Part shown: one piece after another, positions 1-64,000 of the stretch
Layout: each line of letters begins with the position of its first letter
Position numbering within the stretch: the first letter of the stretch is position 1
Assembly (NCBI GenBank): GCA_965218435.1
Contig: CBDCKW010000005.1
Span: 256,001-320,000 of the forward strand
Length of the DNA stretch: 64,000 nt
DNA from: Truepera sp.
GTDB lineage: Bacteria; Deinococcota; Deinococci; Deinococcales; Trueperaceae
Direction of reading: 5' to 3'
Position numbers and translations under genes: made by a program
Notes under the pieces: generated by a model
Seen by the model: only the letters and a program-made list of their open reading frames with translations
Told to the model about the DNA's origin: nothing
The model's database searches: none

Positions 1-2
1 TT

Positions 3-401
3 GGGGATCTTCAAGCTGCCATCACTGCCTTTTCACGCCAAGGGGTTAAACACATCATCCTCATTGGGGCGTCCCAAGGTGCTAACCTTACGCTCATCGC
101 TAATAGCCAAGCGCCTGCAAAGGTAGTGGCTACAGTCACCTTATCCGCTGAAGCGCGAGTGCTTGCCTCCGAAGGTGAAGAGTTAGCGCCCTACGCCGCT
201 AAGGTCACCCTTCCGATCCTCATGGTCACGGCAAAGACTGATACGTATGGGTCGGACGAAGCGACACCTCACCTTTACAAGCTGGCTCCCACAAGGGATA
301 AAAAGCTTCTTGTCGTACCGGGGTACGCGCACGGCACCGAATTGTTGAAGGAAACAAAGGTTCAGGCAGCAGTGCTCGACTTCCTTACAAAATACCGCTA
401 G
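3..401 (+). CDS. Alpha/beta hydrolase, C-terminal part (5' end outside window)
   Basis: Frame open from position 3; GASQG nucleophile elbow, D...HG triad residues. Confidence 0.8.
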   Translation, partial: GDLQAAITAFSRQGVKHIILIGASQGANLTLIANSQAPAKVVATVTLSAEARVLASEGEELAPYAAKVTLPILMVTAKTDTYGSDEATPHLYKLAPTRDKKLLVVPGYAHGTELLKETKVQAAVLDFLTKYR

Positions 402-472
402 TTATGCGAGAACCTCGCCATCTCTTTAGGCGTCAAACACCTCAAAGCTAGACGCGTCACAAGGAGGCAATT

Positions 473-1696
473 ATGACCATCCCACGCACGGTTCCAGAGC
501 ATCGTTTCCGAGAGCTGGATGCTCCTAAACATCCTTCAGGGTCATGGTCCGGCAGCACTTTTCGTGTTCTACGTTGGTGGCTCGCTACTAGCTTAGTCAT
601 ATTCATTGTTATGGTCCCTTTCGTTAAAGCGCAAGCTACGGTCGCAGACCAACCGCCGCTGGCGGCCCGGGGGCCCCATTATGTGGGCGTACGAACCCTA
701 AATCTCACGGACGAAAGGCGCGATAGAACCCTGAAAGCCGAGGTCTGGTATCCGACCGACGAGCAGGATGAAGCGACGTTTTATGACGCGATGCTCGGCC
801 CCACACCCGCAAAGCTGCCAGGCCGCGCCAAACGGGACGCTAAGCCTACAACCAAGACATTTCCGCTGATCATCGTGTCGCACGGGCAACCGGGGACCCG
901 TTACCAGCTCGCCTATTTAGGGGAACACTTGGCCTCCTACGGCTTCGTGGTCGCCAACTTAGAGCACACCGGCTCGACCTATCAGGACACCACGGACGCC
1001 GATTACGTCACCAGTCTTGTCTACCGGCCCGAGGATATTCTCTTCGCGATAGCTGAACTGCCCAACTTCATCGCCAACACCGATAACAGCAACGTCGGCT
1101 TGGTGGGCTACAGCTATGGTGGTTATAGCGCCGTCAACGCTGCCGGTGTGCCGCTGGATAAAGCTGCCCTGACCGAGTATTGCCAGAAGACGAACGATGA
1201 AGGCCCCTGCTTTGTCTTAGGTGATTTTTACAGGCTCGAGGCGGCTCGGGGTGCAACTATCAAGGCTGACCCACGGATTAAAGCGATCTTCGTCATGGCT
1301 CCTTACGGTGAACCGTGGCTCGGCGCAAAGTCCTTGGCCAAGCTCAAGGTGCCACTCTTTGTCGCTGCCGGGGACAAAGATGACGTGGCGGTCTACGCGC
1401 AAAATGGGCTCGAGTATTTCCGCCGTGCCGGGTCGGTGAACAAATATCTACTGACCTTAGCGGGAGCCCAACATAATCCCTACGCCGAATGTCCCGAGTC
1501 GGTACGCGGTGTTGAGAACTGCTTTGACCCGGTTTGGGAGCCAGACCAGGCGCACGCCCTGATCGAGCACTTTGCCACGGCGTTCTTTGGGACGGTTTTG
1601 CAAGGTGATGACGCGGACAGGCAGTATCTCAAGCCCGACTTACCCGGCTTGAACCAGGTGGTGATGCCGGGGGTGACGCTCGAGGTGAGGAGGTGA
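473..1696 (+). CDS. Secreted alpha/beta hydrolase (PAF-acetylhydrolase/dienelactone hydrolase-like)
   Basis: AAGGAGG RBS; hydrophobic N-terminal segment, SHG, GYSYGG, GDKDDV, AQHN. Confidence 0.85.
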   Translation: MTIPRTVPEHRFRELDAPKHPSGSWSGSTFRVLRWWLATSLVIFIVMVPFVKAQATVADQPPLAARGPHYVGVRTLNLTDERRDRTLKAEVWYPTDEQDEATFYDAMLGPTPAKLPGRAKRDAKPTTKTFPLIIVSHGQPGTRYQLAYLGEHLASYGFVVANLEHTGSTYQDTTDADYVTSLVYRPEDILFAIAELPNFIANTDNSNVGLVGYSYGGYSAVNAAGVPLDKAALTEYCQKTNDEGPCFVLGDFYRLEAARGATIKADPRIKAIFVMAPYGEPWLGAKSLAKLKVPLFVAAGDKDDVAVYAQNGLEYFRRAGSVNKYLLTLAGAQHNPYAECPESVRGVENCFDPVWEPDQAHALIEHFATAFFGTVLQGDDADRQYLKPDLPGLNQVVMPGVTLEVRR

Positions 1697-1940
1697 TGCC
1701 CGTCTGAAGCTACCGTGCTTGAGTCGTACCCCACGGCTGATGTCGCTTAAAGAAGGGAGGTCGAGGTCATAGACATAAAGCCGGTTACTTTATGGACCGT
1801 CTTAGAAGCACCCCCATAGGAATCTCATCGGACGAATGTCTGACAATTAGGAATTAGCCCGCCTATCGTCAAGGCTGCGCCGTTCATGCTGAGGCCCAGA
1901 TCGAGTGGTTCAAACGGCAACGATAAGGAGGATAAGAAAT

Positions 1941-2099
1941 ATGGCGACGTATACAGTTGACGTGTTCACAACCCTGGACGGCTTCGGCTCGGGGCCGGTG
2001 GCGTACTGGGGCAAGGAAGGCCCGGAGTTGCTCGAGCAGCGGGCGTGAACCTACGGCGAGAAAGATCAGACGCTGGTGTTCGGGGCGAACACCTACCGC
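1941..2099 (+). pseudogene. DHFR/RibD-C family N-terminal remnant
   Basis: Reads MATYTVDVFTTLDGFGSG...YWGKEGPELLEQRA*...LVFGANTYR, paralogous to 5359..5934; in-frame TGA, then truncated. Confidence 0.8.
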
Positions 2100-2538
2100 A
2101 GCTCTGCTGTCGCATGCAGGTTCCTGTGTCGCTGACACAACGGCTCTAACCACGTGGAAGCTGACCGCATAGAAGGCGCTAAAGGGTGCGCGCCAGACTC
2201 GGCGGCGAAAAACTGGATAGCGTGACCAAATGGTAACGTGGGGTATCAACTGAAAAGCGGCACTAATAGACCGTGGACGGAGCAATGCGCAATGTCCACG
2301 GTCTTCCATTTTGGGAAGGGCTTATGCGGTCATTGGGTTGTAACGCTGCACTTGGCGTGGGCCACGCTTAGCAAGAATGCGAGCCAGCGGTTTGCTCCTT
2401 AGCAGAGCTCGATAGCCAGCTCCCGCCGTTGATGTGCCAACGGCGTCGGAACGTCTGTTTAACTCGATGTCGCAACTAGAACCGCTCTTCAACATCCCTC
2501 TAGCAGGACTCTGATGACCATAACACCAATACCGAACT

Positions 2539-2575
2539 ATATTCCTTGACACGAATATTTTTCATAAGATATATT
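2539..2575 (+). promoter_or_regulatory. ArsR operator overlapping a sigma70-type promoter
   Basis: ATATTC-N8-GAATAT (2539-2558) spans TTGACA (2546-2551); TATATT at 2570-2575. Confidence 0.65.
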
Positions 2576-2604
2576 CGGCATGTAGGAGGACAAGAGATGA
2601 CGAG

Positions 2605-2970
2605 GTGAACCGCGTGCTAGGAGAAAACTCAGCAATGCACGAGACGGCACTCAGTGCTCTAGCCGAACCCAACCGCCTGCGGATCGTCGAACTCTTACGC
2701 GACGGCCCCCTGAGCGTAGGCGAGATCGCGGAACGGAGCGGGCTCCGCCAGCCCCAAACCTCGAAGCACCTTAAGGTCCTCGGCAGCCACGGGATCGTCG
2801 AGGTGCAAGCCGACGGCAACCGCCGAATCTACCATCTCCGGCCCGAGCCGTTCCTTTCACTTGGTGCTTGGCTAGAGTCCTTCGAGTACGTTATGCAAGA
2901 ACGGTTCGACAAGCTGGACGACTACCTGAAGGAACTTCAGCGCCGCGATAAGCAGGGTCATGAGAGTTAA
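2605..2970 (+). CDS. ArsR/SmtB family transcriptional regulator (start possibly 2635)
   Basis: ALAEPNRLRIVELL...SKHLKVL wHTH. Confidence 0.9.
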   Translation: MNRVLGENSAMHETALSALAEPNRLRIVELLRDGPLSVGEIAERSGLRQPQTSKHLKVLGSHGIVEVQADGNRRIYHLRPEPFLSLGAWLESFEYVMQERFDKLDDYLKELQRRDKQGHES

Positions 2971-2985
2971 CGAGGAGAACTACCG

Positions 2986-3498
2986 ATGCCCAACGACAAA
3001 ACCGTCTCGCGCGTAGAGAACGGCAAGGTGCTTGTACTCGAGCGCGTTTTCGACGCACCGCGTGAGCTTGTGTTCACGATATTTAAGGAGCCCGAGCACC
3101 TCAAGCACTGGTGGGGACCGAGAGGCTGGGAGCTGACCGTGTGCACCGTCGACTTCCGGCCCGGCGGCGTATGGCACTACTGCATGAAGTGCGTTGACAA
3201 AAGTCAAGGCGCGCTCTACGGCACGGAAGCGTGGGGCAAGGCTTTATACCGGGCTATCGACGAGCCGGAAACGATCGCCTACACTGACTACTTCTCTGAC
3301 GCGGAAGGCAATGAGGACGAGGCGCTGCCAGCCGCCGAGGTCACGATGGTGTTCACCGATCTGGGTGGCCAGACGAGGTTGGTCAGCCGCTGGGCGTACA
3401 GCTCCGCCGAGGACCTCAAGCGCGTCATGGACAGGGGTACGTTGCAGGGTCTCATCGAGATGTGGGACCGGCTCGCAGAGCGGCTCGGGGTTCGTTGA
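2986..3498 (+). CDS. SRPBCC/AHSA1 domain protein
   Basis: LERVFDAPRELVF...WWGP...DFRPGG. Confidence 0.9.
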   Translation: MPNDKTVSRVENGKVLVLERVFDAPRELVFTIFKEPEHLKHWWGPRGWELTVCTVDFRPGGVWHYCMKCVDKSQGALYGTEAWGKALYRAIDEPETIAYTDYFSDAEGNEDEALPAAEVTMVFTDLGGQTRLVSRWAYSSAEDLKRVMDRGTLQGLIEMWDRLAERLGVR

Positions 3499-3768
3499 CT
3501 CGTCGGTGCTCGTCGGGCGCGTGCAGCAGCTCGTCTACGTCCCAACCGTCCGCTGAGCGCGATCAGCTCACGACACACCGGGTTGAGCCCACAGGCGTTT
3601 ACCAACTAGCCCATTGCTGCCAAGCCACCAAACTCGATGAGCTCACATCGCTTAAAGGAGGCACGCCATGCTCAGGACTACCTCGAACGTTGCTCATCGC
3701 CCGACCGCTGTACAGGCGCGAACTATGTGGCACGACCCGTCCGATACCTTGGTCAAGCCGGGTGCGCG

Positions 3769-5202
3769 ATGAGCGGGCGGACGCGGGGCGCGCACCCGTG
3801 GCTGGCGCTGGCGGTCCTGGCGCTGCCGACGCTGCTGTTGTCGGTCGATGTGAGCGTGCTCTACTTGGCGCTGCCGTCGATCTCGCGGTCGCTGCACGCC
3901 TCGCCGGTGGAGCAGTTGTGGATCCTCGACATCTACTCCTTCGTGCTCGCCGGGTTCCTCGTGCCGATGGGGTCGCTCGGCGACCGGATCGGTCACCGGC
4001 GGCTCTTACTGATCGGCGCAGCCGCTTTCGGAATCATATCGGTTGGGGCGGCGTTCGCGCCATCGGCACCACTGCTGATCGTCGCGCGGGCCGCTCTGGG
4101 CGTGGCCGGTGCAACGCTCGGTCCGACCACGCTGGGACTGCTCCGCACGTTGTTCCCCGATGAGAAGCAGTTCGGCCGCGCGCTCGGAGTGTGGTTTACC
4201 TCCTTCCTGGGCGGCGCGCTGGTCGGCCCGCTCGTCGGTGGCGTTGTACTGCAGGTGGCGTGGTGGGGCGGCGCGTTTCTGCTCGGGGTGCCCGTGATGG
4301 CCCTCCTGCTCGTTCTCGTGCCCGTGCTGCTGCCGCCGCCAGCATCAACAGGCCGTGGCCGGATCGATGTCGGCAGCACCGCGATCGCACTCGGCGCGGT
4401 ACTGCCGACGATCTGGGGTATCAAGGAACTCGCCCGCGGCGGCGTGACCCTCGCCGCGCTCATCGCCATCGTGGTCGGGCTGGCAGCTGGTGCCCTATTT
4501 ATCCGGCGACAGCTGCGGTTGCCGGAACCGATGCTGGACCTGCGACTGTTCACCGCCCCCGTGGTCGCGTACGGGCTTGGGGCAAACCTGCTCACCGGTG
4601 TCGTCATGGCGGGGTCGTCCCTCCTCGCATCGCTGTACCTTCAGACGGTGGCCGAGCCGTCGCCACTCCAGACGGCATGGTGGCTGGTTCCGCAGACCGT
4701 CGCGATGATCATCGGATTCCAGGTCGCACCGATAGTAACGAAGCGGCTGCCGGCTCTGGTGGTCGTGGCGATCGGCTTCGGACTGGCCAGCGTCGGGCTG
4801 GGTCTGCTCGGCACGGTGACGCCGGGCAGCGGGCCGGTCCTAGTCGCCGGTGCGTTGACGATCGCCTCGTTCGGCATCGCCGGGCCGATAACGGTGCTGC
4901 AGACCCTCATCATGACCGCCGCGCCGGCAGAACAAGCGGGCTCTGCGGCGGGGGCCAACGAGACCTCGGGCGAGTTCGGCATCGCGCTCGGCATCGCCCT
5001 GCTCGGCTCCCTCGCGGCCGCAGTGACCGCCCGCGCCGTCGCCAACGGCCGTGGTGCCGCACCCGCCTTCACGGCCGGCTACGCGGTCGCAGAACTCGTC
5101 GCCGCCGGAGTCTTCGTCGCCCTTGCCGTCGGTGCGTTGCTCGTCGCCCGTCGCGCCGCTCGATCGGCCAACTTAAGTACGGATGCAGCGCCCGCCGAGT
5201 AG
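3769..5202 (+). CDS. MFS drug:H+ antiporter (DHA2/QacA-like)
   Basis: Many TM segments, GSLGDRIGHRR motif A, WILDIYS; markedly higher GC than neighbours. Confidence 0.9.
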   Translation: MSGRTRGAHPWLALAVLALPTLLLSVDVSVLYLALPSISRSLHASPVEQLWILDIYSFVLAGFLVPMGSLGDRIGHRRLLLIGAAAFGIISVGAAFAPSAPLLIVARAALGVAGATLGPTTLGLLRTLFPDEKQFGRALGVWFTSFLGGALVGPLVGGVVLQVAWWGGAFLLGVPVMALLLVLVPVLLPPPASTGRGRIDVGSTAIALGAVLPTIWGIKELARGGVTLAALIAIVVGLAAGALFIRRQLRLPEPMLDLRLFTAPVVAYGLGANLLTGVVMAGSSLLASLYLQTVAEPSPLQTAWWLVPQTVAMIIGFQVAPIVTKRLPALVVVAIGFGLASVGLGLLGTVTPGSGPVLVAGALTIASFGIAGPITVLQTLIMTAAPAEQAGSAAGANETSGEFGIALGIALLGSLAAAVTARAVANGRGAAPAFTAGYAVAELVAAGVFVALAVGALLVARRAARSANLSTDAAPAE

Positions 5203-5358
5203 ATCGCGGTCGACCGCTGAGCAGCGCCGCGGGGCGGCACCGCCGAGGATCACGCCCGGTGTCGGCACGCCAACGTTTTAAGGCCAACGACACCACACTA
5301 AGGAGGAAAGAACCGCGCCTATGAAACGGACGACCACGAACCCCTTAAGGAGGACGAC

Positions 5359-5934
5359 ATGACCGCTACCTACACCTTCGACATCTTCTCCACCCTCGAC
5401 GGCTACGGCTCCTATAGCGATGACGGCGACTGGGGCGGCTACTGGGGTAAGCAAGGCCCCGAGTTCCTCAACCACCGCCTCGCCGTGGTCAGCGAGGAGC
5501 AGCGGATGGTCCTCGGGGCCAACACCTTTCGGCAGTTCCTGCAGCTGCTGGGCTCGATCGATGAGTCCGAGCTTGACCCAGTGAACGCCCGGGTGAGGAG
5601 CATGCCAACAACGGTGGTGTCGACGACACTCGCAAGACCCTTCGAATGGCCGGATGTGACTGTCGCGAGTGGCGACGCCGTAGACGTCGTAGCCCGGCTC
5701 AAGGCGGAGTCCGAGATACCGCTGCGCTCCCACGGCAGCCTGTCGCTGAACCGGGCACTGATGGCCGCGGGCCTGGTCGACCGCGTCCAAGTGACAATCT
5801 TTCCGGTCATCAGCGGTCAGACCGGGATAGAACCGGTCTTCCAGGGTGCAGCCGACTTCGACCTGGAGTTGCTCGAGCATCGGACCCTCGACGGCCACAT
5901 CCAAGAGCTCATCTACCGACCCAACCTCCATTGA
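5359..5934 (+). CDS. DHFR/RibD C-terminal domain protein
   Basis: AGGAGG RBS; STLDGY, LGANTF, GLVD...FPVISG. Confidence 0.9.
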   Translation: MTATYTFDIFSTLDGYGSYSDDGDWGGYWGKQGPEFLNHRLAVVSEEQRMVLGANTFRQFLQLLGSIDESELDPVNARVRSMPTTVVSTTLARPFEWPDVTVASGDAVDVVARLKAESEIPLRSHGSLSLNRALMAAGLVDRVQVTIFPVISGQTGIEPVFQGAADFDLELLEHRTLDGHIQELIYRPNLH

Positions 5935-6041
5935 CACTGAGTTCGAAGCTGAGCGCGATGCGGCCCGATCCGTGGGAAGCTGCTCCAGACGATACCTACA
6001 ATGTCCTGTTTCACTCCCTAGCTATACGAAAGGTGAGGATC

Positions 6042-6649
6042 ATGCGCAAGCTCATCGTTTCCATCCATAGTACAGCCAACGACATCGTCACTGGGCTTCC
6101 ATCTGGTGATGAAACCGACTTGTACTGGGCCGGTCCCGGCATTGAAGATTCACTTGACACATTCTGGACGTCTCTGGCTGGCGTCAACACCATCCTGCTA
6201 GGACGCGCTACCTACGAAGACCTGGTGAGACGGTGGCCGAAGGTTAAAGAATGGTCTGATGTGTCTGAGGTTACCTTACGCATCGCAGAAAAGATCAACA
6301 CGACCCGAAAGTTGTGGTAACCGGCAAACATCCTCTTGAAAGCCTCGAGTGGGACGAGTTCGAGCCGCCGACACAACTCACCGGCACCAACATTCAAGAG
6401 CAGGTCAAAGCGTTGAAGGAGGCAGACGGTGGCAACATTATTACGTTTGGCAGCCCCACACTTATGCAGTCTCTTATAAATGCGGCGCTCATTGACGAGT
6501 ATTGGATACTTATCCATCCCGTTATCGTGAACGAGGGCAAGCGCCTGTTCGACAATTTAGATGGCCGTACGGATTTTCGGCTCACCAGTGTAGAAACGTT
6601 TGAACACGGCGCGATTTTGGTCAAATACGCACTACTGGAGGCCAGTTAG
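6042..6649 (+). pseudogene. DHFR/RibD-C family protein, frameshifted near 6310
   Basis: MRKLIVS...LLGRATYE in one frame; GSPTL...LIDEY...HPVIVNEGKRLF in the next. Confidence 0.85.
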
Positions 6650-6787
6650 TCCTCCAGTAGCGTCAGGGGCTTGGTCGCGTAATAACCGAAGCTCAGCGCG
6701 CGCGTATCTAATGTTCGCCACTGAGTGGGTCACACGGGCTCAAGCTCGTATAGCGGTCTCAAAATTCGCAAATGAGAGGAAGAAACT

Positions 6788-7390
6788 ATGGGCAAGACGA
6801 TCATGAACGTAGCGGCGGTGTCGCTGGACGGCTTCATCGCCGACGACAACGACGGGATCAACCCGTTATTCGACTGGTTAAGCAACGGCGACGTCACCTG
6901 GAGGTTCGGGGGCACCGAGCGCGAGTTGCGGACCACCCAGGCCTCGGCCGACTTCATGCAGAGCCACTACCAAGACGTGGCGGCGGCGATCATTGGGCGG
7001 CAGCTGTTCGACCTGACCAACGGTTGGAACGGCAAGATCGACTGCCCTGGAGAACACGTCTTCGTTGTCACCCATCAGCCGCCGACGGATTGGGAGTACG
7101 CCGACACCGCGCCGTTCACCTTTGTCGACGGTGTCGAGAAGGCGTTTGCTGCTGCCAAGGCGTTCGCTGGCGACCGGGACGTCTACGTCTTCTCCGGCCA
7201 GATTGGCAGTCAGGCGCTTAAGCTCGGTCTGATCGACCAAATAGTTGTCAATCAAGTCCCGGTAGTTATGGGTTCCGGTCGTCCGTTCTTCGCTATCGGA
7301 AGCCTGACCGAGCCGCTGCGGTTGGAAAACCCGACGACGGTTGTGCAAGGCGACCGAGTCGTCCACTTGGTCTACGATGTCAGCCGGTGA
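6788..7390 (+). CDS. DHFR/RibD C-terminal domain protein
   Basis: VSLDGFIAD, IGRQLFD, GLID...PVVMGSGRPFF. Confidence 0.9.
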   Translation: MGKTIMNVAAVSLDGFIADDNDGINPLFDWLSNGDVTWRFGGTERELRTTQASADFMQSHYQDVAAAIIGRQLFDLTNGWNGKIDCPGEHVFVVTHQPPTDWEYADTAPFTFVDGVEKAFAAAKAFAGDRDVYVFSGQIGSQALKLGLIDQIVVNQVPVVMGSGRPFFAIGSLTEPLRLENPTTVVQGDRVVHLVYDVSR

Positions 7391-7424
7391 GGTCCGTAAT
7401 AGAACACCTATAAAGGGAGCGTTT

Positions 7425-7889
7425 ATGAACCAAGATTCAATGCAAGAGGCGTCCATACCCAACCCGGCCCTGCAACCGTTTAGCGTGTTGATCGGGACCT
7501 GGACTACAACTGGGACACACGGCCTTGTCCCAGACACCACCCTCCACGGTCGTACCTCGTTCGAGTGGCTGGAGGGTGGGGCATTTTTGATGATGCGCTC
7601 GGAGATCGATGACCCCCGTTTCCCTACCGGTATCGCGATTCTTGCGAGCGACGACTCCGAAGGAGAATATTACATGCTCACCTTCGATGAGCGCGGTGTT
7701 TCCCGAAAGTATGAAATGACGCTGCGCGACAACCTCTGGAAATGGTGGAGATACACACCGGGCTTTTCCCAACGCTACGAATTCTTGATTGTCGATGACG
7801 GCAACACGATCATTGGGAAAGGAGAGTTGTCCAAAGACGGGAAAACTTGGGAGAAGGACCTCGACTTAACCTATACGCGTGTCGAATAA
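7425..7889 (+). CDS. DUF1579-like beta-rich protein
   Basis: LIGTW...FEWLEGGAFL...FDERGVSR...LTYTR; RBS before ATG 7425. Confidence 0.75.
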   Translation: MNQDSMQEASIPNPALQPFSVLIGTWTTTGTHGLVPDTTLHGRTSFEWLEGGAFLMMRSEIDDPRFPTGIAILASDDSEGEYYMLTFDERGVSRKYEMTLRDNLWKWWRYTPGFSQRYEFLIVDDGNTIIGKGELSKDGKTWEKDLDLTYTRVE

Positions 7890-7958
7890 ACCGCACATGG
7901 AGGAAGTATATGCCTGAGCTTGTTTGCGAACTGATCATCACTTTTTAAGGAGTTCATC

Positions 7959-8297
7959 ATGCCAAGTATCGAAGCCGACAACAGCGTCGTTACACACATC
8001 AACGTGTTCACCGTTCCACGCGAAAAACAGCAACTGCTCATCGACTCGCTCGTAGAAACCGTTAACGCAGCGAAAACTGTACCTGGCTGGCTCTCTGCCA
8101 GCATTCACCGAAGTTTCGACGGAACGCAGGTTGTGAACTACGTGCAGTTTGAAAGCCATGAAGCTGCCCAATCGGTGTTAAGGCATCTCGCCGCGGGTGG
8201 TTATCTAAAACGCAATACCGAACTCGGCAGCGTTGCGGGAGGACACTACGAAGTGGTCTATACCCTCGAACAAGAAAAGGAGCACGAGGACGGATGA
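7959..8297 (+). CDS. Antibiotic biosynthesis monooxygenase (ABM) family protein
   Basis: INVFTV...PGWLSASIHRSFDGTQVVNYVQFES. Confidence 0.85.
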   Translation: MPSIEADNSVVTHINVFTVPREKQQLLIDSLVETVNAAKTVPGWLSASIHRSFDGTQVVNYVQFESHEAAQSVLRHLAAGGYLKRNTELGSVAGGHYEVVYTLEQEKEHEDG

Positions 8298-8432
8298 AGC
8301 CAGTGCTGGATTGCCCTAACTTGGTTGACAAAGATTGTGCGAAAGCCGCCCCTGATGTCCTTCGGCTTCCTAGTAAGCAGATTAGGTGAGCGGCGAGACA
8401 GATTGTCAGTATTGCTCTGATCTGAGGAGATT

Positions 8433-9281
8433 ATGATGGTATCAAAACAGTCTTCACTACCCCAAGTGCAAACCCTGGTGTCCGGTCTGGCGATGGGGGA
8501 GTCGCCACGTTGGCACGAGGACCGTCTTTGGTTCTCGGACTGGGGAGCCCAAGAAATCATTGCTGTTAATCTTGATGGTGACCGTGAGGTCGCAGTCCGG
8601 ACCTCGTTCGGTCTTCCTTTCTGCATTGATTGGCTGCTCGATGGACCTCTGCTCATTGTTTCAGGGCGAGAGGGACTTCTCCTTCGCAGGGAGGCTGACG
8701 GGACGCTGGTGAACCATGCTGACCTGCGTGACCTCTCGAGTAGCGGCTGGAACGAGATTGTTGTGGACGGTCGCGGCAACATCTATGTCAATGGTGGCCC
8801 GGGCATCATCGTACTTGTCTGTCCCGATGGCGCGGTTCAACAGGTGGCCGATGGCATCGACTTCCCTAATGGTATGGTCGTGACACCCGATAATACAACC
8901 TTGATCATTGCTGAGTCTCATGGCAGGCGGCTTACAGCTTTCGACATCGCTACGGACGGAAGCCTGTCGAACCGGCGTGTGTGGGCTAATCTCGGCGACG
9001 GCGTCCCTGACGGCATCTGCATCGATGCCGACCACGCCGTCTGGTACGCGGACGTCCCCAATAAGCGTTGTGTGCGCGTCCGTGAAGGGGGCGGGGTGTT
9101 ACAGACGATCAACCTTGACCGAGGTTGCTTCGCTTGTATGCTCGGGGGCGTAGATAACAGAACGTTGTTCCTGATAGCGACCGAGTGGCGTGGCATGGAA
9201 AACATTCCCGAGGTTATACGCGCGCGAACAGGACAGGTTTTGACCATCGAGGCACTGGCACCGGGCGTCGGATGGCCGTAG
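8433..9281 (+). CDS. SMP-30/gluconolactonase/LRE family beta-propeller
   Basis: GESPRW, FPNGM, PDGICID motifs. Confidence 0.9.
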   Translation: MMVSKQSSLPQVQTLVSGLAMGESPRWHEDRLWFSDWGAQEIIAVNLDGDREVAVRTSFGLPFCIDWLLDGPLLIVSGREGLLLRREADGTLVNHADLRDLSSSGWNEIVVDGRGNIYVNGGPGIIVLVCPDGAVQQVADGIDFPNGMVVTPDNTTLIIAESHGRRLTAFDIATDGSLSNRRVWANLGDGVPDGICIDADHAVWYADVPNKRCVRVREGGGVLQTINLDRGCFACMLGGVDNRTLFLIATEWRGMENIPEVIRARTGQVLTIEALAPGVGWP

Positions 9282-9355
9282 AAGAGTGTCTCATAGGGTC
9301 TCCCGGCGCGATAGACCACATTATTATTCACCTATCACCAAAGTGTAGAGGAGCA

Positions 9356-9530
9356 ATGATGGAGACAGTCGACCTATACACTGATGACGGCGGAACAGAG
9401 AGCTTGCTGCCGGTCGTCTTCTTACATTCGACTGCAGGTAACGCGTCGCAGTGGTCCGCGCAGCTCGAGCACCTGCGCCCGCAGCGGCGCGGTTGCTCTG
9501 GAATGGCGCGGTCATGGTTGCTCCGAGACA
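9356..9530 (+). pseudogene. Alpha/beta hydrolase N-terminal remnant
   Basis: PVVFLHS..GNASQW, frameshift, then WRGHG.S; truncated. Confidence 0.65.
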
Positions 9531-9711
9531 CCCACGATTTTCTTTGACAGGGCGTTCGTTGACCCTACCGTATATGTATCACCCAGGGCAGAGAAGGTTT
9601 CCGCTGGCCTCGAAACACCTACTTAGGTTATGTGCTACCTTATATTTTAAGGTATTTACCGAAGCTTTGAAGGACAAACCATGGTGCAAAACGAAGGGAT
9701 GGTCACGATTT

Positions 9712-10011
9712 GTGTACGGACTTATCGGGAAGATAACAGCTGTTTCAGGACGACGTGATGACTTGATTTCAGTACTGAATAAAGGCATCGAGGCGATGCC
9801 AGGGTGTTTAAGCTACATCATTGCGAAAGACCCTGCAGATGACAAAATCCTGTGGATCACCGAGGTTTGGGAGAGCGAGCAGAGTCACCAAGCGTCGCTA
9901 GCTTTACCCTCGGTACGGCAAGCTATAGAACAGGGAAGGCCACTTATTGCTCATTTCGGCAGTTCCACTGTGACCGAGCCCGTTGTCGGACACGGATTGA
10001 CACGTGCCTGA
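9712..10011 (+). CDS. ABM family (putative quinol monooxygenase)
   Basis: YGLIGKI...MPGCLSY...ITEVWES...HQASL; GTG start inferred. Confidence 0.85.
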   Translation: MYGLIGKITAVSGRRDDLISVLNKGIEAMPGCLSYIIAKDPADDKILWITEVWESEQSHQASLALPSVRQAIEQGRPLIAHFGSSTVTEPVVGHGLTRA

Positions 10012-10095
10012 CATCGATGAGAAGCGCATCCACTCGTTCCGAACGGCAGCTGAGTTTAACCGCTGGCTCGAGGAGCATCACGCTGAGGGCAGCGC
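10004..10095 (+). pseudogene. YdeI/OmpD-associated family N-terminal remnant
   Basis: SFRTAAEFNRWLEEHH then loses similarity. Confidence 0.55.
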
Positions 10096-10191
10096 CAAAA
10101 ATGAACAAATTCCTGTAGAAGCGTCGGGCGGCTTTGTACCGCTTGGCCACGGCAAGGAGAGTACAAGTCGCGTGAGTGAAAGGAGTTCACA

Positions 10192-10557
10192 GTGAAGCAC
10201 GCCCGCATCAGTGCCTACTTGTTGCTCGTCACCGGTAGCCTGCACACCCTTATCGGATTCGTCGACGGCTACCCGCAGCTCGCGGCCATGGCCCGTGACG
10301 GGCTCTTTAACACGGTCACCACATCGCCTGAACGCGAAGCGATCTTTTGGTTTCTAGTCACTGGCGTCGCGCTCATTCTTACTGGCTTACTGGCACTCGG
10401 CTTCGAGCGCCCGCTCCCCGCCTCGTTCGGCTGGGGACTCCTAGCCCTCAGCGTGGTGGGAACCGTCCTCTTGGGTCCTTCGGGGTTTTTGCTGGTGATT
10501 CCGCAAGCTGTATATATCCTCGTCGTGTCACGCCGCACCGTTCAAAGAGCACTTTAG
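10192..10557 (+). CDS. Small membrane protein (DUF6463-like)
   Basis: LHT..G...AIFWFLVTG...PSGF; four hydrophobic segments. Confidence 0.65.
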   Translation: MKHARISAYLLLVTGSLHTLIGFVDGYPQLAAMARDGLFNTVTTSPEREAIFWFLVTGVALILTGLLALGFERPLPASFGWGLLALSVVGTVLLGPSGFLLVIPQAVYILVVSRRTVQRAL

Positions 10558-10612
10558 GTCAGCTTCCGTAGGGTGCCGTTGGCCCTTAACCGATGAAAGG
10601 ATACATGAATAA

Positions 10613-11014
10613 ATGGCTTCTATCTACAAGGAAATCCTGGTCGAGGTTGATCCCGAACAGGTGTGGGAGGCAGTTCGCGATGTTGGCGCAGTTCATAGGC
10701 GTCTTGTCTCGGGCGTATTGGTCGATGCGTATCTCGAAAGAGACGCAAGGGTCGTAACGTTTGCCAATGGCATGATGGTCCGTGAGCTGATCGTCACGCT
10801 CGACGACGATGCGCGCCGGTTCGTATATGCGTCGGTTGGCGGACGGGCTACCCACCACAACGCCTCGTTCCAAGTTTTTGATGCAGGTGGGGGCAGTACT
10901 CGGTTGATGTGGATTACGGACGTGCTACCCGACGAGATGGCCGCCTCTGTCAGTGCGTTGGTGGAGCAAGGTGCCGCCGCTATCAAGCAGACGCTCGAGC
11001 GGAAGGATGAGTAA
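10613..11014 (+). CDS. SRPBCC (polyketide cyclase-like) protein
   Basis: VWEAVRDVGAVH...RVVTFANG...HHNASFQV. Confidence 0.85.
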   Translation: MASIYKEILVEVDPEQVWEAVRDVGAVHRRLVSGVLVDAYLERDARVVTFANGMMVRELIVTLDDDARRFVYASVGGRATHHNASFQVFDAGGGSTRLMWITDVLPDEMAASVSALVEQGAAAIKQTLERKDE

Positions 11015-11067
11015 AACGACATCGGCTTCTACGTGCGCGACTATGAGTTTACATCAATGCTTTTGAC

Positions 11068-11307
11068 GTGCTTACGCCACCCAACCCCGACTACCGCGAG
11101 TTAATCCGCAGCATCCGCACCCCAATCCTTTTGGTTATTGAAGGCAGAGGTCTTGTTTCACTTGAAACGGCTCAAGCATTGCAAGGTCTTAACCCGCGCC
11201 TAAGCTACGAGCTGATAGCAGATGTCGGTCATGGTCTGCCGTATGATCAACCGGAACGTCTGGGAGCAATGGTCAAAGCCTTCTTACAGTCGTTGGTCAC
11301 AATGTAA
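11068..11307 (+). pseudogene. Alpha/beta hydrolase C-terminal remnant
   Basis: IRTPILLV...DVGHGLPYDQPE; no N-terminal half. Confidence 0.65.
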
Positions 11308-11430
11308 CGCGCCCTTTGGAAGCTTTCGTGAGTTAAGTAGGTTGTGACCCCTGTTTTTGTCACATAGAACTCTGGTGATGGAGGTTCTGTCCTTCAACTC
11401 CCAAAAAGATTAGACATCAAAACATACATC

Positions 11431-11460
11431 TTGACTTGTATTCCCATATAAGAATATAAT
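11431..11460 (+). promoter_or_regulatory. Promoter with ArsR operator, probably leaderless
   Basis: TTGACT (11431) and TATAAT (11455); GTATTC-N8-GAATAT 11438-11457; ATG 6 nt after the -10 with no RBS. Confidence 0.75.
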
Positions 11461-11466
11461 GACGAC

Positions 11467-11808
11467 ATGGCACGCAAGGCAACTACCTCGGATGTGTTCA
11501 ACGCGGTCGGCGAAGCCCAAAGGCGCGACATTCTGGGGTTGCTCGAGGGCGGCGAGCGGTCAGTGAACGAACTTGTCGAGGTGCTCGGTGCCAGGCAGCC
11601 CCAAGTCTCCAAACACCTCAAAGTCTTAAAGGAGGTCGGCCTAGTTAGTGTGCGTAGCGAAGGTCAGCAGCGGCTATACCGGCTGAACGGTGAAGCCCTC
11701 AAACCGATTTATGACTGGAGCAAATCTTTTGAGCATTTGTGGGCGGAGCGGTTAGACCGGTTGGACGCATATCTCGAGGAGCTAAAGAAAGGTGGGCATA
11801 AAGAATGA
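11467..11808 (+). CDS. ArsR/SmtB family regulator
   Basis: DVFNAVGEAQRRDIL...QPQVSKHLKVL. Confidence 0.9.
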   Translation: MARKATTSDVFNAVGEAQRRDILGLLEGGERSVNELVEVLGARQPQVSKHLKVLKEVGLVSVRSEGQQRLYRLNGEALKPIYDWSKSFEHLWAERLDRLDAYLEELKKGGHKE

Positions 11809-12290
11809 GTGGGAACAGCCAGGCTACGACGTTGACCCTGCCGTCGGACCGGGAGATTGTGATTACGCGCAACTTTGGTGCGCCGCGCCAGCTTGTGTTT
11901 GAGGCGTGGACGAAGCCAGAACACGTGCGGCAGTGGTACGGCATGGAGCCATTCACCATGACGGTATGCGAAATCGACCTGCGGGTCGGCGGCCACTGGC
12001 GCTATGTGCTGCGCGCACCCGACGGCAGCGAACACGGCTTTTTCGGCACCTATCACGAGATCACGCCGCCCGAACGCCTGGTGTACACCGAGGGGTATGA
12101 GGGGTTGCCACCGGGTCATGACTGCAGAGTTACCACCACCTTCGACGAGCAAGACGGCAAGACAACGTTGAAGAGTCTTCTGTTCTACCGCTCGAAGGAG
12201 GATCGCGACGCTCATATCGCTTCAGGGATGGAGGTGGGAATGCGTGAGACATTAGATCGGCTCGAGGCGCAGCTCGCGACAATGGCCTAA
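11805..12290 (+). CDS. SRPBCC/AHSA1 domain protein
   Basis: SDREIVITR.F.APR.LVFEAWT...DLRVGG; overlaps the ArsR stop. Confidence 0.9.
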   Translation: MSGNSQATTLTLPSDREIVITRNFGAPRQLVFEAWTKPEHVRQWYGMEPFTMTVCEIDLRVGGHWRYVLRAPDGSEHGFFGTYHEITPPERLVYTEGYEGLPPGHDCRVTTTFDEQDGKTTLKSLLFYRSKEDRDAHIASGMEVGMRETLDRLEAQLATMA

Positions 12291-12316
12291 ACGCAACCTT
12301 AAGAGGAGGAACCGAG

Positions 12317-13045
12317 ATGGACTACAAGACCCGTACAACGCCTGACTTAAAAAGTAGGGGAGAGACCCCGACAACAGCTGGATCAGGTATCGTCACGAAA
12401 CCACCCTCAACCCTTGAAGCATATGCGGCTAGAACAGCAATCTTTTCCGGCGTGCTCTTTGCTGTTCTGCTGCTCAGCTTGCATGTGTTCGAGCCGGAAT
12501 TTGACCCTACCTGGCGCTTTGTCAGCGAATACATGCTGAGCGACTTCGGCTGGCTGATGCACTTGGCTTTCCTGACACTGGCTGTGAGTATGGCGAGTGC
12601 CGGGGTCGCGGTTTTATCCCAAGTCCGCATCTGGACTGGGTACCTCGGCCTTACTGTTCTGGGGATTGCCGCCGTCGGTATCCTCATCGCCGCCATCTTC
12701 ACGACAGACCCGGCCATCACGAGCCGGAGTCAAGCGGCTGCGACGTTCAGCGGCACCATGCACGTGTTCGGGGCCTCGCTCGACTACACGCCCGTGGCAG
12801 CCCTGTTGCTGAGTTTCAGCTTGGCGCGTAACCAGGCTTGGCGGCCCGTTCGCCGTCGGCTTTTTCTCACCGCTGGGATCACACTGGCCTTGATGGCAGC
12901 CTTTATGGCCGTGCTGCCCTATGACGGCACCCTCCGCCCCGGCATGATCGCCGGTTTAGTGGGTCGGTTGCTGCTCCTCTCCTACCTCGGGTGGTTCACA
13001 GCCGTAGGTTTGCACGTCCTCAAGGTGCACAAGCAAAACGCGTAA
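12317..13045 (+). CDS. DUF998 family membrane protein
   Basis: PEFDPTWRFVSEY...FTTDP...MH...GR. Confidence 0.8.
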   Translation: MDYKTRTTPDLKSRGETPTTAGSGIVTKPPSTLEAYAARTAIFSGVLFAVLLLSLHVFEPEFDPTWRFVSEYMLSDFGWLMHLAFLTLAVSMASAGVAVLSQVRIWTGYLGLTVLGIAAVGILIAAIFTTDPAITSRSQAAATFSGTMHVFGASLDYTPVAALLLSFSLARNQAWRPVRRRLFLTAGITLALMAAFMAVLPYDGTLRPGMIAGLVGRLLLLSYLGWFTAVGLHVLKVHKQNA

Positions 13046-13111
13046 CGCTACAGCTTGAACCTAGACACAGGTGCACCGAAACTTAGCCATCTTCCCAAAA
13101 GGAGTAGACGC

Positions 13112-13555
13112 ATGGCAAACGAGACACTCACCCCTAATCCTGACCTTCAGACCCTCGCCCGACTGGTCGGTACCTGGCAGGTGTCCGGCGACGCGCAAGG
13201 ACAGAGCCGCTACGAGTGGACCGAAGGCGGATTCTTCCTCGTGCAGCACTTCGACCTTGTACGTGAGGGCCGACCGATCAGGGGCATCGAACTCATCGGA
13301 CACCTTCGGCCCCTCGAGGGCGAGCCCAGTGAAGAGATTTGGACGCGGGTCTACAGCTTTACGGACGGCCTGACACTCGACTATGTGTACGAACTTAACG
13401 GCGACACCCTCACAATTTGGGGCGGGGGCAAAGGGTCACCAGCTTATTACCAGGGTACGTTTAGCGCCGACGGCACCAATGTAGCCGGTGCCTGGCACTG
13501 GCCCGGCGGGGGCTACACAGCTGACATAACCAGGGTCACGGAAGTTGATGCGTGA
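13112..13555 (+). CDS. DUF1579-like protein
   Basis: LVGTW...YEWTEGGFFL; AAGGAG RBS; paralogous to 7425..7889. Confidence 0.75.
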   Translation: MANETLTPNPDLQTLARLVGTWQVSGDAQGQSRYEWTEGGFFLVQHFDLVREGRPIRGIELIGHLRPLEGEPSEEIWTRVYSFTDGLTLDYVYELNGDTLTIWGGGKGSPAYYQGTFSADGTNVAGAWHWPGGGYTADITRVTEVDA

Positions 13556-13657
13556 CCTACGCCCTCCTCAGGGCAAACTTGGGCGCGACCTTCGCACGCA
13601 AACTGCGGGGTCGCGCCCTCCTCTGGCCTCTGCTGTACTTGTTTTGGAGAACAGCAA

Positions 13658-14146
13658 GTGATTTCTTTACGGAAAGCGACCGCAGCCGATTTTGAAGCCA
13701 TCTGGCAGATATTCCGTGAGATTACCGACACCTACCCAGACGACTCCACCTGCACGCCTGACGAAGCGCAGCAGCTGTGGCTTGGCAAAGGCGTCTTCAC
13801 GGTGGTCGCCTCTACAGATGAGAACGTTGTCGGGGCTTACAAGTTGGCCCCGAATATGCCTGGGCGGGGTGCCCATGTCGCAAACGGCTCCTACATCGTC
13901 GCTGCTGACTATCGCGGGCGTGGTATCGGTCGCCTGCTTGTCGAGCATTCCCTTAGGGAGGCCAAGCGAGCTGGCTACCACGCCATCCAGTTCAACTTCG
14001 TGGTGAGCACGAACGATGCGGCTGTCAATCTCTATCAATCATTGGGCTTTCAAACGCTTGCAACCCTTCCGAAAGCGTTTCGTCATGGCACCCTCGGCTA
14101 CGTTGATGCTTATGTCATGTACCGATCGCTAGAGCATGAAGCTTAA
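13658..14146 (+). CDS. GNAT N-acetyltransferase
   Basis: RGRGIGR acetyl-CoA motif, QFNFVVSTN..AV.LY. Confidence 0.9.
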   Translation: MISLRKATAADFEAIWQIFREITDTYPDDSTCTPDEAQQLWLGKGVFTVVASTDENVVGAYKLAPNMPGRGAHVANGSYIVAADYRGRGIGRLLVEHSLREAKRAGYHAIQFNFVVSTNDAAVNLYQSLGFQTLATLPKAFRHGTLGYVDAYVMYRSLEHEA

Positions 14147-14381
14147 GAGTTTTCGTTAAGCCGAAAGAAGGAGAAGGCAGATGAGCACGGAAGGCAACTC
14201 TACCTCAACACCGAGGAGCGGGTTGCCTGTCGAGCCGTAGCAAACGCCCAGAGCGACCGCAACGCGCACCTTATCTGCCCGTCTACACTGCCCCGCACAC
14301 CACCGTCTCTAGGACAAGGTAGATAGAAACGCCGCTCGTTGCCTGTAACGAGGTTCTTTACACGCAACGTCATCCATGTCC

Positions 14382-14440
14382 ACACTTAGGTATTAACCTA
14401 AGTGTTTTGGTCTTGTATACTTAGCCAAGTGCCTAAGTAT
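14382..14440 (+). promoter_or_regulatory. Tandem ArsR operators
   Basis: ACACTTAGG-TATTAA-CCTAAGTGT (14382-14405) and ATACTTAG-N8-CTAAGTAT (14417-14440) covering -10 TATACT and the GTG start. Confidence 0.75.
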
Positions 14441-14773
14441 CTGCAAGAGTTCGATCAGACCTTTCAAGCGCTCGCCGACCCGACCCGGCGGCAAGTCCTG
14501 GAAAGACTGAGTCGTGGTCCCGCGACCGTCACGGAGCTGGCAGAACCCTTTGACATGGCACTGCCCTCGTTGATGCAGCACCTGCAGGTGCTGGAAAGGA
14601 GTCAGCTCGTGAGTTCGGAAAAAGTGGGACGTGTGCGCACCTTCCGGCTCGTACCTCAGAAGATCGAAAGCGCAGGGTCGTGGCTGCAAGCGCAACTCGA
14701 TGGGTGGCAGCGCAGGCTAGATCAATTCGATACCTATGTCAAAGAGTTAGCCGATGAGGAGAGTGATGAGTAA
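14429..14773 (+). CDS. ArsR/SmtB family regulator
   Basis: FQALADPTRRQVL...QHLQVLE; GTG start 14429 inferred from the -10 position. Confidence 0.9.
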   Translation: MPKYLQEFDQTFQALADPTRRQVLERLSRGPATVTELAEPFDMALPSLMQHLQVLERSQLVSSEKVGRVRTFRLVPQKIESAGSWLQAQLDGWQRRLDQFDTYVKELADEESDE

Positions 14774-15251
14774 CGCTTCGTACTTCGATGTTGATCCCTC
14801 GCTGGATTTAGTTTTGGAGCGTGAGCTCGACGTATCCCGAGAGATCGTCTGGCGCGCCTGGACACAAGCCGAACATGTCAGAAGATGGTACGCCCCCGCC
14901 CCCATGACCGTTGCTGAATGTGAGATCGACTTACACCCCGGCGGCAGGTTTTACACCGTGATGCAGACCCCCGACGGGCAAACGTTTCCGAGTACGAGCT
15001 GTTACCTCGAGATCGTCCCGAATGAAAAGCTCGTTTTCACCAACGCGCTCGCTCCAGGCTACCGCCCAAGCAGACAACCCTTCTTCACGGCCATAGTAGT
15101 GCTCGAGCCGACACCAACGGGTACCAAGTACACCGCCGTCGCCAAACATAAGGATCAGGCCGGCCGACAGCAGCATGAAGACATGGGATTTCACGAAGGG
15201 TGGGGGCTATGTCTCGACCAGCTCGTCACCCTCGCAAAAGGGTTGAAGTAA
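14766..15251 (+). CDS. SRPBCC/AHSA1 domain protein
   Basis: LDLVLERELD...W.AWT...DLHPGG...HEDMGFHEGW. Confidence 0.9.
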   Translation: MSNASYFDVDPSLDLVLERELDVSREIVWRAWTQAEHVRRWYAPAPMTVAECEIDLHPGGRFYTVMQTPDGQTFPSTSCYLEIVPNEKLVFTNALAPGYRPSRQPFFTAIVVLEPTPTGTKYTAVAKHKDQAGRQQHEDMGFHEGWGLCLDQLVTLAKGLK

Positions 15252-15422
15252 GCATGTCATCTGACCGAAACGTTGGTTCCTAGCAGCAAACCCCTGCCGC
15301 AATTAGCAGCGACCGTCGAGAAAAGGCGAGACGGTCACGTGCTGGAAAGCACGTGACCTGATAGGAAAATGGACAACACGCCGCCCGAAGCCTTGAAGAC
15401 TTATTTACAGGAGAAGACTTAC

Positions 15423-16206
15423 ATGGAAACAGTTACTTCCAAAGATGGCACGACGATTGATTGCATTCGATAAGTCAGGGCAGGGAGAACCTGTCATCTT
15501 GGTGTGCGGTGGGTCGGTCGATCACACCTCGAACGCACCGCTGGCGGCACGGCTCGCTGAGCATTTCACCGTCTACAACTACCACCGGCGGGGTCGGGGT
15601 GACAGTGGCGACACGCAACCCTACGCGGTGGAGCGTGAGGTCGAGGACATTGAGGCTGTTATCAACGAAGCGGGCGGTTCGGCGTTTTTGTACGGCACCT
15701 CTTCGGGCGCGGCACTGGCACTCGAGGCCACTCGTCAACGCCCGACCAAGATTACGAAGCTGGCGATGTGGGAGCCACCCTACATCCTCGACGAAACGCG
15801 CCGACCCCCAGCAGACACCGCGAGCGTCTATACCCAACTGGTCGCCGAGGGACGCCGGGGTGACGCCGCCGAGTACTTTATGACTCAGGTCGTCAGGATG
15901 CCACCCGAATTTGCCGCGAACGCGCGAAGCCAGCCCTGGTGGGCGGCGCAAGAGGCTTTGGCCCACACCCTCGCTTATGACGCTACCGTTATGGGTGACT
16001 ATTCCTTGCCCGCCGAGCGCATCGCCGAAGTTGAAACCCCTACCCTCGTGATTGACGGCAGCACGAGCTTCCCCTTCATGCACGAAACGGCGGACGCCGT
16101 TGCCGAACTGCTTCTTAGGGGACACCGCCGCACCTTAGAGGGCCAGCAGCACAACGTTGACCCGACAGTCCTTGCACCTGCGTTAGTCGAGTTTTTCGCT
16201 TCTTAA
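15423..16206 (+). CDS. Alpha/beta hydrolase; native start frameshifted by a 4-bp duplication, alternative ATG at 15445
   Basis: RBS+METVTSKDGTTI, then GATTGATT; downstream RRGRGDS, GTSSGA, GQQH. Confidence 0.8.
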
Positions 16207-16259
16207 TTCGGTTTCTAATCAAGTCTCAAACCATCAGTAAATAGGAAAAGGAGAAGGTT

Positions 16260-16940
16260 ATGCAACAAACTTTTTCAAATGACGTAAGCAACCGTGCAGC
16301 CTCGAATGCGAGGTTAACAAAAACCCTCCTCGCTTGTGCCGTCATTGCAGGCCCTTTCTACCTTGTCGTGGGCCTGATTCAAGCGTTTACGCGCCCTGGC
16401 TTCGACATCACCCGGCATGACCTCAGCTTGTTAAGCAACGGTACTTTGGGCTGGATTCACATTGCAAACTTGATTCTTACGGGTCTGCTCGTCATCGCCG
16501 GGGCGGTTGGAATGAGGCGGGTTCTGCAGGGCAGTCGTGGCGGAACCTGGGGACCGTTGCTCATCGGCGTCTACGGTTTGGGCCTCATCGGTGCAGGCAT
16601 CTTTGTTGCCGACCCAGCCTTGGGTTTTCCGCTCGGGACCCCCGCCGACGCGAACGCCATCAGCGGGCACGGTCTGCTGCACTTCGTCTGTGGTGGCTTG
16701 GGCTTTCTTGCCTTCATCGCCGCGTGTTTCGTGTTTGCCCGCCGCTTCGCTGCGTCAGGACAAAAGGGATGGCAAGTGTTCTCTGTCGTCACGGGGCTCA
16801 TCTTTTTAGCCGGTTTCTTCGGAATTGCCGCAGGGTCGGGCAATGGCTGGACCCTCCTGGGTTTCTGGATTGCGGTCGTCGTCGCTTGGGCGTGGCTTTC
16901 AGTGGTAGCGAGTCGGTTACGGCGAGAGATTGCTTGCTAG
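16260..16940 (+). CDS. DUF998 family membrane protein
   Basis: RPGFDITRHDLSLLS.G..GW...FVADPALGFP. Confidence 0.85.
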   Translation: MQQTFSNDVSNRAASNARLTKTLLACAVIAGPFYLVVGLIQAFTRPGFDITRHDLSLLSNGTLGWIHIANLILTGLLVIAGAVGMRRVLQGSRGGTWGPLLIGVYGLGLIGAGIFVADPALGFPLGTPADANAISGHGLLHFVCGGLGFLAFIAACFVFARRFAASGQKGWQVFSVVTGLIFLAGFFGIAAGSGNGWTLLGFWIAVVVAWAWLSVVASRLRREIAC

Positions 16941-17037
16941 GTAGTGGAGAGGGCTACAGGGCTGAGGCAATAAGGAGCATCACTACAGTCGTCCAACACA
17001 ACACTTAAAAAGGCAACCCAAAGCCAGGGAGGATTGT

Positions 17038-17970
17038 ATGAAAAACGTAGCTGCAAAACCCGGTATCAGCCTCGAGTTCAAGCTGATGAGGACACTGACT
17101 GCTTTCGTCGCGCTAGGTTTGGCAACCCAGACGTTCGGTCTTGCTCAAACTGAAGGAACAGAGATGAACAACGTTCAAGGCAAGTATGCGGAAGTGAATG
17201 GCCTCAACTTATACTACGAAGTCCACGGTATGGGTGAACCTCTGGTGCTGCTACACGGCGGTGTCGGAGCTCTCGAGATGTTTGGTGAAGTGTTGCCCAT
17301 GCTGGCTGACCATCATCAGGTCATCGCGGTGGATTTACAAGCCCACGGACGTACCGCCGACATCGACCGCCCCCTCTCTTACGAGGCGATGGCCGACGAC
17401 GTTGCGGCGCTTATCAGAAAGCTAGGTCTCGAGCAGGCCGACGTGATGGGCTACTAGCTCGGGGGTAGCGTCGCGCTGAGAACGGCGATTCAGCATCCCG
17501 AGGTGGTGCGTAAGCTCGTCGTCGTGTCGGCAGCCTTCAAGCAAGATGGTTGGTATCCCGAGATTCTTGCAGGCGAAGCTCAGATGAACGCTCAAGCAGC
17601 CGAGGCCATGAAACCCACACCGCTTTATCAGCTCTACGCTAGCCTTGCGCCCCGCGTCGAGGATTGGCCCGTGCTGATTACGAAGTTGGGTGACCTTTTG
17701 AGGCAAGACTATGACTGGTCGGACGACGTAAAACAACTCAAAAGCCCAACGCTCCTCGTCTTTGGTGACGCCGACGCAGTTCGCACTTCACATGCCGTGG
17801 CGTTCTTTGAACTCCTAGGTGGCGGTCAGAGAGACGGCGGCTATGACGGCTCGGGGATGTCCGCTTCGCGGCTGGCGATTCTGCCAGGGATGACGCACTA
17901 CACCATCTTCTCGTCTCCTGAACTGGCAGCAACGGTCATTCCCTTCCTCGACGCGCCTATGCCCCAGTAG
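17038..17970 (+). pseudogene. Alpha/beta hydrolase with TAG at the nucleophile codon
   Basis: GGC TAC TAG CTC GGG GGT = GY*LGG at 17455-17457; frame continues to 17970. Confidence 0.85.
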
Positions 17971-18016
17971 GCTGGCGACGTACATCACCGATATCAACGC
18001 TCTCAAACCAACCAGT

Positions 18017-18047
18017 GGCGGCTCCCCTCACGGCGAGGGGAGCGCCT
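18017..18047 (+). terminator. GC-rich hairpin after the hydrolase
   Basis: GCTCCCCTC...GAGGGGAGC inverted repeat; weak U-tract. Confidence 0.4.
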
Positions 18048-18092
18048 ACAGCAAAGCGTTCCGTTCCATAATTTAAGCAGATTGGACCTAAG

Positions 18093-18530
18093 TTGAAAAC
18101 AACGTTCACCACAACCATCAAAGCCTCGGGCAACAACACGGGCATCGAAGTGCCGCCTGAAAACATTGCAGAGCTGGGCTCGAGCAAAAAGCCACCTGTC
18201 AAAGTCCATCTTCCCGGTTACAGCTATCCGAGCACGGTGGCGGTCATGGGCGGAAACTACCTGATTGCCTTGAGCAAAGCCCACCGCGAAGCAGCGGAAC
18301 TTCAAGCAGGTGACAAAGTTGAGGTGACGCTCGAGTTAGACGAAACGCCGCGCACCGTCGAAGTGCCGGACGATTTACAAGCGGCGTTGGACCAAGCAAG
18401 CGTAGCGGCCTCGTTTGAGGCGTTGGCCTTTTCAAAACGCAAGGCGTTCGTGCAGCAGTTAGAGGACGCCAAGACCGAAGAAACCAGGGCGCGGCGCATC
18501 GCCAAAATCGTCGCGTCGCTTAGCGAATAG
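18093..18530 (+). CDS. DUF1905 + YdeI/OmpD-associated protein
   Basis: TGIEVP...PPVKV...RTVEVPDDL...AKTEETRARRI. Confidence 0.85.
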   Translation: MKTTFTTTIKASGNNTGIEVPPENIAELGSSKKPPVKVHLPGYSYPSTVAVMGGNYLIALSKAHREAAELQAGDKVEVTLELDETPRTVEVPDDLQAALDQASVAASFEALAFSKRKAFVQQLEDAKTEETRARRIAKIVASLSE

Positions 18531-18547
18531 GCTTAAAAAGGAGACCC

Positions 18548-18778
18548 ATGTCGTTTCAATCGTACCTGAACAACATCGAAGCCAAAACCGGTAAGAACGC
18601 CGAGGACTTTCGCAACCTCGCAGCGGAAAAGGGCTTTACCGAAAACGGGAACATAAAAAAAGGCGTCAAGGCAGGGGAGGTCGTGCAGTGGCTCAAGGAC
18701 GACTTCGACTTGGGTCACGGTCATGCGATGGCGATTTACGCACTCCTCAAAGGTGCAAAGCACGAAGGCAGTGAGTAG
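18548..18778 (+). CDS. DUF4287 domain protein
   Basis: MSFQSYLNNIEAKTGK...WLK..F.LGHGHAMA. Confidence 0.85.
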   Translation: MSFQSYLNNIEAKTGKNAEDFRNLAAEKGFTENGNIKKGVKAGEVVQWLKDDFDLGHGHAMAIYALLKGAKHEGSE

Positions 18779-19059
18779 TGTACCTATCATCTTCTGGAAA
18801 ACGCTTTGCATCAGCTTCGTTTGTTGCCCCTGTTTGACTTAGCGACGCAAGGGACGCTGAAAGAGCAATGGCTCGGTACCCCGTTTTTGTACGAGAGACG
18901 TGCGCCTTTTGCACAACGCTTACGCATTTGGCAGGTCGTACACACTTAAAAAGTTGAGCAGACGCGGCCTCCTTGGGGTATACTAACGACACCACTGGTC
19001 AGCACCCGAACAAAGTTGAGCTATCGCTTTGCAGTCAGTTTACGCTGCCCAGGAGGGTT

Positions 19060-19533
19060 ATGTCTACACCAATCCGTTTTGAAGACTTTACCAATAACCT
19101 GTTCACCTTACTTATTGAAACCTTTGAAAGCCCACCCCGACCTTTCAGCGCCTACCTCGACCAAAAGGCGGGGCTGTTCGACACCCTCAGCCAGCTCTCG
19201 GCTGAACAGGCTTCGCAGCTAATCACAGAAGGTGGTACCAGTATCGCCGCTCAGGTCATCCACCTGAAGTACTACATCGAGGTGTTTGAACAGTTCTTAG
19301 ACAGCAAGAAGGTCGAGGCGGATTGGCACGCCAGTTGGCAACTTAAAGACGTTACGCCAGAAGCGTGGGAAACGCTAAAAAAAGACCTCGAGACAACTTA
19401 TAGAAGGCTAAAACGAAAGCTCGAGGGTATCGAGACCTGGAACGACGACGCGGTGGGTGACAGCATGGCTATCGTCGTCCATACGGCCTACCACTTAGGC
19501 GCGATACGCCAGATTGGGCGTACCGTCAGGTAG
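19060..19533 (+). CDS. DinB/YfiT-like protein
   Basis: SIAAQVIHL...HTAYHLGAIRQ; AGGAGG RBS. Confidence 0.8.
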   Translation: MSTPIRFEDFTNNLFTLLIETFESPPRPFSAYLDQKAGLFDTLSQLSAEQASQLITEGGTSIAAQVIHLKYYIEVFEQFLDSKKVEADWHASWQLKDVTPEAWETLKKDLETTYRRLKRKLEGIETWNDDAVGDSMAIVVHTAYHLGAIRQIGRTVR

Positions 19534-19722
19534 CTTGTGCCACGCTTGCGCCGAGCTGTTCGAACGCCTCTACCTCTTTTCACTTGTACACCGCTGTATA
19601 AGCGCCATGCACTTTCATGGATGGCCCTTCTATTAGAGAGTTAGCTAAATCTCCCTTTTGGCAGTCAATCTCAGCAACTTGTTGCCCTTGTTTCGGTGCC
19701 GTTTAGATGAGGAGAAAAACCT

Positions 19723-20200
19723 GTGTTCACTCGAGAAGACATCAACGTAGCTCTGGTCAGCAAGTTGGTCGCCACGCAGTTTCCCCGGTAGGCAAACTTG
19801 CCTATCAAACTCGTGGAGCCGAGCGGCTGGGACAACCGAACGTTTCTCCTCGGCTCCACCATGACGGTTCGGCTACCGAGTGCCGAGGGCTACGCGCCCC
19901 AAGTGAAAAAGGAACACCGCTGGTTGCCCAAACTCGCACCGCTGTTGCCCCTGCCCATTCCTGTTCCTCTGGCAAAAGGGGAACCCGATGACGGCTATCC
20001 CTGGTCGTGGTCTATCTACCCCTGGCTCGAGGGCGAGACGGCAACTCTGGAACGCATCGCCGACTTACCAGAGTTTGCAACGACACTCGCCCACTTTCTC
20101 ACGGCTCTCTAAACCATAGACGCCACAGCTGGACCCCTGTCGGCACCTCACAGTGGTTTTCGTGGTGGACTCTTGAGTACTTACGGCGCGGAGACTCGAG
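19723..20200 (+). pseudogene. Aminoglycoside phosphotransferase family pseudogene
   Basis: SGWDNRTF.LG...VRLP...KEHRWLP; stops at 19789 (TAG) and 20110 (TAA); C-terminal half missing. Confidence 0.85.
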
Positions 20201-20235
20201 CTACGCTTCCTGTTGGGACTCGCTCTTAGTAACAG

Positions 20236-21228
20236 CTAATCTACCATACCCAATCGCGTCACATATTTACCCTCACCGCGACCATCAGCGAGCAACTGGT
20301 GGACGGTAGCTACACCGGTCAGCGAGCCTATCTCGGTTACGGGAATGTTGAGCTGGCCGGTAGCGATTAGGTCTAGGACGTGGCGGAGAGCTTCAGCGAC
20401 ACGCTGTGGGGCCGTACGGGTCAGGCTGCTGAGACTAAAACCGCCGACTGCCAAATTACTGCTGATGAGCCGTCCAACGGGTGGTAGTGAGGCAAGCTGC
20501 CCGCCGTTGGCATTGCCGAACAGTACAACGCGGCCACCAGGCGCAGCAACTGCCAAGTCAACGTCGAGCATACTGGTACCTAACGGGTCTAAAACGATGT
20601 CTACACCGCCGCCAACCACAGCACGTACTTTTTCGGTCAGGTCACTGTCACGAGCGAGTGCGACATCGTAGCCGTTCTTTTTCGCAGCATAGACTTTCTC
20701 GGGGTGGCCGACGGTTCCAATACGCAGCCCCCCACCCAAAATAGGCACCAGTTGAGCTACGGCGCTGCCCACGCCACCGCTAGCCGAATGTACTAACACG
20801 CTTTCGTTGGCACGTAGTCTGGCGACGTCGGTGAGCAGCAGCAAGGCCGTACTCAGCATGACCGGGGCAGCTGCTGCGACCCGTAATGGTACCCCGTGCG
20901 GCACCGGCACGGTCAGTGCTGCTCGGGCGAGTGCAACCTCAGCGAGTCCACCACCCATAGTAAATGCAGCTACCTGCTGGCCTACAATTAGATCGTTGAC
21001 ACCCATGCCTACCTTACGAACGGTACCAGCAACCTCTAAACCGGGCAGGTAAGGCCACGCGCACACATAGCCTGCATCACCCCGACGCGCCATCACGTCG
21101 ATGAAATTGATCCCGGCATAGATGACGTTGATACTCACCTCACCCTCGTTCGGGCAGGGCTCGTCGATCTCCTGCACCACTGTGAAGTCCGATCCTTGCG
21201 ACGGTGCGGTCATTACTAAAGCGTACAT
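20236..21228 (-). CDS. Quinone oxidoreductase / MDR superfamily
   Basis: GINFID, PGLEVAG, HSASGGVG. Confidence 0.9.
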   Translation of the reverse strand: MYALVMTAPSQGSDFTVVQEIDEPCPNEGEVSINVIYAGINFIDVMARRGDAGYVCAWPYLPGLEVAGTVRKVGMGVNDLIVGQQVAAFTMGGGLAEVALARAALTVPVPHGVPLRVAAAAPVMLSTALLLLTDVARLRANESVLVHSASGGVGSAVAQLVPILGGGLRIGTVGHPEKVYAAKKNGYDVALARDSDLTEKVRAVVGGGVDIVLDPLGTSMLDVDLAVAAPGGRVVLFGNANGGQLASLPPVGRLISSNLAVGGFSLSSLTRTAPQRVAEALRHVLDLIATGQLNIPVTEIGSLTGVATVHQLLADGRGEGKYVTRLGMVD

Positions 21229-21240
21229 AACAGTCCCCTT

Positions 21241-21295
21241 TTCGACATTCGTCGTACGACGAATATTATATCATAAACATACGACGAACGTCGAA
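21241..21295. promoter_or_regulatory. Operator palindromes in the divergent promoter
   Basis: TTCGACATTCGTCGTA...TACGACGAACGTCGAA (15/16 inverted match) with inner perfect ATTCGTCGTACGACGAAT. Confidence 0.65.
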
Positions 21296-21299
21296 GGAG

Positions 21300-21653
21300 A
21301 TGTACGTGATGCCTAGATCACAACGCCGCTACACGAGCTTGGCTCACCCGAAAGCAACTGATTTCGACCTGTTAGATATCCTGCACGCACTCGCCGACCC
21401 CACCCGCATGATCATCGTCCAAACCTTACTTTCCGACCCGGAGCGAGCGTGTGGCACCTTTAACGTAGAGGTTGCGCCTTCTACGCTCTCTCATCATTTT
21501 CGGGTGCTTCGTGAAGCCGGGGTTATTCATCAGCGCGAGGAAGGTAACCGCCGGTGGACGACTCTTCGCCTCGAGGACCTTAAAACTCGTTTTCCCGGTC
21601 TCCTCGACGCTATTATTGCGGCCTACAACTACCAAACTGAACCGCCTTCATAG
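21300..21653 (+). CDS. ArsR family regulator
   Basis: LHALADPTR...STLSHHFRVLREAG...RFPGLLD. Confidence 0.9.
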   Translation: MYVMPRSQRRYTSLAHPKATDFDLLDILHALADPTRMIIVQTLLSDPERACGTFNVEVAPSTLSHHFRVLREAGVIHQREEGNRRWTTLRLEDLKTRFPGLLDAIIAAYNYQTEPPS

Positions 21654-22133
21654 TCATCATATCGCCTCAAATTCCATTCTAAAAGCCGTGTCGCATTACC
21701 GCGACTTTATTCTGGTCTTATAACGACGATGTTGTGCGTGAAACCGGCCCAATGCACGCATAAGCAGCTCTGTTTACCCACATCCTCCATCGTCGTTGCC
21801 TTTACCTGGGGTTAAGTTCAACCACTTTAACGTGAACTGCTATCAAATCGGGTACATTAAATCTGTTATTGTGCTCTTTCAGGCGAAAATCGTCGGGCGT
21901 TCTATTCGGGCCTTCCGGCGGACAACGCAACGTGGGCGAGGGGACGCGGCTGGGCGTTGTGGAAGGCGCTCATTACCCTCGCCCAACGTCTCGACACCTA
22001 TCCTCAAGAAGCTGTCAAGGCCCGGTACGTGATTGATGAAGTGCTGGCTGATCCTATTGCTTGATAACGCCGAACAGTTCGGAGAACTTTTCATGATCAC
22101 GCTTCTTGGAATAGAGCCCATAACCATCAGCAC

Positions 22134-23075
22134 TTACGCCGAAAAGATGCGCATCAGGTGATGGGCCATCGTCTCAGGTGCGGCATCACGCAGGTAGTCA
22201 GGCCAATAGAGCAAACGTGTACGCCTCTCGGACTCGTTCATCGAAAACTTGATGGCATCCTCATTCACGCTCTCAACGCCCGATGCTTCAAGGGCACTGC
22301 AATAGGTTGCGATAACGGCGTCTTGAGCAATGTCCGCTCCATTAGCCTCAGCCCGTTGTATTAAAAACGTTAGGTCGCTTGGACCATATCCAATTCGCAC
22401 CTCTTGCCAGTCTGCCCAAAGCAAACGACCCTCCCCATCGCGCAGCAGGTTGTCGAGATGACAATCTCCGTGGCACAAGGTCATTGTCGTGTCTGGGCCG
22501 TAGTCTGGTTCTGTCCTGACCTCCACTAAAGCCGACTCGATTTCACCCAAGGTCGCGTCGGTCAAGACTTCACGAAGTTGTGGTTGCTGTGCCAGAGCCT
22601 GCCAGGTTTCATAGGCGTGTCGCGCATCCTTGGTAAGGTCTGACGGCTTCGGCTTTTCCAGCCACGATAAGTTATCAAGCTGGTCGGTGTGGTTCCAGTA
22701 CACAGCATGAAAACTCGCCAACTCTCTGGCGATTTCGGTGAACTCAGCCCCCTTCAGTTCACTTGCAGGCTTCATAGGCGTATATGCTGCGAGCAAAAGC
22801 GCACAAGAACCAGATTCTTCTATCAGACTCCCTAAGACGCGCGGGGTGTGGAGCGGTATACGCGCTGCCAACTCGTCGTAAAAGTAAATCTCACGGCAGC
22901 CTCGAGCCCGCACGTAAGCTGCACTGTCGGCAGCAATCACTTTCAACACACACAGCTCAGTGAGTCCGTGAACCCGGTAAGTTGCTGCCCCGGACACGCC
23001 ACCACTCAACAACTCCAGGTCAGCAGACAACGCCTCTTCAATTTGCAAACGCCGGGTTTTCTCTCCGGTGTCCAT
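22134..23075 (-). CDS. APH/choline kinase-like phosphotransferase
   Basis: GGVSGA, HGDCHLDN, ADWQ. Confidence 0.85.
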   Translation of the reverse strand: MDTGEKTRRLQIEEALSADLELLSGGVSGAATYRVHGLTELCVLKVIAADSAAYVRARGCREIYFYDELAARIPLHTPRVLGSLIEESGSCALLLAAYTPMKPASELKGAEFTEIARELASFHAVYWNHTDQLDNLSWLEKPKPSDLTKDARHAYETWQALAQQPQLREVLTDATLGEIESALVEVRTEPDYGPDTTMTLCHGDCHLDNLLRDGEGRLLWADWQEVRIGYGPSDLTFLIQRAEANGADIAQDAVIATYCSALEASGVESVNEDAIKFSMNESERRTRLLYWPDYLRDAAPETMAHHLMRIFSA

Positions 23076-23193
23076 GCTTGCGCCAATTTAGCAAAAGGTA
23101 TCTTGCCTGTATTGACACAAAAAATATCGCCACAATCTCGCAACCACTCAACACACCACCTTAGCCAAACCTCGCTATTACGGCAGGCGGCGG

Positions 23194-23478
23194 TTGAATC
23201 ACATGCCTAAGTTCGTGGCTTCGACGACCCTTCAAGAAACCGAGTGGAAAGCAACCCTAATAGAGAGTGAGGTTGCCGAAGGCGTCTCTAAGCCAAAAGA
23301 ATCCCAGAACCTTCTAATCTACGGTAGTGCCAAGCTGGTGCAGTCACTCATGCAGCATGGCCTTATCGACGTGTACCGGCTGATGGTGCATACAGTTGTT
23401 CTCGGGCAGAGGCTTCGTCTTTTTGTCGAGAAGAGTACAACGACGGGCTTTGCACAGAAAGTCCACAAAGAGTTATAA
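23194..23478 (+). pseudogene. DHFR/RibD-C C-terminal remnant
   Basis: MPKFVASTTL...YGSAKLVQSL..GLID.YRL. Confidence 0.75.
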
Positions 23479-23591
23479 ATGAGGGGTGCGCGCATCATCT
23501 CAGCGTGGTCGTACTAGGCTCAACGCTGCCTGGAACATCATCTTTAGACTGCACGTTTTGTAACTGCTACTTAGCCGATGGTTTATCCTCT

Positions 23592-24848
23592 TTATGCCGG
23601 TAGTTTGACGATAAACCGTGCACCGCCCTCCTCACAGTTGGCAACTGCGACCGTCCCACCATGCAGTTCAACCAACGTCTTGACGATGGCCAAACCCAAA
23701 CCACTACCCCCCGTCAATCGGTTGCGGCTGGCTTCAACGCGGTAAAAGCGGTCGAAGATGTGCGCGAGAGCTTCTTCGGGAATACCCGGACCGCTGTCCT
23801 CGACCGTCCAGTTGGTGCCTCCACCGTAGGCGTTCATAGTCACGCTTATCCGACCCCTCTTGGGCGTGTGCTGGAGGGCATTACTCAGCAGATTATGAAG
23901 AACTTGGCGTATACGAACGGCGTCAACGACGCCCCAAATTTCGGTATCGACATGGTTATAAACAATTAAAATCTCGGTGTCTCTGGCCTCGATCTCTAAA
24001 CTTTGGAGCACGCTCTGCGTCAGGACGACGAGTTCAGTCGGCTGCCGGTTGAACTTCAAGCGACCTACCTCGGCCAGCGAGAGAAGGCGCAGATCATCGA
24101 CCAGCCGGGAGAGAAGGTCAACTTCTTGAACGAGCGACGCGACCTCGTCTCGGTCGGGCCGCAAGATACCGTCTTGAAACGCATCGAGTTGGGCTTGCAA
24201 GATTGAGAGTGGCGTGCGTAACTCATGGGCGATATCGGCGATCAGCTGCCGGCGTTCATCCTCGAGCCGCGCCAATGTTTCCGCCATCGTATTGAAACGC
24301 TTGGCTAGCAGGGTAAGTTCATCTTCGGCGCGTTCAGACCGTTTTGGTAAGCGCACCCTGGCACTCAGGTCACCGCGGGTCACACGGTCGGCGGCGGCGG
24401 CAACTGCGGCTATCGGCCTCGCTACACGCCACGACAGCCACACGGTTAGGGCCGCTACCGGTAGGGCAATCCACAAGACCAGAAAGAGTGGAGAAAACCA
24501 GCTGTTAGGCCGGTGAGCCTCGAGCAAGAGGTTGGTTATGGCGCTCAAATCATCTGGTGCTACACCGTGCCCGAGTCGTTCGGTGATCCGCGACGCGAGT
24601 TGGTCGCGCTGCTGCGCTTCGCTGAGAGTTAAGTTATCGAGGATGGCGCGTGTTTCCCTACCGAACGCCGTATCCGACCTTGCTAAAGCCCGCTCGTAGT
24701 GCTGACGTTGTGCCCTTGGCATCGGCCAGGTCGGGGTCAGCGTTTGAAAGGCAAGCACCAGCAAGCTCTCGAAAACGACGACGACCACAACGATAACAAA
24801 GCTCAACCGTACGGCTAGACGTTTACTAAACGGCACTTTCGTTGTCAT
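23592..24848 (-). CDS. Sensor histidine kinase (BaeS-like)
   Basis: Two TMs, HAMP, AHELRTPL, N/G1/F/G2 boxes. Confidence 0.95.
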   Translation of the reverse strand: MTTKVPFSKRLAVRLSFVIVVVVVVFESLLVLAFQTLTPTWPMPRAQRQHYERALARSDTAFGRETRAILDNLTLSEAQQRDQLASRITERLGHGVAPDDLSAITNLLLEAHRPNSWFSPLFLVLWIALPVAALTVWLSWRVARPIAAVAAAADRVTRGDLSARVRLPKRSERAEDELTLLAKRFNTMAETLARLEDERRQLIADIAHELRTPLSILQAQLDAFQDGILRPDRDEVASLVQEVDLLSRLVDDLRLLSLAEVGRLKFNRQPTELVVLTQSVLQSLEIEARDTEILIVYNHVDTEIWGVVDAVRIRQVLHNLLSNALQHTPKRGRISVTMNAYGGGTNWTVEDSGPGIPEEALAHIFDRFYRVEASRNRLTGGSGLGLAIVKTLVELHGGTVAVANCEEGGARFIVKLPA

Positions 24849-25525
24849 GACGGCGCTTTCAGCCGGTAACCGACACCACGGACATTCTGGAGGATACCGG
24901 TTAACCCACCCTGCGCGAGTTTGCGCCGCAAATTGGTGATATGCGAGTCCACGGTACGCTCGAGGGCGTCGCTTTCGGGATTGGCCGCCTCGAGCAGCTC
25001 CGAGCGGCTATAAATGCGTCCAGGGTAGCGGGCGAGCTGATAGAGGATGCGAAACTCAACCGGCGTCGGCTCCAGGTCACCCTCCCCTACCGTAGCCGAA
25101 AGTTTGAGCGGATCGAGGTGCAAGGGGCCGAGCTGCAGCGGGGCGTCGCGGCGGTCGGGTGGCGTGGCGGGGCGGCGGAGTACCGCCCTGATCCTGGCTA
25201 AGACCTCCCTGGGCCGGAACGGTTTGGGGATGTAGTCGTCAGCCCCCAGCTCGAGCCCCAATACCGTATCGATCTCCTCGACGCGGGCGGTCAGCATGAT
25301 CACTGGTGTGCTGCCTGCGGCCCGGATGGTTTTAAGCACCTCGAGGCCGCTGAGTTCAGGGAGCAAGATATCGAGCAAAACCAAATCTGGACGGTACACA
25401 CGGAATACTTCCAACGCGCGCACCCCGTTCTCGGCCCGCTCGGTTTGAAAGCCCGCCTCGCGCAGGTACGCCTCGAGGATACGGGCGAGCTTCCATTCAT
25501 CTTCAACGATCAAAATACGGGCCAC
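24845..25525 (-). CDS. OmpR-family response regulator (BaeR-like)
   Basis: VEDE, LLDIL, GADDYI.KPF, wHTH VRGVGY. Confidence 0.95.
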   Translation of the reverse strand: MARILIVEDEWKLARILEAYLREAGFQTERAENGVRALEVFRVYRPDLVLLDILLPELSGLEVLKTIRAAGSTPVIMLTARVEEIDTVLGLELGADDYIPKPFRPREVLARIRAVLRRPATPPDRRDAPLQLGPLHLDPLKLSATVGEGDLEPTPVEFRILYQLARYPGRIYSRSELLEAANPESDALERTVDSHITNLRRKLAQGGLTGILQNVRGVGYRLKAPS

Positions 25526-25663
25526 GAGTTCTTGCTTGCTCCTTTACCCACCTATCGTAGCGAAACTTCGTTGAGCGTGCGGCGAGGTATCTTCACACTC
25601 GCTCAACACACGCTTGGAAAATGCTCAACCGTTCTCTGTCACGCTGCAAGGCAAGGAGGACGT

Positions 25664-26314
25664 ATGGCATCTGCAACATCTGTCACGCTTCAAACCCACG
25701 CGTCGCTAAGCCGCCAGTACGACGACGCTGCCCCAAACTGGCAAACGAAGATTCGGCGGTTACGTTATGACCAAGCCTACAAGGACACCCTAGAGCGGGT
25801 GAATTACCTGGGTCTCGAACCGGGTGCCCATGTTTTAGATGCTGGGATAGGGGGCGGGGCGCTGAGCCTCGCGCTTGTAAGTGGGCTGGGCACCCTTCAC
25901 GTGACAGGCGTCGATGTCGCGCCGAAGATGCTGGTCGAGGCCAGCCATACCCTAGCGGGTGCGGTCGCAAGCTACGACTCCTATTGTGCTGATGTACGCG
26001 CACTGCAGCTCCCGGACAGCGTTTTCGACGGGGTCGTCAGCGCGCATCTGCTCGAGCATTTTGCTGATCCAGCGGCTGCCTTGGGAGAACTCTACCGCGT
26101 TTTGCGACCCGGTGCACCACTCTTTGTCATGGTGACCCGGCAGGGACTCGGGGGACGGTGGATCAAGCGCAGATGGCCTATCTACCTACTGACGCCACGC
26201 ACGTTGAGGCAAACTCTTGAGCAAGCAGGCTTTCATAAGATTGAGCAGGTTCCGGTTCAAGGACCCCTCTGGTGCCGCCATTTAAGTCTGGCATTCCTCG
26301 CTTGGAAAGTATGA
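25664..26314 (+). CDS. Class I SAM-dependent methyltransferase
   Basis: VLDAGIGGG, LRPGA; AAGGAGG RBS. Confidence 0.85.
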   Translation: MASATSVTLQTHASLSRQYDDAAPNWQTKIRRLRYDQAYKDTLERVNYLGLEPGAHVLDAGIGGGALSLALVSGLGTLHVTGVDVAPKMLVEASHTLAGAVASYDSYCADVRALQLPDSVFDGVVSAHLLEHFADPAAALGELYRVLRPGAPLFVMVTRQGLGGRWIKRRWPIYLLTPRTLRQTLEQAGFHKIEQVPVQGPLWCRHLSLAFLAWKV

Positions 26315-26790
26315 AGGTCTCGGTGACGGTCATCTTCTGGCGCTTTCTTGCCTTGACACTGACCGCCTTAACGATGGGACTCACCTTTGCCCACGCGCTC
26401 GAGGCACTTCCCAAACTGCGCTGGAATGGGGAGCTCTACCTCTCGGTGCAGACCAACCTCTACTACCTTTTCGGCAACGTCGGCGCAGCAACCGAAGTTG
26501 GAGCCATCGTAGCTGCGTTCGTCCTTACGGCTCTTGTTCGGGATCGAGGTAGGGTCTTCGGCTGGACACTAGCAGGTGCGCTTATCTTTTTGAGTTCCTT
26601 GGTCGTGTGGTTTTTATTCGTTGCCCCCGTCAACGCTCAAACGGGTGCTTGGCAGCAAGCGAGGGCTGTTCCTGCCGACTGGAAAAACTGGCGTAACCAA
26701 TGGGAGGTAGCTCAGACGACGTGTTTTGTGCTGCACCTGTTCGGTTTCGGGGCACTGCTGCGTTCGGTTTTACTCGAGACACCCTCATGA
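26311..26790 (+). CDS. DUF1772/anthrone oxygenase-like membrane protein
   Basis: FAHALE..PK...PVN...W...R.QWE; ATGA coupling. Confidence 0.75.
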   Translation: MKVSVTVIFWRFLALTLTALTMGLTFAHALEALPKLRWNGELYLSVQTNLYYLFGNVGAATEVGAIVAAFVLTALVRDRGRVFGWTLAGALIFLSSLVVWFLFVAPVNAQTGAWQQARAVPADWKNWRNQWEVAQTTCFVLHLFGFGALLRSVLLETPS

Positions 26791-27854
26791 AACGCTTTTG
26801 GCAGGTTGTCCTGAGTCTTTTTGCGTTTACAGTCATATCTATCGTCGTGACGAGTTGTGCGCCTGTTTACACCCAGGCTTTTCGTGATGCCAAGGGCAAG
26901 CTTGTCCCGAAGAGTGTAGCGGTGATAGAGCAGATTCGTATTAACGGCGTTAACCAGAGCTTGTGGTTCCGTGGTGTAAATATCGATAATCTCGCTCTCA
27001 TCCTGCTGCACGGCGGGCCGGGAACCAGTGAGTCGGCGCTCTTTCGCCACTATAACAGCGAGCTGGAAAAGCACTTCTTGGTGGTGTACTGGGAACAGCG
27101 CGGGGCAGGACGCTCATATCATCCCCCCCCTGCGTCGATGACCGTCCGGCAGTTCGTCGCTGATTTGCACGAGGTCGTCAAGCTGGTCAAGCGGCGTTTT
27201 GGTAAGGATAAAGTTGTGCTGCTCGGGCACTCGTGGGGCACGGTGATCGGCACGCTTTACGCTTCCGAGTATCCGGAAGACGTGGCTGCATATGTCGGCG
27301 TGGGTCAGATTGCCGACGTCGCTGAGGGTGAAAAGTTGTCCTACCGGTTTGCCCTTGATGAGGCTATTCGTAGGCATGACCAGGCCGCGTTTCGGGAGCT
27401 TAGATGGATGGGTCTGCCGCCCCACACCGTCGCTGAGCTGTTAGCGAAGGGCCGCTGGGTCGAGCGGTTCGGCGGCGATTTCCACGCCGACATGGATACC
27501 GGCAGCCTGATCTGGGCTGCGCTTTCGGCTGATGAAACGAACCTCGCCGACCTGATTAAATTCGGTCAGGGGAACGCGTTTTCGCTCGAGTATCTGTGGC
27601 CTGAGTTCTCTCACGTTGCACTCGACGACCACGTTCTAAATTTTAAGGTGCCGGTGTTTTTCCTCGAGGGACGCCACGACTGGAATGTCCCTGCCGTACT
27701 CGCCGAGCGGTACTTTCAGAAACTTCACGCACCCTACAAGAAGCTTATCTGGTTTAGCGGGTCGGCGCATAACCCGCCCTTCGAGGAGCCTGACGTTTTC
27801 GATAAAGTTTTGATTCAAGAGATATTACCGGTAGTAATGAGCCAGGTTGAGTAG
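26787..27854 (+). CDS. Exported alpha/beta hydrolase (proline iminopeptidase-like)
   Basis: HGGPG, EQRGAG, GHSWG, SAH; signal-like N-terminus with Cys. Confidence 0.85.
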   Translation: MKRFWQVVLSLFAFTVISIVVTSCAPVYTQAFRDAKGKLVPKSVAVIEQIRINGVNQSLWFRGVNIDNLALILLHGGPGTSESALFRHYNSELEKHFLVVYWEQRGAGRSYHPPPASMTVRQFVADLHEVVKLVKRRFGKDKVVLLGHSWGTVIGTLYASEYPEDVAAYVGVGQIADVAEGEKLSYRFALDEAIRRHDQAAFRELRWMGLPPHTVAELLAKGRWVERFGGDFHADMDTGSLIWAALSADETNLADLIKFGQGNAFSLEYLWPEFSHVALDDHVLNFKVPVFFLEGRHDWNVPAVLAERYFQKLHAPYKKLIWFSGSAHNPPFEEPDVFDKVLIQEILPVVMSQVE

Positions 27855-28119
27855 ACGTTCCGCTGGGACAAGAAGTAGTTTGCTGCCCACCGCCAAGCGT
27901 TAGCTCGTCATTTTGAGGAGCGTCGAGCCATGACGGAGAGTGTTACGGGCAAATTTATACTGCCTAACTCCTTGACGTAAGAAATGACGAAATAAGGTTC
28001 GTTTAGGCTCTTAGCGCGTTCCAGTTAACCGCCTATGCTGCAAATGGGCTGGAAGCACGCGCAAATGCTACGTTGCTTAACACTACTTTGAAACGGCAAG
28101 GCTCAGGGCGTCAGCAACC

Positions 28120-28983
28120 TCAAGGAACCGACTTCTCTAAAAAGTCCCGAATAGCTTGGGTGATCTGCTCCTTTGCCTCTTCTTGGAGAAAATGACCCGC
28201 GTCAAGCTCTGACGTTTCGGGATTCTCGAACATCGTTTGCCAGCGAGTTAAGAAACTCGGGGGCACCAGCTTGTCTTTCATCCCCCAAAGTAGCAGGGCC
28301 GGTTTATCTGCTATCGCCACTCGCTTGTCCCACAATGTCTCAAACCACCCGTTAGACTCGGCTATCGTCGCGACAAGTTCGTAGAGTGCTTTACGGCTTT
28401 GCGGGGTTGGAAACGGCCCCCGGTAATGCTTCAGCAGCTCACCCGTTAAAACTGTTCGGTCTGCAAACCCCAGCCGTAAGAGTACGTTGACCGAAAAGTT
28501 CAACCGGGTGTAGAGAAACCTGCCGAACGGGTTGCTGAGTACTCTACCCGCTCTTTCGAGCGACGCGTTAGGCCACAGCCAAGTATTCATCACCACGAGT
28601 GCCCGAACGTTTTCAGGATGCTCGAGCGCGTAAGAGAGACCGATGGGGCCGCCGAAGTCGTGGACGACCAGCACAATATCTTTAAGCTCGAGCTTGTCAA
28701 TAAGTCGCCCCAAATTCTCTGCGTGTGCTACTGGGGTATAAGCAAACGCTTCGGGTTTATCTGAAAGACCGAAACCGAGCTGATCCGGTGCAACGCAGCG
28801 ATAACTATCAGCTAAGCCTCGGACGAGGTGGCGGTACAAAAATGACCAGCTCGGCGTACCGTGAACCATTACGATAGGTACACCTTCACCTTCGTCTAGG
28901 TAATGCATACGACCTGATTCAACCTCGAGGTAGTTTCCTGCAAAAGGATAGAATGCCGGGTTAAGCCATATAGGTCGGGTCAT
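28120..28983 (-). CDS. Haloalkane dehalogenase-like hydrolase
   Basis: HGTPSWS.LYR, HDFGG, AGHFLQE. Confidence 0.85.
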   Translation of the reverse strand: MTRPIWLNPAFYPFAGNYLEVESGRMHYLDEGEGVPIVMVHGTPSWSFLYRHLVRGLADSYRCVAPDQLGFGLSDKPEAFAYTPVAHAENLGRLIDKLELKDIVLVVHDFGGPIGLSYALEHPENVRALVVMNTWLWPNASLERAGRVLSNPFGRFLYTRLNFSVNVLLRLGFADRTVLTGELLKHYRGPFPTPQSRKALYELVATIAESNGWFETLWDKRVAIADKPALLLWGMKDKLVPPSFLTRWQTMFENPETSELDAGHFLQEEAKEQITQAIRDFLEKSVP

Positions 28984-29549
28984 GAGGAAACCTCCTGATA
29001 TTTGCCGAGCAGCGCTCCCAGAACACGTTCAAACGGGTAGTCGGGCTCGAGCATCGCGTGCTGACAAATACCGTCGATAGCGGCAAAAAGTAGGCGCGAT
29101 TCCGTCTCGGGGTGAGCTACGTTTAAGTTCTGACATATCTGCTCTAACTGCTCGCGGATGCTCTTGATACCCGAATAGATAACAGAACCTAATGCTTGAA
29201 CAGCTGACGGTTGAAAGCGCAAAGTATAAAAGAGCCGCCAGAAGTCACGATTTGCTTGCATGAGGTCGAACGTTTTACGCAGTAGCAGTTCTAAACGCCC
29301 TACACCATCAACTGCTGCGTCAAGCTCGAGGGTAGAGCGCACGTCTTGCATACTTTTTTCAAATAGCGCCAACAAGAGGGCTTCTTTATTCTCGAAGTGG
29401 ACATAGAGCAGCCCTTGAGAAACGCCTGCGCGTTGGGCAATCGCTTTAACACTGGTTCCGGCGTACCCGTACTCGGCAAAGAGTTCTAGAGCACTCTTCA
29501 GGAGCCGTTCTTGCCGAGTTAAATCTCCTTCTACATTTGCGATAGCCAT
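28980..29549 (-). CDS. TetR/AcrR family regulator
   Basis: GYAGTSVKAIAQRAGVSQGLLYVHF.NKE. Confidence 0.95.
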   Translation of the reverse strand: MAIANVEGDLTRQERLLKSALELFAEYGYAGTSVKAIAQRAGVSQGLLYVHFENKEALLLALFEKSMQDVRSTLELDAAVDGVGRLELLLRKTFDLMQANRDFWRLFYTLRFQPSAVQALGSVIYSGIKSIREQLEQICQNLNVAHPETESRLLFAAIDGICQHAMLEPDYPFERVLGALLGKYQEVSS

Positions 29550-29555
29550 ACTCTT

Positions 29556-29580
29556 ATTATAGTGAATGTTCGTTCATTCA
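29556..29580 (-). promoter_or_regulatory. TetR operator next to a -10, probably leaderless
   Basis: TGAATG-N6-CATTCA 29563-29580; TATAAT (minus strand) 6 nt before the ATG. Confidence 0.7.
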
Positions 29581-29899
29581 TGAAATGACAAATGTCCTGG
29601 AGGAGTTTTAGGCCGTTATGCTATGATTGAGCGCAAGGAACGCAGTGGTGGCGGGACGATGAGCAAATGATGTCCATCAAACTTAGGTGACTCAAGTATC
29701 TTGTTACCAAACTAATGTACGTAGTGCTGTTACCCAATCGCGATGACGCATATTTCACGCCTGCGGGCTGCTTAGCGTTAATGGCTGCAAATATTGTTTC
29801 GACGGCAGCCTCGAGCTGCTCCCGAGCAGGTAAAGATGTGGGTGCATTCGCCGCACGGTGACGGAGACGGGTACGCCCCACCGGTAACGCGTCACCGGC

Positions 29900-31365
29900 G
29901 TGCCGGGAACGAGCTTACAGGTGGCATTACCCTCGGGCGTCGAGGCGGTTGTCGCGTTGCCCTTTCCCCATGAAGTAGCTCGCCTAACGCTCGGCGGCCA
30001 ATTGCGGACGAGTCTGGCACTTACGCTCTATGAAGACGACAGCGACCTAGCTTATGCTGCTGAAACAGTTGAACGCGAAAAGGGGGCTGCTCCTGGTACG
30101 ACCGGAGGCACAGCTGCCGACGACCGTGCGCTGCACCTCGCAGTCGTCGCGCTCGCTTGGAACCACTACCGCTACTTTTTTCCTTACTTTGATCAGATCG
30201 ACACGGACTGGGACGCGTTACTTCCCGAGGCCATAACCCTTGCGGCACAAGACGATCCGGTCTCCTTTACGGCTACGTTCCGCTGGTTGAACGCCCAACT
30301 CCGTGACGCACACAGCTTTAGCTACCTCAAAGACGAACGGGCGCAACGCGACTTCCGTCCCCCATTCCGGTGGCGCACGGTCGGGGCCAGTTGACGGTCG
30401 TTCATACCGACGAGGTGGGTTCCTTGACGGTCGGCGACGTCGTGACCAAAGTTGGCGGTCTGCCAAGCGGGGAGGTGCTCGAGCGTGAAATCGCGCTGCT
30501 CTCACAAACGGGCGACTTGGCTCAGCGCTACGCCGAAAACATCGTCCTCTCCGGCGCTGAGAACAGCCCCCTCGAGCTCGAAGTCGCGTCTGCTAACGGC
30601 GAAGTTCGGCCTATAGCCGTGCGGCGGAGCGTGGACCGGCGGGGGCGTAAGGGCGTGCCGACGGACAACCGCCCCGCCTCGCCCGTCGCGCGGCTTGGAG
30701 ACGGCGTCGTCTACTTCGACTTCACCCGCTTGGACGACACCACCGATGTTTACACCGGGGAGGCGGCCATACACGATCTCGCGGCGCTCGTGACGCTGCT
30801 CGCGGGCGCGGAGGGCCTTGTCTTCGATATGCGGGGTTACCCCGGCTGGACCTTACCCATTGAACTGTTCGGTCATCTGACCGACAAACCGCTGCGGACC
30901 GCGCCCCTGTACATGCCCGTGGTAACCCGGCCAGATACCCCGGTGGCGCTTGTTGACGTGACCTATGAATGAGCGCAACCCCAAGCACCCCGCTTTACCG
31001 ATAAGGTAGTGTTCCTCATTGATAGTCTAGCTCTAAGCCGGGCCAAGCATATTCTTGCGATGGTCGAGGGCTACGGGCTCGGCGAACTGCTAGGTACGAC
31101 GACAGCAGGTGCGAACGGCACTTACGCGGGCGTCACCTTTTACGGCCGTTACGCCTCGAGTTGGACGAGTCTTCAGGCGAACCGCTTTGGTGACAAGCAG
31201 CTTTTCGCTAAAGGCATTCCGCCGACGATCCCAGTCGAGCGTACCTTAGCAGGTGTCCGCGTAGGGCGTGACGAACAGCTCGAGCGGGCTTTTAATCACC
31301 TTTCGGGCAGGCCCGCCGCCGCTATGCGGGTTGAGGTTCTAGACTTGCCGGGGGCACCGGTTTGA
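29900..31365 (+). pseudogene. S41 family peptidase fragments
   Basis: WN.YRYFFPY, FDMRGYP, G.TTAGANG...GIPP; broken across three ORFs, no 5' end. Confidence 0.75.
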
Positions 31366-31371
31366 CTACAG

Positions 31372-31406
31372 CCGACCCCTCTGTCAAAAGACGGGTCGCT
31401 TTTCTG
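31372..31406 (+). terminator. Probable intrinsic terminator
   Basis: CGACCC...GGGTCG stem followed by CTTTTCT. Confidence 0.5.
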
Positions 31407-31817
31407 TCTTTCAAACGCGCAACCAAAGTGTGTCCCTTTTCGGTGCGCCTAGGGTATCAAGTAACGATTGCTCGCTAACGACTTTACCTCTTTATAACTG
31501 GTGTTGTGTAAGGGTTTAGCAAATACCGAAAAGAACCAGACAGCCGAGCTCGTCTATCTCCACCTCAAGTTCTGTAGTGAAGCCCAAGTGTTGGTCAGGC
31601 AGCTCGAGGTACTCTTAGCATCCCGCACCGGAACGCTACCGAGGCGTTGCAAAGGCTTGTCGAGTTAGGCCTGCTCGAAGTGCTCAAGCCTGCGGCGAAC
31701 CGGGCAGGACGGTATCGGGTCAAGCAAGCTTAATAGAGAAGCTAAAGAATTCTACTCTAAATACTTGACTTGTCCCCTTCAATTGACCGACCCCCCAGAA
31801 ACGCCTATCCTTAAAGT

Positions 31818-32048
31818 ATGACGCTACGCGAAGAGATACAAGCGCGGATAGCCAAACTCGACGACGCTGTGCTGCCTAATGTTCTGCTGGACTTAGAGGC
31901 TATCGAAGCGCGGCAAAACCGTAAGTTCTCGCAGGCGTTCAGCGACCTGATGAACCGCGAGCCGCAAGCCGATGACCTAAGCGGTGACGAAGCGATGGCG
32001 CTGGCAACCGAGGCGGTAAAGGCCCACAGGATAGAACACCGCCGTTAA
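31818..32048 (+). CDS. Putative antitoxin of a PIN module
   Basis: 76 aa, TAATG-coupled to PIN gene; TTGACC-17-TATCCT promoter 6 nt upstream. Confidence 0.6.
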   Translation: MTLREEIQARIAKLDDAVLPNVLLDLEAIEARQNRKFSQAFSDLMNREPQADDLSGDEAMALATEAVKAHRIEHRR

Positions 32049-32458
32049 TGCGGATTGTCCTTGACACCAACGTTCTCATCTCAGCGCTGCTTACCCCGCA
32101 AGGTCTGGCTTTTCAAGCTGTCAAACTCTGGCAGCAAAACCGTGATGACCCGGTAACCTCGATCTAGCAGATCAACGAACTTCGGGGTGTAACTAGGCGC
32201 GAGCATGTAAAAAAGCACCTCCGCTCCGGCGCTGCTGGAACGCTCGTCGAAGCGTTACGGAGTAAGGCGTTCGTGATCGAATGTTTGCCGCGGGTAGACG
32301 ATTCACCCGACCCCGACGACAACAACGTCCTAGCAACAGCGATTGCCGGGGGCGCGCATTATCTGGTGACAGGCGATAAGACCGACCTACAAACCTTGGA
32401 GAAGGTGCAAAGCGTCCGCATCCTCACCGTGCGTGAATTTATGGAGATCATGGGCTAG
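32048..32458 (+). pseudogene. PIN-family putative toxin with in-frame TAG (32165)
   Basis: MRIVLDTNVLISA...DPDDN.VLA.A...LVTGD.DL. Confidence 0.85.
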
Positions 32459-32562
32459 CTGATAACTTAGACGAGCTGCTGCCCAGATTCCTTGAGAAAT
32501 AATCGTTTTTCCGTCCTGCTGCTGATATGTAATGCTAGAGCGATAATGACACAGGGAGAGAC

Positions 32563-33130
32563 GTGGCCGCACCCGACAAGGTTTTAGAGCTGATCGAACG
32601 CTTTGACTACAACCTCAGCTCGTACCGCTCCGGCAAATACAACGAAACGCAGGTCAGACGCGAGTTTATCGATCCGTTTTTTGAAGCAATGGGCTGGGAT
32701 GTCGGCAACCGTCAGGGCTACGCCGAAGCCTACAAAGACGTGATTCACGAAGATGCGATCAAAATCTGCGGGCAGACCAAAGCGCCGGACTACTCGTTTC
32801 GTATCGGCGGCACCCGTAAGTTTTTCCTCGAGGCCAAAAAGCCGTCGGTAAACATTAAAGACGACCTGCCGCTGGCCTTCCAAATATGCCGCTACGCTTG
32901 GAGCGCCAAGCTACCCCTTTAGATCCTCACCGATTTTGAAGAGCTGGCCGTCTACGACTGCCGTATCCAGCCGAACCAGACGGACAAGGCAGCGACGGCG
33001 CGGGTGCAGTACATGACCTTTCGCGATTACGCCGAGCGCTGGGACGAGCTGGCCGGGGTGTTTTCCCGTGAAGTCATCCTTAAAGGCTCATTCGACAAAT
33101 ACGCTGCTGATACGAAAAAAAGGCACCGCC
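32563..33130 (+). pseudogene. Type IIG restriction-modification enzyme, N-terminal nuclease remnant
   Basis: YNETQVRREFIDPFF..GWD...PDY.F...EAKKP...YAWSAKLPL*ILTDFEE; truncated. Confidence 0.8.
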
Positions 33131-33133
33131 AAA

Positions 33134-33305
33134 AGCGCTAGCTACGAAGCGACAACTTACTTACTTAGACAGGGACACAGCCGCGTCGGTTTTATAGGTC
33201 ATACCCTTGAGCCTACTAACTACCCTAGGTACCGCGGGTTCTTAAGCGCATACGATGGATACGGCCTCGAGCCTGATGTAGCACTGCTTTCTGTCTGCCG
33301 GGGCG
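33134..33305 (+). pseudogene. LacI-family sensor-domain fragment
   Basis: YEATTYLLRQGHSRVGFIG...RYRGF. Confidence 0.65.
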
Positions 33306-33314
33306 ACAGACTAC

Positions 33315-33664
33315 GAAAGCGGATTTCAAGCAACTGCGCAGCTGCTTGTGGACTCGGCACTGCCGCTGCAGAAAGGCAAAAGACCTGTTTTCTTAAGGCA
33401 ACGGGCTCGAGCTGGCTTACCGTCTCGAAGGTGCAAAAACCGTTTAGCAAGAGGTGTGCCAACCCCCGCTTGACCCGGTAATCGGTATTGGTGCCTTCAA
33501 AAACTGAAAGCTCCTCGTCTAACTCGAAACGTTTTTCGCCTAGGTAGAGACCGAAAATACTGATAATCTCAGTTGCCAGCGTCAAGGTCTTTTTATCCAG
33601 CCAACCGTAGGGGCGTCAGCTCTTCGCCGGTATAGCGGTGCACGAGTAGTTCGGAGGTCAGCAC
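33315..33664 (-). pseudogene. DUF790 (Bax1-like endonuclease) N-terminal fragment
   Basis: MLTSELL...DYRVKRGLAHLL...LRKQVF; frameshifted and truncated. Confidence 0.7.
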
Positions 33665-33766
33665 GCGGCTTAACGATAATAAGCCTCGCCATAGTCTCTA
33701 CAGTTCAACCCTTGGCAAGAAGCCTGTGTGGGGAGGTATGCCGAGCATAGTAGCAACCGGTGGTCT

Positions 33767-34663
33767 TCACGACTCTACTCTTGCTAAAAAGTCAGCCAGC
33801 ACCGCCATGTACCTTTCGGGCTCCTCAGCGTGCGCCATATGAGCACTGTTTTCAAAAACGACCCAGGTCGAGTCTTTAATGCCTTGATGAACCGTTTCAC
33901 CGATCAAAGGCGTGGCCTCATCGTAACGACCCGTGGTGATCAGGGAAGGCGTACTGATTTCACTCAAACGCGCTGTGACGTCCCAATTTTTGATTACACC
34001 TACTACATGAAACTCGCTGGGGCCGTTCATCGTGTGGTACACCTGGGGCCACTCGGCTAGTTTGGCAAAGCTGCGCTGCACGTAACCTGGGTTTGGCACC
34101 ACGCGGCAGACGTAGCGGTCGTAAAAGACTTGCATCGCCTGCTGATACGCTTCGCTTTCGGTCGTGCCTGCTTCTTCGTGTTGGGTAAGCGATTCCTGTA
34201 CCTCTTCTGGTAACTCAGCGCGTAACCGGTTGGCCTCTGCTAGCCACATAGGGATACTCGAGGGCGAGCTGGCAACCGTGATACTGGCAACGCCCTTGGG
34301 CTGCGTCAGCATGTACTGCATCGTCAGCATCCCACCCCACGATTGGCCTAGCAGATGAATCTTCTCTAAACCTAGAGCTTTACGGACTACGTCAACTTCT
34401 TCGACAAACAGATCAACAGTCCATAGCGATGGTTCGTCAACGTGGGTCGAATTGCCGCAGCCAAGCTGATCGTAAAAAATTACCTGGCGTCCGGTCGCGG
34501 CTAAGGCCTCTAACGACTCGAGATAGTCGTGCGGGACGCCGGGGCCGCCGTGTAAGCAGAGGAGCGGCAATTTCTTCTCGTCTGTTCTCTCACCGACGAT
34601 TTTGTACCAGGTCTTAAAACCGCGAAACTCGACGGTGCCTTCTTTTTCCGTATAGGTGCTCAT
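33767..34663 (-). CDS. Proline iminopeptidase-family (F1-like) hydrolase
   Basis: HGGPG..HDY, YDQLGCG.S, GQSWGG, MNGPSEF, SAH. Confidence 0.9.
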   Translation of the reverse strand: MSTYTEKEGTVEFRGFKTWYKIVGERTDEKKLPLLCLHGGPGVPHDYLESLEALAATGRQVIFYDQLGCGNSTHVDEPSLWTVDLFVEEVDVVRKALGLEKIHLLGQSWGGMLTMQYMLTQPKGVASITVASSPSSIPMWLAEANRLRAELPEEVQESLTQHEEAGTTESEAYQQAMQVFYDRYVCRVVPNPGYVQRSFAKLAEWPQVYHTMNGPSEFHVVGVIKNWDVTARLSEISTPSLITTGRYDEATPLIGETVHQGIKDSTWVVFENSAHMAHAEEPERYMAVLADFLARVES

Positions 34664-34672
34664 GACGTCTCC

Positions 34673-35110
34673 TTATTTTTGTTTGGGATCGAACTGGGCG
34701 CGTAGCCCGTCACTAAACCAGTTGACGGCGATCACAGTAATCATAATCGCGAGTCCGGCGAACACGGCTACGTAGGGCGTCAGGAGTAGGTAAGCCCGGC
34801 CGTCAGCGAGCATCGAACCCCAGTCGGGATCGGGCGGTTGAATACCAAGCCCTAAAAAAGACAAGGCGGCGATATCTAAAATGGCAAACGCAATATCGTT
34901 ACTACCCTGCACCAAGATAGGCGACGCGATATTGGGCAGCAGGTGGCGGTACAAGATACGCCCGTCGCCCATGCCGCTACTCCTCGCTGCTTCGACGTAG
35001 TTCAGGTTGCTCTGCACCAGCGTTGCGCCGCGAACAACCCGTACAATCGCAGGAATGTAAACAATGCCTAAGGCGAGCACTGTGTTGCTCAGCCCACGGC
35101 TCGGCTCAGC
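34673..35110 (-). pseudogene. Peptide ABC permease (DppC-like), C-terminal half only
   Basis: YVEAAR..G, AALSFLGLG.QPP.PDWG.ML. Confidence 0.8.
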
Positions 35111-35842
35111 GACAAGGTAATCCCTGAAAGCGCATTGCGTCACGAAACGGGCCGCCGCTGGAAGCCCTGGCTACACCTCAACTGTAATGGGTATCCCGCT
35201 TATGAGTGGGTCCGTGCCAACAGCGGCTATATCCCCAGAGGATTCGAGGCGTGGAGTTTGCCTTTTAGGTACTTCACCATCTTTAGCAGCACGTCGCCAG
35301 ATGCGGCACTCCTCGAGCACCTTAAAGGGGCCGTCAGCACTGCACTTGGGCAACGCGCTCACCTCCAACAAACAACGCAAGTTCAGATCCAAAGAGCACT
35401 GCAGCACATGGAGAGCAGTACCTTCCCGCTCGCGCAAGGGTTTCCCTTTTTGCTAAGCCACGAGCAACCTCCTGATCAAGCTGCCGAACAAAATTTTGCT
35501 CTTAGGCTCACGGTGATTACCGAAGTGCCCGACGAAACCGTGGCTGGTCCGTTGTGGCGTGATTGTGTCGAAGCGCAGCAGATCATCGTCGAAGCGGCTC
35601 TACAAACGTGTTTGAAGGTGGAGGCCGCAGCTTTACATCGCCACAAAACGTAAGAGCACAGGGTTATACGGCTGGTCGTCAATCAGGTAGAGAAGCTATC
35701 ACGTTTCTATGCTCGAGCTTAAGAGAACGCTTGGGCTTTCATTATGATCAGTCCAGGACCAACGCATGTAGATTTCTTTCAAGAGCTACCCGTGCTTTCA
35801 ACATAACTTTTGAAGGTAGCCTTTCTTGAATCTCTTGGGGTC

Positions 35843-36051
35843 TGAGTCTACGCCGCAAGCGGCGTAGACTCACAAGGTGAGCAAGTATATCCACAAGAGC
35901 CACAACGTAGATATTCTGATGTACCACATAGTTTTTCCGGCGAAGTACCGTCGCGCGGTGATAGACGATGAAGTTGACAACGTGCTCAAAGAAGTCTGCA
36001 TGGAGATTGAGAAGCGTTACGAGATCATATTTTTAGAGATAGGCACAGACA
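35843..36051 (+). mobile_element. tnpA: IS200/IS605 left end and truncated tnpA
   Basis: 14-bp perfect hairpin 35843-35872; YHIVFPAKYRR...EIGTD, cut before the HUH motif. Confidence 0.85.
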
Positions 36052-36955
36052 ACCTCGACTGCTAGGGGGTAGCTCTATAGGGAGAAAAAAGCGAAGATAG
36101 CGCGATTTGGAAATCGCGCTATCTTCTAGAGCAGCATACCGTCAGCGAGTTGTTCACGGTCGTATACGTGCTGGTCGATGATTACCTCAGAGCCGGGGTG
36201 CAGCAAGGCAGATTTGTGCTGCCCGAGTCCAAGCAGCAAAAGGGTAGCTACGCAGAACTGATGAGCATTGCCTTGGTGGGCGATCTGCTTAACCAGGCCG
36301 ATGTGGGGCTGTGGTTCAACCTAGTCAAGAGCGAGTACAAGGGCTTGTTCCCGGTGTTGCCCGACGATACGCGCTACTACCGGGTACTCAAGAAGCTAGA
36401 ACGCCTCTGGGCCGAGCTAGCCCTGGTGCTCACCGCGCAGCACGCTACATGGGCTTACAGTATCGACTCCAAACCGCTGCCGGTGTGTAAGTTCAAGCGT
36501 CACCGACGGCCTCGGGCCATGACCGAAGCGACCGTAGGCTTCTCGACCCAAGGTGCCGTATACGGCTTCAAACTTCACGCCCTCACGACCTCGCAAGGGC
36601 TCATTGTCAAGTTCGCCAGCGCCCCGGCACACGAAGCCGCTGTCACCGTTGCTAGAGCCTTGCTCGGTAAAGCCGAACGGGGTGCAAGCTTAGGCGACAA
36701 AGCCTATCTCGGTTGTGGCGTCTACACCCCTCCCAAGGCCAACGCGCTCACGCCCGGCATCTGGACCCAGCTCATGGATGCGTCTCGAAAAACCATCGAA
36801 AGCGTCTTTTCCTCGCTCTCCCGCACCAAACATCTTGTCCTTGGTCAGCGCAACTCGTTTCATTCGCTCCGGGCACACGTCTGTCGCAAGATAGCAGCGC
36901 ATAACTTCGCCCTTATCTTCGCTTCCTAGACCCCTTATCCCCTAGCAGTCGAGGT
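36052..36955 (+). mobile_element. IS982-family element
   Basis: 17-bp perfect terminal IRs ACCTCGACTGCTAGGGG; transposase 36150..36929 (IDSKPL, YGFKLH, GDKAY, RKTIES.FS). Confidence 0.9.
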
Positions 36956-37109
36956 ATCCTATGAATTGTGCGTTGCCGCCCCCCAATTCGTAGTTGGTAA
37001 AGCCTAAGTAGATACCTTGTACCAAAGGAAGTACCGAAAAAGCGACAATAGGAATAAACGCTGGTAAAAGCAACCAGAGCGGAATGCCCAACCCTTTAGA
37101 CCGAAACAT
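36956..37109 (-). pseudogene. Sugar ABC permease N-terminus truncated by IS982
   Basis: LLPAFI...PLVQGIYLGFT...FIG runs into the IS end. Confidence 0.75.
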
Positions 37110-38181
37110 AGCCCGTCTCTTGTGTTGCACCAGCGATATATCCTGTAGACGACTCGCGGATAACTAAGCGGGGCGTGATCACAATTTTCCGAGGCTCGAG
37201 GTCGGGTTCACCGAGCCGTTCTAAAAGCAGTTCGGCTGCGAGTCTGCCGCGCTCTCCGGCGAGCAGCGATACAGAACTCAACGTGGGATTGCTGACCCTA
37301 GTCAGATCGATATTATCCATACCTACGACTGCGATTTCTTGCGGTATCGTCTTGCCCAATTCTTGGAGTTTCCGAAGCGCACCAAGCGCGATAAGGTCGT
37401 TTGCACAGAAGAAAGCGTCGATGCTGGGTGCCCGGTCAAGTAACGTAGCCGCGGCGTCGTAACCACCTTGCACCGTAAACGCTGTGTCCATCACCAGGGT
37501 ACTGTCGAAATTTAGGTGCTGCCTCTCGAATTCGGCTTGATAGCCGCGAAGCCGAGCTTCCGCAGGAACGGTATGGGCGTCGCCGTTAATAAACGCGATT
37601 TGTCGCCGCCCCGTTTCAACGAGGTGAGCGAGGGCTAGGGCTGCCCCAGCAGCTGAATCTACGCGAACGCTGTCGACGGGTACGGCCTCCGGGATGCTGC
37701 CAATCACACATACCCGCTGCCGCGCGGCTTCGACCTGTTTGAGAAACGTACTCGTTACTTTGAGCGAGCAGATAATCAGTCCGTCAACGTAGCGGCGCTC
37801 GAGATTTTTGACGGCGAGCTGCTCCTCAAGCGAACTGCTTTCGGTGCTTACGACGCTCATGCGGTAGCTGCGTCCCCGGGCAACTTGTTGCACGGTCTTT
37901 GCCATTGCTACATAGACCGGGTTGGCAATATCGGGAATGACAAGCTCGATCTGGTCGGTCTTATTGCGTTTCAAGCTTTGCGCCGCATGGTTGGGTACAT
38001 AACCCAACGCCTTGACAGCGTCTTGAACCCGCTTGCGCAACTCAGGAGCGCAGTTGGGTGCGCCATTAAGCACTCTGGAAACAGACCCGACGGAGACGTC
38101 TGCTCGTTTGGCAACATCTACGATCGTGACCCTCACCTGTCTTCGGTTCACTTGACGCTCCTCTCCGTGACACCAGCTCAT
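37096..38181 (-). CDS. LacI family regulator (start possibly 38151)
   Basis: TIVDVAKRADVSVGSVSRVLN...CANDLIALG...RESS. Confidence 0.95.
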   Translation of the reverse strand: MSWCHGEERQVNRRQVRVTIVDVAKRADVSVGSVSRVLNGAPNCAPELRKRVQDAVKALGYVPNHAAQSLKRNKTDQIELVIPDIANPVYVAMAKTVQQVARGRSYRMSVVSTESSSLEEQLAVKNLERRYVDGLIICSLKVTSTFLKQVEAARQRVCVIGSIPEAVPVDSVRVDSAAGAALALAHLVETGRRQIAFINGDAHTVPAEARLRGYQAEFERQHLNFDSTLVMDTAFTVQGGYDAAATLLDRAPSIDAFFCANDLIALGALRKLQELGKTIPQEIAVVGMDNIDLTRVSNPTLSSVSLLAGERGRLAAELLLERLGEPDLEPRKIVITPRLVIRESSTGYIAGATQETGYVSV

Positions 38182-38213
38182 GAAGCCTATAACTTATTTT
38201 TGATTCATCAATC

Positions 38214-38336
38214 ATAAAACGTTTCATCAAACAATGTCAATCTATTTTACAGTTATATATCGACAAGGAAAGCAAGTGACGCTGTTCTCAGCAGTCAGAC
38301 GGAACAGCGGCATAGGTTTATTAATGAAACGATTCA
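38214..38336. promoter_or_regulatory. Two LacI-type operators
   Basis: ATAAAACGTTTCAT (38214-38227) and TGAAACGATTCA (38325-38336). Confidence 0.6.
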
Positions 38337-38539
38337 CCTCAAAAAGATTGTTTATAGACGCTACTCATCGGGCCCCTCTACCACAGCCTGAACCCTTGCG
38401 GTTGCGGCGGCACCTTTTAGTAAAGGTGCCTGTTTGAAGCGCAATGTGCGGAAAAAGTAGGGTGTAGCCCGGTTGGTCACCGATACCAGTGAGCCGAATA
38501 AGTCCTTAATCTTGGCGAGAACGAAAAGAATACACCTTG

Positions 38540-38752
38540 GTTCACCTCGAGACTGCACCACTAAACGTCAAATTCATTGCCGCTGCCGACAAATTGCACA
38601 AGGTCCAGAATATTGCACTCGATCTCGATACGTTAGGTGACGCGGTATGCAGGCGCTTTAACGCTACGAAAGAAGATCAAGCTTGGTACTACCGTGGCGT
38701 CTTGAACGTACTCACCACACGTGGCGAGACGCATCCTTGTCCGACCTTTTGA
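38540..38752 (+). pseudogene. HD-domain (SpoT-like hydrolase) C-terminal fragment
   Basis: AADKLH...D....G.AV..RFN..KE.Q.WYY. Confidence 0.65.
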
Positions 38753-39055
38753 GCAATACGGTAGAGCAAGTCTTCCGCTAAAATACATCACCGGTTCCAT
38801 TTTGCATTTCTCAACTTCGTATCTACGTACGGGAGGTTGCAAGCTGTAAAGGGTAGTGGATTCAAGCTCCGATATTCAATCGCTCTCTCGCCTGCTCCAA
38901 CATGTCACGCGCGATACGGTTGGGGCTGTAGCCCCCAGTCATATGGACAAAGGGTATTTCCCCGCGCTTTACACGTCTGCGCCAACTCTTGGTGAGTATG
39001 GTTCGACCAGCGAACGAGCAGTAAAACGACGGCCACCTCGTCGGTAACTTCTAGT

Positions 39056-40101
39056 AAATCATCTGCGAAATAGCGCCGAAGGAGTCAAAGGACTAAACTA
39101 GCAGGATGAAAGCGAGCCGCTTAAAGAGAAAGCCCAAGCATCTGTATAACTTCACAGGTTTAAGCGTCGAGCAGTTCAAGTTGCTTAGTAAAGCGGTCGA
39201 AGTACGCCTTGCCGAACCAAAAGGCACCCAGGGCAAATTACGTCAACGTGCAGTAGGCGGGGGACGCAAGGCAGAACTAGGGGTAGAGGATCAGGTTTTA
39301 GGGGTGCTGCTGTATTACCGTTTGTACCTGACCCAGCTGCTACTAGGCTACTTATTCAACTTGGATGATAGTAACGTCAGCCGTTTGATCAGCAAACTTC
39401 GACCTGTACTACTTGAGGTTCTCCCCTTACCAGCGCACGAGACAGTTCTTTTTGGTCAAGCTAAAAGAAAGCGTATCGCAAGCCTAGAAGAACTGCTTGA
39501 GCAGCATCCTGAGTTCAAGGAAGTCTTGGTTGATGCTACCGAGCAAGAAATCCAGAAACCCAAAGACAAGCAAGAACGCAGAGACAAGTATTCAGGTAAG
39601 AAAAAGCGACATACGCTCAAGACCCAAATCACTGCCACCAACACAAAGCTTATCCTTCATGTGACACGTTCTTTACCAGGCAAATTCAGCGACGTCAACG
39701 TCCTTAGAGGTACCGGGGTGTTACGAGCTTTACCTACGGCTACCGAGGTCCGAGTGGACAAAGGATATGACGGTATTGATAAGGATTTTCCCCATAGAAC
39801 CTTCCATCAGCCCAGCAAAGCTAGAAGAAACAAACCCCTGGACTTCATCCAGAAATGCCTCAACAAAGTTCAAAACAGCCTGCGTTTTCCTGTCGAGCAC
39901 ACACTGGCTCACTTGAAACGCTTTAAGCTCTTAGCGGGTATCTACCGAGGCCCAAAAGCTGTTTATGATGACACTTTCTTAGCTATCGCGGGGCTTCATA
40001 ACTTCAGAAAGTTAGATGCTCTGGCTTGGTAAGCCGACTTAAACCCTTTCTCTAAGCCTAGCTACTTTATTCTGATCGTGTACTTATTTCGCAGATGATT
40101 T
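39056..40101 (+). mobile_element. IS5-family element (HTH + DDE transposase 39106..40032)
   Basis: Terminal IRs AAATCATCTGCGAAATA / TATTTCGCAGATGATTT, AGT on both flanks; VDATE, YSGKKKRHTLK, DKGY, R..VEH. Confidence 0.9.
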
Positions 40102-40231
40102 AGTTCAAGTAAGCTCAAATTGGTATGCGGCGCAGTTTCTAGCTACCTAATCTGGCAGGCAAAAGCCGTCCCGAGCCGTCGTTTAAGCCAGCTCAACAGC
40201 TGCGCTGGTGGTCTCGAGCCTGGCGGTAGGC

Positions 40232-41035
40232 TCAAAGCTCAGACCCTCCTCCGCGAGAATGCACGCGCGTATAGTGCGCCTTAGCTTTGCCGAGGCGTCG
40301 CCAGAGGTCGGGGTCAATAGGGATAGGCCGGACACTCCCGCTAGCGAGCGAGTAGAACGCCCCGTGATAGGTCAGCGTCCCGTGCCGCAACAGCTGCCAG
40401 AGCAGATTTAGAATAGTTGTTGCAGCGAAGTCGTTGACCAGTAGGTCTTGCTTTGTAAGCGCCTCGAGCGTGCTACAGCTGGGCAGGTCGTCTTCGGGAA
40501 TACGCGTGTCGCAGAGTTCGGGAAAGAGTTCGTACGCGATGCGTAGGCGCTCTTGCTTCCGGCGATTGTAGTAGCCCAGGGGTTGTCCCAGCACGACCTG
40601 ACCGGTGCTGGCAAGATTCCCGGCAGAGACGTGGTAGACGACCCGGTGGAGCCCCCCTGCAATCGTTGCCCTGGCTGCGCGTGTATCTACGCAGTCAATT
40701 ACTAACCTTGGACTGTCGTAGCCGTTTCCGTAGCTGCTGTCGATCTCATGTGGGTAAGCTTTCCACGAAAGGTTGAGGCGGTTGATCAAGACCTCGGCTT
40801 TATTGAGACCCACATCTGATGGGTAGAAGCTCTGCCGGACGAGGTTACTTTCGCTTACGGTGTCGCCGTCGGCGAGGACGACCTCGAGGCCGGGATAGCC
40901 GAGCGCCCGGAGACCCTGGTGGATGTTCTTGAGGCCGACGACGACCTTCGAGCCTGTCCCGCCAGCACCCACAACGAGCGTTCGGATGGGCATTCTGGAG
41001 TCTTGAAAGTACGGGTGCAAGGTGTGGCTAAGCAT
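40232..41035 (-). CDS. PRTRC system ThiF (E1-like) protein
   Basis: GAGGTGS, DGDTVSESNLVRQ, DCVDT, PSCS..EAL.KQDL. Confidence 0.85.
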   Translation of the reverse strand: MLSHTLHPYFQDSRMPIRTLVVGAGGTGSKVVVGLKNIHQGLRALGYPGLEVVLADGDTVSESNLVRQSFYPSDVGLNKAEVLINRLNLSWKAYPHEIDSSYGNGYDSPRLVIDCVDTRAARATIAGGLHRVVYHVSAGNLASTGQVVLGQPLGYYNRRKQERLRIAYELFPELCDTRIPEDDLPSCSTLEALTKQDLLVNDFAATTILNLLWQLLRHGTLTYHGAFYSLASGSVRPIPIDPDLWRRLGKAKAHYTRVHSRGGGSEL

Positions 41036-41747
41036 GAAAGAGGTCTCCGAGTGTTTCAGTAAGGGGAACCAGCTGCTCAGTAGGGAAGTGGCCCTCTTCT
41101 CTGACCCGCTGCCAGAGTTCGCCCATCGTGCCGCCCCAGTTGCGGTAGAGCAAGTTCGATGAGCCGTGAGTAAAAGCCGAGGCGAAAAAACCGCTCGAGT
41201 ACCCTGCGGTGTCTTTCACACTCAGCGTGTCAGGTAGCGACGTTGACCCTAAACAGACGCCGCTAGTCGAAGTGTTCCAATAGGGCGCAGTGTAGAGCCT
41301 CGAGGCTGCGGTGGGGCGTTCATCGTTGTCTAAAGCCAGCACCCGCAGGCTTCTGTGACCTGCGATAAAGAGCAGGGGAGGCTGCGGAAAACTCGAGCCC
41401 GAAAGCTGCGTGAGCAGGGGGTCATTACATGCATAAAACATCACCCGCTCCCTAGCAGGCTCGAACCACACGAGGTTCTCGTTGTTGGCGGCCAGGACGT
41501 GCGGCGGCAGCAGCTCGAGGCCGGACACCGGACTGAGGGCTTGAGAAAGTTCACGGACGGCCTCGACGTTTGCGAGGGTGCCTGGCTCGAGCATAGGTGT
41601 CGCGCCGTCGTAACGCACTGTGTGGACCGACGCGAAGGTGTCTGCGGGTGCGCCGTAGGTGTCGCAGGCATTTTCGTAGATCAAAATGGCCTTTTTAAGC
41701 ATGACCTCGTTGTGATAGCCGAGTTGTACCTGCACGTCGATACTCAT
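41028..41747 (-). CDS. PRTRC system protein B (prokaryotic E2-related)
   Basis: A.LIY...FASVH.V...LLPP.VL...PQPPLLF...RP....LY.AP.WN....VCLG...FF.S.FTH. Confidence 0.8.
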   Translation of the reverse strand: MSIDVQVQLGYHNEVMLKKAILIYENACDTYGAPADTFASVHTVRYDGATPMLEPGTLANVEAVRELSQALSPVSGLELLPPHVLAANNENLVWFEPARERVMFYACNDPLLTQLSGSSFPQPPLLFIAGHRSLRVLALDNDERPTAASRLYTAPYWNTSTSGVCLGSTSLPDTLSVKDTAGYSSGFFASAFTHGSSNLLYRNWGGTMGELWQRVREEGHFPTEQLVPLTETLGDLFHA

Positions 41748-41911
41748 GCCATCGCCTCCAGGGCGTAAAAGAGTGCGTTCGTCTGTTCGAGGATGAGCCT
41801 ACACACCGTTAGGGCGTCTTTTAGAGTCGTCAGCGTTTCGGGATCGTCAGGGTCGAAGCCAAGGGCGTAGGTTGGTTGAAAGTCCGTTCCCGCCTGCCAG
41901 ATCTGCTGCTC
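41744..41911 (-). CDS. PRTRC system protein F, exon 2
   Basis: EQQIWQAG...LEAMA*, in frame with exon 1 after intron removal; ATGA overlap with protein B. Confidence 0.75.
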   Translation of the reverse strand, partial: EQQIWQAGTDFQPTYALGFDPDDPETLTTLKDALTVCRLILEQTNALFYALEAMA

Positions 41912-44320
41912 ATCGGGTAAGGAGACGGCATCACTGCCGCCCCCTCCCCTCAGAACCGGACGTGCCTCTCTCAAGGCATCCGGCTCAAGCAGAAAATGAA
42001 GCATCAAAGGAGTAATTCTCTCGTAGCTCGGGGAAGATTATCTTTCACCGAGCCGTGGACTTGTTGGTGACAGGTTAGATGCAGTATCCGCTGTTTTGCA
42101 AAGTCATGCCGTGCTAAATTCTTTTGGTCAGTAATCAAGTGATGACGATGCAGTGGCTCACCGTTATTCAGCGAACCAAAACACACGGGGCAGATAAAGT
42201 CGTGTTGCTTAGCCACCTCATAGTGAAGACCTGAGAGACCGGAGTACTTTCGACTTCTCTTTGCCCAATAGTTTTTCTGCAAGGCGTCATCGGGTGCAGC
42301 AAGGTTGAATACCAACCGATGCCGCGTGATTTTGAACCAAGCGAGCTTCGCCAGATAAGTGTTGCCGTCGGGGTCGCCAAAGACCCACCGAGCTTTTCTT
42401 AAGTGATGATGCTGCCCAAAGTATTTAGCTACGCGCCAGCCAACCGATTTTGTCGGGTGTTGCCATCTTATCCACTTGACCAGCTTTTGGAAGAGCCAAG
42501 AGTCAAGCGAGGCAAACACCTTTGCTGACGAAACGGGTTGAAAATAACGCGCCCAACCACGTAAAACGGGGTTGAGATGGTGGATGAGCACCTGAGCATT
42601 GTGCCCCCTTAAGCGCACAAACATCTCGGTAAGCTTTTTCTTGAACCTTGCGATTGAAGCGTTGCTGGGTTTGACAAGCCCGACGACCTTTTCTGGGTTA
42701 TCTCTCCGCTGATAAAGCCGGAAATTACACCCAAGAAAGTCAAAACCTCCCGTGAGATGCCTGATCTGGGTTTTAGCCTCGTTGAACACGAGTCCCCGAT
42801 CTGCAAACCACGTTCTCAGCTTTGTGCGAGCTTGTTCTGCTTCCTCACGAGTCTTGCAGAAAACGATAAAGTCGTCTGCATATCTCACGAGACCATAGCG
42901 GTTCTTACTGGATGTCTGACCATTGGCATAACGAGCAATACCAAGGGTCGTTTCCATGCCGTGAAACGCTATGTTAGCCAGCAAGGGACTAATAACACCT
43001 CCCTGCGGAGTACCCGCAGGCGTATCGTGCTTGACGGTACCGTCCATGAAGCCTGCCTTTAGCCACTGTTTAATCAGTTCCTTGGCGGGAAACTGACCGA
43101 TGGCCTGCAACAGGTGGGTATGGTCGATATTGTCAAATGCCCCTTGGATGTCTGCATCCAGTATCCACTGCTTAGTAGCGCGTGCCCTGCAATAGCTATA
43201 GGTCATACTCAGGGCGTCGTGGGTACTTCGCCCTGGTCTAAAACCGTAGCTACTTGGCTCAAAGCGAGCCTCCCACTCAGGTTCCAACGCATTTTTGACG
43301 CGTGCTTGATGAGCCCGGTCGCCAATGGTTGGTATCCCAAGCGGGCGTTTAGCACCACTTTGCTTCGGGATATAAATCCTGCGCGCAGGTTTGACATGCC
43401 AAGGTTGGGACTCTAGCAATTTGTCTACTAGAGCGGCCTTGGCTTTCGAGGTTAAGGCAACCTCTTTATCCACCCCTGCGGTTTTTCCACCCGCATTGTC
43501 CACAGTGACGCGACGGACGCTAACAACAGTGTTGGCGTAACTCCGTAGCATCAGCTTTTGGAGAGAACGAACCTTTTTAAGGTTCCCTTCCTTTGATGCC
43601 CTAAAGATTCTCTGTCTCAAGTTGCGTACCTGCCGATTGGCGCTACGCCAGTCAATGACCTGCCAATCGGTCGGGCTTTTGGTTCCGTTTGCTAAGCTTG
43701 GCGCTTGCATCTAACTTGCACCTCAATTCGCAACTTTCACGTTGGTCTTTAGGATTTCCACCAGTCCCGCGTCAGCTCCCTTTCAGGATGGGTATGCCCG
43801 TCATACGGCCCTATCCGGTGGGTTATGAATTCCCCGTGCCTTTCGGCTACCGGCTTTCGCTTTTCGGGACTTCTTGTTCCCGCTGGAGGGTTGTGCCTCG
43901 CTTGCGCTTGGCCTACCACTTGTGTGGACTCCATCGGGGTTTCCACGTTCCGCACGTAAGAGATGTGATCGGTTGCGGATGCCTTTTGTACCCCGGGTTC
44001 TTGGTGCCCTTGCATGAGCGCTATGCACCCATGACGCCGCGCAGCTTGAACACAGAGCTACGCCTTGAACCATGATCGTTTTGCTGTCGTCCAGCGATCT
44101 TTCTACCTTACGAGGCTTACAAAGGTTCACTTTCGTTCATCCTTCCGATCTTCTCCTTGCCTGTGGCCTTTTGACGACTAACGGCTCTTGGGCTTTCATT
44201 CGGGCTTCGCACCCTGTCGTTACCAACAACGCACGCCGAATGTGGAGATAGGCTTCAGGCACTCGCCTAGTTCAACCCTATGAGGGTTGAACACTCTTAC
44301 TGTGCGACTTCGTGTCGCAC
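41912..44320 (-). mobile_element. Group II intron 1 (IIB/chloroplast-like), 2409 nt
   Basis: 5' GTGCG; domain V GAGCCGGATGC...GCACGTCCGGTTC, domain VI, end TTACCCGAT; candidate EBS1 (44016-44021) and EBS2 (44057-44064) pair with exon 1. Confidence 0.95.
42004..43710 (-). CDS. ltrA: Group II intron reverse transcriptase/maturase with HNH-like C-terminus
   Basis: RPLGIPT..DR, GFRPGRS, GTPQGG.ISPLL.N, YADD, domain X, CPVC...HH...CH. Confidence 0.95.
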   Translation of the reverse strand: MQAPSLANGTKSPTDWQVIDWRSANRQVRNLRQRIFRASKEGNLKKVRSLQKLMLRSYANTVVSVRRVTVDNAGGKTAGVDKEVALTSKAKAALVDKLLESQPWHVKPARRIYIPKQSGAKRPLGIPTIGDRAHQARVKNALEPEWEARFEPSSYGFRPGRSTHDALSMTYSYCRARATKQWILDADIQGAFDNIDHTHLLQAIGQFPAKELIKQWLKAGFMDGTVKHDTPAGTPQGGVISPLLANIAFHGMETTLGIARYANGQTSSKNRYGLVRYADDFIVFCKTREEAEQARTKLRTWFADRGLVFNEAKTQIRHLTGGFDFLGCNFRLYQRRDNPEKVVGLVKPSNASIARFKKKLTEMFVRLRGHNAQVLIHHLNPVLRGWARYFQPVSSAKVFASLDSWLFQKLVKWIRWQHPTKSVGWRVAKYFGQHHHLRKARWVFGDPDGNTYLAKLAWFKITRHRLVFNLAAPDDALQKNYWAKRSRKYSGLSGLHYEVAKQHDFICPVCFGSLNNGEPLHRHHLITDQKNLARHDFAKQRILHLTCHQQVHGSVKDNLPRATRELLL

Positions 44321-45325
44321 ATACTCGCCGTAGACCTCCCGCACCAGGTCGTGGTCGCCGCCAAGCGTGACGATAACGCCAAAAGGCAGTTCGCCCTCGA
44401 TCAGGTCGTCAATGTGCCGGTCGCGTTCAGGGAGCGCCCCTTGCAGTTCAGCAAGTTTTTCCAGCGCTGTGATGATGGGCAATGCCTGCTCGAGCTTCTC
44501 AGTGCAGAGACCCCTACACCTCTCGAGGCTTAAAGCGCCGTGTTCCTGGTAGCGGGGCTCGAGGCGCGCATCGACCTTTTGGCTGGTCAGGAAGTGTTCC
44601 TGGGCGTAGGCAACGACATCCTCGTGGGTAAAAGCTTCTTTCCTGTCGCTAAACTGGTACTCGAGTTCCTCCTCGGCTTCTTCCAGCAACATACTGTCGT
44701 CGTCCATTCCTTGCCAGTAGTGCCAGCGGATGATGTCTTTGGCGACTTCGGGTGTAAACGCCGGGGTCAGGTCGAGCGTGCGGTAGACGTGCCCGAGGAT
44801 GCTCGGGCCGAGCTGCGGCTCCAGCTTGTCGAACGCCGTCGCCGCCGCGTCAAAGGAGATGACCGGAACGCCGCCGACGAATACCAGCAGGTAGTGACGC
44901 CCTTGTTCCTCGAACTTTGCGACCCGAAATGCGAGGTCGAATCCCGGATAGCCGAGGCTGTTGCCGAGCGTTCGGGTGATGGCCTTCTCGATGAGTGCGT
45001 TCGGGCTGCTGTAGGGCGCGTCGTCGCACTCGTGGACGAGTCCGACCTCGAGTAGCCTCAGCGCGAGCTGAGCCGAGGCAGCCTGCTCATTGTCAAGGCT
45101 GTAGTGCGAGGGGACACCCTCCAGCCGGGGAAGCGCTAGTCCAGCATAGGCAGGGAGGATGAAGGTGGGCGTTTGGCGGGTTTTCCTGTCCGACTGCTCA
45201 GCCGGGCGAGAAGCTGACCGACGGCCTGCGCGTGCGGGTCCTTGAGGTAAGCCTGCACGAGGGGTGGGTTGTGCGTTTTGCCCGAGGTGCTCCGGGCGAG
45301 TTCCTCTCCGAGTGTAGACACGCAT
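44321..45325 (-). CDS. PRTRC system protein F, exon 1
   Basis: AAAGGAGG RBS; LALPRL..VP motif, YWQG.DD acidic segment; position upstream of B and ThiF. Confidence 0.7.
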
Positions 45326-45450
45326 AAGCCTCCTTTGGCAGATAAATGCAGGGCAACTTCGGTTGCCCTGGAAACTTATACCCAGGTTCTAAATGCACAT
45401 TACGGCTTGGCTGAGACTGACTTTAAGCTGCACCTCGAGCCGTGTGCCAA

Positions 45451-45936
45451 TCAACGTCCTTCATTGGCAAGTCGTGCGTCGAAGCGGAAAGACCGGGGAG
45501 CCTCGATGGTCAGCTCTGTGAACTGCGGGTGTTCGGGGTTGAGCAGATAGTTCCGTTCCTCGGGCACGATGACGCTGGGGACGGCTAAGGCGACGCTTGC
45601 CTGCGCCGCCAGCCACGCATCCCCAACTCGCCTCGCACCGTCGCTGACCGCCCTTACCTGCCAGTCTTCGGGCAAGTCCTGCTGGCGCAGCTCGAGAACG
45701 AGCCGTTCGGGAATCGCGAGCTTGAAAACCACGTACTCCCGCTCGAAGCGCCGCCTGTCGGCGTGAACCAGCGTTTCCAGCGCGGCGAGTGACAAACTCC
45801 CACTGACGTAGACAACGCGTCTACCCGGTGTGTTCCAGCGTCCGCCGAAACGCCGTGCGCCTTCACCGTTAAAGGCGTCGGCTCGGCTGCCATACCTGGA
45901 TCTGACGAGTCGCCAAGCCGTGAACACCTCAGCCAC
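45451..45936 (-). CDS. RES domain toxin (MbcT/ParT-like)
   Basis: WRL...GEGA.RFGGRWN...Y.S.S.SLA.LE..VH...VPS.IVP.E.NYLLNP.H. Confidence 0.92.
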   Translation of the reverse strand: MAEVFTAWRLVRSRYGSRADAFNGEGARRFGGRWNTPGRRVVYVSGSLSLAALETLVHADRRRFEREYVVFKLAIPERLVLELRQQDLPEDWQVRAVSDGARRVGDAWLAAQASVALAVPSVIVPEERNYLLNPEHPQFTELTIEAPRSFRFDARLANEGR

Positions 45937-45956
45937 AAAGGTCGTTGAAACGCCGG

Positions 45957-46391
45957 TTAACTGTAAATGCCGTAGTCGATCCGCCCGAGCAGGTTCTCGA
46001 CCTCTCTTGCGCCGATCTCGGTATCGGCGTAGCCCAGCGGCGTGAGGTTGCCCAGGCTCAGATTTGGTGTTTTAAGCCACGCCGCTGCGTCACCGACGTC
46101 TTCAAATACCTGTGCGGCGCGCTCGAGCAAGTTGGCCAGGCGGAGTACGTGTTCGCTTTCGTCCGGGGCCAACCGGCCTGCACGCTTACGGCGGGTCAAC
46201 GTGGTTCCGCTGATTCCTGCCAGGTTTGCAAGCATCGCGTCGCTGACGCCCAGTGCCTCAGCGAGCGTGCGAAAGACCTGAATGGGCAACCCGCTCCTTA
46301 CGACCTCAATCAGGTCACGTGGGCGGTTCGTCAGACCTAACGTCTGTAAGACGCCCGTTGACCGAAACGGGGGGGGAACAAATGCATCCAT
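45957..46391 (-). CDS. Xre/MbcA/ParS antitoxin
   Basis: GLP...TL.RRK..G.L...ESE...W...PN.SLG..TP...V..LL.RI.YG.YS. Confidence 0.92.
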   Translation of the reverse strand: MDAFVPPPFRSTGVLQTLGLTNRPRDLIEVVRSGLPIQVFRTLAEALGVSDAMLANLAGISGTTLTRRKRAGRLAPDESEHVLRLANLLERAAQVFEDVGDAAAWLKTPNLSLGNLTPLGYADTEIGAREVENLLGRIDYGIYS

Positions 46392-46522
46392 ATGGTTAGT
46401 TTAGCATAGCCATGTGAACCGTAGCAAAAATTTTTGAAACCAAGAAGACGTTTGCAGGTCGTATATACGCATGTAAGGGTTGTTTATACTTTTAGGTGCG
46501 AGGATGGCAGGCTGTCGTGCTG

Positions 46523-46975
46523 TCATGGTCGTCGATACTCCCAGATGCTCACGGTGTCGGGCAATGTATCCAGCAGTTTGAGGACTTGGGCTCGAGGTAA
46601 ACCGCCCTGCCCGATACCAGGGAAGTTGAGGTAAACCTGTGCTGTAAGGTGGCGCTCGCACCAGCGTCGTAGCTTGGTGGCCGCCTCGCTGATAAGGCTG
46701 AGCTGGGCCGGGTCTTTCCAGTGCAATTTCGTCTGAAACGCCCCGAGTTTCGCCTCGGGCCAGCGCGGGCTCACGAGCAGCCCGTAGTGTTTACCCTGCT
46801 CGAGAACGGCTTTGCCGAGTGCTTGGCCGGGACCAGGGAAGCGGTCACGGGCTTCTTTAGCAATACCAGCTCCCATCACGAGCTTGCCTTGCAAGGTCAA
46901 GGTCGCATTGGCCGTAATGAGAAAGAGGTCGGCTTCGGAAAAGACCGACCACATATCGCCTTGGCGCAGCTTCAC
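46523..46975 (-). CDS. Macrodomain protein (DarG/TARG1-like)
   Basis: GD.W, VMGAGIAK..R.RFP, FQTK.HWK, PGIG.GGL; AAGGAGG RBS before GTG 46975. Confidence 0.8.
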   Translation of the reverse strand: MKLRQGDMWSVFSEADLFLITANATLTLQGKLVMGAGIAKEARDRFPGPGQALGKAVLEQGKHYGLLVSPRWPEAKLGAFQTKLHWKDPAQLSLISEAATKLRRWCERHLTAQVYLNFPGIGQGGLPRAQVLKLLDTLPDTVSIWEYRRP

Positions 46976-47155
46976 GTTGCACCTCCTTGAAGCTATGCTG
47001 CACCCTAAAGTGCAAAGCTGTTTTATGAGGTCGTAGCAAGGCGGCTTTGGAGCCGCTTGCAAGAGGGTATCGAGACGTTTCTACAGCGTTTTGGAAAAGA
47101 CTTTTCAGGCATGGCAGACCGACGTCCTTTTGGAAATCTTAGCCCCAGAGTAAAC

Positions 47156-49550
47156 GCTGGGTAAAGAAGTGGCATTACTGCCACTCCCTCCCCTAAGAAC
47201 CGGACGTGCGAGTTTCCCCGCATCCGGCTCAAGCTGTTCAAAGCCCCGGTGTTGGGGCCAGTTTCACAGCGTCGAATCGTCGGCTATGAATCTGACTATG
47301 GCAGTTGGGATGGATCATCAGCAAGTTGGATTGTCGATTATCACCGCCGCTGGCTCGTGGGATAATGTGATGGACATGCCATCCCTGTTCTCCCGTAAGC
47401 TTTTGGCGGCATACCGGACATGTTCCTCCTTGTTTTAGCCAAAGGGAACGCAACCTCTGTCGTCCGTCTAGTGAGGTCCTCATTTTGAAGGTCAAACGCT
47501 CTTCAAAGTAGGCTTCCCACCGGGGGTCGAACGGGTTGGCCTCCGTTTTGACCTTGATGTGTCGCTTAATGGGTACGTCGCCTGCGTTAAACAGTCTTGT
47601 CCATTGAGGCGTTCCATCGTTTAGGGTTTCCCCTGTTTTCGCCGCGAATACCCAGTTCCGGCTTCCCTTAGAGATGAAGTATTTATCCTTCAACCAGTGA
47701 GTGCCTTTGCCAGGATGACGGCGTTTTATCCAGCGCCATAGGGTTTGCCAAAGCTCTTTATTCACTGACTGAAACGTTTCGCTAGCAACAACATGTCTGT
47801 GATAGTTTGCCCATCCGCGTATCACCGGGTTGAGTTGTTTAATCACATGGCTTTGTTTTGCCGTTGGCTGACGTTTCACGATTTCTCTGACTTTATCCAA
47901 GAACGTCTTGACGCTCTCTTTTGACGGCTTAATGAGTAGCTTGCCGTCGTACTTGCGGATATTTTGCCCTAAGAAATCGAACCCCTCTTCGATATGGGTG
48001 ATTTTGGTTTTCTCTTGCGAGAGTTCCAAACCCCGAGCTGCCAGAAACTTGGTAATCAGGGGTTTAACTTCATTTTCTAACAACTCTTTTGAGTAGCCAG
48101 TCATAATGAAGTCGTCTGCATACCGAATCAGATTGACCTTCTAGGTGAATCGTTTTCCATCAACCGTTTTCCGTTTGAAGCCTTTGGTTAACAGGCATTC
48201 GAGGTCATCCAGGGTCATATTCATCAACGTTGGCGAGATGGGGCCGCCCTGCGGTGTCCCTGCCTCTGTTGGGTAGAGGGTCTTGTTGTCAATGAACCCA
48301 GCCTTCAGCCACTTGCGGAGCGTTACCTTGTCCGTGGGGATATGGTTCAGCATCCACTCGTGCTGAATCGTGTCGAAGCAGGCTTTGATGTCACCTTCCA
48401 GAATCCACTGAGCAGACGCTTTTGTTCCGAGGGAGTTAAAGCACCCTTCAATGGCGTCTGCCGTGCTTCGTTCTGGCCTGAACCCATACGAGTTCTTATC
48501 CGCTGTGGTCTCCGCGACGGGTTCGAGAGCCAGCAGGTAAAGTGCCTGCATCGCTCTATCCTTCATCGTGGGAATACCCAGCGGGCGCATCTTGCCATTG
48601 CTCTTAGGGATGTACACCCGCCTCAGCGGGCTTGGTTTGTAACCATGCCGTTTGAGGGACACGATGGCTTGAGATTTGGCCGCCGGGGTGGACCAGGTTG
48701 CCCCGTCTACACCCGGCGTGTTCTTGCCTTGATTCTCCGTCACTCGCCTGACAGCTAAAGCTTTGGCCGAGAACGAGTGGGTCAGCGTCCACTGCAAGGC
48801 TTTCACCTTGCCATGTCGGCCTTCCTGTGTCGCCTTTACAATACGCGCCTGGAGTTTCCTCACCGTTTGGTAGCACTTGGCCCAGTCGATGCTGTGCCAG
48901 TCCACGTTTGAGTGGGAGGATGCACACGCTTTAGCGTTCATTTGCCTTTCCTCCTTAAGAGATTCTTCAAGCTCCCTTGTAACGAACAACCATACGGAAG
49001 TCTGCCCGCTTTCGCGTGGGGTGATGTCGCGGCTGCTCAACCCCTATCTGCCCCATTACAGAGCAGCGTTCGCTTTCTCCGCGCTCCTCTACCCACAGCC
49101 CTATCGGCCCGCCTTGCGGCTTGCTTTCCTTTACAGGAGGACTATGGGCTTACCGTGTTTCATCTAAGTAACAACGATGGGTTAGACCCTGCCTCTTCAC
49201 CGGTGGCCGTTTTATCCGTGTAACCCCAGCCAAGAACAGGGTTAACTGAGCCACGTACCTTTTGGTTCAAGCCTGTCAGCGTCTTTGGCTTGTTCTTGAT
49301 GACGATGTTTATCAGCAGTTCACATGTGTTGGTCATACCATCGAGCCCAGTCCCCTGACCGCTTTACGCTAGCAGCCAACGCTTTTACCTCACGGTTCGT
49401 GCGTAATCTTTCGATTCGGGTACTCTTTTCTCGGCAGCTTCACACCAGAGCGTTACCACCCTCGCATGTGCCGATAGGCTACTGTTGACGGAACAACAGG
49501 TTTTGTCGTCAGAGACGCAAAACAATTACTTAGACGACTTCACGTCGCAC
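47156..49550 (-). mobile_element. Group II intron 2 (IIB/chloroplast-like), about 2395 nt
   Basis: 5' GTGCG at 49550; domain V GAGCCGGATGCGGGGAAACTCGCACGTCCGGTTC; end TTACCCAGC; candidate EBS1 CUUGGC (49229-49234) pairs exon end GUCAGG. Confidence 0.92.
47238..49040 (-). pseudogene. ltrA: Intron 2 RT/maturase/HNH interrupted by one in-frame TAG (48141-48143)
   Basis: ...DGKRFT*KVNLIRYADDFIMTG...; both halves otherwise open, HNH intact. Confidence 0.9.
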
Positions 49551-49558
49551 CCTGACCT

Positions 49559-50107
49559 TCAAGCCGCACGGAGCACCTCCACCTCGGGCAGCTCGCCCGC
49601 TACCAAAGCTTCCCTGACGGCTTTCTCCAGGTTGACGACCGCGAGCTTGAGTTCGTAGGCGTGAAGCCGCTGCGAGCGGAGCTTCTTGACCATCTCCTCG
49701 GCTAGTGCGTGCTCCCACAACCACGTCTTCCACGAGTTGTGGAGCGGCAGGCGGAGCTGCCGAGACAACAGCGTGTAGAAGCACTCTGGCAGGTCCTCTT
49801 CGTGTTCGCAGATGACCAGCTCGCCTCGCAGCACGGTTTTCGAGAGCAGGAGGCCGTGGAAAGCGCCGGACGGGAGGCGTTCGGTCAGCAGCTTGCCGCC
49901 GTCTTGCGGGTTCATGCGGACGCTCCAGGTCCTTACCTCGTCGTGAAGGACAGTATTTTCACCTTTCATAAGCCGCGCCCAGATGGCCTTGACCGCCTCG
50001 CGTGAGCCGACCAGCGACAGGAGGTGAGCGTAGCCTTCTCTGCCGGTGCCGAACACGGCCTCGTCGACGTGGCACGCAAAGCCCTTAGTCTTTAGTAGCG
50101 GGACCAT
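49559..50107 (-). CDS. Hypothetical protein (182 aa) of ICE/plasmid type
   Basis: LLSLVGS..AVKAIWA.L...LPL..SW..WLW; resembles proteins that precede DUF6094 methyltransferase/helicase genes (from memory, unverified). Confidence 0.6.
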   Translation of the reverse strand: MVPLLKTKGFACHVDEAVFGTGREGYAHLLSLVGSREAVKAIWARLMKGENTVLHDEVRTWSVRMNPQDGGKLLTERLPSGAFHGLLLSKTVLRGELVICEHEEDLPECFYTLLSRQLRLPLHNSWKTWLWEHALAEEMVKKLRSQRLHAYELKLAVVNLEKAVREALVAGELPEVEVLRAA

Positions 50108-50111
50108 AACT

Positions 50112-50282
50112 TTACCGTTCGAGCCGGAGCGACAACCAGCGGGTCCCGTAACGTGCGGCGGCTCGCCTGTGGGCGGGCCGAGCGGCGGAGAGCGACGTGA
50201 AGCGCCGGGTGCGACCTGTTTTGCGGTAGGTGAGTACCCAGCCTTTTGCCTGTCCAGCCTTACCATCAGCGTGTTTGTCCAT
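50112..50282 (-). CDS. Small basic hypothetical protein (56 aa, below the ORF-track cutoff)
   Basis: AAAGGAAGG RBS, MDKHADGKAG...WLSLRLER*, stop 4 nt before the next ATG. Confidence 0.55.
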   Translation of the reverse strand: MDKHADGKAGQAKGWVLTYRKTGRTRRFTSLSAARPAHRRAAARYGTRWLSLRLER

Positions 50283-50367
50283 ATGAGGCACCTTCCTTTC
50301 GAGAAGTTGCCCCCGTGCTGCTCGCGCGAGCGAGCGTCCTTTTTAAGTTGTGTACGGAGCTTGATGC

Positions 50368-50610
50368 TCAGGGCTGGTCGTGCGTCCGTTTGGTGCGTCT
50401 CACCCAGCGATAAACGAACCAAGAAGGAACCGACACGAACCAGAAGAACGTCAAAAACGTGTCGACAATGCTTTGCCTGAACACCGATGATATAGGTCTC
50501 GGCAGGCCGTAGGGTTTGAGCCGGAAACGGTCCTCTGCTCCCGCCCAGAGGGTTAGGAGAAACCCCGACCAGTAGACGACGAATAGTACGGTCTCCAGAA
50601 TGTTGTTCAC
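50368..50610 (-). CDS. Small two-TM membrane protein
   Basis: GAGAGGA RBS+GTG; two aromatic-rich hydrophobic segments. Confidence 0.6.
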   Translation of the reverse strand: MNNILETVLFVVYWSGFLLTLWAGAEDRFRLKPYGLPRPISSVFRQSIVDTFLTFFWFVSVPSWFVYRWVRRTKRTHDQP

Positions 50611-50683
50611 ACCGATCCTCTCGGCGACTACAAGCGGTGTAACCGTCTCTCATTCTCGTCACCGTCGTACAAGCGGGGTCGCC

Positions 50684-51175
50684 TCAGTTGAGGTTTTGCT
50701 GCTCCGCTCGCCTTTTAAGTAGTCCGTCGATACGCCGGACGATGCTGTCGAGGGTTGCCTGCGCTTCCTTGGAATCTTGTAAGCTCACCTGCACGTCGTT
50801 CTCGCCGAACTCGAGCCGGGGCTCGCCGTTACCCAGCCGCTCACGCACGAAGGTCAAACCCTGCACGTAACCGCTGAGCTGCGCGACCTTGGTCTCGAGG
50901 GCCAGGTAGAGCGCCAGTTCATCTCGCTCGAACGCTCTACTACGCTCGGCCTTAAGGCGTTCGAGCGCGATCTGAGCGTCTTCGAGGCTCCGGTCGAGTT
51001 CAGGCAAGATGCCGTCCAGTTCGTCTAAATCGTCACGGTAGTCTTCACCTGGCAGCGCGCTGCCGAGGATAAACACCTCATCGTCCGCTTCATAATAGAC
51101 CTGGCGTTTGACATCGTGCTCGTCCTCGGTCTCGAACAGCCCGTCTCGGTCTTTATCTTTCATGAGCTTTAGCAT
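50684..51175 (-). CDS. Acidic coiled-coil hypothetical protein
   Basis: GAGGAG RBS; heptad-like helices. Confidence 0.7.
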   Translation of the reverse strand: MLKLMKDKDRDGLFETEDEHDVKRQVYYEADDEVFILGSALPGEDYRDDLDELDGILPELDRSLEDAQIALERLKAERSRAFERDELALYLALETKVAQLSGYVQGLTFVRERLGNGEPRLEFGENDVQVSLQDSKEAQATLDSIVRRIDGLLKRRAEQQNLN

Positions 51176-51290
51176 AACGTTGTCTCCTCGTTTGGGTGTA
51201 AGAAAGGGAGAAGAACCTAAACCAGGTTTAGGTTCAGGTTCTTCGTCGACACGTTATACGAGATAACGTGCCCGCCTGAGTGCTCAGGTC

Positions 51291-52592
51291 TTAGGCAGCG
51301 TTCACAGTCTGCTCGAGCTTCTCAAAGCCGTCTATGATGCTCGGAATCATCCGGGCATTCTTGGCTGCTTCAAGTCTCGCGTGGGCAAGAGCTGCGACAA
51401 CACCTTTCGGCGCTTTACTTTCACCTTGCTCGAGCTGCGTTTCAAGCAAGGTGACGATGGTCTCGGGAACGTCGGCTTCCGCTTCGTCCCTGACCTCGGC
51501 ATCATCGGCGGCGAGAAGCTCACTACGAGCTTTCACCTCAGCGGTGACTTTCTCGGTCGTTTTGCGACTTTCGAGCCACCTGTCCGATGGTGCTTCTGTG
51601 GGCCAGCGAGGACCCTGGGTACGTGGTGCCGGTTGTACCCTTACGCCTTTGCCAAGCACCTCTGCCCAGTAACCTGCACTCCCACCGCGACCACATTTCT
51701 GCGGCGGCAGCGGGGGCACGAAGTCACTTACCTTCGGCCCGCCTGCCAGCTCAGCTAACGCGTCCTGGTAACTTACTTCACCCGCTTCGGAGACAAGCTC
51801 GTCGGCACGTTCGGCGACCAGAGCGCGTTCTTCGATGTCGTCTTCATCACCAAAGTGGGGTGACGAAAGCGGATCGAGGTTGCGGCTGGTGTCTCTGACA
51901 AACCGCGCGTGCTCAAAGCTCGGGGCTGAAGCACCGAACAAAGAAACGCGGCGTATCGGATCACGGGCGTCGAGTTCGGCGGCTTCTTTCCAGGTGATGT
52001 CGGCCTTGTACCCAAGACGCTGTATCACCCCGAAGTCCCGACCGCTGTTCTGCATGAAGTCTTCTTCAAGGTCCCACGGCGCGACTTTGGTCAGCGTAAG
52101 TGACCTGGTCAGCGGGTGGGTGCGTTTGACGAGCGTGTGCCAGCCATTTCTGGAGGCGGACTGCTCATCCCACAGCTCTCGAAGAAGCTCTTTGAGAACG
52201 CGGCGGTGGTTTCTCTTGCAGCGGAGGTCTAAACGACCCGAAGCTGCTGCGGGGGCGACTTTGTTCACCACGAACTTGGCGAAGTTCGGATTGTTACGCA
52301 GCCGCTGCCCGAACTCTTTCCTGACCATCTGCTCACGCGAACGCCGGTTGACGTCGTCAGCAGAGGACGAGTAAAAAGAGAAGAGCACCACATCCGAATT
52401 CACGAGGCGGACGAGGAGCCTCATGGCGAGAGGGCGGACGTCATCGGGACAGACAAGTCGAACGTTTCCGTCCAACACATCTGCTGCTCTCTTACGAGCT
52501 TCCTGGGCAAACTTGGCGTCTGCCTGATAGCGCCCCAGAAACCCTTTGACACTCTGACCAAACACAAACGTATCCTCCTGCTGGTTTTGCAT
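51291..52592 (-). CDS. Hypothetical protein (433 aa) with a duplicated N-terminal domain
   Basis: AGGGGAAGGGG RBS before ATG 52592; no family recognised. Confidence 0.7.
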   Translation of the reverse strand: MQNQQEDTFVFGQSVKGFLGRYQADAKFAQEARKRAADVLDGNVRLVCPDDVRPLAMRLLVRLVNSDVVLFSFYSSSADDVNRRSREQMVRKEFGQRLRNNPNFAKFVVNKVAPAAASGRLDLRCKRNHRRVLKELLRELWDEQSASRNGWHTLVKRTHPLTRSLTLTKVAPWDLEEDFMQNSGRDFGVIQRLGYKADITWKEAAELDARDPIRRVSLFGASAPSFEHARFVRDTSRNLDPLSSPHFGDEDDIEERALVAERADELVSEAGEVSYQDALAELAGGPKVSDFVPPLPPQKCGRGGSAGYWAEVLGKGVRVQPAPRTQGPRWPTEAPSDRWLESRKTTEKVTAEVKARSELLAADDAEVRDEAEADVPETIVTLLETQLEQGESKAPKGVVAALAHARLEAAKNARMIPSIIDGFEKLEQTVNAA

Positions 52593-52914
52593 GTCTTTCC
52601 CCTTCCCCTGCTTGAATTCAGACAAACCTGAGACTTGGCAGTTTGGCTTGTCTGTCGTGAGCCTAGCAAGCCCTGAATGTTCTTGTGCTGTTAAGGTTCT
52701 ATTACGCGAGGGACGCAAATACAGCACAGATGCCGAATACGGATTGCACCCCTCGAAAGTTGGTGCTACACTCCAGGAGCATTTCGGTCTTCTGGACCTA
52801 CTTGAATTACCAGGCGGCAGAGTTTTCTTGGCAGTTGCTCACCGCCTGGGCTTTTTTTGCCCCGACAATAAAAAAGCCTCGCGTGGGGGCTCGAGCACTA
52901 CAAGGGTGGTGAGG

Positions 52915-53345
52915 CTACGCGTCGAACAGCTCTCTAATCGGTAGTTGCCATCCCGGTACGACCTCGCCGCCGTCGAGGGTGTCGTCTACATCCAGCACCT
53001 TGACATCGGCGTCGGGGGTGTGAACCGAAACCTGCTGCCTGCGCGGATTGACGACGACCATGCCGGAACCCGCTTCCAGCCACTCGGCCACCTTGTCGCT
53101 TACCTCGGTATAGAGGTCGTTAGGGGAGACGACCTCCACGGCTAGGTCGGGCGCACCGGGCCAGTAGCCCTGCACCGGACCAACTTCGTCGAGTCGCTTC
53201 CGGCTGATGAAGGCGGCGTCGGGGGCGCGGACGGTGTCGGGATTGCTGGCGAGCTTGAAGCCAGTCTCGGCGGCATAAACCTCGCCGAGCTTGTTGGCCC
53301 TTAGTGAGTATCGAGGAGTGTCCCAAAGTTCATCGCTAAATTTCC
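52915..53345 (-). pseudogene. Uma2 family endonuclease, 5' deleted and frameshifted
   Basis: AETGF.L...DTVRAPD.AF...APDLAVEVVSP.D...W...G...V.P. Confidence 0.85.
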
Positions 53346-54022
53346 GTGTTCATTTGTGGTGGGCTGCACTCGAGTGGTCGCGTCTACCTCCTTTTTTTTG
53401 GTTCTTACCGTATTAGGAAGCTAGAGCCTTAAAGGTAAGACTGCACGGCACGTGCGGTGTTTAACGGTACTTCACGCTCCTGTCGACCTCGGAGACGGTG
53501 TGCGCTTTGTTGCCTTCGCGCTTTATAACCGTTCTCGCCACACCCTTCGTTAGCCTAAGTGGCAGCCCTTCTTACCGAACCGCACGCGTCGAGAGTTAAA
53601 GGAATCTCCTTCAAGCCGTCTTCGTCCTAGCGGGAGTTCCCACAGTTCTAGCCCGGTTGCGTAGGCAGCTGAGCGGAAGGTTACTTCAGCAACCTCTTCG
53701 GCGGCGACCCCAGCAAGTTGGGCATCATGACGTCTTTGCAACACGCATGTCTGTGTGAAGCCACTTTCTTTGTAATCTATGAAAAACTTGCCGACGTGAC
53801 CGTTCTGGTTCACCGCCCCATCGTCCGCCCGACAATCTGCTGGATCGACTTCATTCCCTCTCTGACCACCGCGCCTAACACACCCCACATCATTACGCTC
53901 GCAGATACCCGGTTTCATACCGACTGGGCTGCCGTCCCCGAAGGCTACGCGATCCCACACGTCAAAGGCGTACCACTTCCCGGCACCAACGACTTGACGC
54001 TCGAAACCTTTACCGGCAGACC

Positions 54023-54496
54023 ATGAAGCGGCTCCTGGTGTTCTTGCTAGTCACGTCTTTTGCTACGGCCCAGGATGCGCCGACACCTTTCGACGAACCC
54101 GTCGTCGCGTCGGTCGCCGGAGCCGGGGCGATCATTCAGGCCGTCGTCGGAGCGAAAGAACATGTCTTTTATCTGACGCCTGAACTGAACAGTCGGGCAC
54201 TCAAGGGTGAACTTGCCCGCCTTGCCCGGAACGTCGAGGTCTACGTGGTCGTCACCGAGGGTCGTGTCGAGGGTGCCGAGGCACTGGTCGCTGCCGGTGT
54301 TCAGGTCAGGACACTGCCACGAACCGCCGAAGGGCTGTTGCTTATCGACTATACGAAGCTCTTCGTCGGCGGCATCCTCACCGGCCTCGGCCAGGAAGCG
54401 ACCTATGTCGACCTGGAAGCTTACGGCAACGACGTCGTCGTCCAGCAGCTCAGGGGGATCTGGCAGGCGGCCACCCCGTTGGGAGAGACCCCGTGA
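54023..54496 (+). CDS. Secreted protein, possibly a degenerate PLD-like fold
   Basis: Signal peptide; A...VF...V.VYVV...L.AAGV.VR...LLID; no HKD. Confidence 0.55.
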   Translation: MKRLLVFLLVTSFATAQDAPTPFDEPVVASVAGAGAIIQAVVGAKEHVFYLTPELNSRALKGELARLARNVEVYVVVTEGRVEGAEALVAAGVQVRTLPRTAEGLLLIDYTKLFVGGILTGLGQEATYVDLEAYGNDVVVQQLRGIWQAATPLGETP

Positions 54497-54559
54497 ACGA
54501 ACAAAAGCCCGACTCCCAGGTTCAGCGCGAAACCCTAAAGCTGGTTTTGGGAGCAAGCC

Positions 54560-55902
54560 ATGCGTAGAACCTCGAGCACGGTTCTATTAAGCGTCTTCAT
54601 GGTTCTCGGTACCGCCCGCGCCCAGTTCCCCGATATCCCCCCCGGTCACTACGCTGAAACAGCAATTACCCAGCTGACCAACCTGGGTATCGTCACCGGG
54701 TTTCCCGACGGGCTCTTCCGGGGAGTGAGGTGTGGCAACAGCTTGCGGACGTCGAAATGGCGCTTGAAGCATTCGAGCAACGCCAAGTCCAAACCGCGCA
54801 GACGACGGAGAAGCTGGGGCGGCTCGAGGCGCGGCTGGCGGAACCCGAAGACCTGCTGATCAGGGTCGACAGCCGTACCCAAACCATGTCGGCAACCCAG
54901 AGTGCAATAGGGGAGATGCGAGCGGAGTTGACCGGAGTTCAGGAGAGTTTGACAAAGCTTGCCCAGAACGGCAAAGGTCGCCTTGAAGGGGTAGAAAACC
55001 AGCTGAACGCTCTGGAAACGCAACTTGCTACCCTCTCGGCTTCGCTCAGGTTGTTCGAGCAAGAGCAGAACAAGCTTAATAATGTTGTCGCCGACAGGCT
55101 TGTCAAAAAGCAAACGAGCGAACCGCTGGCTTTACTTACAATGGGTGGCGGGGTCGCCGGCAACGAGCCCGACTTTCTCGTCGGCCTCACCGCCCGAACA
55201 GACGTAGGCCAGGCCAGCCTTAGCGCCGACCGCCGGGGCGTCGCTGCGTATGGCGAAGCCGCTGTCCTCCCTGCCCTGGCGCTTTTTGGACGCTATACGC
55301 AGCACGCCCTTGCGCCTCAGGGGATTTCCGATGTTCGTTACGCAGCCGCGTCGGGTATTACCGCATCGCTTTACGGAGGTTATGACGGGGGCGTCGTGGT
55401 CGGAATCGACCTGACCCATGACGGGCGCGGCGAGGGCGCGCTGCTTGCAGGCGTCGATCTCTCGCTAGCTGCACTTACGAATCTCGAGGGTGAGACGGGT
55501 TTCGGCAGCGACCTGTTGTTCCAGGCGGCGACCAGTTACACCTTTCTGAGAGGATCCTTCGAGGTAACGCCTACCGCCCTGTTTCGCACAAGACTTGGCA
55601 ACGACGCCTATACCGTATATGGGGGTCGGCTCGGCATTGCTTACCTGGCTGATGCGTTGACCGCAACTCTGTCCGCACGTTACGAGGTGGCCACGGATGA
55701 TACAACCAGCACTGGACTTCCAGAAGCCAGACTGCACGTCGTGTTTCCCAGCGGCGCATTTTTTACCCTGGCCCTGGGTTCCGACCTGCCCGAGTTGTCG
55801 GCTCCTCCAAGCTTCAACGTACTCTCGCCGCTCGAGGTCGAGACCAGTGACTTTGGAGTGCGTGCGGGAATAACCGTGTCGCTAGACGAGCTTCTGCGGT
55901 GA
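54560..55902 (+). pseudogene. SlpA/OmpM-like S-layer protein (SLH, coiled coil, beta-barrel), broken near 54725
   Basis: Signal+FPDIPPGHYA...GIVTGFPDG.FRG; rest of the SLH missing, frame shifts to coiled coil and alternating beta-strands. Confidence 0.75.
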
Positions 55903-56252
55903 GAATCATCTTGGTCTTCCTGGTACTACTTACAGGCTGTGTGTTCGAGCGCAGTACGGGTTCGGTGCTCCAGCTCGAGGTAAGCCGCTATCCGCAGCAG
56001 GTCGAGGTAGGAACGAGCTTCGAGGTAGTGATCGATGTCTTCGGTATTCGTGAGCCGCTCGAGGTTGCGGTGACACCGGTCGAAGGGTTGCGTATCGACG
56101 AGACGGTCGGGGGAACTTTCGTGATGCTTGAAGTTACGGTCGACGCTTCGGCGACGCCCGGTGTGACGTCGATTCCGATTACCTTGCGCTCGGGTGTTCG
56201 GGAAGGGGAGATCGTCGTTGGGTTTGAAGTTCTGCCTAAAACAAAGCCCTGA
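55899..56252 (+). CDS. Lipoprotein with Ig-like beta fold
   Basis: LTGC lipobox; V.VD..ATPG...I.I; GTGA coupling. Confidence 0.65.
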   Translation: MRIILVFLVLLTGCVFERSTGSVLQLEVSRYPQQVEVGTSFEVVIDVFGIREPLEVAVTPVEGLRIDETVGGTFVMLEVTVDASATPGVTSIPITLRSGVREGEIVVGFEVLPKTKP

Positions 56253-56701
56253 TTGTCGTATTGCTCTACTCGCTTGCATATGTCAGCGCCCTTGGGGATG
56301 AAGGTTAGAGATTATGTGCAGACCAATCGGAGCGAGATGAGATAAATTTCAGGCTCAGAGAAAAGGGCGGCAAGGCGCGTGAGGTGGTGGTGCATCATCT
56401 GGCGCGGGGGCATTTAGACGACTATCTCAAGGACGCAGGTATTGAAGGAAAAATAGTACGCATAGTACCAAGTTCGTTTGCAACGACCCTGGCACCAGGT
56501 TCAGGCCCGGCATCGAACACGAAGACGACGACAAGGGTTACAGCTATATGCGGGTCAGAGCTTGTTGCAGCCTTCACGCGAAAGTCTAAAACCACATAGG
56601 TCAAGGAACCTATAAGACAAGAACCATCCTCAAGGGCAATCTGATCCTGCTCGAGGTCGCTAAACTGCCAAAAGAAACCCACAAGCCTTGGGCTTTCTGA
56701 T

Positions 56702-57890
56702 TGTCTTAGTCCGTTTCCTTGGACAAAATTAATAGGGTTTAGAATTCTGCCAGGGAGAGATATCGTGTCAGAAGGTAAAATGGTAGTCAGGCAGTACCCG
56801 ATGGAGTTCAAGGTCGATGCGGCCAAACTAGTCGAGGAGAAGGGCTATACCGTTTCAGAAGCCGCTAATAGCCTGGAGATTTCTCAAGCGAACCTCACCA
56901 AGTGGCGTAAACAGTATCGTGAGGGACGTTTACTACCCGGCCACAGGAGAGCCAAACCAACTGCTGAGGAGGTCGAGTTGCGGCGCTTGCAGAGCGAGGT
57001 GAAGCGGCTTGAAATGGAGTTAGTAACTGTAAAAAAGGCTACCATTTATTTTACGAGGCACTCGACCTGGGGTGTGCCTTCATCGAGACGCACAAGGGTG
57101 AGTTCTCGGTTGGCATGCTTTGTGGGGTGTTTGGGGTACCAAGAAGTAGCTACTATTACGCCCTTCGGCGGCGGCAAGTGCCAAGTAAACGCGAAAAAGC
57201 TAATCTTGCACTGCTCGGGCAGATCAAAACGGTGTTTACCAAGCGCAAGTGGTGCTACGGCGATCCTCGGGTTCACGCCGAACTCAACAAGCAAGAAGTG
57301 CCCTGCTCGCTGGCCCGGTTAAGCCCGATCAGGTGTGGCAAGCCGATCTAACCTACATCCGGGTCGAGCACGGCTTCGTCTACCTAGCTTGTGTGCTGGA
57401 CGGCTTTACACGTGAAATCGTTGGCTGGGCGGTGTCGAAGTTCATGAACGCCGACTTGCCCTTGACCGCTCTCAACATCGCCCTGGCCGTACGTCGTCCT
57501 GCCCCCGGTCTTTTACATCACTCTGATCAGCGGACAGGCCCGGAAGGTGCCGTTTTGTCCAAGACAAGGGGTGCAATACGCCAGCCGAACATACGTTGAG
57601 CGATTACGAACCGCAGGTATCACCCCAAGTATGTCCAGGAAGGGAAACCCCTACGACAATGCCCGCCTCGAGAGCTTTTACAAAACGCTAAAAACCGAGG
57701 AGGTCGATCTGCAAAATTATCTCGGCCTAGAAGACGCCAGACAGAACCTCGACCGCTTCATTGGCAAGTGCTACAACCACGAGCGTCTGCACTCGAGTCT
57801 CGGCTATGTCCCACCCGCCGAGTTCGCCGCCAGGTATCATTCAGCATAGAAGTGACTTGACCTCTGGTACGGTCTTTTGGGTTCACTCCA
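56702..57890 (+). mobile_element. Degraded IS3-family element
   Basis: OrfA (RQY..EFK..A), OrfB pieces (W.ADLTYI, HHSDQ/GVQYAS, DNA..ESF.KTLK, YN..RLHSSLGY..P); internal deletion and frameshifts. Confidence 0.85.
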
Positions 57891-58151
57891 AAAGGTTACC
57901 TAACACCTCCTATGATGAGGTTAGGCACGGCGTACGCATGTCTGAACGGATTATGCCAATGGATCGGCAGCCTGATATCCGGCGATGCGCTGTGCCCTAC
58001 TCATGGCGGGGTGTGCAAATCAACTTATGGCTGTAGAAACTCGGCTGACGGAACCTGGGCAACACCCCAAGCTCGTTATACAGACAGAACCATTCAAGCT
58101 ATGAGAGGGTAGATAATGCCTAATTAACACTTCGCCTTAGCAGCTACCCCG

Positions 58152-59210
58152 TTACACAGACAATGCTTTCATCACGGCTCTCAGCGTCGCAGCAATCTCG
58201 CCTACCCCGCCTTCGTCCTTACCGAGTTCACCCTCACCGAGTAGCGCTGCTTGTAAAGTGGTGCCGGTAGCATTCCATCCCGTCACCAGCATTCCTGGCA
58301 GGCGCGCTGCAGCATCCTGATTTTCGGCCACCGTCCGGGCATAGGCCAAAAACGAGCGCGCGACCTCCGGGTTTCGCCACGAACACGGCCAGACGGTAAA
58401 CCCGCGTTCCAAAAAGAGATCTACTGAGGCGTAGGCGGGCAGGGGCTCGTAGTGCCAATCGCACAAGATAATGTCGTTGGGAATCCCATCTAGAGCGCGG
58501 TAGGTACCGTAAACATCACCCTCCCATTCGCTGTAGCCGAGGCTGCGGGCGTCAACGAGCCGGTCAGCCCACATGAGCATCTGGGCACCGCGCTTGCCGA
58601 CCAAATGCTCATGAAGCGCGCGGGTCGTCTGCGCGAATAGCTCGGCCCGGTCCTTGCCCCGGCAGCGCGGACAGTGCTCGTCAGCCAGCGTAAAAACTTC
58701 GTCCAGACCGACGTGCAGCGCGTCGGCCTCAAACGCCTCTAGCAGCTCATCGACCAGGTCCAAGACCAGCGGCAAGACTTCCGGATGCAGCGGGCACCAA
58801 CTCCGGCAATAGATCTCCGGCCACTTGGCCCCTTCGGGCACGTGCGGAGTCTCGTCGAACTCCGGGTAGGCGCGTAGAAGTGAATTGGGCGCGCCGCCCC
58901 AGCCCTGATGGCCCAGGCATTCAAAGAGCGGAATCAGCCGGATGCCGTGCTCGCGGCAGAGCCGAGCGAGGTCGCGGGCGTCGGATTTGGTGAGCGTCCC
59001 ACCGCTGACCTCCGGATGACTCTTGAAAGTGAACGAGGTGTTGCACTCGAGCACCAAAGTATTGACGCCTAGAGGCGCAAGGGCTTCCGAAATCACGCGT
59101 TTAAGCGCCCCCACCTCCTCGTGCTGTCCAAATCGGAGATGAAAGCCTTTGAGCTGAGCTGATTGGGGTGTGGCGGCTGTCATAGTGCTCCCTTCTCTAG
59201 CGGATGTCAT
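58152..59210 (-). CDS. GH20-family glycoside hydrolase (hexosaminidase-like)
   Basis: LIPL..CLGH, HVGLDEV, MWADRL, CDWHY. Confidence 0.85.
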   Translation of the reverse strand: MTSAREGSTMTAATPQSAQLKGFHLRFGQHEEVGALKRVISEALAPLGVNTLVLECNTSFTFKSHPEVSGGTLTKSDARDLARLCREHGIRLIPLFECLGHQGWGGAPNSLLRAYPEFDETPHVPEGAKWPEIYCRSWCPLHPEVLPLVLDLVDELLEAFEADALHVGLDEVFTLADEHCPRCRGKDRAELFAQTTRALHEHLVGKRGAQMLMWADRLVDARSLGYSEWEGDVYGTYRALDGIPNDIILCDWHYEPLPAYASVDLFLERGFTVWPCSWRNPEVARSFLAYARTVAENQDAAARLPGMLVTGWNATGTTLQAALLGEGELGKDEGGVGEIAATLRAVMKALSV

Positions 59211-59411
59211 TTAGCTTGAGCTGAATCCACCCTAAAAATGCTTTCTGATACGCACTTTAGGTGATAAAGTTTTACTACGCACAGGTGAGCACGCAACGTG
59301 CTGCAGGCGTAGCCCTTAACCTATATGGCGTAAAACCTATGCGAATCCAACTTAGTCATTACGCAAACCGCCGTAAACATACTTAACGGCGGCGATGACG
59401 GCTCGGTCGGT

Positions 59412-60563
59412 TCACGCCGCCTCGCCCGGTACAAGGCCGACGGCGCGGCGCGCGCCACACGACTCGCGGATTTTGAGTTCAGTCGGCAAGATGACCTGGC
59501 TGGACAGACGCAGCTTGCCTTCGGCGCGGTCAATGAGCAAATGCGCGGCTCTAAACCCAAGATCATAACGAGGCTGACGCACGCTCGTAAGCGCTACGCT
59601 CAGTTGACTGACAATCGGCAGGTCATCGAAACTGACCAAGGCTAGATCGTCGGGTATGGCGCAGCCCGCGAGCTTGGCGGCGCGGACGAACAAGATCGCG
59701 GTACGGTCGTTGACAACGAACGCCGCCGTAGGCTGTTCGCGTTGCCTGAAAAAGCTCAGGTAGGCCCTGGCTTCGTCCTCCGAACCGGGCGTGCCGCCGT
59801 AAAACCATTCTTTTACAAAAGGGACGCGGTAGTCCGAGAGCGCCTTGCGGTAGCCCTGCCACCGCTCCCAAACCGAGCTGACCGACAGGGTGTCGACGCC
59901 CGCGTTGTAGTGCACGAAGGCGACCCTGCGGTGCCCCAGCAAGATCAGGTGTTCGGTAGCTCGGTAAGCGCCGCCGACATTGTCGACCCCGACGAAATCG
60001 GTCTCAATGTCGCGGTGGCGACGGTCGACGAGCACGAATGGCGTTGGCAACTGCTCCAGTAGCGGCACCGTCGTCTCCGGCGTGTGGGCGAAGACGACTA
60101 GCCCCGCACAACCCGCCTGGACGAGCCGCTCGACTTCATAGCGTTCTTGCGCCCCACTTTCGTGAGAGTAACCGAAGCCGACCCCGTAGTCGCGGGAAAG
60201 GCAAGCCGCACGGACGCCGCGCATGATATCGGTAAAAAAAACTTCGTGCCCGTCGCCGTAGGGCAAGATAGCGCCGATGTGGCGGCCCTCACCCGCTGCC
60301 GGTCGTGAGGCGCCGGGCAGGGCCGGTGAGTCTTTGACAAAGGTGCCACGACCGGGCGCACGTTCGATGAGGTGGGCTTCGGTAAGCGCCTTCAGCGCCT
60401 GCCGCACGGTGCCCCGGCTGACTCCGAAGGTAGCCCCGATAACCGTCTCGGGCGGGAGCTGTGTGCCTGGCGTCAGCGCACCCTCAGCCATTTGATCCCT
60501 AAAATGTTCAAACAACTGTTGATGTAGAGTACGCGTGTGCTTGACCGGATCACGTTTCGACAT
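59412..60563 (-). CDS. GntR wHTH + LacI-sensor regulator (AraR-like)
   Basis: LPPE...FGVSRGTVRQAL...GRGTFV; VSFDD...LTSVRQP...RESC. Confidence 0.92.
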   Translation of the reverse strand: MSKRDPVKHTRTLHQQLFEHFRDQMAEGALTPGTQLPPETVIGATFGVSRGTVRQALKALTEAHLIERAPGRGTFVKDSPALPGASRPAAGEGRHIGAILPYGDGHEVFFTDIMRGVRAACLSRDYGVGFGYSHESGAQERYEVERLVQAGCAGLVVFAHTPETTVPLLEQLPTPFVLVDRRHRDIETDFVGVDNVGGAYRATEHLILLGHRRVAFVHYNAGVDTLSVSSVWERWQGYRKALSDYRVPFVKEWFYGGTPGSEDEARAYLSFFRQREQPTAAFVVNDRTAILFVRAAKLAGCAIPDDLALVSFDDLPIVSQLSVALTSVRQPRYDLGFRAAHLLIDRAEGKLRLSSQVILPTELKIRESCGARRAVGLVPGEAA

Positions 60564-60620
60564 GTTGGCTCCCGCAAATACTTAAAGGCTTGTCCACTGA
60601 GCTAAGATTAATCCGGCCTC

Positions 60621-60684
60621 TTGACAAGTTATATCATGCACGCTACTTTGTCTATACCAATAATAGATTTTGTTTGTACCAATA
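60621..60684 (+). promoter_or_regulatory. Promoter and two candidate GntR operators
   Basis: TTGACA-17-TACTTT; TTTGTCTATACCAATA (60647) and TTTGTTTGTACCAATA (60669). Confidence 0.65.
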
Positions 60685-60826
60685 GCTCGTTAGGCGGGCC
60701 AAATGGAGAGGGAGGACCCTATACGACCATCCGATTAGTTCAGTTTCAAAGCACACCCGTAGCTACCCACCGTCAGGTATCTCATGCTCATTTGAGCTGC
60801 TGAATACACCCTTAGAGGAGAGCCGT

Positions 60827-62407
60827 ATGAAGTACATCGTTTGGTTTATGCTCGCTGTAGCACCCTTGTTTCAGGCTGGCGCGCAGTCCGCGACACTTCG
60901 GCTGGCCGACTGGCCGCTCGCTGGGATGCCGACGGCTGAAGAGCAGGCGACGAGTCCTTCGTCAAAAGCGTATGCCGAGGTGCTCACCAGCTGGTTAGAG
61001 GCCAACCCCGACGTGTCGCTCGAGACCATCTCGTTCAGCCAATGGGATCAGCAGGCGCTCGTCACCGGGATTTCGGGCGGCGCGGTCTCGACGTATTATC
61101 CCGGTCAGGTGCTGGGGGGCTGGAACCCGGTGGCGATGCACACCGCCTTTAAGCAGGGGTTGGCCGCCGACGTAACTGAGCTGGTCGAAAAGTACGGCGT
61201 GTTAGACGAGATCAGCCCCGAAGCTCGAGTGTTCTACGAGAACGAGCGGCTCGAGGGACGCTTCTACGGGCTTCCGGTTGATTTCACCGTTTCTCAGGGC
61301 ATCTACTACCGTAAGGATTTGGTCGAGCAGCTAGGCCTCGAGGAGCCCCATCCCGGCTGGACCTGGGAGGAGTTTCTTACGTTGGCCGCCGGATTGACCT
61401 CCGCCGACGAGGGCCGTGTCGGCGCGACGATTCAGGACTGGTTACCGCTAGAGCACGTCAACTCAGCGGGCAAGATAGTTGAGGAGGTACCCGCCCCCGA
61501 AACGAACTGGAACACCGCCTGGGTGCGGTCGCCGAGCTTTGACAGAGGAGTCGAGATTTTAGAGGGTTGGCGCAAGGCCATCTACGACGACAAAACCGTG
61601 CGGATCAGTCAAAACGCGGGCGATGAGGAACGCGCCACGCAGTTTATCAACGGTCAGGCCGGGATGTGGGCGGCAACGCCGAACTGGTACACCCGCTCGA
61701 GCACAGATGAGTTCGCCATGTCGAACCTCGCCGACCGGCTCGGCCGACCCGTCGAAGAGGTCGTAGGCTGGGTTGAGTTCCCCCGTGCGGAGAGCGGCGT
61801 CCCGACCCAAGGCCCGCTGGTCTTTTTGGCGTCGGTGGACCCGAACCTGAGTGAAACCGGTACTGACAAGGCCGTTGCCTTCTTTAATTACATGGTCTAC
61901 GGCGAGGGAGCCGACCGGCAGAAGCAGCTCATCTTTGAGGCGACCCGAGACGCCCGCTACGTCTATCCCGACCCTTACGGTCCCGATCAGGTCGAGGGCA
62001 TCCCCGTCTCCAAAGCTGACGTCTGGGGCGAAGGGTTTGTCGAGAACGTGGAGGCCGCCGCCTCGAACCCCATAGCACCGAACAAAAACGATTATGTTCC
62101 GGCTGAAGCCAATCCCGGTCCCAGTACCCAAGCACTCACCGACGCCTACAACACAGTGATTTACACCGAGGGTGAGCTGGACATCGCCGCCGAATATCAG
62201 CGCGCTTTAGACGTGGTGAACCAGACCGCGCAGGGCTACACCTCGAGCGTCCCCGACGAGGAGCTGCGCGCCGGAATGGCCGAATACTACGACGCGCTGT
62301 TGGCGTTCTACCAGGAGAACTACCCGGTGTACTACGAAAGCGTGCAGAAGCCACTTTACGACGAGTACATAGCTCCTGCCCTCGGCGACACCACCGCCAG
62401 CCGCTAA
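60827..62407 (+). CDS. Carbohydrate ABC transporter substrate-binding protein
   Basis: Signal peptide; G.FYGLP...YYRKDL..LGL..P..WTWEEF. Confidence 0.88.
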   Translation: MKYIVWFMLAVAPLFQAGAQSATLRLADWPLAGMPTAEEQATSPSSKAYAEVLTSWLEANPDVSLETISFSQWDQQALVTGISGGAVSTYYPGQVLGGWNPVAMHTAFKQGLAADVTELVEKYGVLDEISPEARVFYENERLEGRFYGLPVDFTVSQGIYYRKDLVEQLGLEEPHPGWTWEEFLTLAAGLTSADEGRVGATIQDWLPLEHVNSAGKIVEEVPAPETNWNTAWVRSPSFDRGVEILEGWRKAIYDDKTVRISQNAGDEERATQFINGQAGMWAATPNWYTRSSTDEFAMSNLADRLGRPVEEVVGWVEFPRAESGVPTQGPLVFLASVDPNLSETGTDKAVAFFNYMVYGEGADRQKQLIFEATRDARYVYPDPYGPDQVEGIPVSKADVWGEGFVENVEAAASNPIAPNKNDYVPAEANPGPSTQALTDAYNTVIYTEGELDIAAEYQRALDVVNQTAQGYTSSVPDEELRAGMAEYYDALLAFYQENYPVYYESVQKPLYDEYIAPALGDTTASR

Positions 62408-62428
62408 TTTGGTCCGTCCTGCAAGAGG

Positions 62429-63415
62429 GTGGGGTATGAGCCCTACCCTGAACCACGAGGAGCCCGTGTGAAGTCACCCATTGCCGGAAGCCCTGACCTG
62501 CCGAGCGAAAACCAGACCAGCGTGGTGCCTGCGGCTCCGGCGAAGCAGGCACCACGCACCTTAAGCCGCCGCAACCGTTTCGAGAGCGCCCTCTTTACCC
62601 TGCCCGCCTTTTTATTTCAGCTCTCTTGGGGCTGGTACCCGCTACTGATCGCTTTTTTGATCACTTTTACAAACGCCCCTATGATCGGTTCCCCGCAGTT
62701 CGTCGGCTTGCAGAACTACCAGCGCGTCTGGAACGACCCGCTCGTCGCCGACGCCTTTCGGGTCACGCTCATCTATGCAGTGCTCTCTATCTTGCTGACG
62801 TTCGTCATCCCGATCATTGTGGCCGTCTTCTTGATGGAGATGCCCAGACGCCACCTGCGCTGGATGATGACGCTCTGGTTTTTGCCGCTTTCGGGAATCG
62901 CCAGTGCTGTGCTCTGGCGCTACTTTTACGACCGCGACATCGGTATTATTCAGCAACTTTTCACCGCTCTCGGCCTGCCCCGGCAGCAACTCCTGTTCGA
63001 CCCCAACCTGGTCCTCTTCTGGCTGATCGTGCCGGGGTTTTTGCTCTTCGGGCCAGGGCTCATCTATATGGCGACGCTCCAGAGCGTGCCGCAGAGCTAC
63101 TACGAAGCGGCTGAGGTCGAGGGCGCGCGGTTTTGGCGCAAGGTTTGGACCATCTCGCTGCCGCGTCTGCGCCCCATCATCGCTATGATGCTCACCTTCG
63201 CCATCATCGGCTCTTTGCAGACCTTTGAGTGGCCGCTCCTGATGACCGGTGGCGGTCCCGGTGGAGCCAGCCGCACGGTGGTCATCTACATCTACGACAA
63301 GCTCAAGATGCTCAACTACGCGGACGCCACCACACTGTCGGTCTATCTTTTTTTGGTCATCATGGCGCTGGTGGTTGCCTATAACACCTTTTTCAAGGCG
63401 GACCCCGACAAGTGA
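62429..63415 (+). CDS. Carbohydrate ABC permease
   Basis: FVGLQNY, LQSVP..YYEAAEVEGA..W, TGGGP. Confidence 0.92.
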   Translation: MGYEPYPEPRGARVKSPIAGSPDLPSENQTSVVPAAPAKQAPRTLSRRNRFESALFTLPAFLFQLSWGWYPLLIAFLITFTNAPMIGSPQFVGLQNYQRVWNDPLVADAFRVTLIYAVLSILLTFVIPIIVAVFLMEMPRRHLRWMMTLWFLPLSGIASAVLWRYFYDRDIGIIQQLFTALGLPRQQLLFDPNLVLFWLIVPGFLLFGPGLIYMATLQSVPQSYYEAAEVEGARFWRKVWTISLPRLRPIIAMMLTFAIIGSLQTFEWPLLMTGGGPGGASRTVVIYIYDKLKMLNYADATTLSVYLFLVIMALVVAYNTFFKADPDK

Positions 63416-63485
63416 GGGTGCTCGGGGCTTCGACGAAGGGCACCGTTTCGTGCTGAACTATCTACCAAGCCTTAAGGAGGGTTAA

Positions 63486-64000
63486 GTGGCGCTATTCCCC
63501 ACGGTTGGCCGCAAGCAGCCCCGGTTACGCATCAGTTGGTGGCTGCTGGTGGCGTTCTTGCTGCTCGGCATCCTCTTACACCTATTTCCCTTCTACTTCA
63601 TGATCATCACCTCGTTCAAGGCGGCGCGTGAGGTGTTCGCCACGCCGCCGACTTGGTGGCCGGAGAACTTCACCACTGCCGCCTGGGAGTTGGTCTACCG
63701 GATCGCTACCGGGCAGGTCGCCGCCGTCTTGCCCTATCCGTTCTGGGTCTACCTTAAAAACTCGTTTATCCTGACCTTCGGCACGCTGCTTATCTCGTTG
63801 CCGGTCACCTCGCTGGCAGCCTACGCCAACAGCAAACTTCAGCGCGGTAGGGTCGCGCGCTGGTCGTTTCTATTTTTTATCGGCACCATCATGGTACCCG
63901 CCGTGGTGACGCTCATCCCGTCGTTCTTGCTGACGCGCAACTTTCCTTTCGCCCTGTCAACAGTACCCCTGATTCCCGGAACCGAAACACCTTTTCCAAC
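63486..64000 (+). CDS. Carbohydrate ABC permease 2 (runs off the window)
   Basis: AAGGAGG+GTG; PFYFMIITSFK...PPT.WP...NS...AAYA. Confidence 0.88.
   Translation, partial: MALFPTVGRKQPRLRISWWLLVAFLLLGILLHLFPFYFMIITSFKAAREVFATPPTWWPENFTTAAWELVYRIATGQVAAVLPYPFWVYLKNSFILTFGTLLISLPVTSLAAYANSKLQRGRVARWSFLFFIGTIMVPAVVTLIPSFLLTRNFPFALSTVPLIPGTETPFP

Follow-up and report, generated by a model that had tools for sequence, protein, structure and literature searches.

A co-oriented gene run on a Truepera megaplasmid is probably a mosaic of mobile-element modules that includes a reduced PRTRC cassette

The PRTRC genes form a ParB-related, ThiF-related cassette (NCBIfam TIGR03734-TIGR03742), which corresponds to type 6d among the operons of Iyer, Burroughs and Aravind 2006 (PMC1779556); pENH92 of Cupriavidus necator and pDFI3 of Deinococcus ficus served as examples for comparison. 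RES-Xre pairs (ParST / MbcTA) are type II toxin-antitoxin systems, and orphan relatives of DarG, from the DarTG system, are described as counter-defence enzymes in phages (PMC11825919, PMC11481870, PMC13309987). The leading regions of plasmids are reported to be enriched for orphan antitoxins and toxin-antitoxin pairs (PMC11541004).

We analysed a window of 64,000 nucleotides from Truepera sp. (contig CBDCKW010000005.1, positions 256,001 to 320,000). All genes between positions 40232 and 52592 are located on the minus strand and are tightly packed (Table 1). The run sits on a 685-kb replicon (contig C5), a Deinococcus-group megaplasmid that also contains a second copy, and the reading frames of the run are all open in both copies. 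An earlier, sequence-only reading had proposed that these genes represent a single undescribed system for establishment or counter-defence. The same-strand run and most of its gene calls were borne out, but the single system was not, since the parts are distributed separately, their order was probably made by deletion, the ubiquitin-like gene is missing, and neither VirB4, a TrwC-type relaxase nor a coupling protein was found on C5. Our preferred explanation, held with moderate confidence, is that the run joins several distinct mobile-element modules in a mosaic, and that these most likely act independently. The run is a patchwork of modules that holds two self-splicing introns and is therefore probably not one new system. 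The modules are (a) the genes for the 433-aa, 163-aa, small basic and 182-aa proteins, normally followed by genes for a DUF6094 methyltransferase and an SNF2 helicase, (b) an orphan DarG-type macrodomain gene, (c) a canonical Xre-RES pair, and (d) a reduced PRTRC cassette.

Table 1. Features of the gene run and its edges, in window positions
Feature	Positions	Strand	Evidence or remark
Uma2-family fragment, 86 aa	52915..53175	-	Pfam Uma2, 1.5e-12
o433, conserved hypothetical, 433 aa	51291..52592	-	39 homologue clusters, 57-93% identity
Terminator-like hairpin between o433 and o163	51210..51244	-	14-pair stem then T-rich tail; consensus match only
o163, conserved acidic helical protein, 163 aa	50684..51175	-	dN/dS 0.20
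Two-TM ORF, doubtful	50368..50610	-	No homologue in 29 related loci
Small basic protein, 56-59 aa	50112..50291	-	Conserved directly upstream of o182
o182, conserved protein, 182 aa	49559..50107	-	69 homologue clusters; dN/dS 0.13
DUF6094 methyltransferase remnant, first 6 codons + 1 nt	49551..49569	-	Reads V-R-L-E-G-Q
Group II intron B	47156..49550	-	Rfam D1-D4 115.5 bits at 49351-49500; D5/D6 62.4 bits at 47156-47232
Orphan DarG-type macrodomain (macro), 150 aa	46523..46975	-	PDB 5m31 E 3.5e-6; 5m3i E 5e-4
Xre-family antitoxin	45957..46391	-	NF049845 116.3 bits vs cut-off 90; Pfam Xre-like-HTH, Xre_MbcA_ParS_C
RES-domain toxin	45451..45936	-	NF049844 165.3 bits vs cut-off 110; Pfam RES 2.4e-33
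Terminator-like hairpin between RES and PRTRC F	45349..45370	-	9-pair stem; consensus match only
PRTRC F-like, exon 1, codons 1-335	44321..45325	-	TIGR03742 25 bits, under cut-off 58.4
Group II intron A, 2409 nt	41912..44320	-	Intact 568-aa RT/maturase 42004-43710; TIGR04416 341.9 bits vs cut-off 300
PRTRC F, exon 2, codons 336-390 + stop	41744..41911	-	Stop overlaps start of B
PRTRC B, E2-like	41028..41747	-	TIGR03737 151.4 vs cut-off 131.45; Prok-E2_D
PRTRC ThiF-family, E1-like	40232..41035	-	TIGR03736 232.9 bits vs cut-off 144.75
IS element	39055..40102	+	DDE_Tnp_4 transposase 39106-40032 (Pfam); insertion just downstream of ThiF

Of the PRTRC (type 6d) cassette, only F, B (E2-like) and ThiF (E1-like) remain in the window, and they overlap end to end. 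As in type 6d, B and ThiF score above their curated cut-offs, and B is immediately preceded by the gene of an F-like helical protein, whose stop codon overlaps the B start codon; F has the same position in C. necator. The JAB-less order, ending in B-ThiF, matches that of D. ficus pDFI3. In contrast to type 6d, the window lacks ParB, E, the ubiquitin-like C and A, and the RES-Xre pair and macro occupy the position expected for E and C. The earlier assignment of all three proteins to PRTRC holds for B and ThiF; F is below its cut-off and split by a group II intron; two relatives of F carry the JGI name PRTRC protein F. Cys165 of B is invariant, the histidine of the F-T-H motif is present in three of four aligned sequences, including that of the window, and the nucleotide-binding glycine motif of ThiF is intact. 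The identity of B to the 179 plasmid matches does not exceed 35%, and a 64-nt patch of ThiF (40700-40763) differs from both the second copy on C5 and the homologs in two other organisms, here called organisms B and C.

Neither C, E, JAB nor ParB was found at the locus, and no ubiquitin-like ORF was found downstream of ThiF. In the whole genome, PRTRC C and E are only present on contig C4, while B and ThiF are only present on C5, twice; there is no ParB above its cut-off and no PRTRC A. The product of the single C gene on C4 ends in Lys-Gly. Once intron A has been spliced out, the function of ThiF and B would depend on a ubiquitin-like protein provided in trans; otherwise the pair would be idle.

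Intron A, which is intact and lies between the earlier calls for F and B, had been missed. It splits F at codon 335/336, runs GTGCG...GAT, contains Rfam D5/D6 at 41912-41988, and occurs in four copies in the genome. An exact empty site in the second copy (C5:54795-54800) sets the exon boundary of F, and organisms B and C contain a junction without intron A (41910->44320). The exon-joined F is 390 aa long and shares 99% identity with the uninterrupted copy at C5:54634-55803. The protein is full-length (388-392 aa) in 7 of the 17 relative clusters and stays so in relatives at identities down to 50%, and its C-terminus is not conserved. Both introns in the run resemble bacterial group II introns in their Rfam D1-D4 and D5/D6 matches, their RT/maturase ORFs, their GTGCG 5' ends and their sense orientation inside genes. 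They differ in that intron A occupies one and the same codon position in two F genes with an identity of only 36%, and also lies within two unrelated ORFs, and in that the exons of intron B come from two different loci.

Intron B corresponds to what the sequence-only reading had called an intron-hit remnant. It is an intron, but its RNA is full-length, and it is the IEP that is broken, into two ORFs (48141-49040 and 47238-48104). Its 5' end immediately follows codon 6 of the methyltransferase remnant, which resembles the methyltransferase N-termini in three related loci (L022, L031 and L068). The 3' flank is not methyltransferase sequence and comes from another locus, namely the stretch upstream of macro. 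In organisms B and C, an intact methyltransferase N-terminus continues past the o182 junction (window position 49552), and the contigs that cover the region upstream of macro diverge from the window exactly at 47155/47156, the 3' end of the intron. The rest of the methyltransferase operon beyond codon 6 is gone from this locus, and the present gene order is probably the product of an intron-associated deletion; judged from the flanks alone, two copies of intron B would have recombined and removed the methyltransferase, the helicase and whatever separated them from macro. Undeleted orders are seen in relatives: o182 - methyltransferase - SNF2 - ... - E - C - F - B - ThiF in genome G137, and methyltransferase - SNF2 - ... 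- macro - E - C - PIN - F on C4, where the PIN gene takes the place of Xre-RES.

The genes upstream of intron B had been labeled orphans, which was wrong, as the 433-aa, 163-aa, 56-59-aa and 182-aa proteins are conserved families that each have homologs in metagenome contigs. The o433-o163-o182 synteny is found in four loci (L024, L025, L026 and L031); the homologs of o163, previously described as a coiled coil, are 54-69% identical and come after o433 in these four, with a partial one in L027. The small basic protein, correctly called as a 56-aa gene, has tblastn matches of 60-73% identity directly upstream of the o182 homolog in 6 of the 29 related loci (L021, L024, L025, L026, L027 and L031). 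Its dN/dS between the two copies in the genome is 0.25 in frame, compared to 1.26 and 2.98 in the other frames, and o163, o182 and the small basic protein all show purifying selection (0.13-0.25). The two-TM protein, on the other hand, is doubtful, as it is mostly lost in the second copy through a deletion of 207 nt (50479-50685). No Pfam family was found for o433 or o182, and no family match for o163 in profile searches. For o433, dN/dS between the two copies is 1.19, the frame is preserved via a compensated frameshift, and the AF2 model is unusable (pLDDT 49). The model of o182 has a pLDDT of 89.4 and no fold match in Foldseek (best E 0.06) or VIA (best Z 5.1).

In the relatives, o182 leads an operon that continues with a DUF6094 methyltransferase and an SNF2 helicase. 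The methyltransferase follows in 26 of the 29 related loci, while the remaining three contigs end at o182, and the helicase is usually next (17 of these loci). The upstream genes also occur without the macro-Xre-RES-F-B-ThiF block, and macro, RES, Xre or the window-type F were found in none of the 29 o182 loci. Members of the o182 family do adjoin PRTRC-type E1/E2 genes in two distant loci (L041 and L042) and in G137, and because of this there may be some functional tie between the upstream block and PRTRC.

The earlier calls of the macrodomain and the Xre-RES pair hold. The macro ORF is open up to 47062 (called 46523-47062), and the start is more likely at 46975. It matches the DarG macrodomains 5m31 and 5m3i and the PADLOC DarG model (5.7e-8), and shares the stretches V-M-G-x-G-I-A and T-K-x-H-W with DarG of the host, whose chromosome encodes complete DarT and DarG. 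It differs from DarG of DarTG in that it consists of only 150 aa, lacks the C-terminal part of the 338-position model and an adjacent DarT, and reaches 27.8 bits against the NCBIfam cut-off of 250. It shares 26% identity with the macro portion of the chromosomal DarG and 56% with the copy on C4, whose alignment begins at residue 30 and which contains an internal TGA. The macrodomain would strip DarT-type ADP-ribose off DNA; unlike the orphan phage enzymes, it is encoded on a megaplasmid. The RES-Xre pair shows no unusual feature compared to its type: both proteins are above the curated cut-offs, and the antitoxin gene precedes the toxin gene by 20 nt. Upon decay of Xre, RES would degrade NAD+, which would stabilise the replicon. 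The pair looks like cargo within the PRTRC remnant, because five other, unlinked RES-Xre loci are found elsewhere in the genome.

The macro-Xre-RES-F-B-ThiF block recurs in the assemblies of organisms B and C at roughly 90-95% identity. Co-occurrence of these genes outside this genome was therefore found, and its absence, together with a contig free of conjugative or plasmid features, had been named beforehand as a reason to reject the single system. Macro and F are linked also on C4 (56% and 36% identity). The conservation of the block and the full-length F in relatives run counter to the mosaic, and because of them we note a suggestion that the trio without its own ubiquitin-like protein (Ubl) is still under selection and may cooperate with its neighbours; the macro-F linkage is a second counter-observation.

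The neighbours in relatives include ArdC, SSB, TopA, the orphan DUF6094 methyltransferase, the SNF2 helicase and toxin-antitoxin pairs, gene classes for which Samuel and Burstein 2024 (PMC11541004) report an enrichment in the leading regions of plasmids. The relatives also resemble such islands in carrying an orphan antitoxin-like gene and many unknowns on one strand. Relatives of B were found on 179 plasmid records, of which 68 are conjugative, 51 mobilizable and 60 non-mobilizable. The window differs from leading regions in that its methyltransferase is destroyed and in that oriT, relaxase and T4SS were not found on the replicon in a search for VirB4, TrwC-type relaxase and coupling protein, the check for which the earlier reading had called. 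Its statement that relaxase and T4SS genes are absent from the window agrees with our domain search of the 71 other ORFs. The context in relatives fits an establishment-type region, and the earlier interpretation is therefore partly supported. In its ancestral form, the region was probably a set of establishment-type (leading-region-like) genes belonging to a transmissible element.

A rather unlikely alternative to the mosaic is a functional PRTRC variant that lacks a Ubl gene of its own. F, B and ThiF would conjugate a Ubl made elsewhere, such as PRTRC C from C4 or ThiS/MoaD, or the C-terminus of a non-Ubl partner, for which the neighbouring o182-family protein is a candidate. CBASS Cap2 conjugates the C-terminus of a non-Ubl partner, cGAS. 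The intact catalytic residues of B and glycine motif of ThiF, the end-to-end overlap, the full-length F and the conservation of the block are consistent with such a variant, as are the o182-like gene directly after ThiF in L041 and L042 and the Ala-Ala ends of most o182 and o433 family members, compared to a background of 2.1% (2758 stop-to-stop open frames of at least 250 aa). Iyer et al. 2006 also suggest that endogenous ThiS/MoaD may serve such operons (PMC1779556). However, use of a Ubl in trans is a candidate only, the C-terminus of F varies, the Ala-Ala pattern comes from two families only, and the apparent complementarity of C4 and C5 may be an assembly gap, because the assembly contains no B or ThiF belonging to C4.

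We consider it very unlikely that the run is one integrated system, in which ADP-ribose removal by macro, NAD+ consumption by RES and PRTRC conjugation cooperate upon entry into a new host. The co-oriented, tight packing, the macro-F linkage on C4, the ArdC, SSB and orphan methyltransferase genes in relatives, and the antitoxins and toxin-antitoxin pairs of leading regions agree with this idea; the block in organisms B and C does too, but it gives weak independent support because these are close relatives. The independent distribution of the components, the deletion-derived gene order, the missing Ubl gene, the terminator-like hairpins within the run and the lack of VirB4, TrwC and coupling protein on C5 all argue against it. 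The least probable reading is that the genes are non-functional debris left by an old integrated element and have persisted only because they hitch-hike with the RES-Xre addiction pair. It would account for the destroyed methyltransferase operon, the broken IEP of intron B, the IS element next to ThiF, the missing E, C, A and ParB, the dN/dS of o433, the internal TGA in the C4 macro and the many fragmentary genes in the window, but not for the low dN/dS of o182, o163 and the small basic protein, the open frames in both copies, the F that is whole after intron removal, and the block kept in organisms B and C.

At the edges of the run, the IS element is missing from the second copy and has at least nine near-identical copies on contig C9. 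The similarity between the window and the second copy stops at 53299. The Uma2 fragment marks the upstream edge of the conserved block, and a Uma2 gene or fragment is likewise located 5' of the o433 homolog in L031 and L024.

Family scans of the run confirmed the minus-strand genes called in the sequence-only reading, namely those for ThiF, the E2-like protein PRTRC B, an F-like protein, RES, Xre and a macrodomain-like protein, together with three unnamed genes further upstream. Window 1-53299 has a co-linear second copy at C5:13456-63562, on the same contig, with 86-99.6% identity. This copy lacks the IS element next to ThiF and one of the two group II introns of the run (intron A), and it served as an internal control. 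It was the basis of dN/dS estimates for some of the genes, while for F, B, ThiF, RES and Xre the differences were too few for paralogue estimates to be usable.

Features of the run, in window coordinates
Feature	Position	Strand	Basis
ThiF	40232-41035	minus	family scan
PRTRC B / Prok-E2_D	41028-41747	minus	family scan
Intron A	41912-44320		Rfam
F-like gene	44321-45325	minus	family scan
RES	45451-45936	minus	family scan
Xre	45957-46391	minus	family scan
Macrodomain-like gene	46523-47062	minus	family scan
Intron B	47156-49550		Rfam

The downstream end of the run is a remnant of a PRTRC (ParB-related, ThiF-related cassette; operon type 6d) and consists of F, B and ThiF. The ThiF-family E1-like protein scores 232.9 bits against a cut-off of 144.75 (TIGR03736), and the E2-like protein B scores 151.4 bits against 131.45 (TIGR03737/Prok-E2_D), with an invariant Cys165 and the histidine of the downstream F-T-H motif. 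F scores 25 bits against a cut-off of 58.4 (TIGR03742) and is 24% identical to F of C. necator; its position directly upstream of B matches PRTRC, and JGI annotates two of the 17 relative clusters as PRTRC protein F. A query with PRTRC F across the phylum matched two of 364 genomes, its own included. The C-terminus of F was considered as a conjugation end and rejected because it is not conserved. Genome-wide scans with family models and local HMMs placed B and ThiF in the two C5 copies and nowhere else.

The canonical cassette of C. necator pENH92 has the order ParB-E-C-F-B-A-ThiF, whereas the window contains only F, B and ThiF. D. ficus pDFI3 carries E-C-x-x-x-B-ThiF, without A, beside ArdC, SSB and TopA. 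The ubiquitin-like protein C (TIGR03738/Prok_Ub) was found only at C4:5085-5360 by a genome-wide family search and a local HMM; a tblastn search with three C proteins gave no match in the run, and no ubiquitin-like ORF was found downstream of ThiF. Contig C4 also holds the sole genome match to PRTRC E (TIGR03741), which is absent from the run. The JAB peptidase A (TIGR03735) had no match in the genome, nor in the control genomes, and the four genome matches to the PRTRC ParB (TIGR03734) score at most 135.5, short of the cut-off of 278.6, and lie outside the window. The C proteins of the JAB-less cassettes on C4 and in D. ficus end directly in Lys-Gly, while the C protein of C. necator has a tail after the Gly. 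For ThiF, the PADLOC matches were limited to weak ones to E1-E2 models. PRTRC cassettes are widespread on plasmids and ICEs, and the present data, from at least three related organisms, indicate that they can persist as F-B-ThiF with no gene for the ubiquitin-like protein. No functional or mechanistic study of PRTRC (type 6d) was found among the matches listed in a full-text literature search on "PRTRC", a string that also occurs in the name of the Rhizobium plasmid pRtrCIAT899.

Within ThiF, a 64-nt patch at window 40700-40763 differs from the second C5 copy by 26 substitutions and a 12-nt gap. The 12 extra bases are present in two other organisms' assemblies (organisms B and C), and the window copy is therefore the odd one. 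The patch resembles a small gene-conversion tract and falls within a loop of this protein.

Both group II introns of the run have Rfam matches for D1-D4 and for D5/D6. Intron A, which was overlooked in the sequence-only reading, combines ribozyme domains with an intact RT/maturase of 568 aa, precise boundaries (5' GTGCG, 3' GAT) and an exact empty site in the second C5 copy. Contigs of organisms B and C likewise bridge positions 41910 and 44320 with the intron absent. The intron splits PRTRC F after codon 335, and the joined exons encode 390 aa with 99% identity to the uninterrupted copy, with a stop codon that overlaps the start of B. Intron A is also inserted at the same codon of the F homologue on C4, which is 36% identical. 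Two further copies lie in sense orientation in unrelated ORFs, one metallophosphoesterase-like and one integrase-like (C5:561092-563511 and C9:775352-777776, respectively), and at all four sites the junction spans codons for Y or H and then E.

The macrodomain gene product resembles the solved macrodomains of DarG (5m31, E 3.5e-6; 5m3i, E 5e-4), and its only PADLOC match is to the DarG model (5.7e-8). However, it is not a full-length DarG beside a DarT: it is 150 aa long, has no adjoining DarT and scores 27.8 bits against a cut-off of 250. A complete DarTG pair, with a DarT of 212 aa and a DarG of 348 aa that each exceed the curated cut-off, is located on the chromosome at C9:2149298-2151032 (L067), and no other DarT or full DarG was found in the genome. 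The macrodomain part of the chromosomal DarG is 26% identical to the protein in the run. At E values up to 1e-5, 18 of 364 genomes from the phylum contain relatives of the latter, and some of these matches are embedded in longer open frames of 325-546 aa. Orphan DarG-like enzymes have been reported as phage counter-defence (PMC11825919, PMC11481870, PMC13309987). The adjacent RES and Xre genes, with the antitoxin first, score 165.3 bits against 110 and 116.3 bits against 90, respectively, and the genome has five further RES-Xre loci.

The upstream genes had been regarded as orphans, a status that does not apply to the proteins of 182 aa (o182) and 433 aa (o433), which have 69 and 39 homologue clusters, respectively. 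Neither belongs to a Pfam family. At E values up to 5, Pfam returned nothing for o433 and the spliced F, and only chance-level matches far under the cut-offs for o182, the macrodomain protein and a third conserved protein of 163 aa (o163). NCBIfam returned nothing for o163 and o182 and a single chance-level match for o433. The open frame at 49559-50662 (o367) was rejected as a single gene. Its N-terminal 185 codons have a dN/dS of 1.11 between the two C5 copies and are noncoding in that frame, while the last 182 codons have a dN/dS of 0.13, which identifies the 182-aa protein of the sequence-only reading as the real gene. The 56-aa basic protein (50112-50291) is also real, with homologues of 60-73% identity directly before o182 in six of 29 related loci and a dN/dS of 0.25 in frame versus 1.26 and 2.98 off frame; an ORF inside intron B (49160-49336), tried as this protein, was wrong. 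The ORF with two transmembrane segments that had been listed as a gene has no relative in the 29 loci and is mostly deleted in the second C5 copy.

Genes for o433 and o163 lie upstream of o182 in four of the 29 loci (L024, L025, L026 and L031), in one of which (L024) an SSB gene is placed between o163 and o182. Both are absent from L022, L029 and L040, although these loci extend 4.4 kb or more upstream. The predicted structure of o182 is confident (pLDDT 89.4), but gave no known fold above noise (best E 0.06 with Foldseek against PDB; best Z 5.1 in a wide VIA-align search, under the noise guide of 7-8; best E 7e-3 in BFVD, to unnamed proteins only). The model of o433 (pLDDT 49.3) is unusable for fold comparison, and the ESM Atlas gave no usable match. 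Both proteins terminate in Ala-Ala (window 49559-49564 for o182 and 51291-51296 for o433), as do most of their relatives; the background frequency, from 2758 stop-to-stop open frames of 250 aa or more in the genome, is 2.1%.

A gene for a DUF6094 methyltransferase follows immediately after o182 in 26 of the 29 loci (L018-L046; local HMM), and the remaining three contigs stop at o182. An SNF2 helicase is next in 17 loci (local HMM, with Pfam support). The helicases and methyltransferases of the relatives have generic family matches only, and a profile scan of the genome contigs with the o182 alignment identified a single locus. The unnamed but well conserved o182 always leads a methyltransferase-SNF2 operon, and this operon often adjoins PRTRC. 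PRTRC-type E1/E2 cassettes lie next to the operon in four contexts, which are the window, C4, a related genome (G137) and the loci L041 and L042. The order is C-x-B-ThiF-o182-like-methyltransferase-helicase in L041 and L042, and o182-methyltransferase-SNF2 followed further on by E-C-F-B-ThiF in G137. On the 17-kb contig C4 (L007 1-17002), it is methyltransferase-SNF2-TPR/GGDEF-macrodomain and, further on, E-C-PIN-F. The orders in G137 and C4 are likely to represent the undeleted arrangement of this region. In L042, the row is followed after a few kb by genes for SIR2 and SIR2-TIR proteins (15472-17578), encoded on the other strand. The macrodomain gene on C4 contains an internal TGA.

The element between o182 and the macrodomain gene, previously read as an intron-hit remnant, proved to be intron-derived (intron B): its RNA domains match, and its RT/maturase is split into ORFs of 299 and 288 aa. 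Its 5' flank corresponds to codons 1-6 (V-R-L-E-G-Q) of a gene for a DUF6094 methyltransferase, and this gene overlaps the stop codon of o182. The 3' flank is not methyltransferase and, by eye, resembles the region upstream of the macrodomain gene on C4. In organisms B and C, o182 continues into an intact methyltransferase N-terminus, and their contigs from upstream of the macrodomain gene part from the window exactly at 47155/47156. No empty site with both flanks was found on these contigs. Since the exons on either side of intron B come from different loci, recombination between two copies of the intron is the best explanation; the DNA between the copies would have been lost in the process, providing a concrete case of an intron-associated deletion.

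The sequence-only reading had joined the orphan genes, the macrodomain, Xre-RES and the E1/E2 genes into one candidate for an undescribed system. Some linkage is indeed observed: pieces with ThiF-B-F, F-RES-Xre and Xre-macrodomain are present on contigs of organisms B and C at roughly 90-95% identity, although these organisms are close relatives represented by short contigs only. The macrodomain gene and F are linked on C4 as well, and relatives of F retain their full length down to 50% identity. However, the modules are distributed independently of one another, with the macrodomain, Xre, RES and this F in none of the 29 o182 loci. Moreover, terminator-like hairpins follow o433 and RES, the junctions of the run appear to have been produced by deletion, and the cassette lacks a ubiquitin-like gene. 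In searches for three families in the whole genome, VirB4 (PF03135) and TrwC (PF08751) had no match, and the only coupling protein (PF02534) is on contig C3. As a candidate for a wholly new system, the run does not hold up, and its components are separable modules.

In our reading of the sequences, the run is probably a cut-down set of establishment-type genes from a mobile element, in which the surviving modules most likely act singly. The F-B-ThiF trio would then need a ubiquitin-like protein made elsewhere, or be idle. A broader scenario, which we consider unlikely, is that PRTRC-type E1/E2 cassettes and the o182-DUF6094-SNF2 operon form one recurrent establishment supermodule of mobile elements in the Deinococcus group, where, in this lineage, an F-B-ThiF version devoid of the ubiquitin-like gene would remain active on a new substrate or with a ubiquitin-like protein supplied in trans, and the orphan DarG-type macrodomain would shield the DNA of the element from the host DarT.

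The assembly comprises nine contigs, including C5 with 684,834 bp, on which the window spans C5:256001-320000, and the chromosome C9 with 3.94 Mb. C5 contains two copies of a segment of about 63.5 kb, both with the same orientation, at C5:1-63562 and C5:242532-309299, the latter taking in window 1-53299. C5:1-400 is 100% identical to C5:242532-242931, and the contig start coincides with the edge of the repeat. The repeat may represent a true duplication, or two related replicons fused by the assembler. Window 1-36000 is rich in gene remnants, including split or short alpha/beta hydrolase, APH, RibD_C and BPD_transp fragments and several pieces of IS elements. Contig C4 is cut at both ends, one of which is located 13 codons downstream of the methyltransferase site that holds intron B on C5, and the other 37 nt beyond intron A, inside F; the corresponding B and ThiF genes are absent from the assembly. 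Both ends of contig C2 (52.6 kb) match the region C5:175592-226735 in reverse orientation with 94-99.7% identity, which again points to an assembly with redundant or repeated parts of replicons.

Follow-up and report, generated by a model that had tools for sequence, protein, structure and literature searches.

A PRTRC-like cassette split by an intron

The window, a stretch of 64,000 nucleotides from one contig of a Truepera sp. genome, carries on its minus strand a PRTRC-like cassette whose first gene, F, is split by a group II intron. PRTRC cassettes occur commonly on plasmids, the ThiF protein of this one finding matches in 436 records. The cassette and its intron comprise the following features.

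44321..45325, minus strand: exon 1 (335 codons) of a divergent PRTRC protein F-like gene; disorder is predicted over residues 1-77
41912..44320, minus strand: group II intron of IIB type; 2409 nt, phase 0, four identical copies in the genome
42004..43710, minus strand: intron-encoded reverse transcriptase/maturase (IEP) with YADD; 568 aa, C-terminal HNH-like region degenerate
41912..41988, minus strand: intron domains 5 and 6 (Rfam RF00029), with the bulged A seven bases before the 3' end
41744..41911, minus strand: second F exon; 55 codons plus the stop, encoding the final strand and final long helix of the structure model
41028..41747, minus strand: PRTRC protein B (Prok-E2_D); TIGR03737 151.4 against a cut-off of 131.45, start overlapping the F stop as ATGA, with a GGAGG of its own
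40232..41035, minus strand: PRTRC ThiF (E1-like); TIGR03736 232.9 against a cut-off of 144.75

An earlier note on this DNA had placed the end of exon 1 at 44321, and this is borne out: the intron runs from 44320 (GTGCG) to 41912 (..ACCCGAT), and its removal leaves, as the note had also read, a 390-aa ORF ending in a stop that overlaps the ATG of protein B. Since an intron-free F allele, 99% identical, lies at G000:C5:55803-54634 with exon 1 abutting exon 2, and since both ends are common to the four identical intron copies, which provides independent proof, the boundaries can be regarded as proven. Homologs, which the note had expected to align across the junction, do so gap-free in 16 of 17 cases, and the intron-free allele belongs to a ~99%-identical cassette in the same assembly; the window allele differs from this empty twin at 44651, 44661, 44669 and 41381. 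In other genomes, 28 of 39 F matches span the junction in one open frame and the remaining 11 stop earlier. ORF callers do report the split gene as products of 342 and 87 aa, as had been anticipated.

Full-length F from the intron-bearing allele would require splicing, and splicing would restore F exactly, in agreement with the earlier reading; dependence of a host protein on splicing is reported to be general for group II introns residing in genes, such as Ll.LtrB in its relaxase gene (PMC6003770, PMC7293003). Contigs of the same sample contain both the intron-bearing form and the skipped junction (X1, X2). The latter is accounted for by the DNA allele and is uninformative on splicing, and RT-PCR over the junction would by itself be equally uninformative, because the twin allele carries the identical junction as DNA. 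The assembly and the contig depths are what place both cassette copies in a single cell, depth being a poor measure of copy number.

The name of protein F stands by relatives and gene order and falls short by profile: the 390-aa product scores 28.0 bits against the TIGR03742 cut-off of 58.4 (E 1e-6), with a match of residues 159-364 that crosses the splice junction. Six of 32 scanned relatives exceed that cut-off (P0039, P0044, P0048, P0050, P0059 and P0066, all phmmer hits), and F is both homologous to these members and positioned ahead of protein B and ThiF. Compared with the PRTRC system as modeled (TIGR03734-03742), the F-B-ThiF order is the same and B and ThiF pass their cut-offs; the differences are an F below its cut-off, proteins C and E absent from the F cassette and found on contig C4 only, and a predicted small gene in the +1 frame for which neither Pfam nor NCBIfam has a family model. 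Protein A (JAB) had no match in the genome, the controls likewise going without a match. A fold search with the F model gave no match at E 0.001 (best Z 4.9), and F was not found in 60 relatives or in 127 family genomes; pattern scans of genome and viral contigs found nothing, a plasmid search with this F and P0030 returned no match, and a promoter/terminator scan came out near chance.

The intron, its target and the cassette

Domains 5 and 6 score 61.9 against RF00029 (cut-off 40 bits) and fold with z -5.2, and Rfam also finds a piece of domain 1; the 5' GUGYG and 3' AY ends, whose removal restores the target, are those of a IIB intron. The IEP is intact with YADD, as the earlier note had it, scoring 341.9 with TIGR04416 (cut-off 300) and matching RVT_N, RVT_1 and GIIM, that is, an RT and an X domain. 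In the PDB it best matches 6me0 (E 2e-101), a full-length maturase that we take to be the T.el4h maturase of Thermosynechococcus. The nearest plasmid IEPs are 46-52% identical to the IEP of this intron. Cys and His residues are present in the HNH region, which is without a Pfam HNH match; the IEP of a neighboring intron, in contrast, has one. Among 128 family genomes searched, the complete intron was found in G000 only.

All four intron copies are 100% identical. One lies in F itself, the others in a paralog of F, a phosphoesterase gene and an integrase gene, so that they span three unrelated gene families, inserted in phase 0 and in phase 2. From their targets the elements that would recognize the exons can be read as follows.

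44048..44053, minus strand: EBS1 GUGUUC, at the tip of an Id3-like stem; pairs with exon positions -6..-1, at 23 of 24 positions when the four targets are taken together
44102..44107, minus strand: EBS2 GGUAGA, unpaired in the predicted fold; pairs with exon positions -14..-9, 22 of 24, all Watson-Crick
43988, minus strand: probable EBS3 (C) in an unpaired ACA, placed by fold and by analogy with IIB introns

These replace the elements put forward earlier: GCGCUC as EBS1 gives only 18 of 24 pairs with the four targets, most of its bases being taken up by pairing within the predicted fold, and CGUAG as EBS2 sits inside the stem bearing GUGUUC. The +1 exon base is G at all four targets; the C at 43988 is probably EBS3, its placement following what we assume to be the general IIB pattern. 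The intron would then read its target via EBS1, EBS2 and probably EBS3, with a requirement for GAGC past the junction. With four targets and an empty allele, the target code is defined unusually well for an otherwise ordinary selfish insertion. Because the target coincides with a Y-x-E-[YH]-E stretch that is conserved among F genes, F may be the normal home of the intron, and the phosphoesterase and integrase copies may be ectopic.

Mobile IIB introns with an IEP of the chloroplast-like class have the same GUGCG..AU ends, domains 5 and 6 and RT/X IEP with YADD, and are reported to show the same EBS1/EBS2/EBS3 reading of the target and to occur several times over in mobile DNA, at degenerate sites (PMC7306698). 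We see no difference of kind, the particulars here being the degenerate look of the HNH region and an IBS2 at -14..-9. Judged from its sequence, the element appears to be an ordinary, self-splicing and probably recently mobile group II intron of IIB type.

The earlier note had gone further and suggested that the intron may gate the cassette, full-length F and possibly coupled translation of B and ThiF depending on splicing; the splicing of such a functional gate would perhaps be set by conditions. Exon 2 supplies the final strand and helix of the model, and unspliced RNA would yield a 342-aa F lacking both; the same codon is occupied in two of the genome's three F-like genes, and contigs from two other runs hint weakly at related introns in F-like settings. 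Group II introns are also reported to lower host-gene mRNA (PMC6003770), and their splicing can be cold-sensitive (PMC7293003). However, gating of F, B and ThiF finds no support in a genome where identical copies sit in unrelated genes and an intact twin cassette exists. An IEP is present at none of eight metagenome F loci, one of which (L013) has a perfect empty target, and the open frame across the junction in 28 of 39 matches elsewhere also speaks against a gate; the stable, conserved occupancy of a host gene that would characterize a regulatory intron is not what these loci display. Dependence of B translation on splicing is likewise unsupported, for protein B has its own ribosome-binding site, a GGAGG at a distance of 7 nt from the ATG, and the IEP stop is overlapped by an ATG in the exon 2 frame, from which ribosomes could get to the B start without splicing. 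We consider a gate very unlikely.

We prefer to regard the intron as a tolerated parasite rather than a switch, in keeping with its proven boundaries, identical copies, empty allele and exon pairing. It would have homed recently into one of two near-identical PRTRC-like cassettes, and splicing would restore F, probably at reduced yield and hence at some presumed cost. A useful comparison is Ll.LtrB, which is a IIA intron. It likewise splits a mobile-element gene (the ltrB relaxase gene) that needs splicing, with output expected to be lower (PMC6003770; PMC7293003), the differences being that the relaxase host comes with measured effects, whereas here an intact twin allele coexists and any effect is presumed.

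A conserved +1 frame in the 5' end of F

Over its first ~60 codons, the F ORF of 390 aa overlaps a second, conserved ORF.

45136..45321, minus strand: hidden ORF of 61 aa, read in +1 within the F 5' end; three predicted helices, C-terminus PMLD*

Its stop falls on the first Leu of the LxLP motif of F, as it does at 9 of 11 named plasmid PRTRC loci (a count that leaves out L073, where the gene is not F-like); at newly added plasmid loci the ORF ends in Phe, failing the strict motif and passing by position alone. Among 55 F-like copies, 41 (23 of 31 clusters) have a +1 ORF of at least 44 codons that ends in [LMI][LI][PDLEIA]* at the start of the F core, a motif defined after the data were seen and failed by the other 14; within F cores, the same ending occurs at 1 of 484 +1 stops. 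In the leader, GC3 is 0.78 in the +1 frame against 0.53 in the F frame and is higher in +1 in all 23 clusters, while in the F core this holds for 5 of 23. Homologs number 77 called proteins, mostly of 66 aa. Conservation of the ORF is at 35-50% amino-acid identity. When the +1 frame was inferred from the N-termini of F-frame proteins, 9 of 21 reached z of at least 3.5, none of them of the proteobacterial type. An HMM of the small ORF ranked those of Azonexus and Aromatoleum at the top of 588 peptides (E 7e-6 and 8e-4), the link to 4 of 6 betaproteobacterial ORFs not being significant.

Could this be merely a chance open frame in GC-rich DNA? Frames of at least 44 codons in +1 are common within F cores also, and an Atlas search gave only a lead (0.76) with low recognition (1426). 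Against this, the level of conservation, the GC3 signature, the fixed stop and the better Shine-Dalgarno spacing of the small ORF leave chance hardly credible. RefSeq already calls the Azospira small ORF as a hypothetical protein, and the Ralstonia ORF forms an in-frame fusion downstream of protein C, which is ubiquitin-like; a search of 8000 candidates for longer proteins containing the small ORF yielded none, which is weak evidence. The small ORF matched no Pfam family and no NCBIfam model, and a fold search with its structure model (pLDDT 66) found no match. A literature search confined to openly accessible papers found no report of an overlapping PRTRC gene, and in the accessible text of PMC3318190 and 10.64898/2026.10.01.756045 the PRTRC system is merely named.

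A different reading would have the small ORF act in cis, its hydrophobic C-terminus slowing termination and thereby setting re-initiation on, or traffic along, F. Read in the +1 frame, the final residues are indeed conserved at the amino-acid level and their codons vary synonymously, while the F frame is free to vary, and 26 of 41 overlaps read CTGA, GTGA, ATGA or TTGA (in this set stops were picked by motif, and C4 and L009 are missing). However, the N-terminal helices are conserved too, as for a folded product, and the Ralstonia fusion suggests a protein role; we regard a cis function as unlikely. One could also imagine that F is made as a fusion, the small ORF being read first with a -1 shift near its conserved end, in which case the leader in the F frame would not be translated at all. 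In three phyla the stop keeps its place at the start of the core, the Azospira F frame is closed 7 codons upstream, L061 is without an upstream F-frame start, and 15 of the same 41 overlaps end in TAA or TAG, offering no NTG start there. On the other hand, no common slippery sequence is visible in the overlap contexts, the window is without stable downstream structure (z +0.9), most loci have an in-frame upstream start, many with a Shine-Dalgarno-like site, and some start via ATGA or GTGA at the overlap. This makes a frameshifted fusion quite unlikely.

We thus favor dual coding of the F 5' end: a small helical +1 gene, presumably translated, which would be a conserved and mostly unannotated part of the PRTRC cassette. 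On this evidence the first ~60 of the 390 residues of F are the shadow of a second gene, and F would carry them merely as a disordered leader. Taken together, a mobile IIB-type intron as tolerated parasite and a dual-coding F 5' end are, in our estimate, probably the right explanation of the locus.

A proposed shared ribosome-binding site for two frames

45329..45333, minus strand: Shine-Dalgarno GGAGG, lying 3 nt from the ATG of F and 7 nt from the GTG of the small ORF

In the window allele there is no start codon at the overlap, and upstream of it the F frame has a single start, the ATG at 45325. The pattern GGAGG-(N3-5)-RTG-N-RTG opens both frames at all 11 loci of the clade. A single metagenome assembly supplies eight of these and the present genome the other three, which makes about five lineages. 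Genome-wide there are 16 such sites; four have both frames of at least 55 codons, and three of these are the F loci. In synonymous resampling, the chance of the F frame staying open was 0.04-0.44 per locus. Distant F loci are without a tandem start at this position and mostly start inside the small ORF. The small ORF has the better Shine-Dalgarno spacing, the 3-nt spacer of the F ATG being short; efficient AUG initiation is reported down to a 4-nt spacer (PMC9841429).

With the F start of the clade 4 nt upstream of that of the small gene, one GGAGG would split ribosomes between the two frames. From the conservation, the frame signature and the tandem start we infer that both products are translated, in a fixed output ratio. 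The broader proposal, that PRTRC cassettes in at least three phyla hide a +1 gene, that in this clade one Shine-Dalgarno starts both frames as a second natural and lineage-wide instance of the Thermus rnpA/rpmH mechanism, and that the small gene sets F output, we offer tentatively, as somewhat short of an even chance.

In Thermus rnpA/rpmH (Feltens et al. 2003, as described in PMC9841429), likewise, one GGAGG serves two starts one base apart, with a short gene nested out of frame at the 5' end; those are housekeeping genes with both products demonstrated, whereas here the products are predicted and belong to a mobile cassette. PMC9841429, from 2022, describes rnpA/rpmH as the only bacterial ambiguous start of this type known before, so that a whole set of natural sites of this kind would allow the partitioning of output from one ribosome-binding site over two frames to be tested directly. 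We believe that the small hidden gene matters more than the intron, which alone would be one more selfish insertion: with a conserved component left out and the N-terminus of F annotated from the shadow of the wrong frame, reconstitution and deletion work would be misled. The genome's own rpmH is without a shared start of the rnpA/rpmH type, and the F paralog on C4 begins AUGGAUG, the same as Thermus rnpA/rpmH.

The split F gene and its junction

The PRTRC protein F-like gene of the window (F) is divided by a group II intron, its parts being assigned from sequence as follows.

Parts of the split gene
45325-44321, minus strand: exon 1 of F
44320-41912, minus strand: group II intron, 2409 nt
41911-41744, minus strand: exon 2 of F

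Joined, the exons encode 390 aa in phase 0, with a stop overlapping the protein B ATG. Many shifted junctions likewise leave the frame open, so the position cannot be read from an open frame by itself; the genome settles it, because a 99%-identical intron-free allele in the same assembly (the twin, contig C5:55803-54634) has exon 1 directly against exon 2. The coordinates, phase, length and stop/start overlap of the earlier note are borne out, and an intron-free allele, of the kind it suggested looking for in relatives, is present in this genome. Database homologs align across the junction without a gap in 16 of 17 cases, the single exception (P0013) having a deletion at the site. The expected match to the PRTRC protein F model, TIGR03742, held in part: exon 1 alone matches weakly, and the match of the intron-free allele's protein spans the junction, but at 28.0 bits it stays below the cut-off of 58.4. 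Protein B and ThiF, downstream, pass their PRTRC models, the 568-aa intron-encoded protein (IEP) passes TIGR04416, and Rfam matches cover D5/D6 and part of D1. Among solved structures, the closest relative of the IEP is 6me0 (E 2e-101). Its class is IIB, chloroplast-like.

Dependence on splicing, mobility and targets of the intron

In the structure model of F, the junction falls within helix 327-342 and the unspliced product would be without the last strand and the long helix, so the window allele needs splicing to yield full-length F. Such dependence is known for host genes that carry introns; group II introns reduce host-gene mRNA (PMC6003770), can splice in a condition-sensitive manner (PMC7293003) and are commonly located in mobile elements (PMC7306698). 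The further idea that the intron gates the cassette, as an evolved switch, is unsupported, and nothing here points to such a switch. The twin cassette is intact, an IEP occurs in none of eight metagenome F loci, and one of these loci, L013, contains a perfect target that is empty. Among 39 matches in other genomes, 28 cross the junction in one frame and the remaining 11 stop earlier, although many distant genes may lack the target. Protein B has a ribosome-binding site of its own (GGAGG, 7 nt upstream of its ATG), and from an ATG overlapping the IEP stop a frame runs through D5/D6 into exon 2. This frame (42004-41744, minus strand) ends on the protein B start and, being in phase with exon 2, could let the precursor yield a predicted 86-aa peptide.

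The intron is mobile and is found outside F as well; the genome holds four 100% identical copies.

Copies of the intron in the genome
Copy 1: window, in F
Copy 2: C4:2450, at the same codon of an F paralog with 36% identity
Copy 3: C5:563511, in a metallophosphoesterase gene, phase 0
Copy 4: C9:777764, in an integrase gene, phase 2

Its occupancy of two of the three F-like genes of the genome, together with weak hints from contigs of two other runs, speaks in favour of F as its usual home. Relative to the depth that two cassette copies would give, contigs X1 and X2 from the matching sample show the intron about fourfold and the skipped junction about half as deep (depths 194, 45 and 86 in X1; 983, 227 and 489 in X2), which fits the assembly, though contig depth is a poor measure.

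When all hexamers of the first 620 intron nt were scored against the 5' exons of the four copies, GUGUUC ranked top as EBS1, with 23 of 24 pairs; in the predicted fold its copy at 44053 lies at a stem tip, and a second, at 44294, is paired within a hairpin. The EBS1 proposed earlier, GCGCUC, makes 18 of 24 pairs, and at none of the four sites does it pair with the A at -2. The EBS2 proposed with it, CGUAG, is part of the stem beneath EBS1, whereas GGUAGA at 44107 is unpaired and makes 22 of 24 pairs with exon -14 to -9, so neither earlier assignment stands. All four 3' exons start with GAGC. A targeting rule built from these four sites leaves only two empty targets in the genome, and the twin allele is one of them.

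A small frame within the 5' end of F

45333-45329, minus strand: GGAGG, 3 nt to the F ATG and 7 nt to a +1-frame GTG

This GTG opens a 61-aa ORF (the small ORF) inside F. All 11 loci with DNA in the clade of window F (three of them in this genome and eight in a single metagenome assembly) carry GGAGG-N3..5-RTG-N-RTG and a conserved 61-66-aa +1-frame ORF. Their F leaders are open, Arg-rich and poorly conserved; by synonymous resampling the chance of the F frame staying open is 0.04-0.44 per locus, and sequence differences are distributed over all three codon positions. Tandem starts of this type number 16 in the genome; both frames reach at least 55 codons in four, of which three are F loci. 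Homologs of the small protein number 77 clusters; it has no family in Pfam or NCBIfam and three predicted helices, and F residues 1-77 have pLDDT below 50. Fold searches gave no match, so neither protein is assigned a role by structure.

The feature extends beyond the clade. Of 364 genomes of the phylum (inferred to be Deinococcota), 26 have F-like genes by profile search, and ThiF finds its best plasmid match in Deinococcus. With F-like copies in the loci analysed located by an anchor that does not depend on the +1 frame, a +1 ORF of at least 44 codons ending [LMI][LI][PDLEIA]* precedes the core (F beyond the overlap) in 41 of 55 copies and 23 of 31 clusters (60% identity), the motif being defined after seeing the data and failing in 14 copies; it occurs at 1 of 484 +1 stops inside F cores. 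Leader GC3 is 0.78 in the +1 frame versus 0.53 in the F frame and is higher in +1 in all 23 positive clusters; in the core this holds in just five.

Twelve named plasmid loci were taken and one left out as not F-like. In nine of the 11 counted, the +1 stop coincides with the first Leu of F's LxLP motif; in Ralstonia solanacearum it coincides with F's ATG, three codons before that Leu, and in Polaromonas it comes about ten codons earlier. The small ORF is annotated solely in Azospira's record. HMM homology to the window's small ORF is significant at two of six loci tested. The tandem start is not general: F starts of distant loci lie mostly 30-67 codons ahead of the overlap. In some loci the start is part of an ATGA or GTGA overlap, while one locus has no upstream F start.

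Most likely, the small gene would be an old PRTRC component that ends right against the F core, and the start of F would have shifted between lineages. In the clade it would have come to lie 4 nt before the small gene's start, where one site more probably than not feeds both frames. Two alternatives are unlikely: that the C-terminal peptide of the small ORF acts in cis, and, slightly behind it, that a -1 shift fuses the small ORF with F. Thermus rnpA/rpmH, with one GGAGG and AUGGAUG, offers a precedent for such a site and is called the only earlier case by PMC9841429. The predicted overlapping gene, which would share its start site with F, is a variant of this known arrangement, and is not described in the literature listings and passages searched. 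As a guess, the small protein might be an adaptor within a conjugation module, since protein B and ThiF are E2- and E1-like and, in Ralstonia solanacearum (L071), ubiquitin-like protein C and the small ORF form a single frame that continues beyond the KG end of C.

Observations around the cassette

Ahead of the shared start lies a hairpin (45349-45370), its 4-nt loop inverted in the twin; in the predicted fold, the Shine-Dalgarno and F ATG are paired with an upstream strand (z -2.3). A second cassette in the genome (L007, C4:42-5710) includes proteins E and C; its intron-bearing F paralog has the exact AUGGAUG start, and the contig ends 41 bases past the intron. Four other loci (L045, L048, L051, L053) each have three tandem F-like paralogs, with the motif-bearing +1 ORF in one only.

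A second group II intron (47156-49550, minus strand) is intergenic, directly after a stop codon. Judged from its sequence, its IEP is probably dead, with an in-frame TAG ahead of YADD in both genomic copies and an additional 5-nt deletion in the other copy. Window positions 1-53300 are mostly duplicated elsewhere on the same contig, at C5:13456-63562 (~93-98% identity), and the first bases of C5 are repeated at 242532. Either the mobile elements are two and related, or the assembly has joined two replicons. A RES/Xre toxin-antitoxin pair (45451-46391, minus strand) lies immediately upstream of the cassette and is present in the F-like locus L008 too. Directly after ThiF is an IS-like element (39055-40102), missing from the twin cassette and with eight near-identical full copies on C9. 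Within ThiF, a short segment (~40700-40765) is replaced relative to the twin copy and is 4 aa shorter, both frames being intact.
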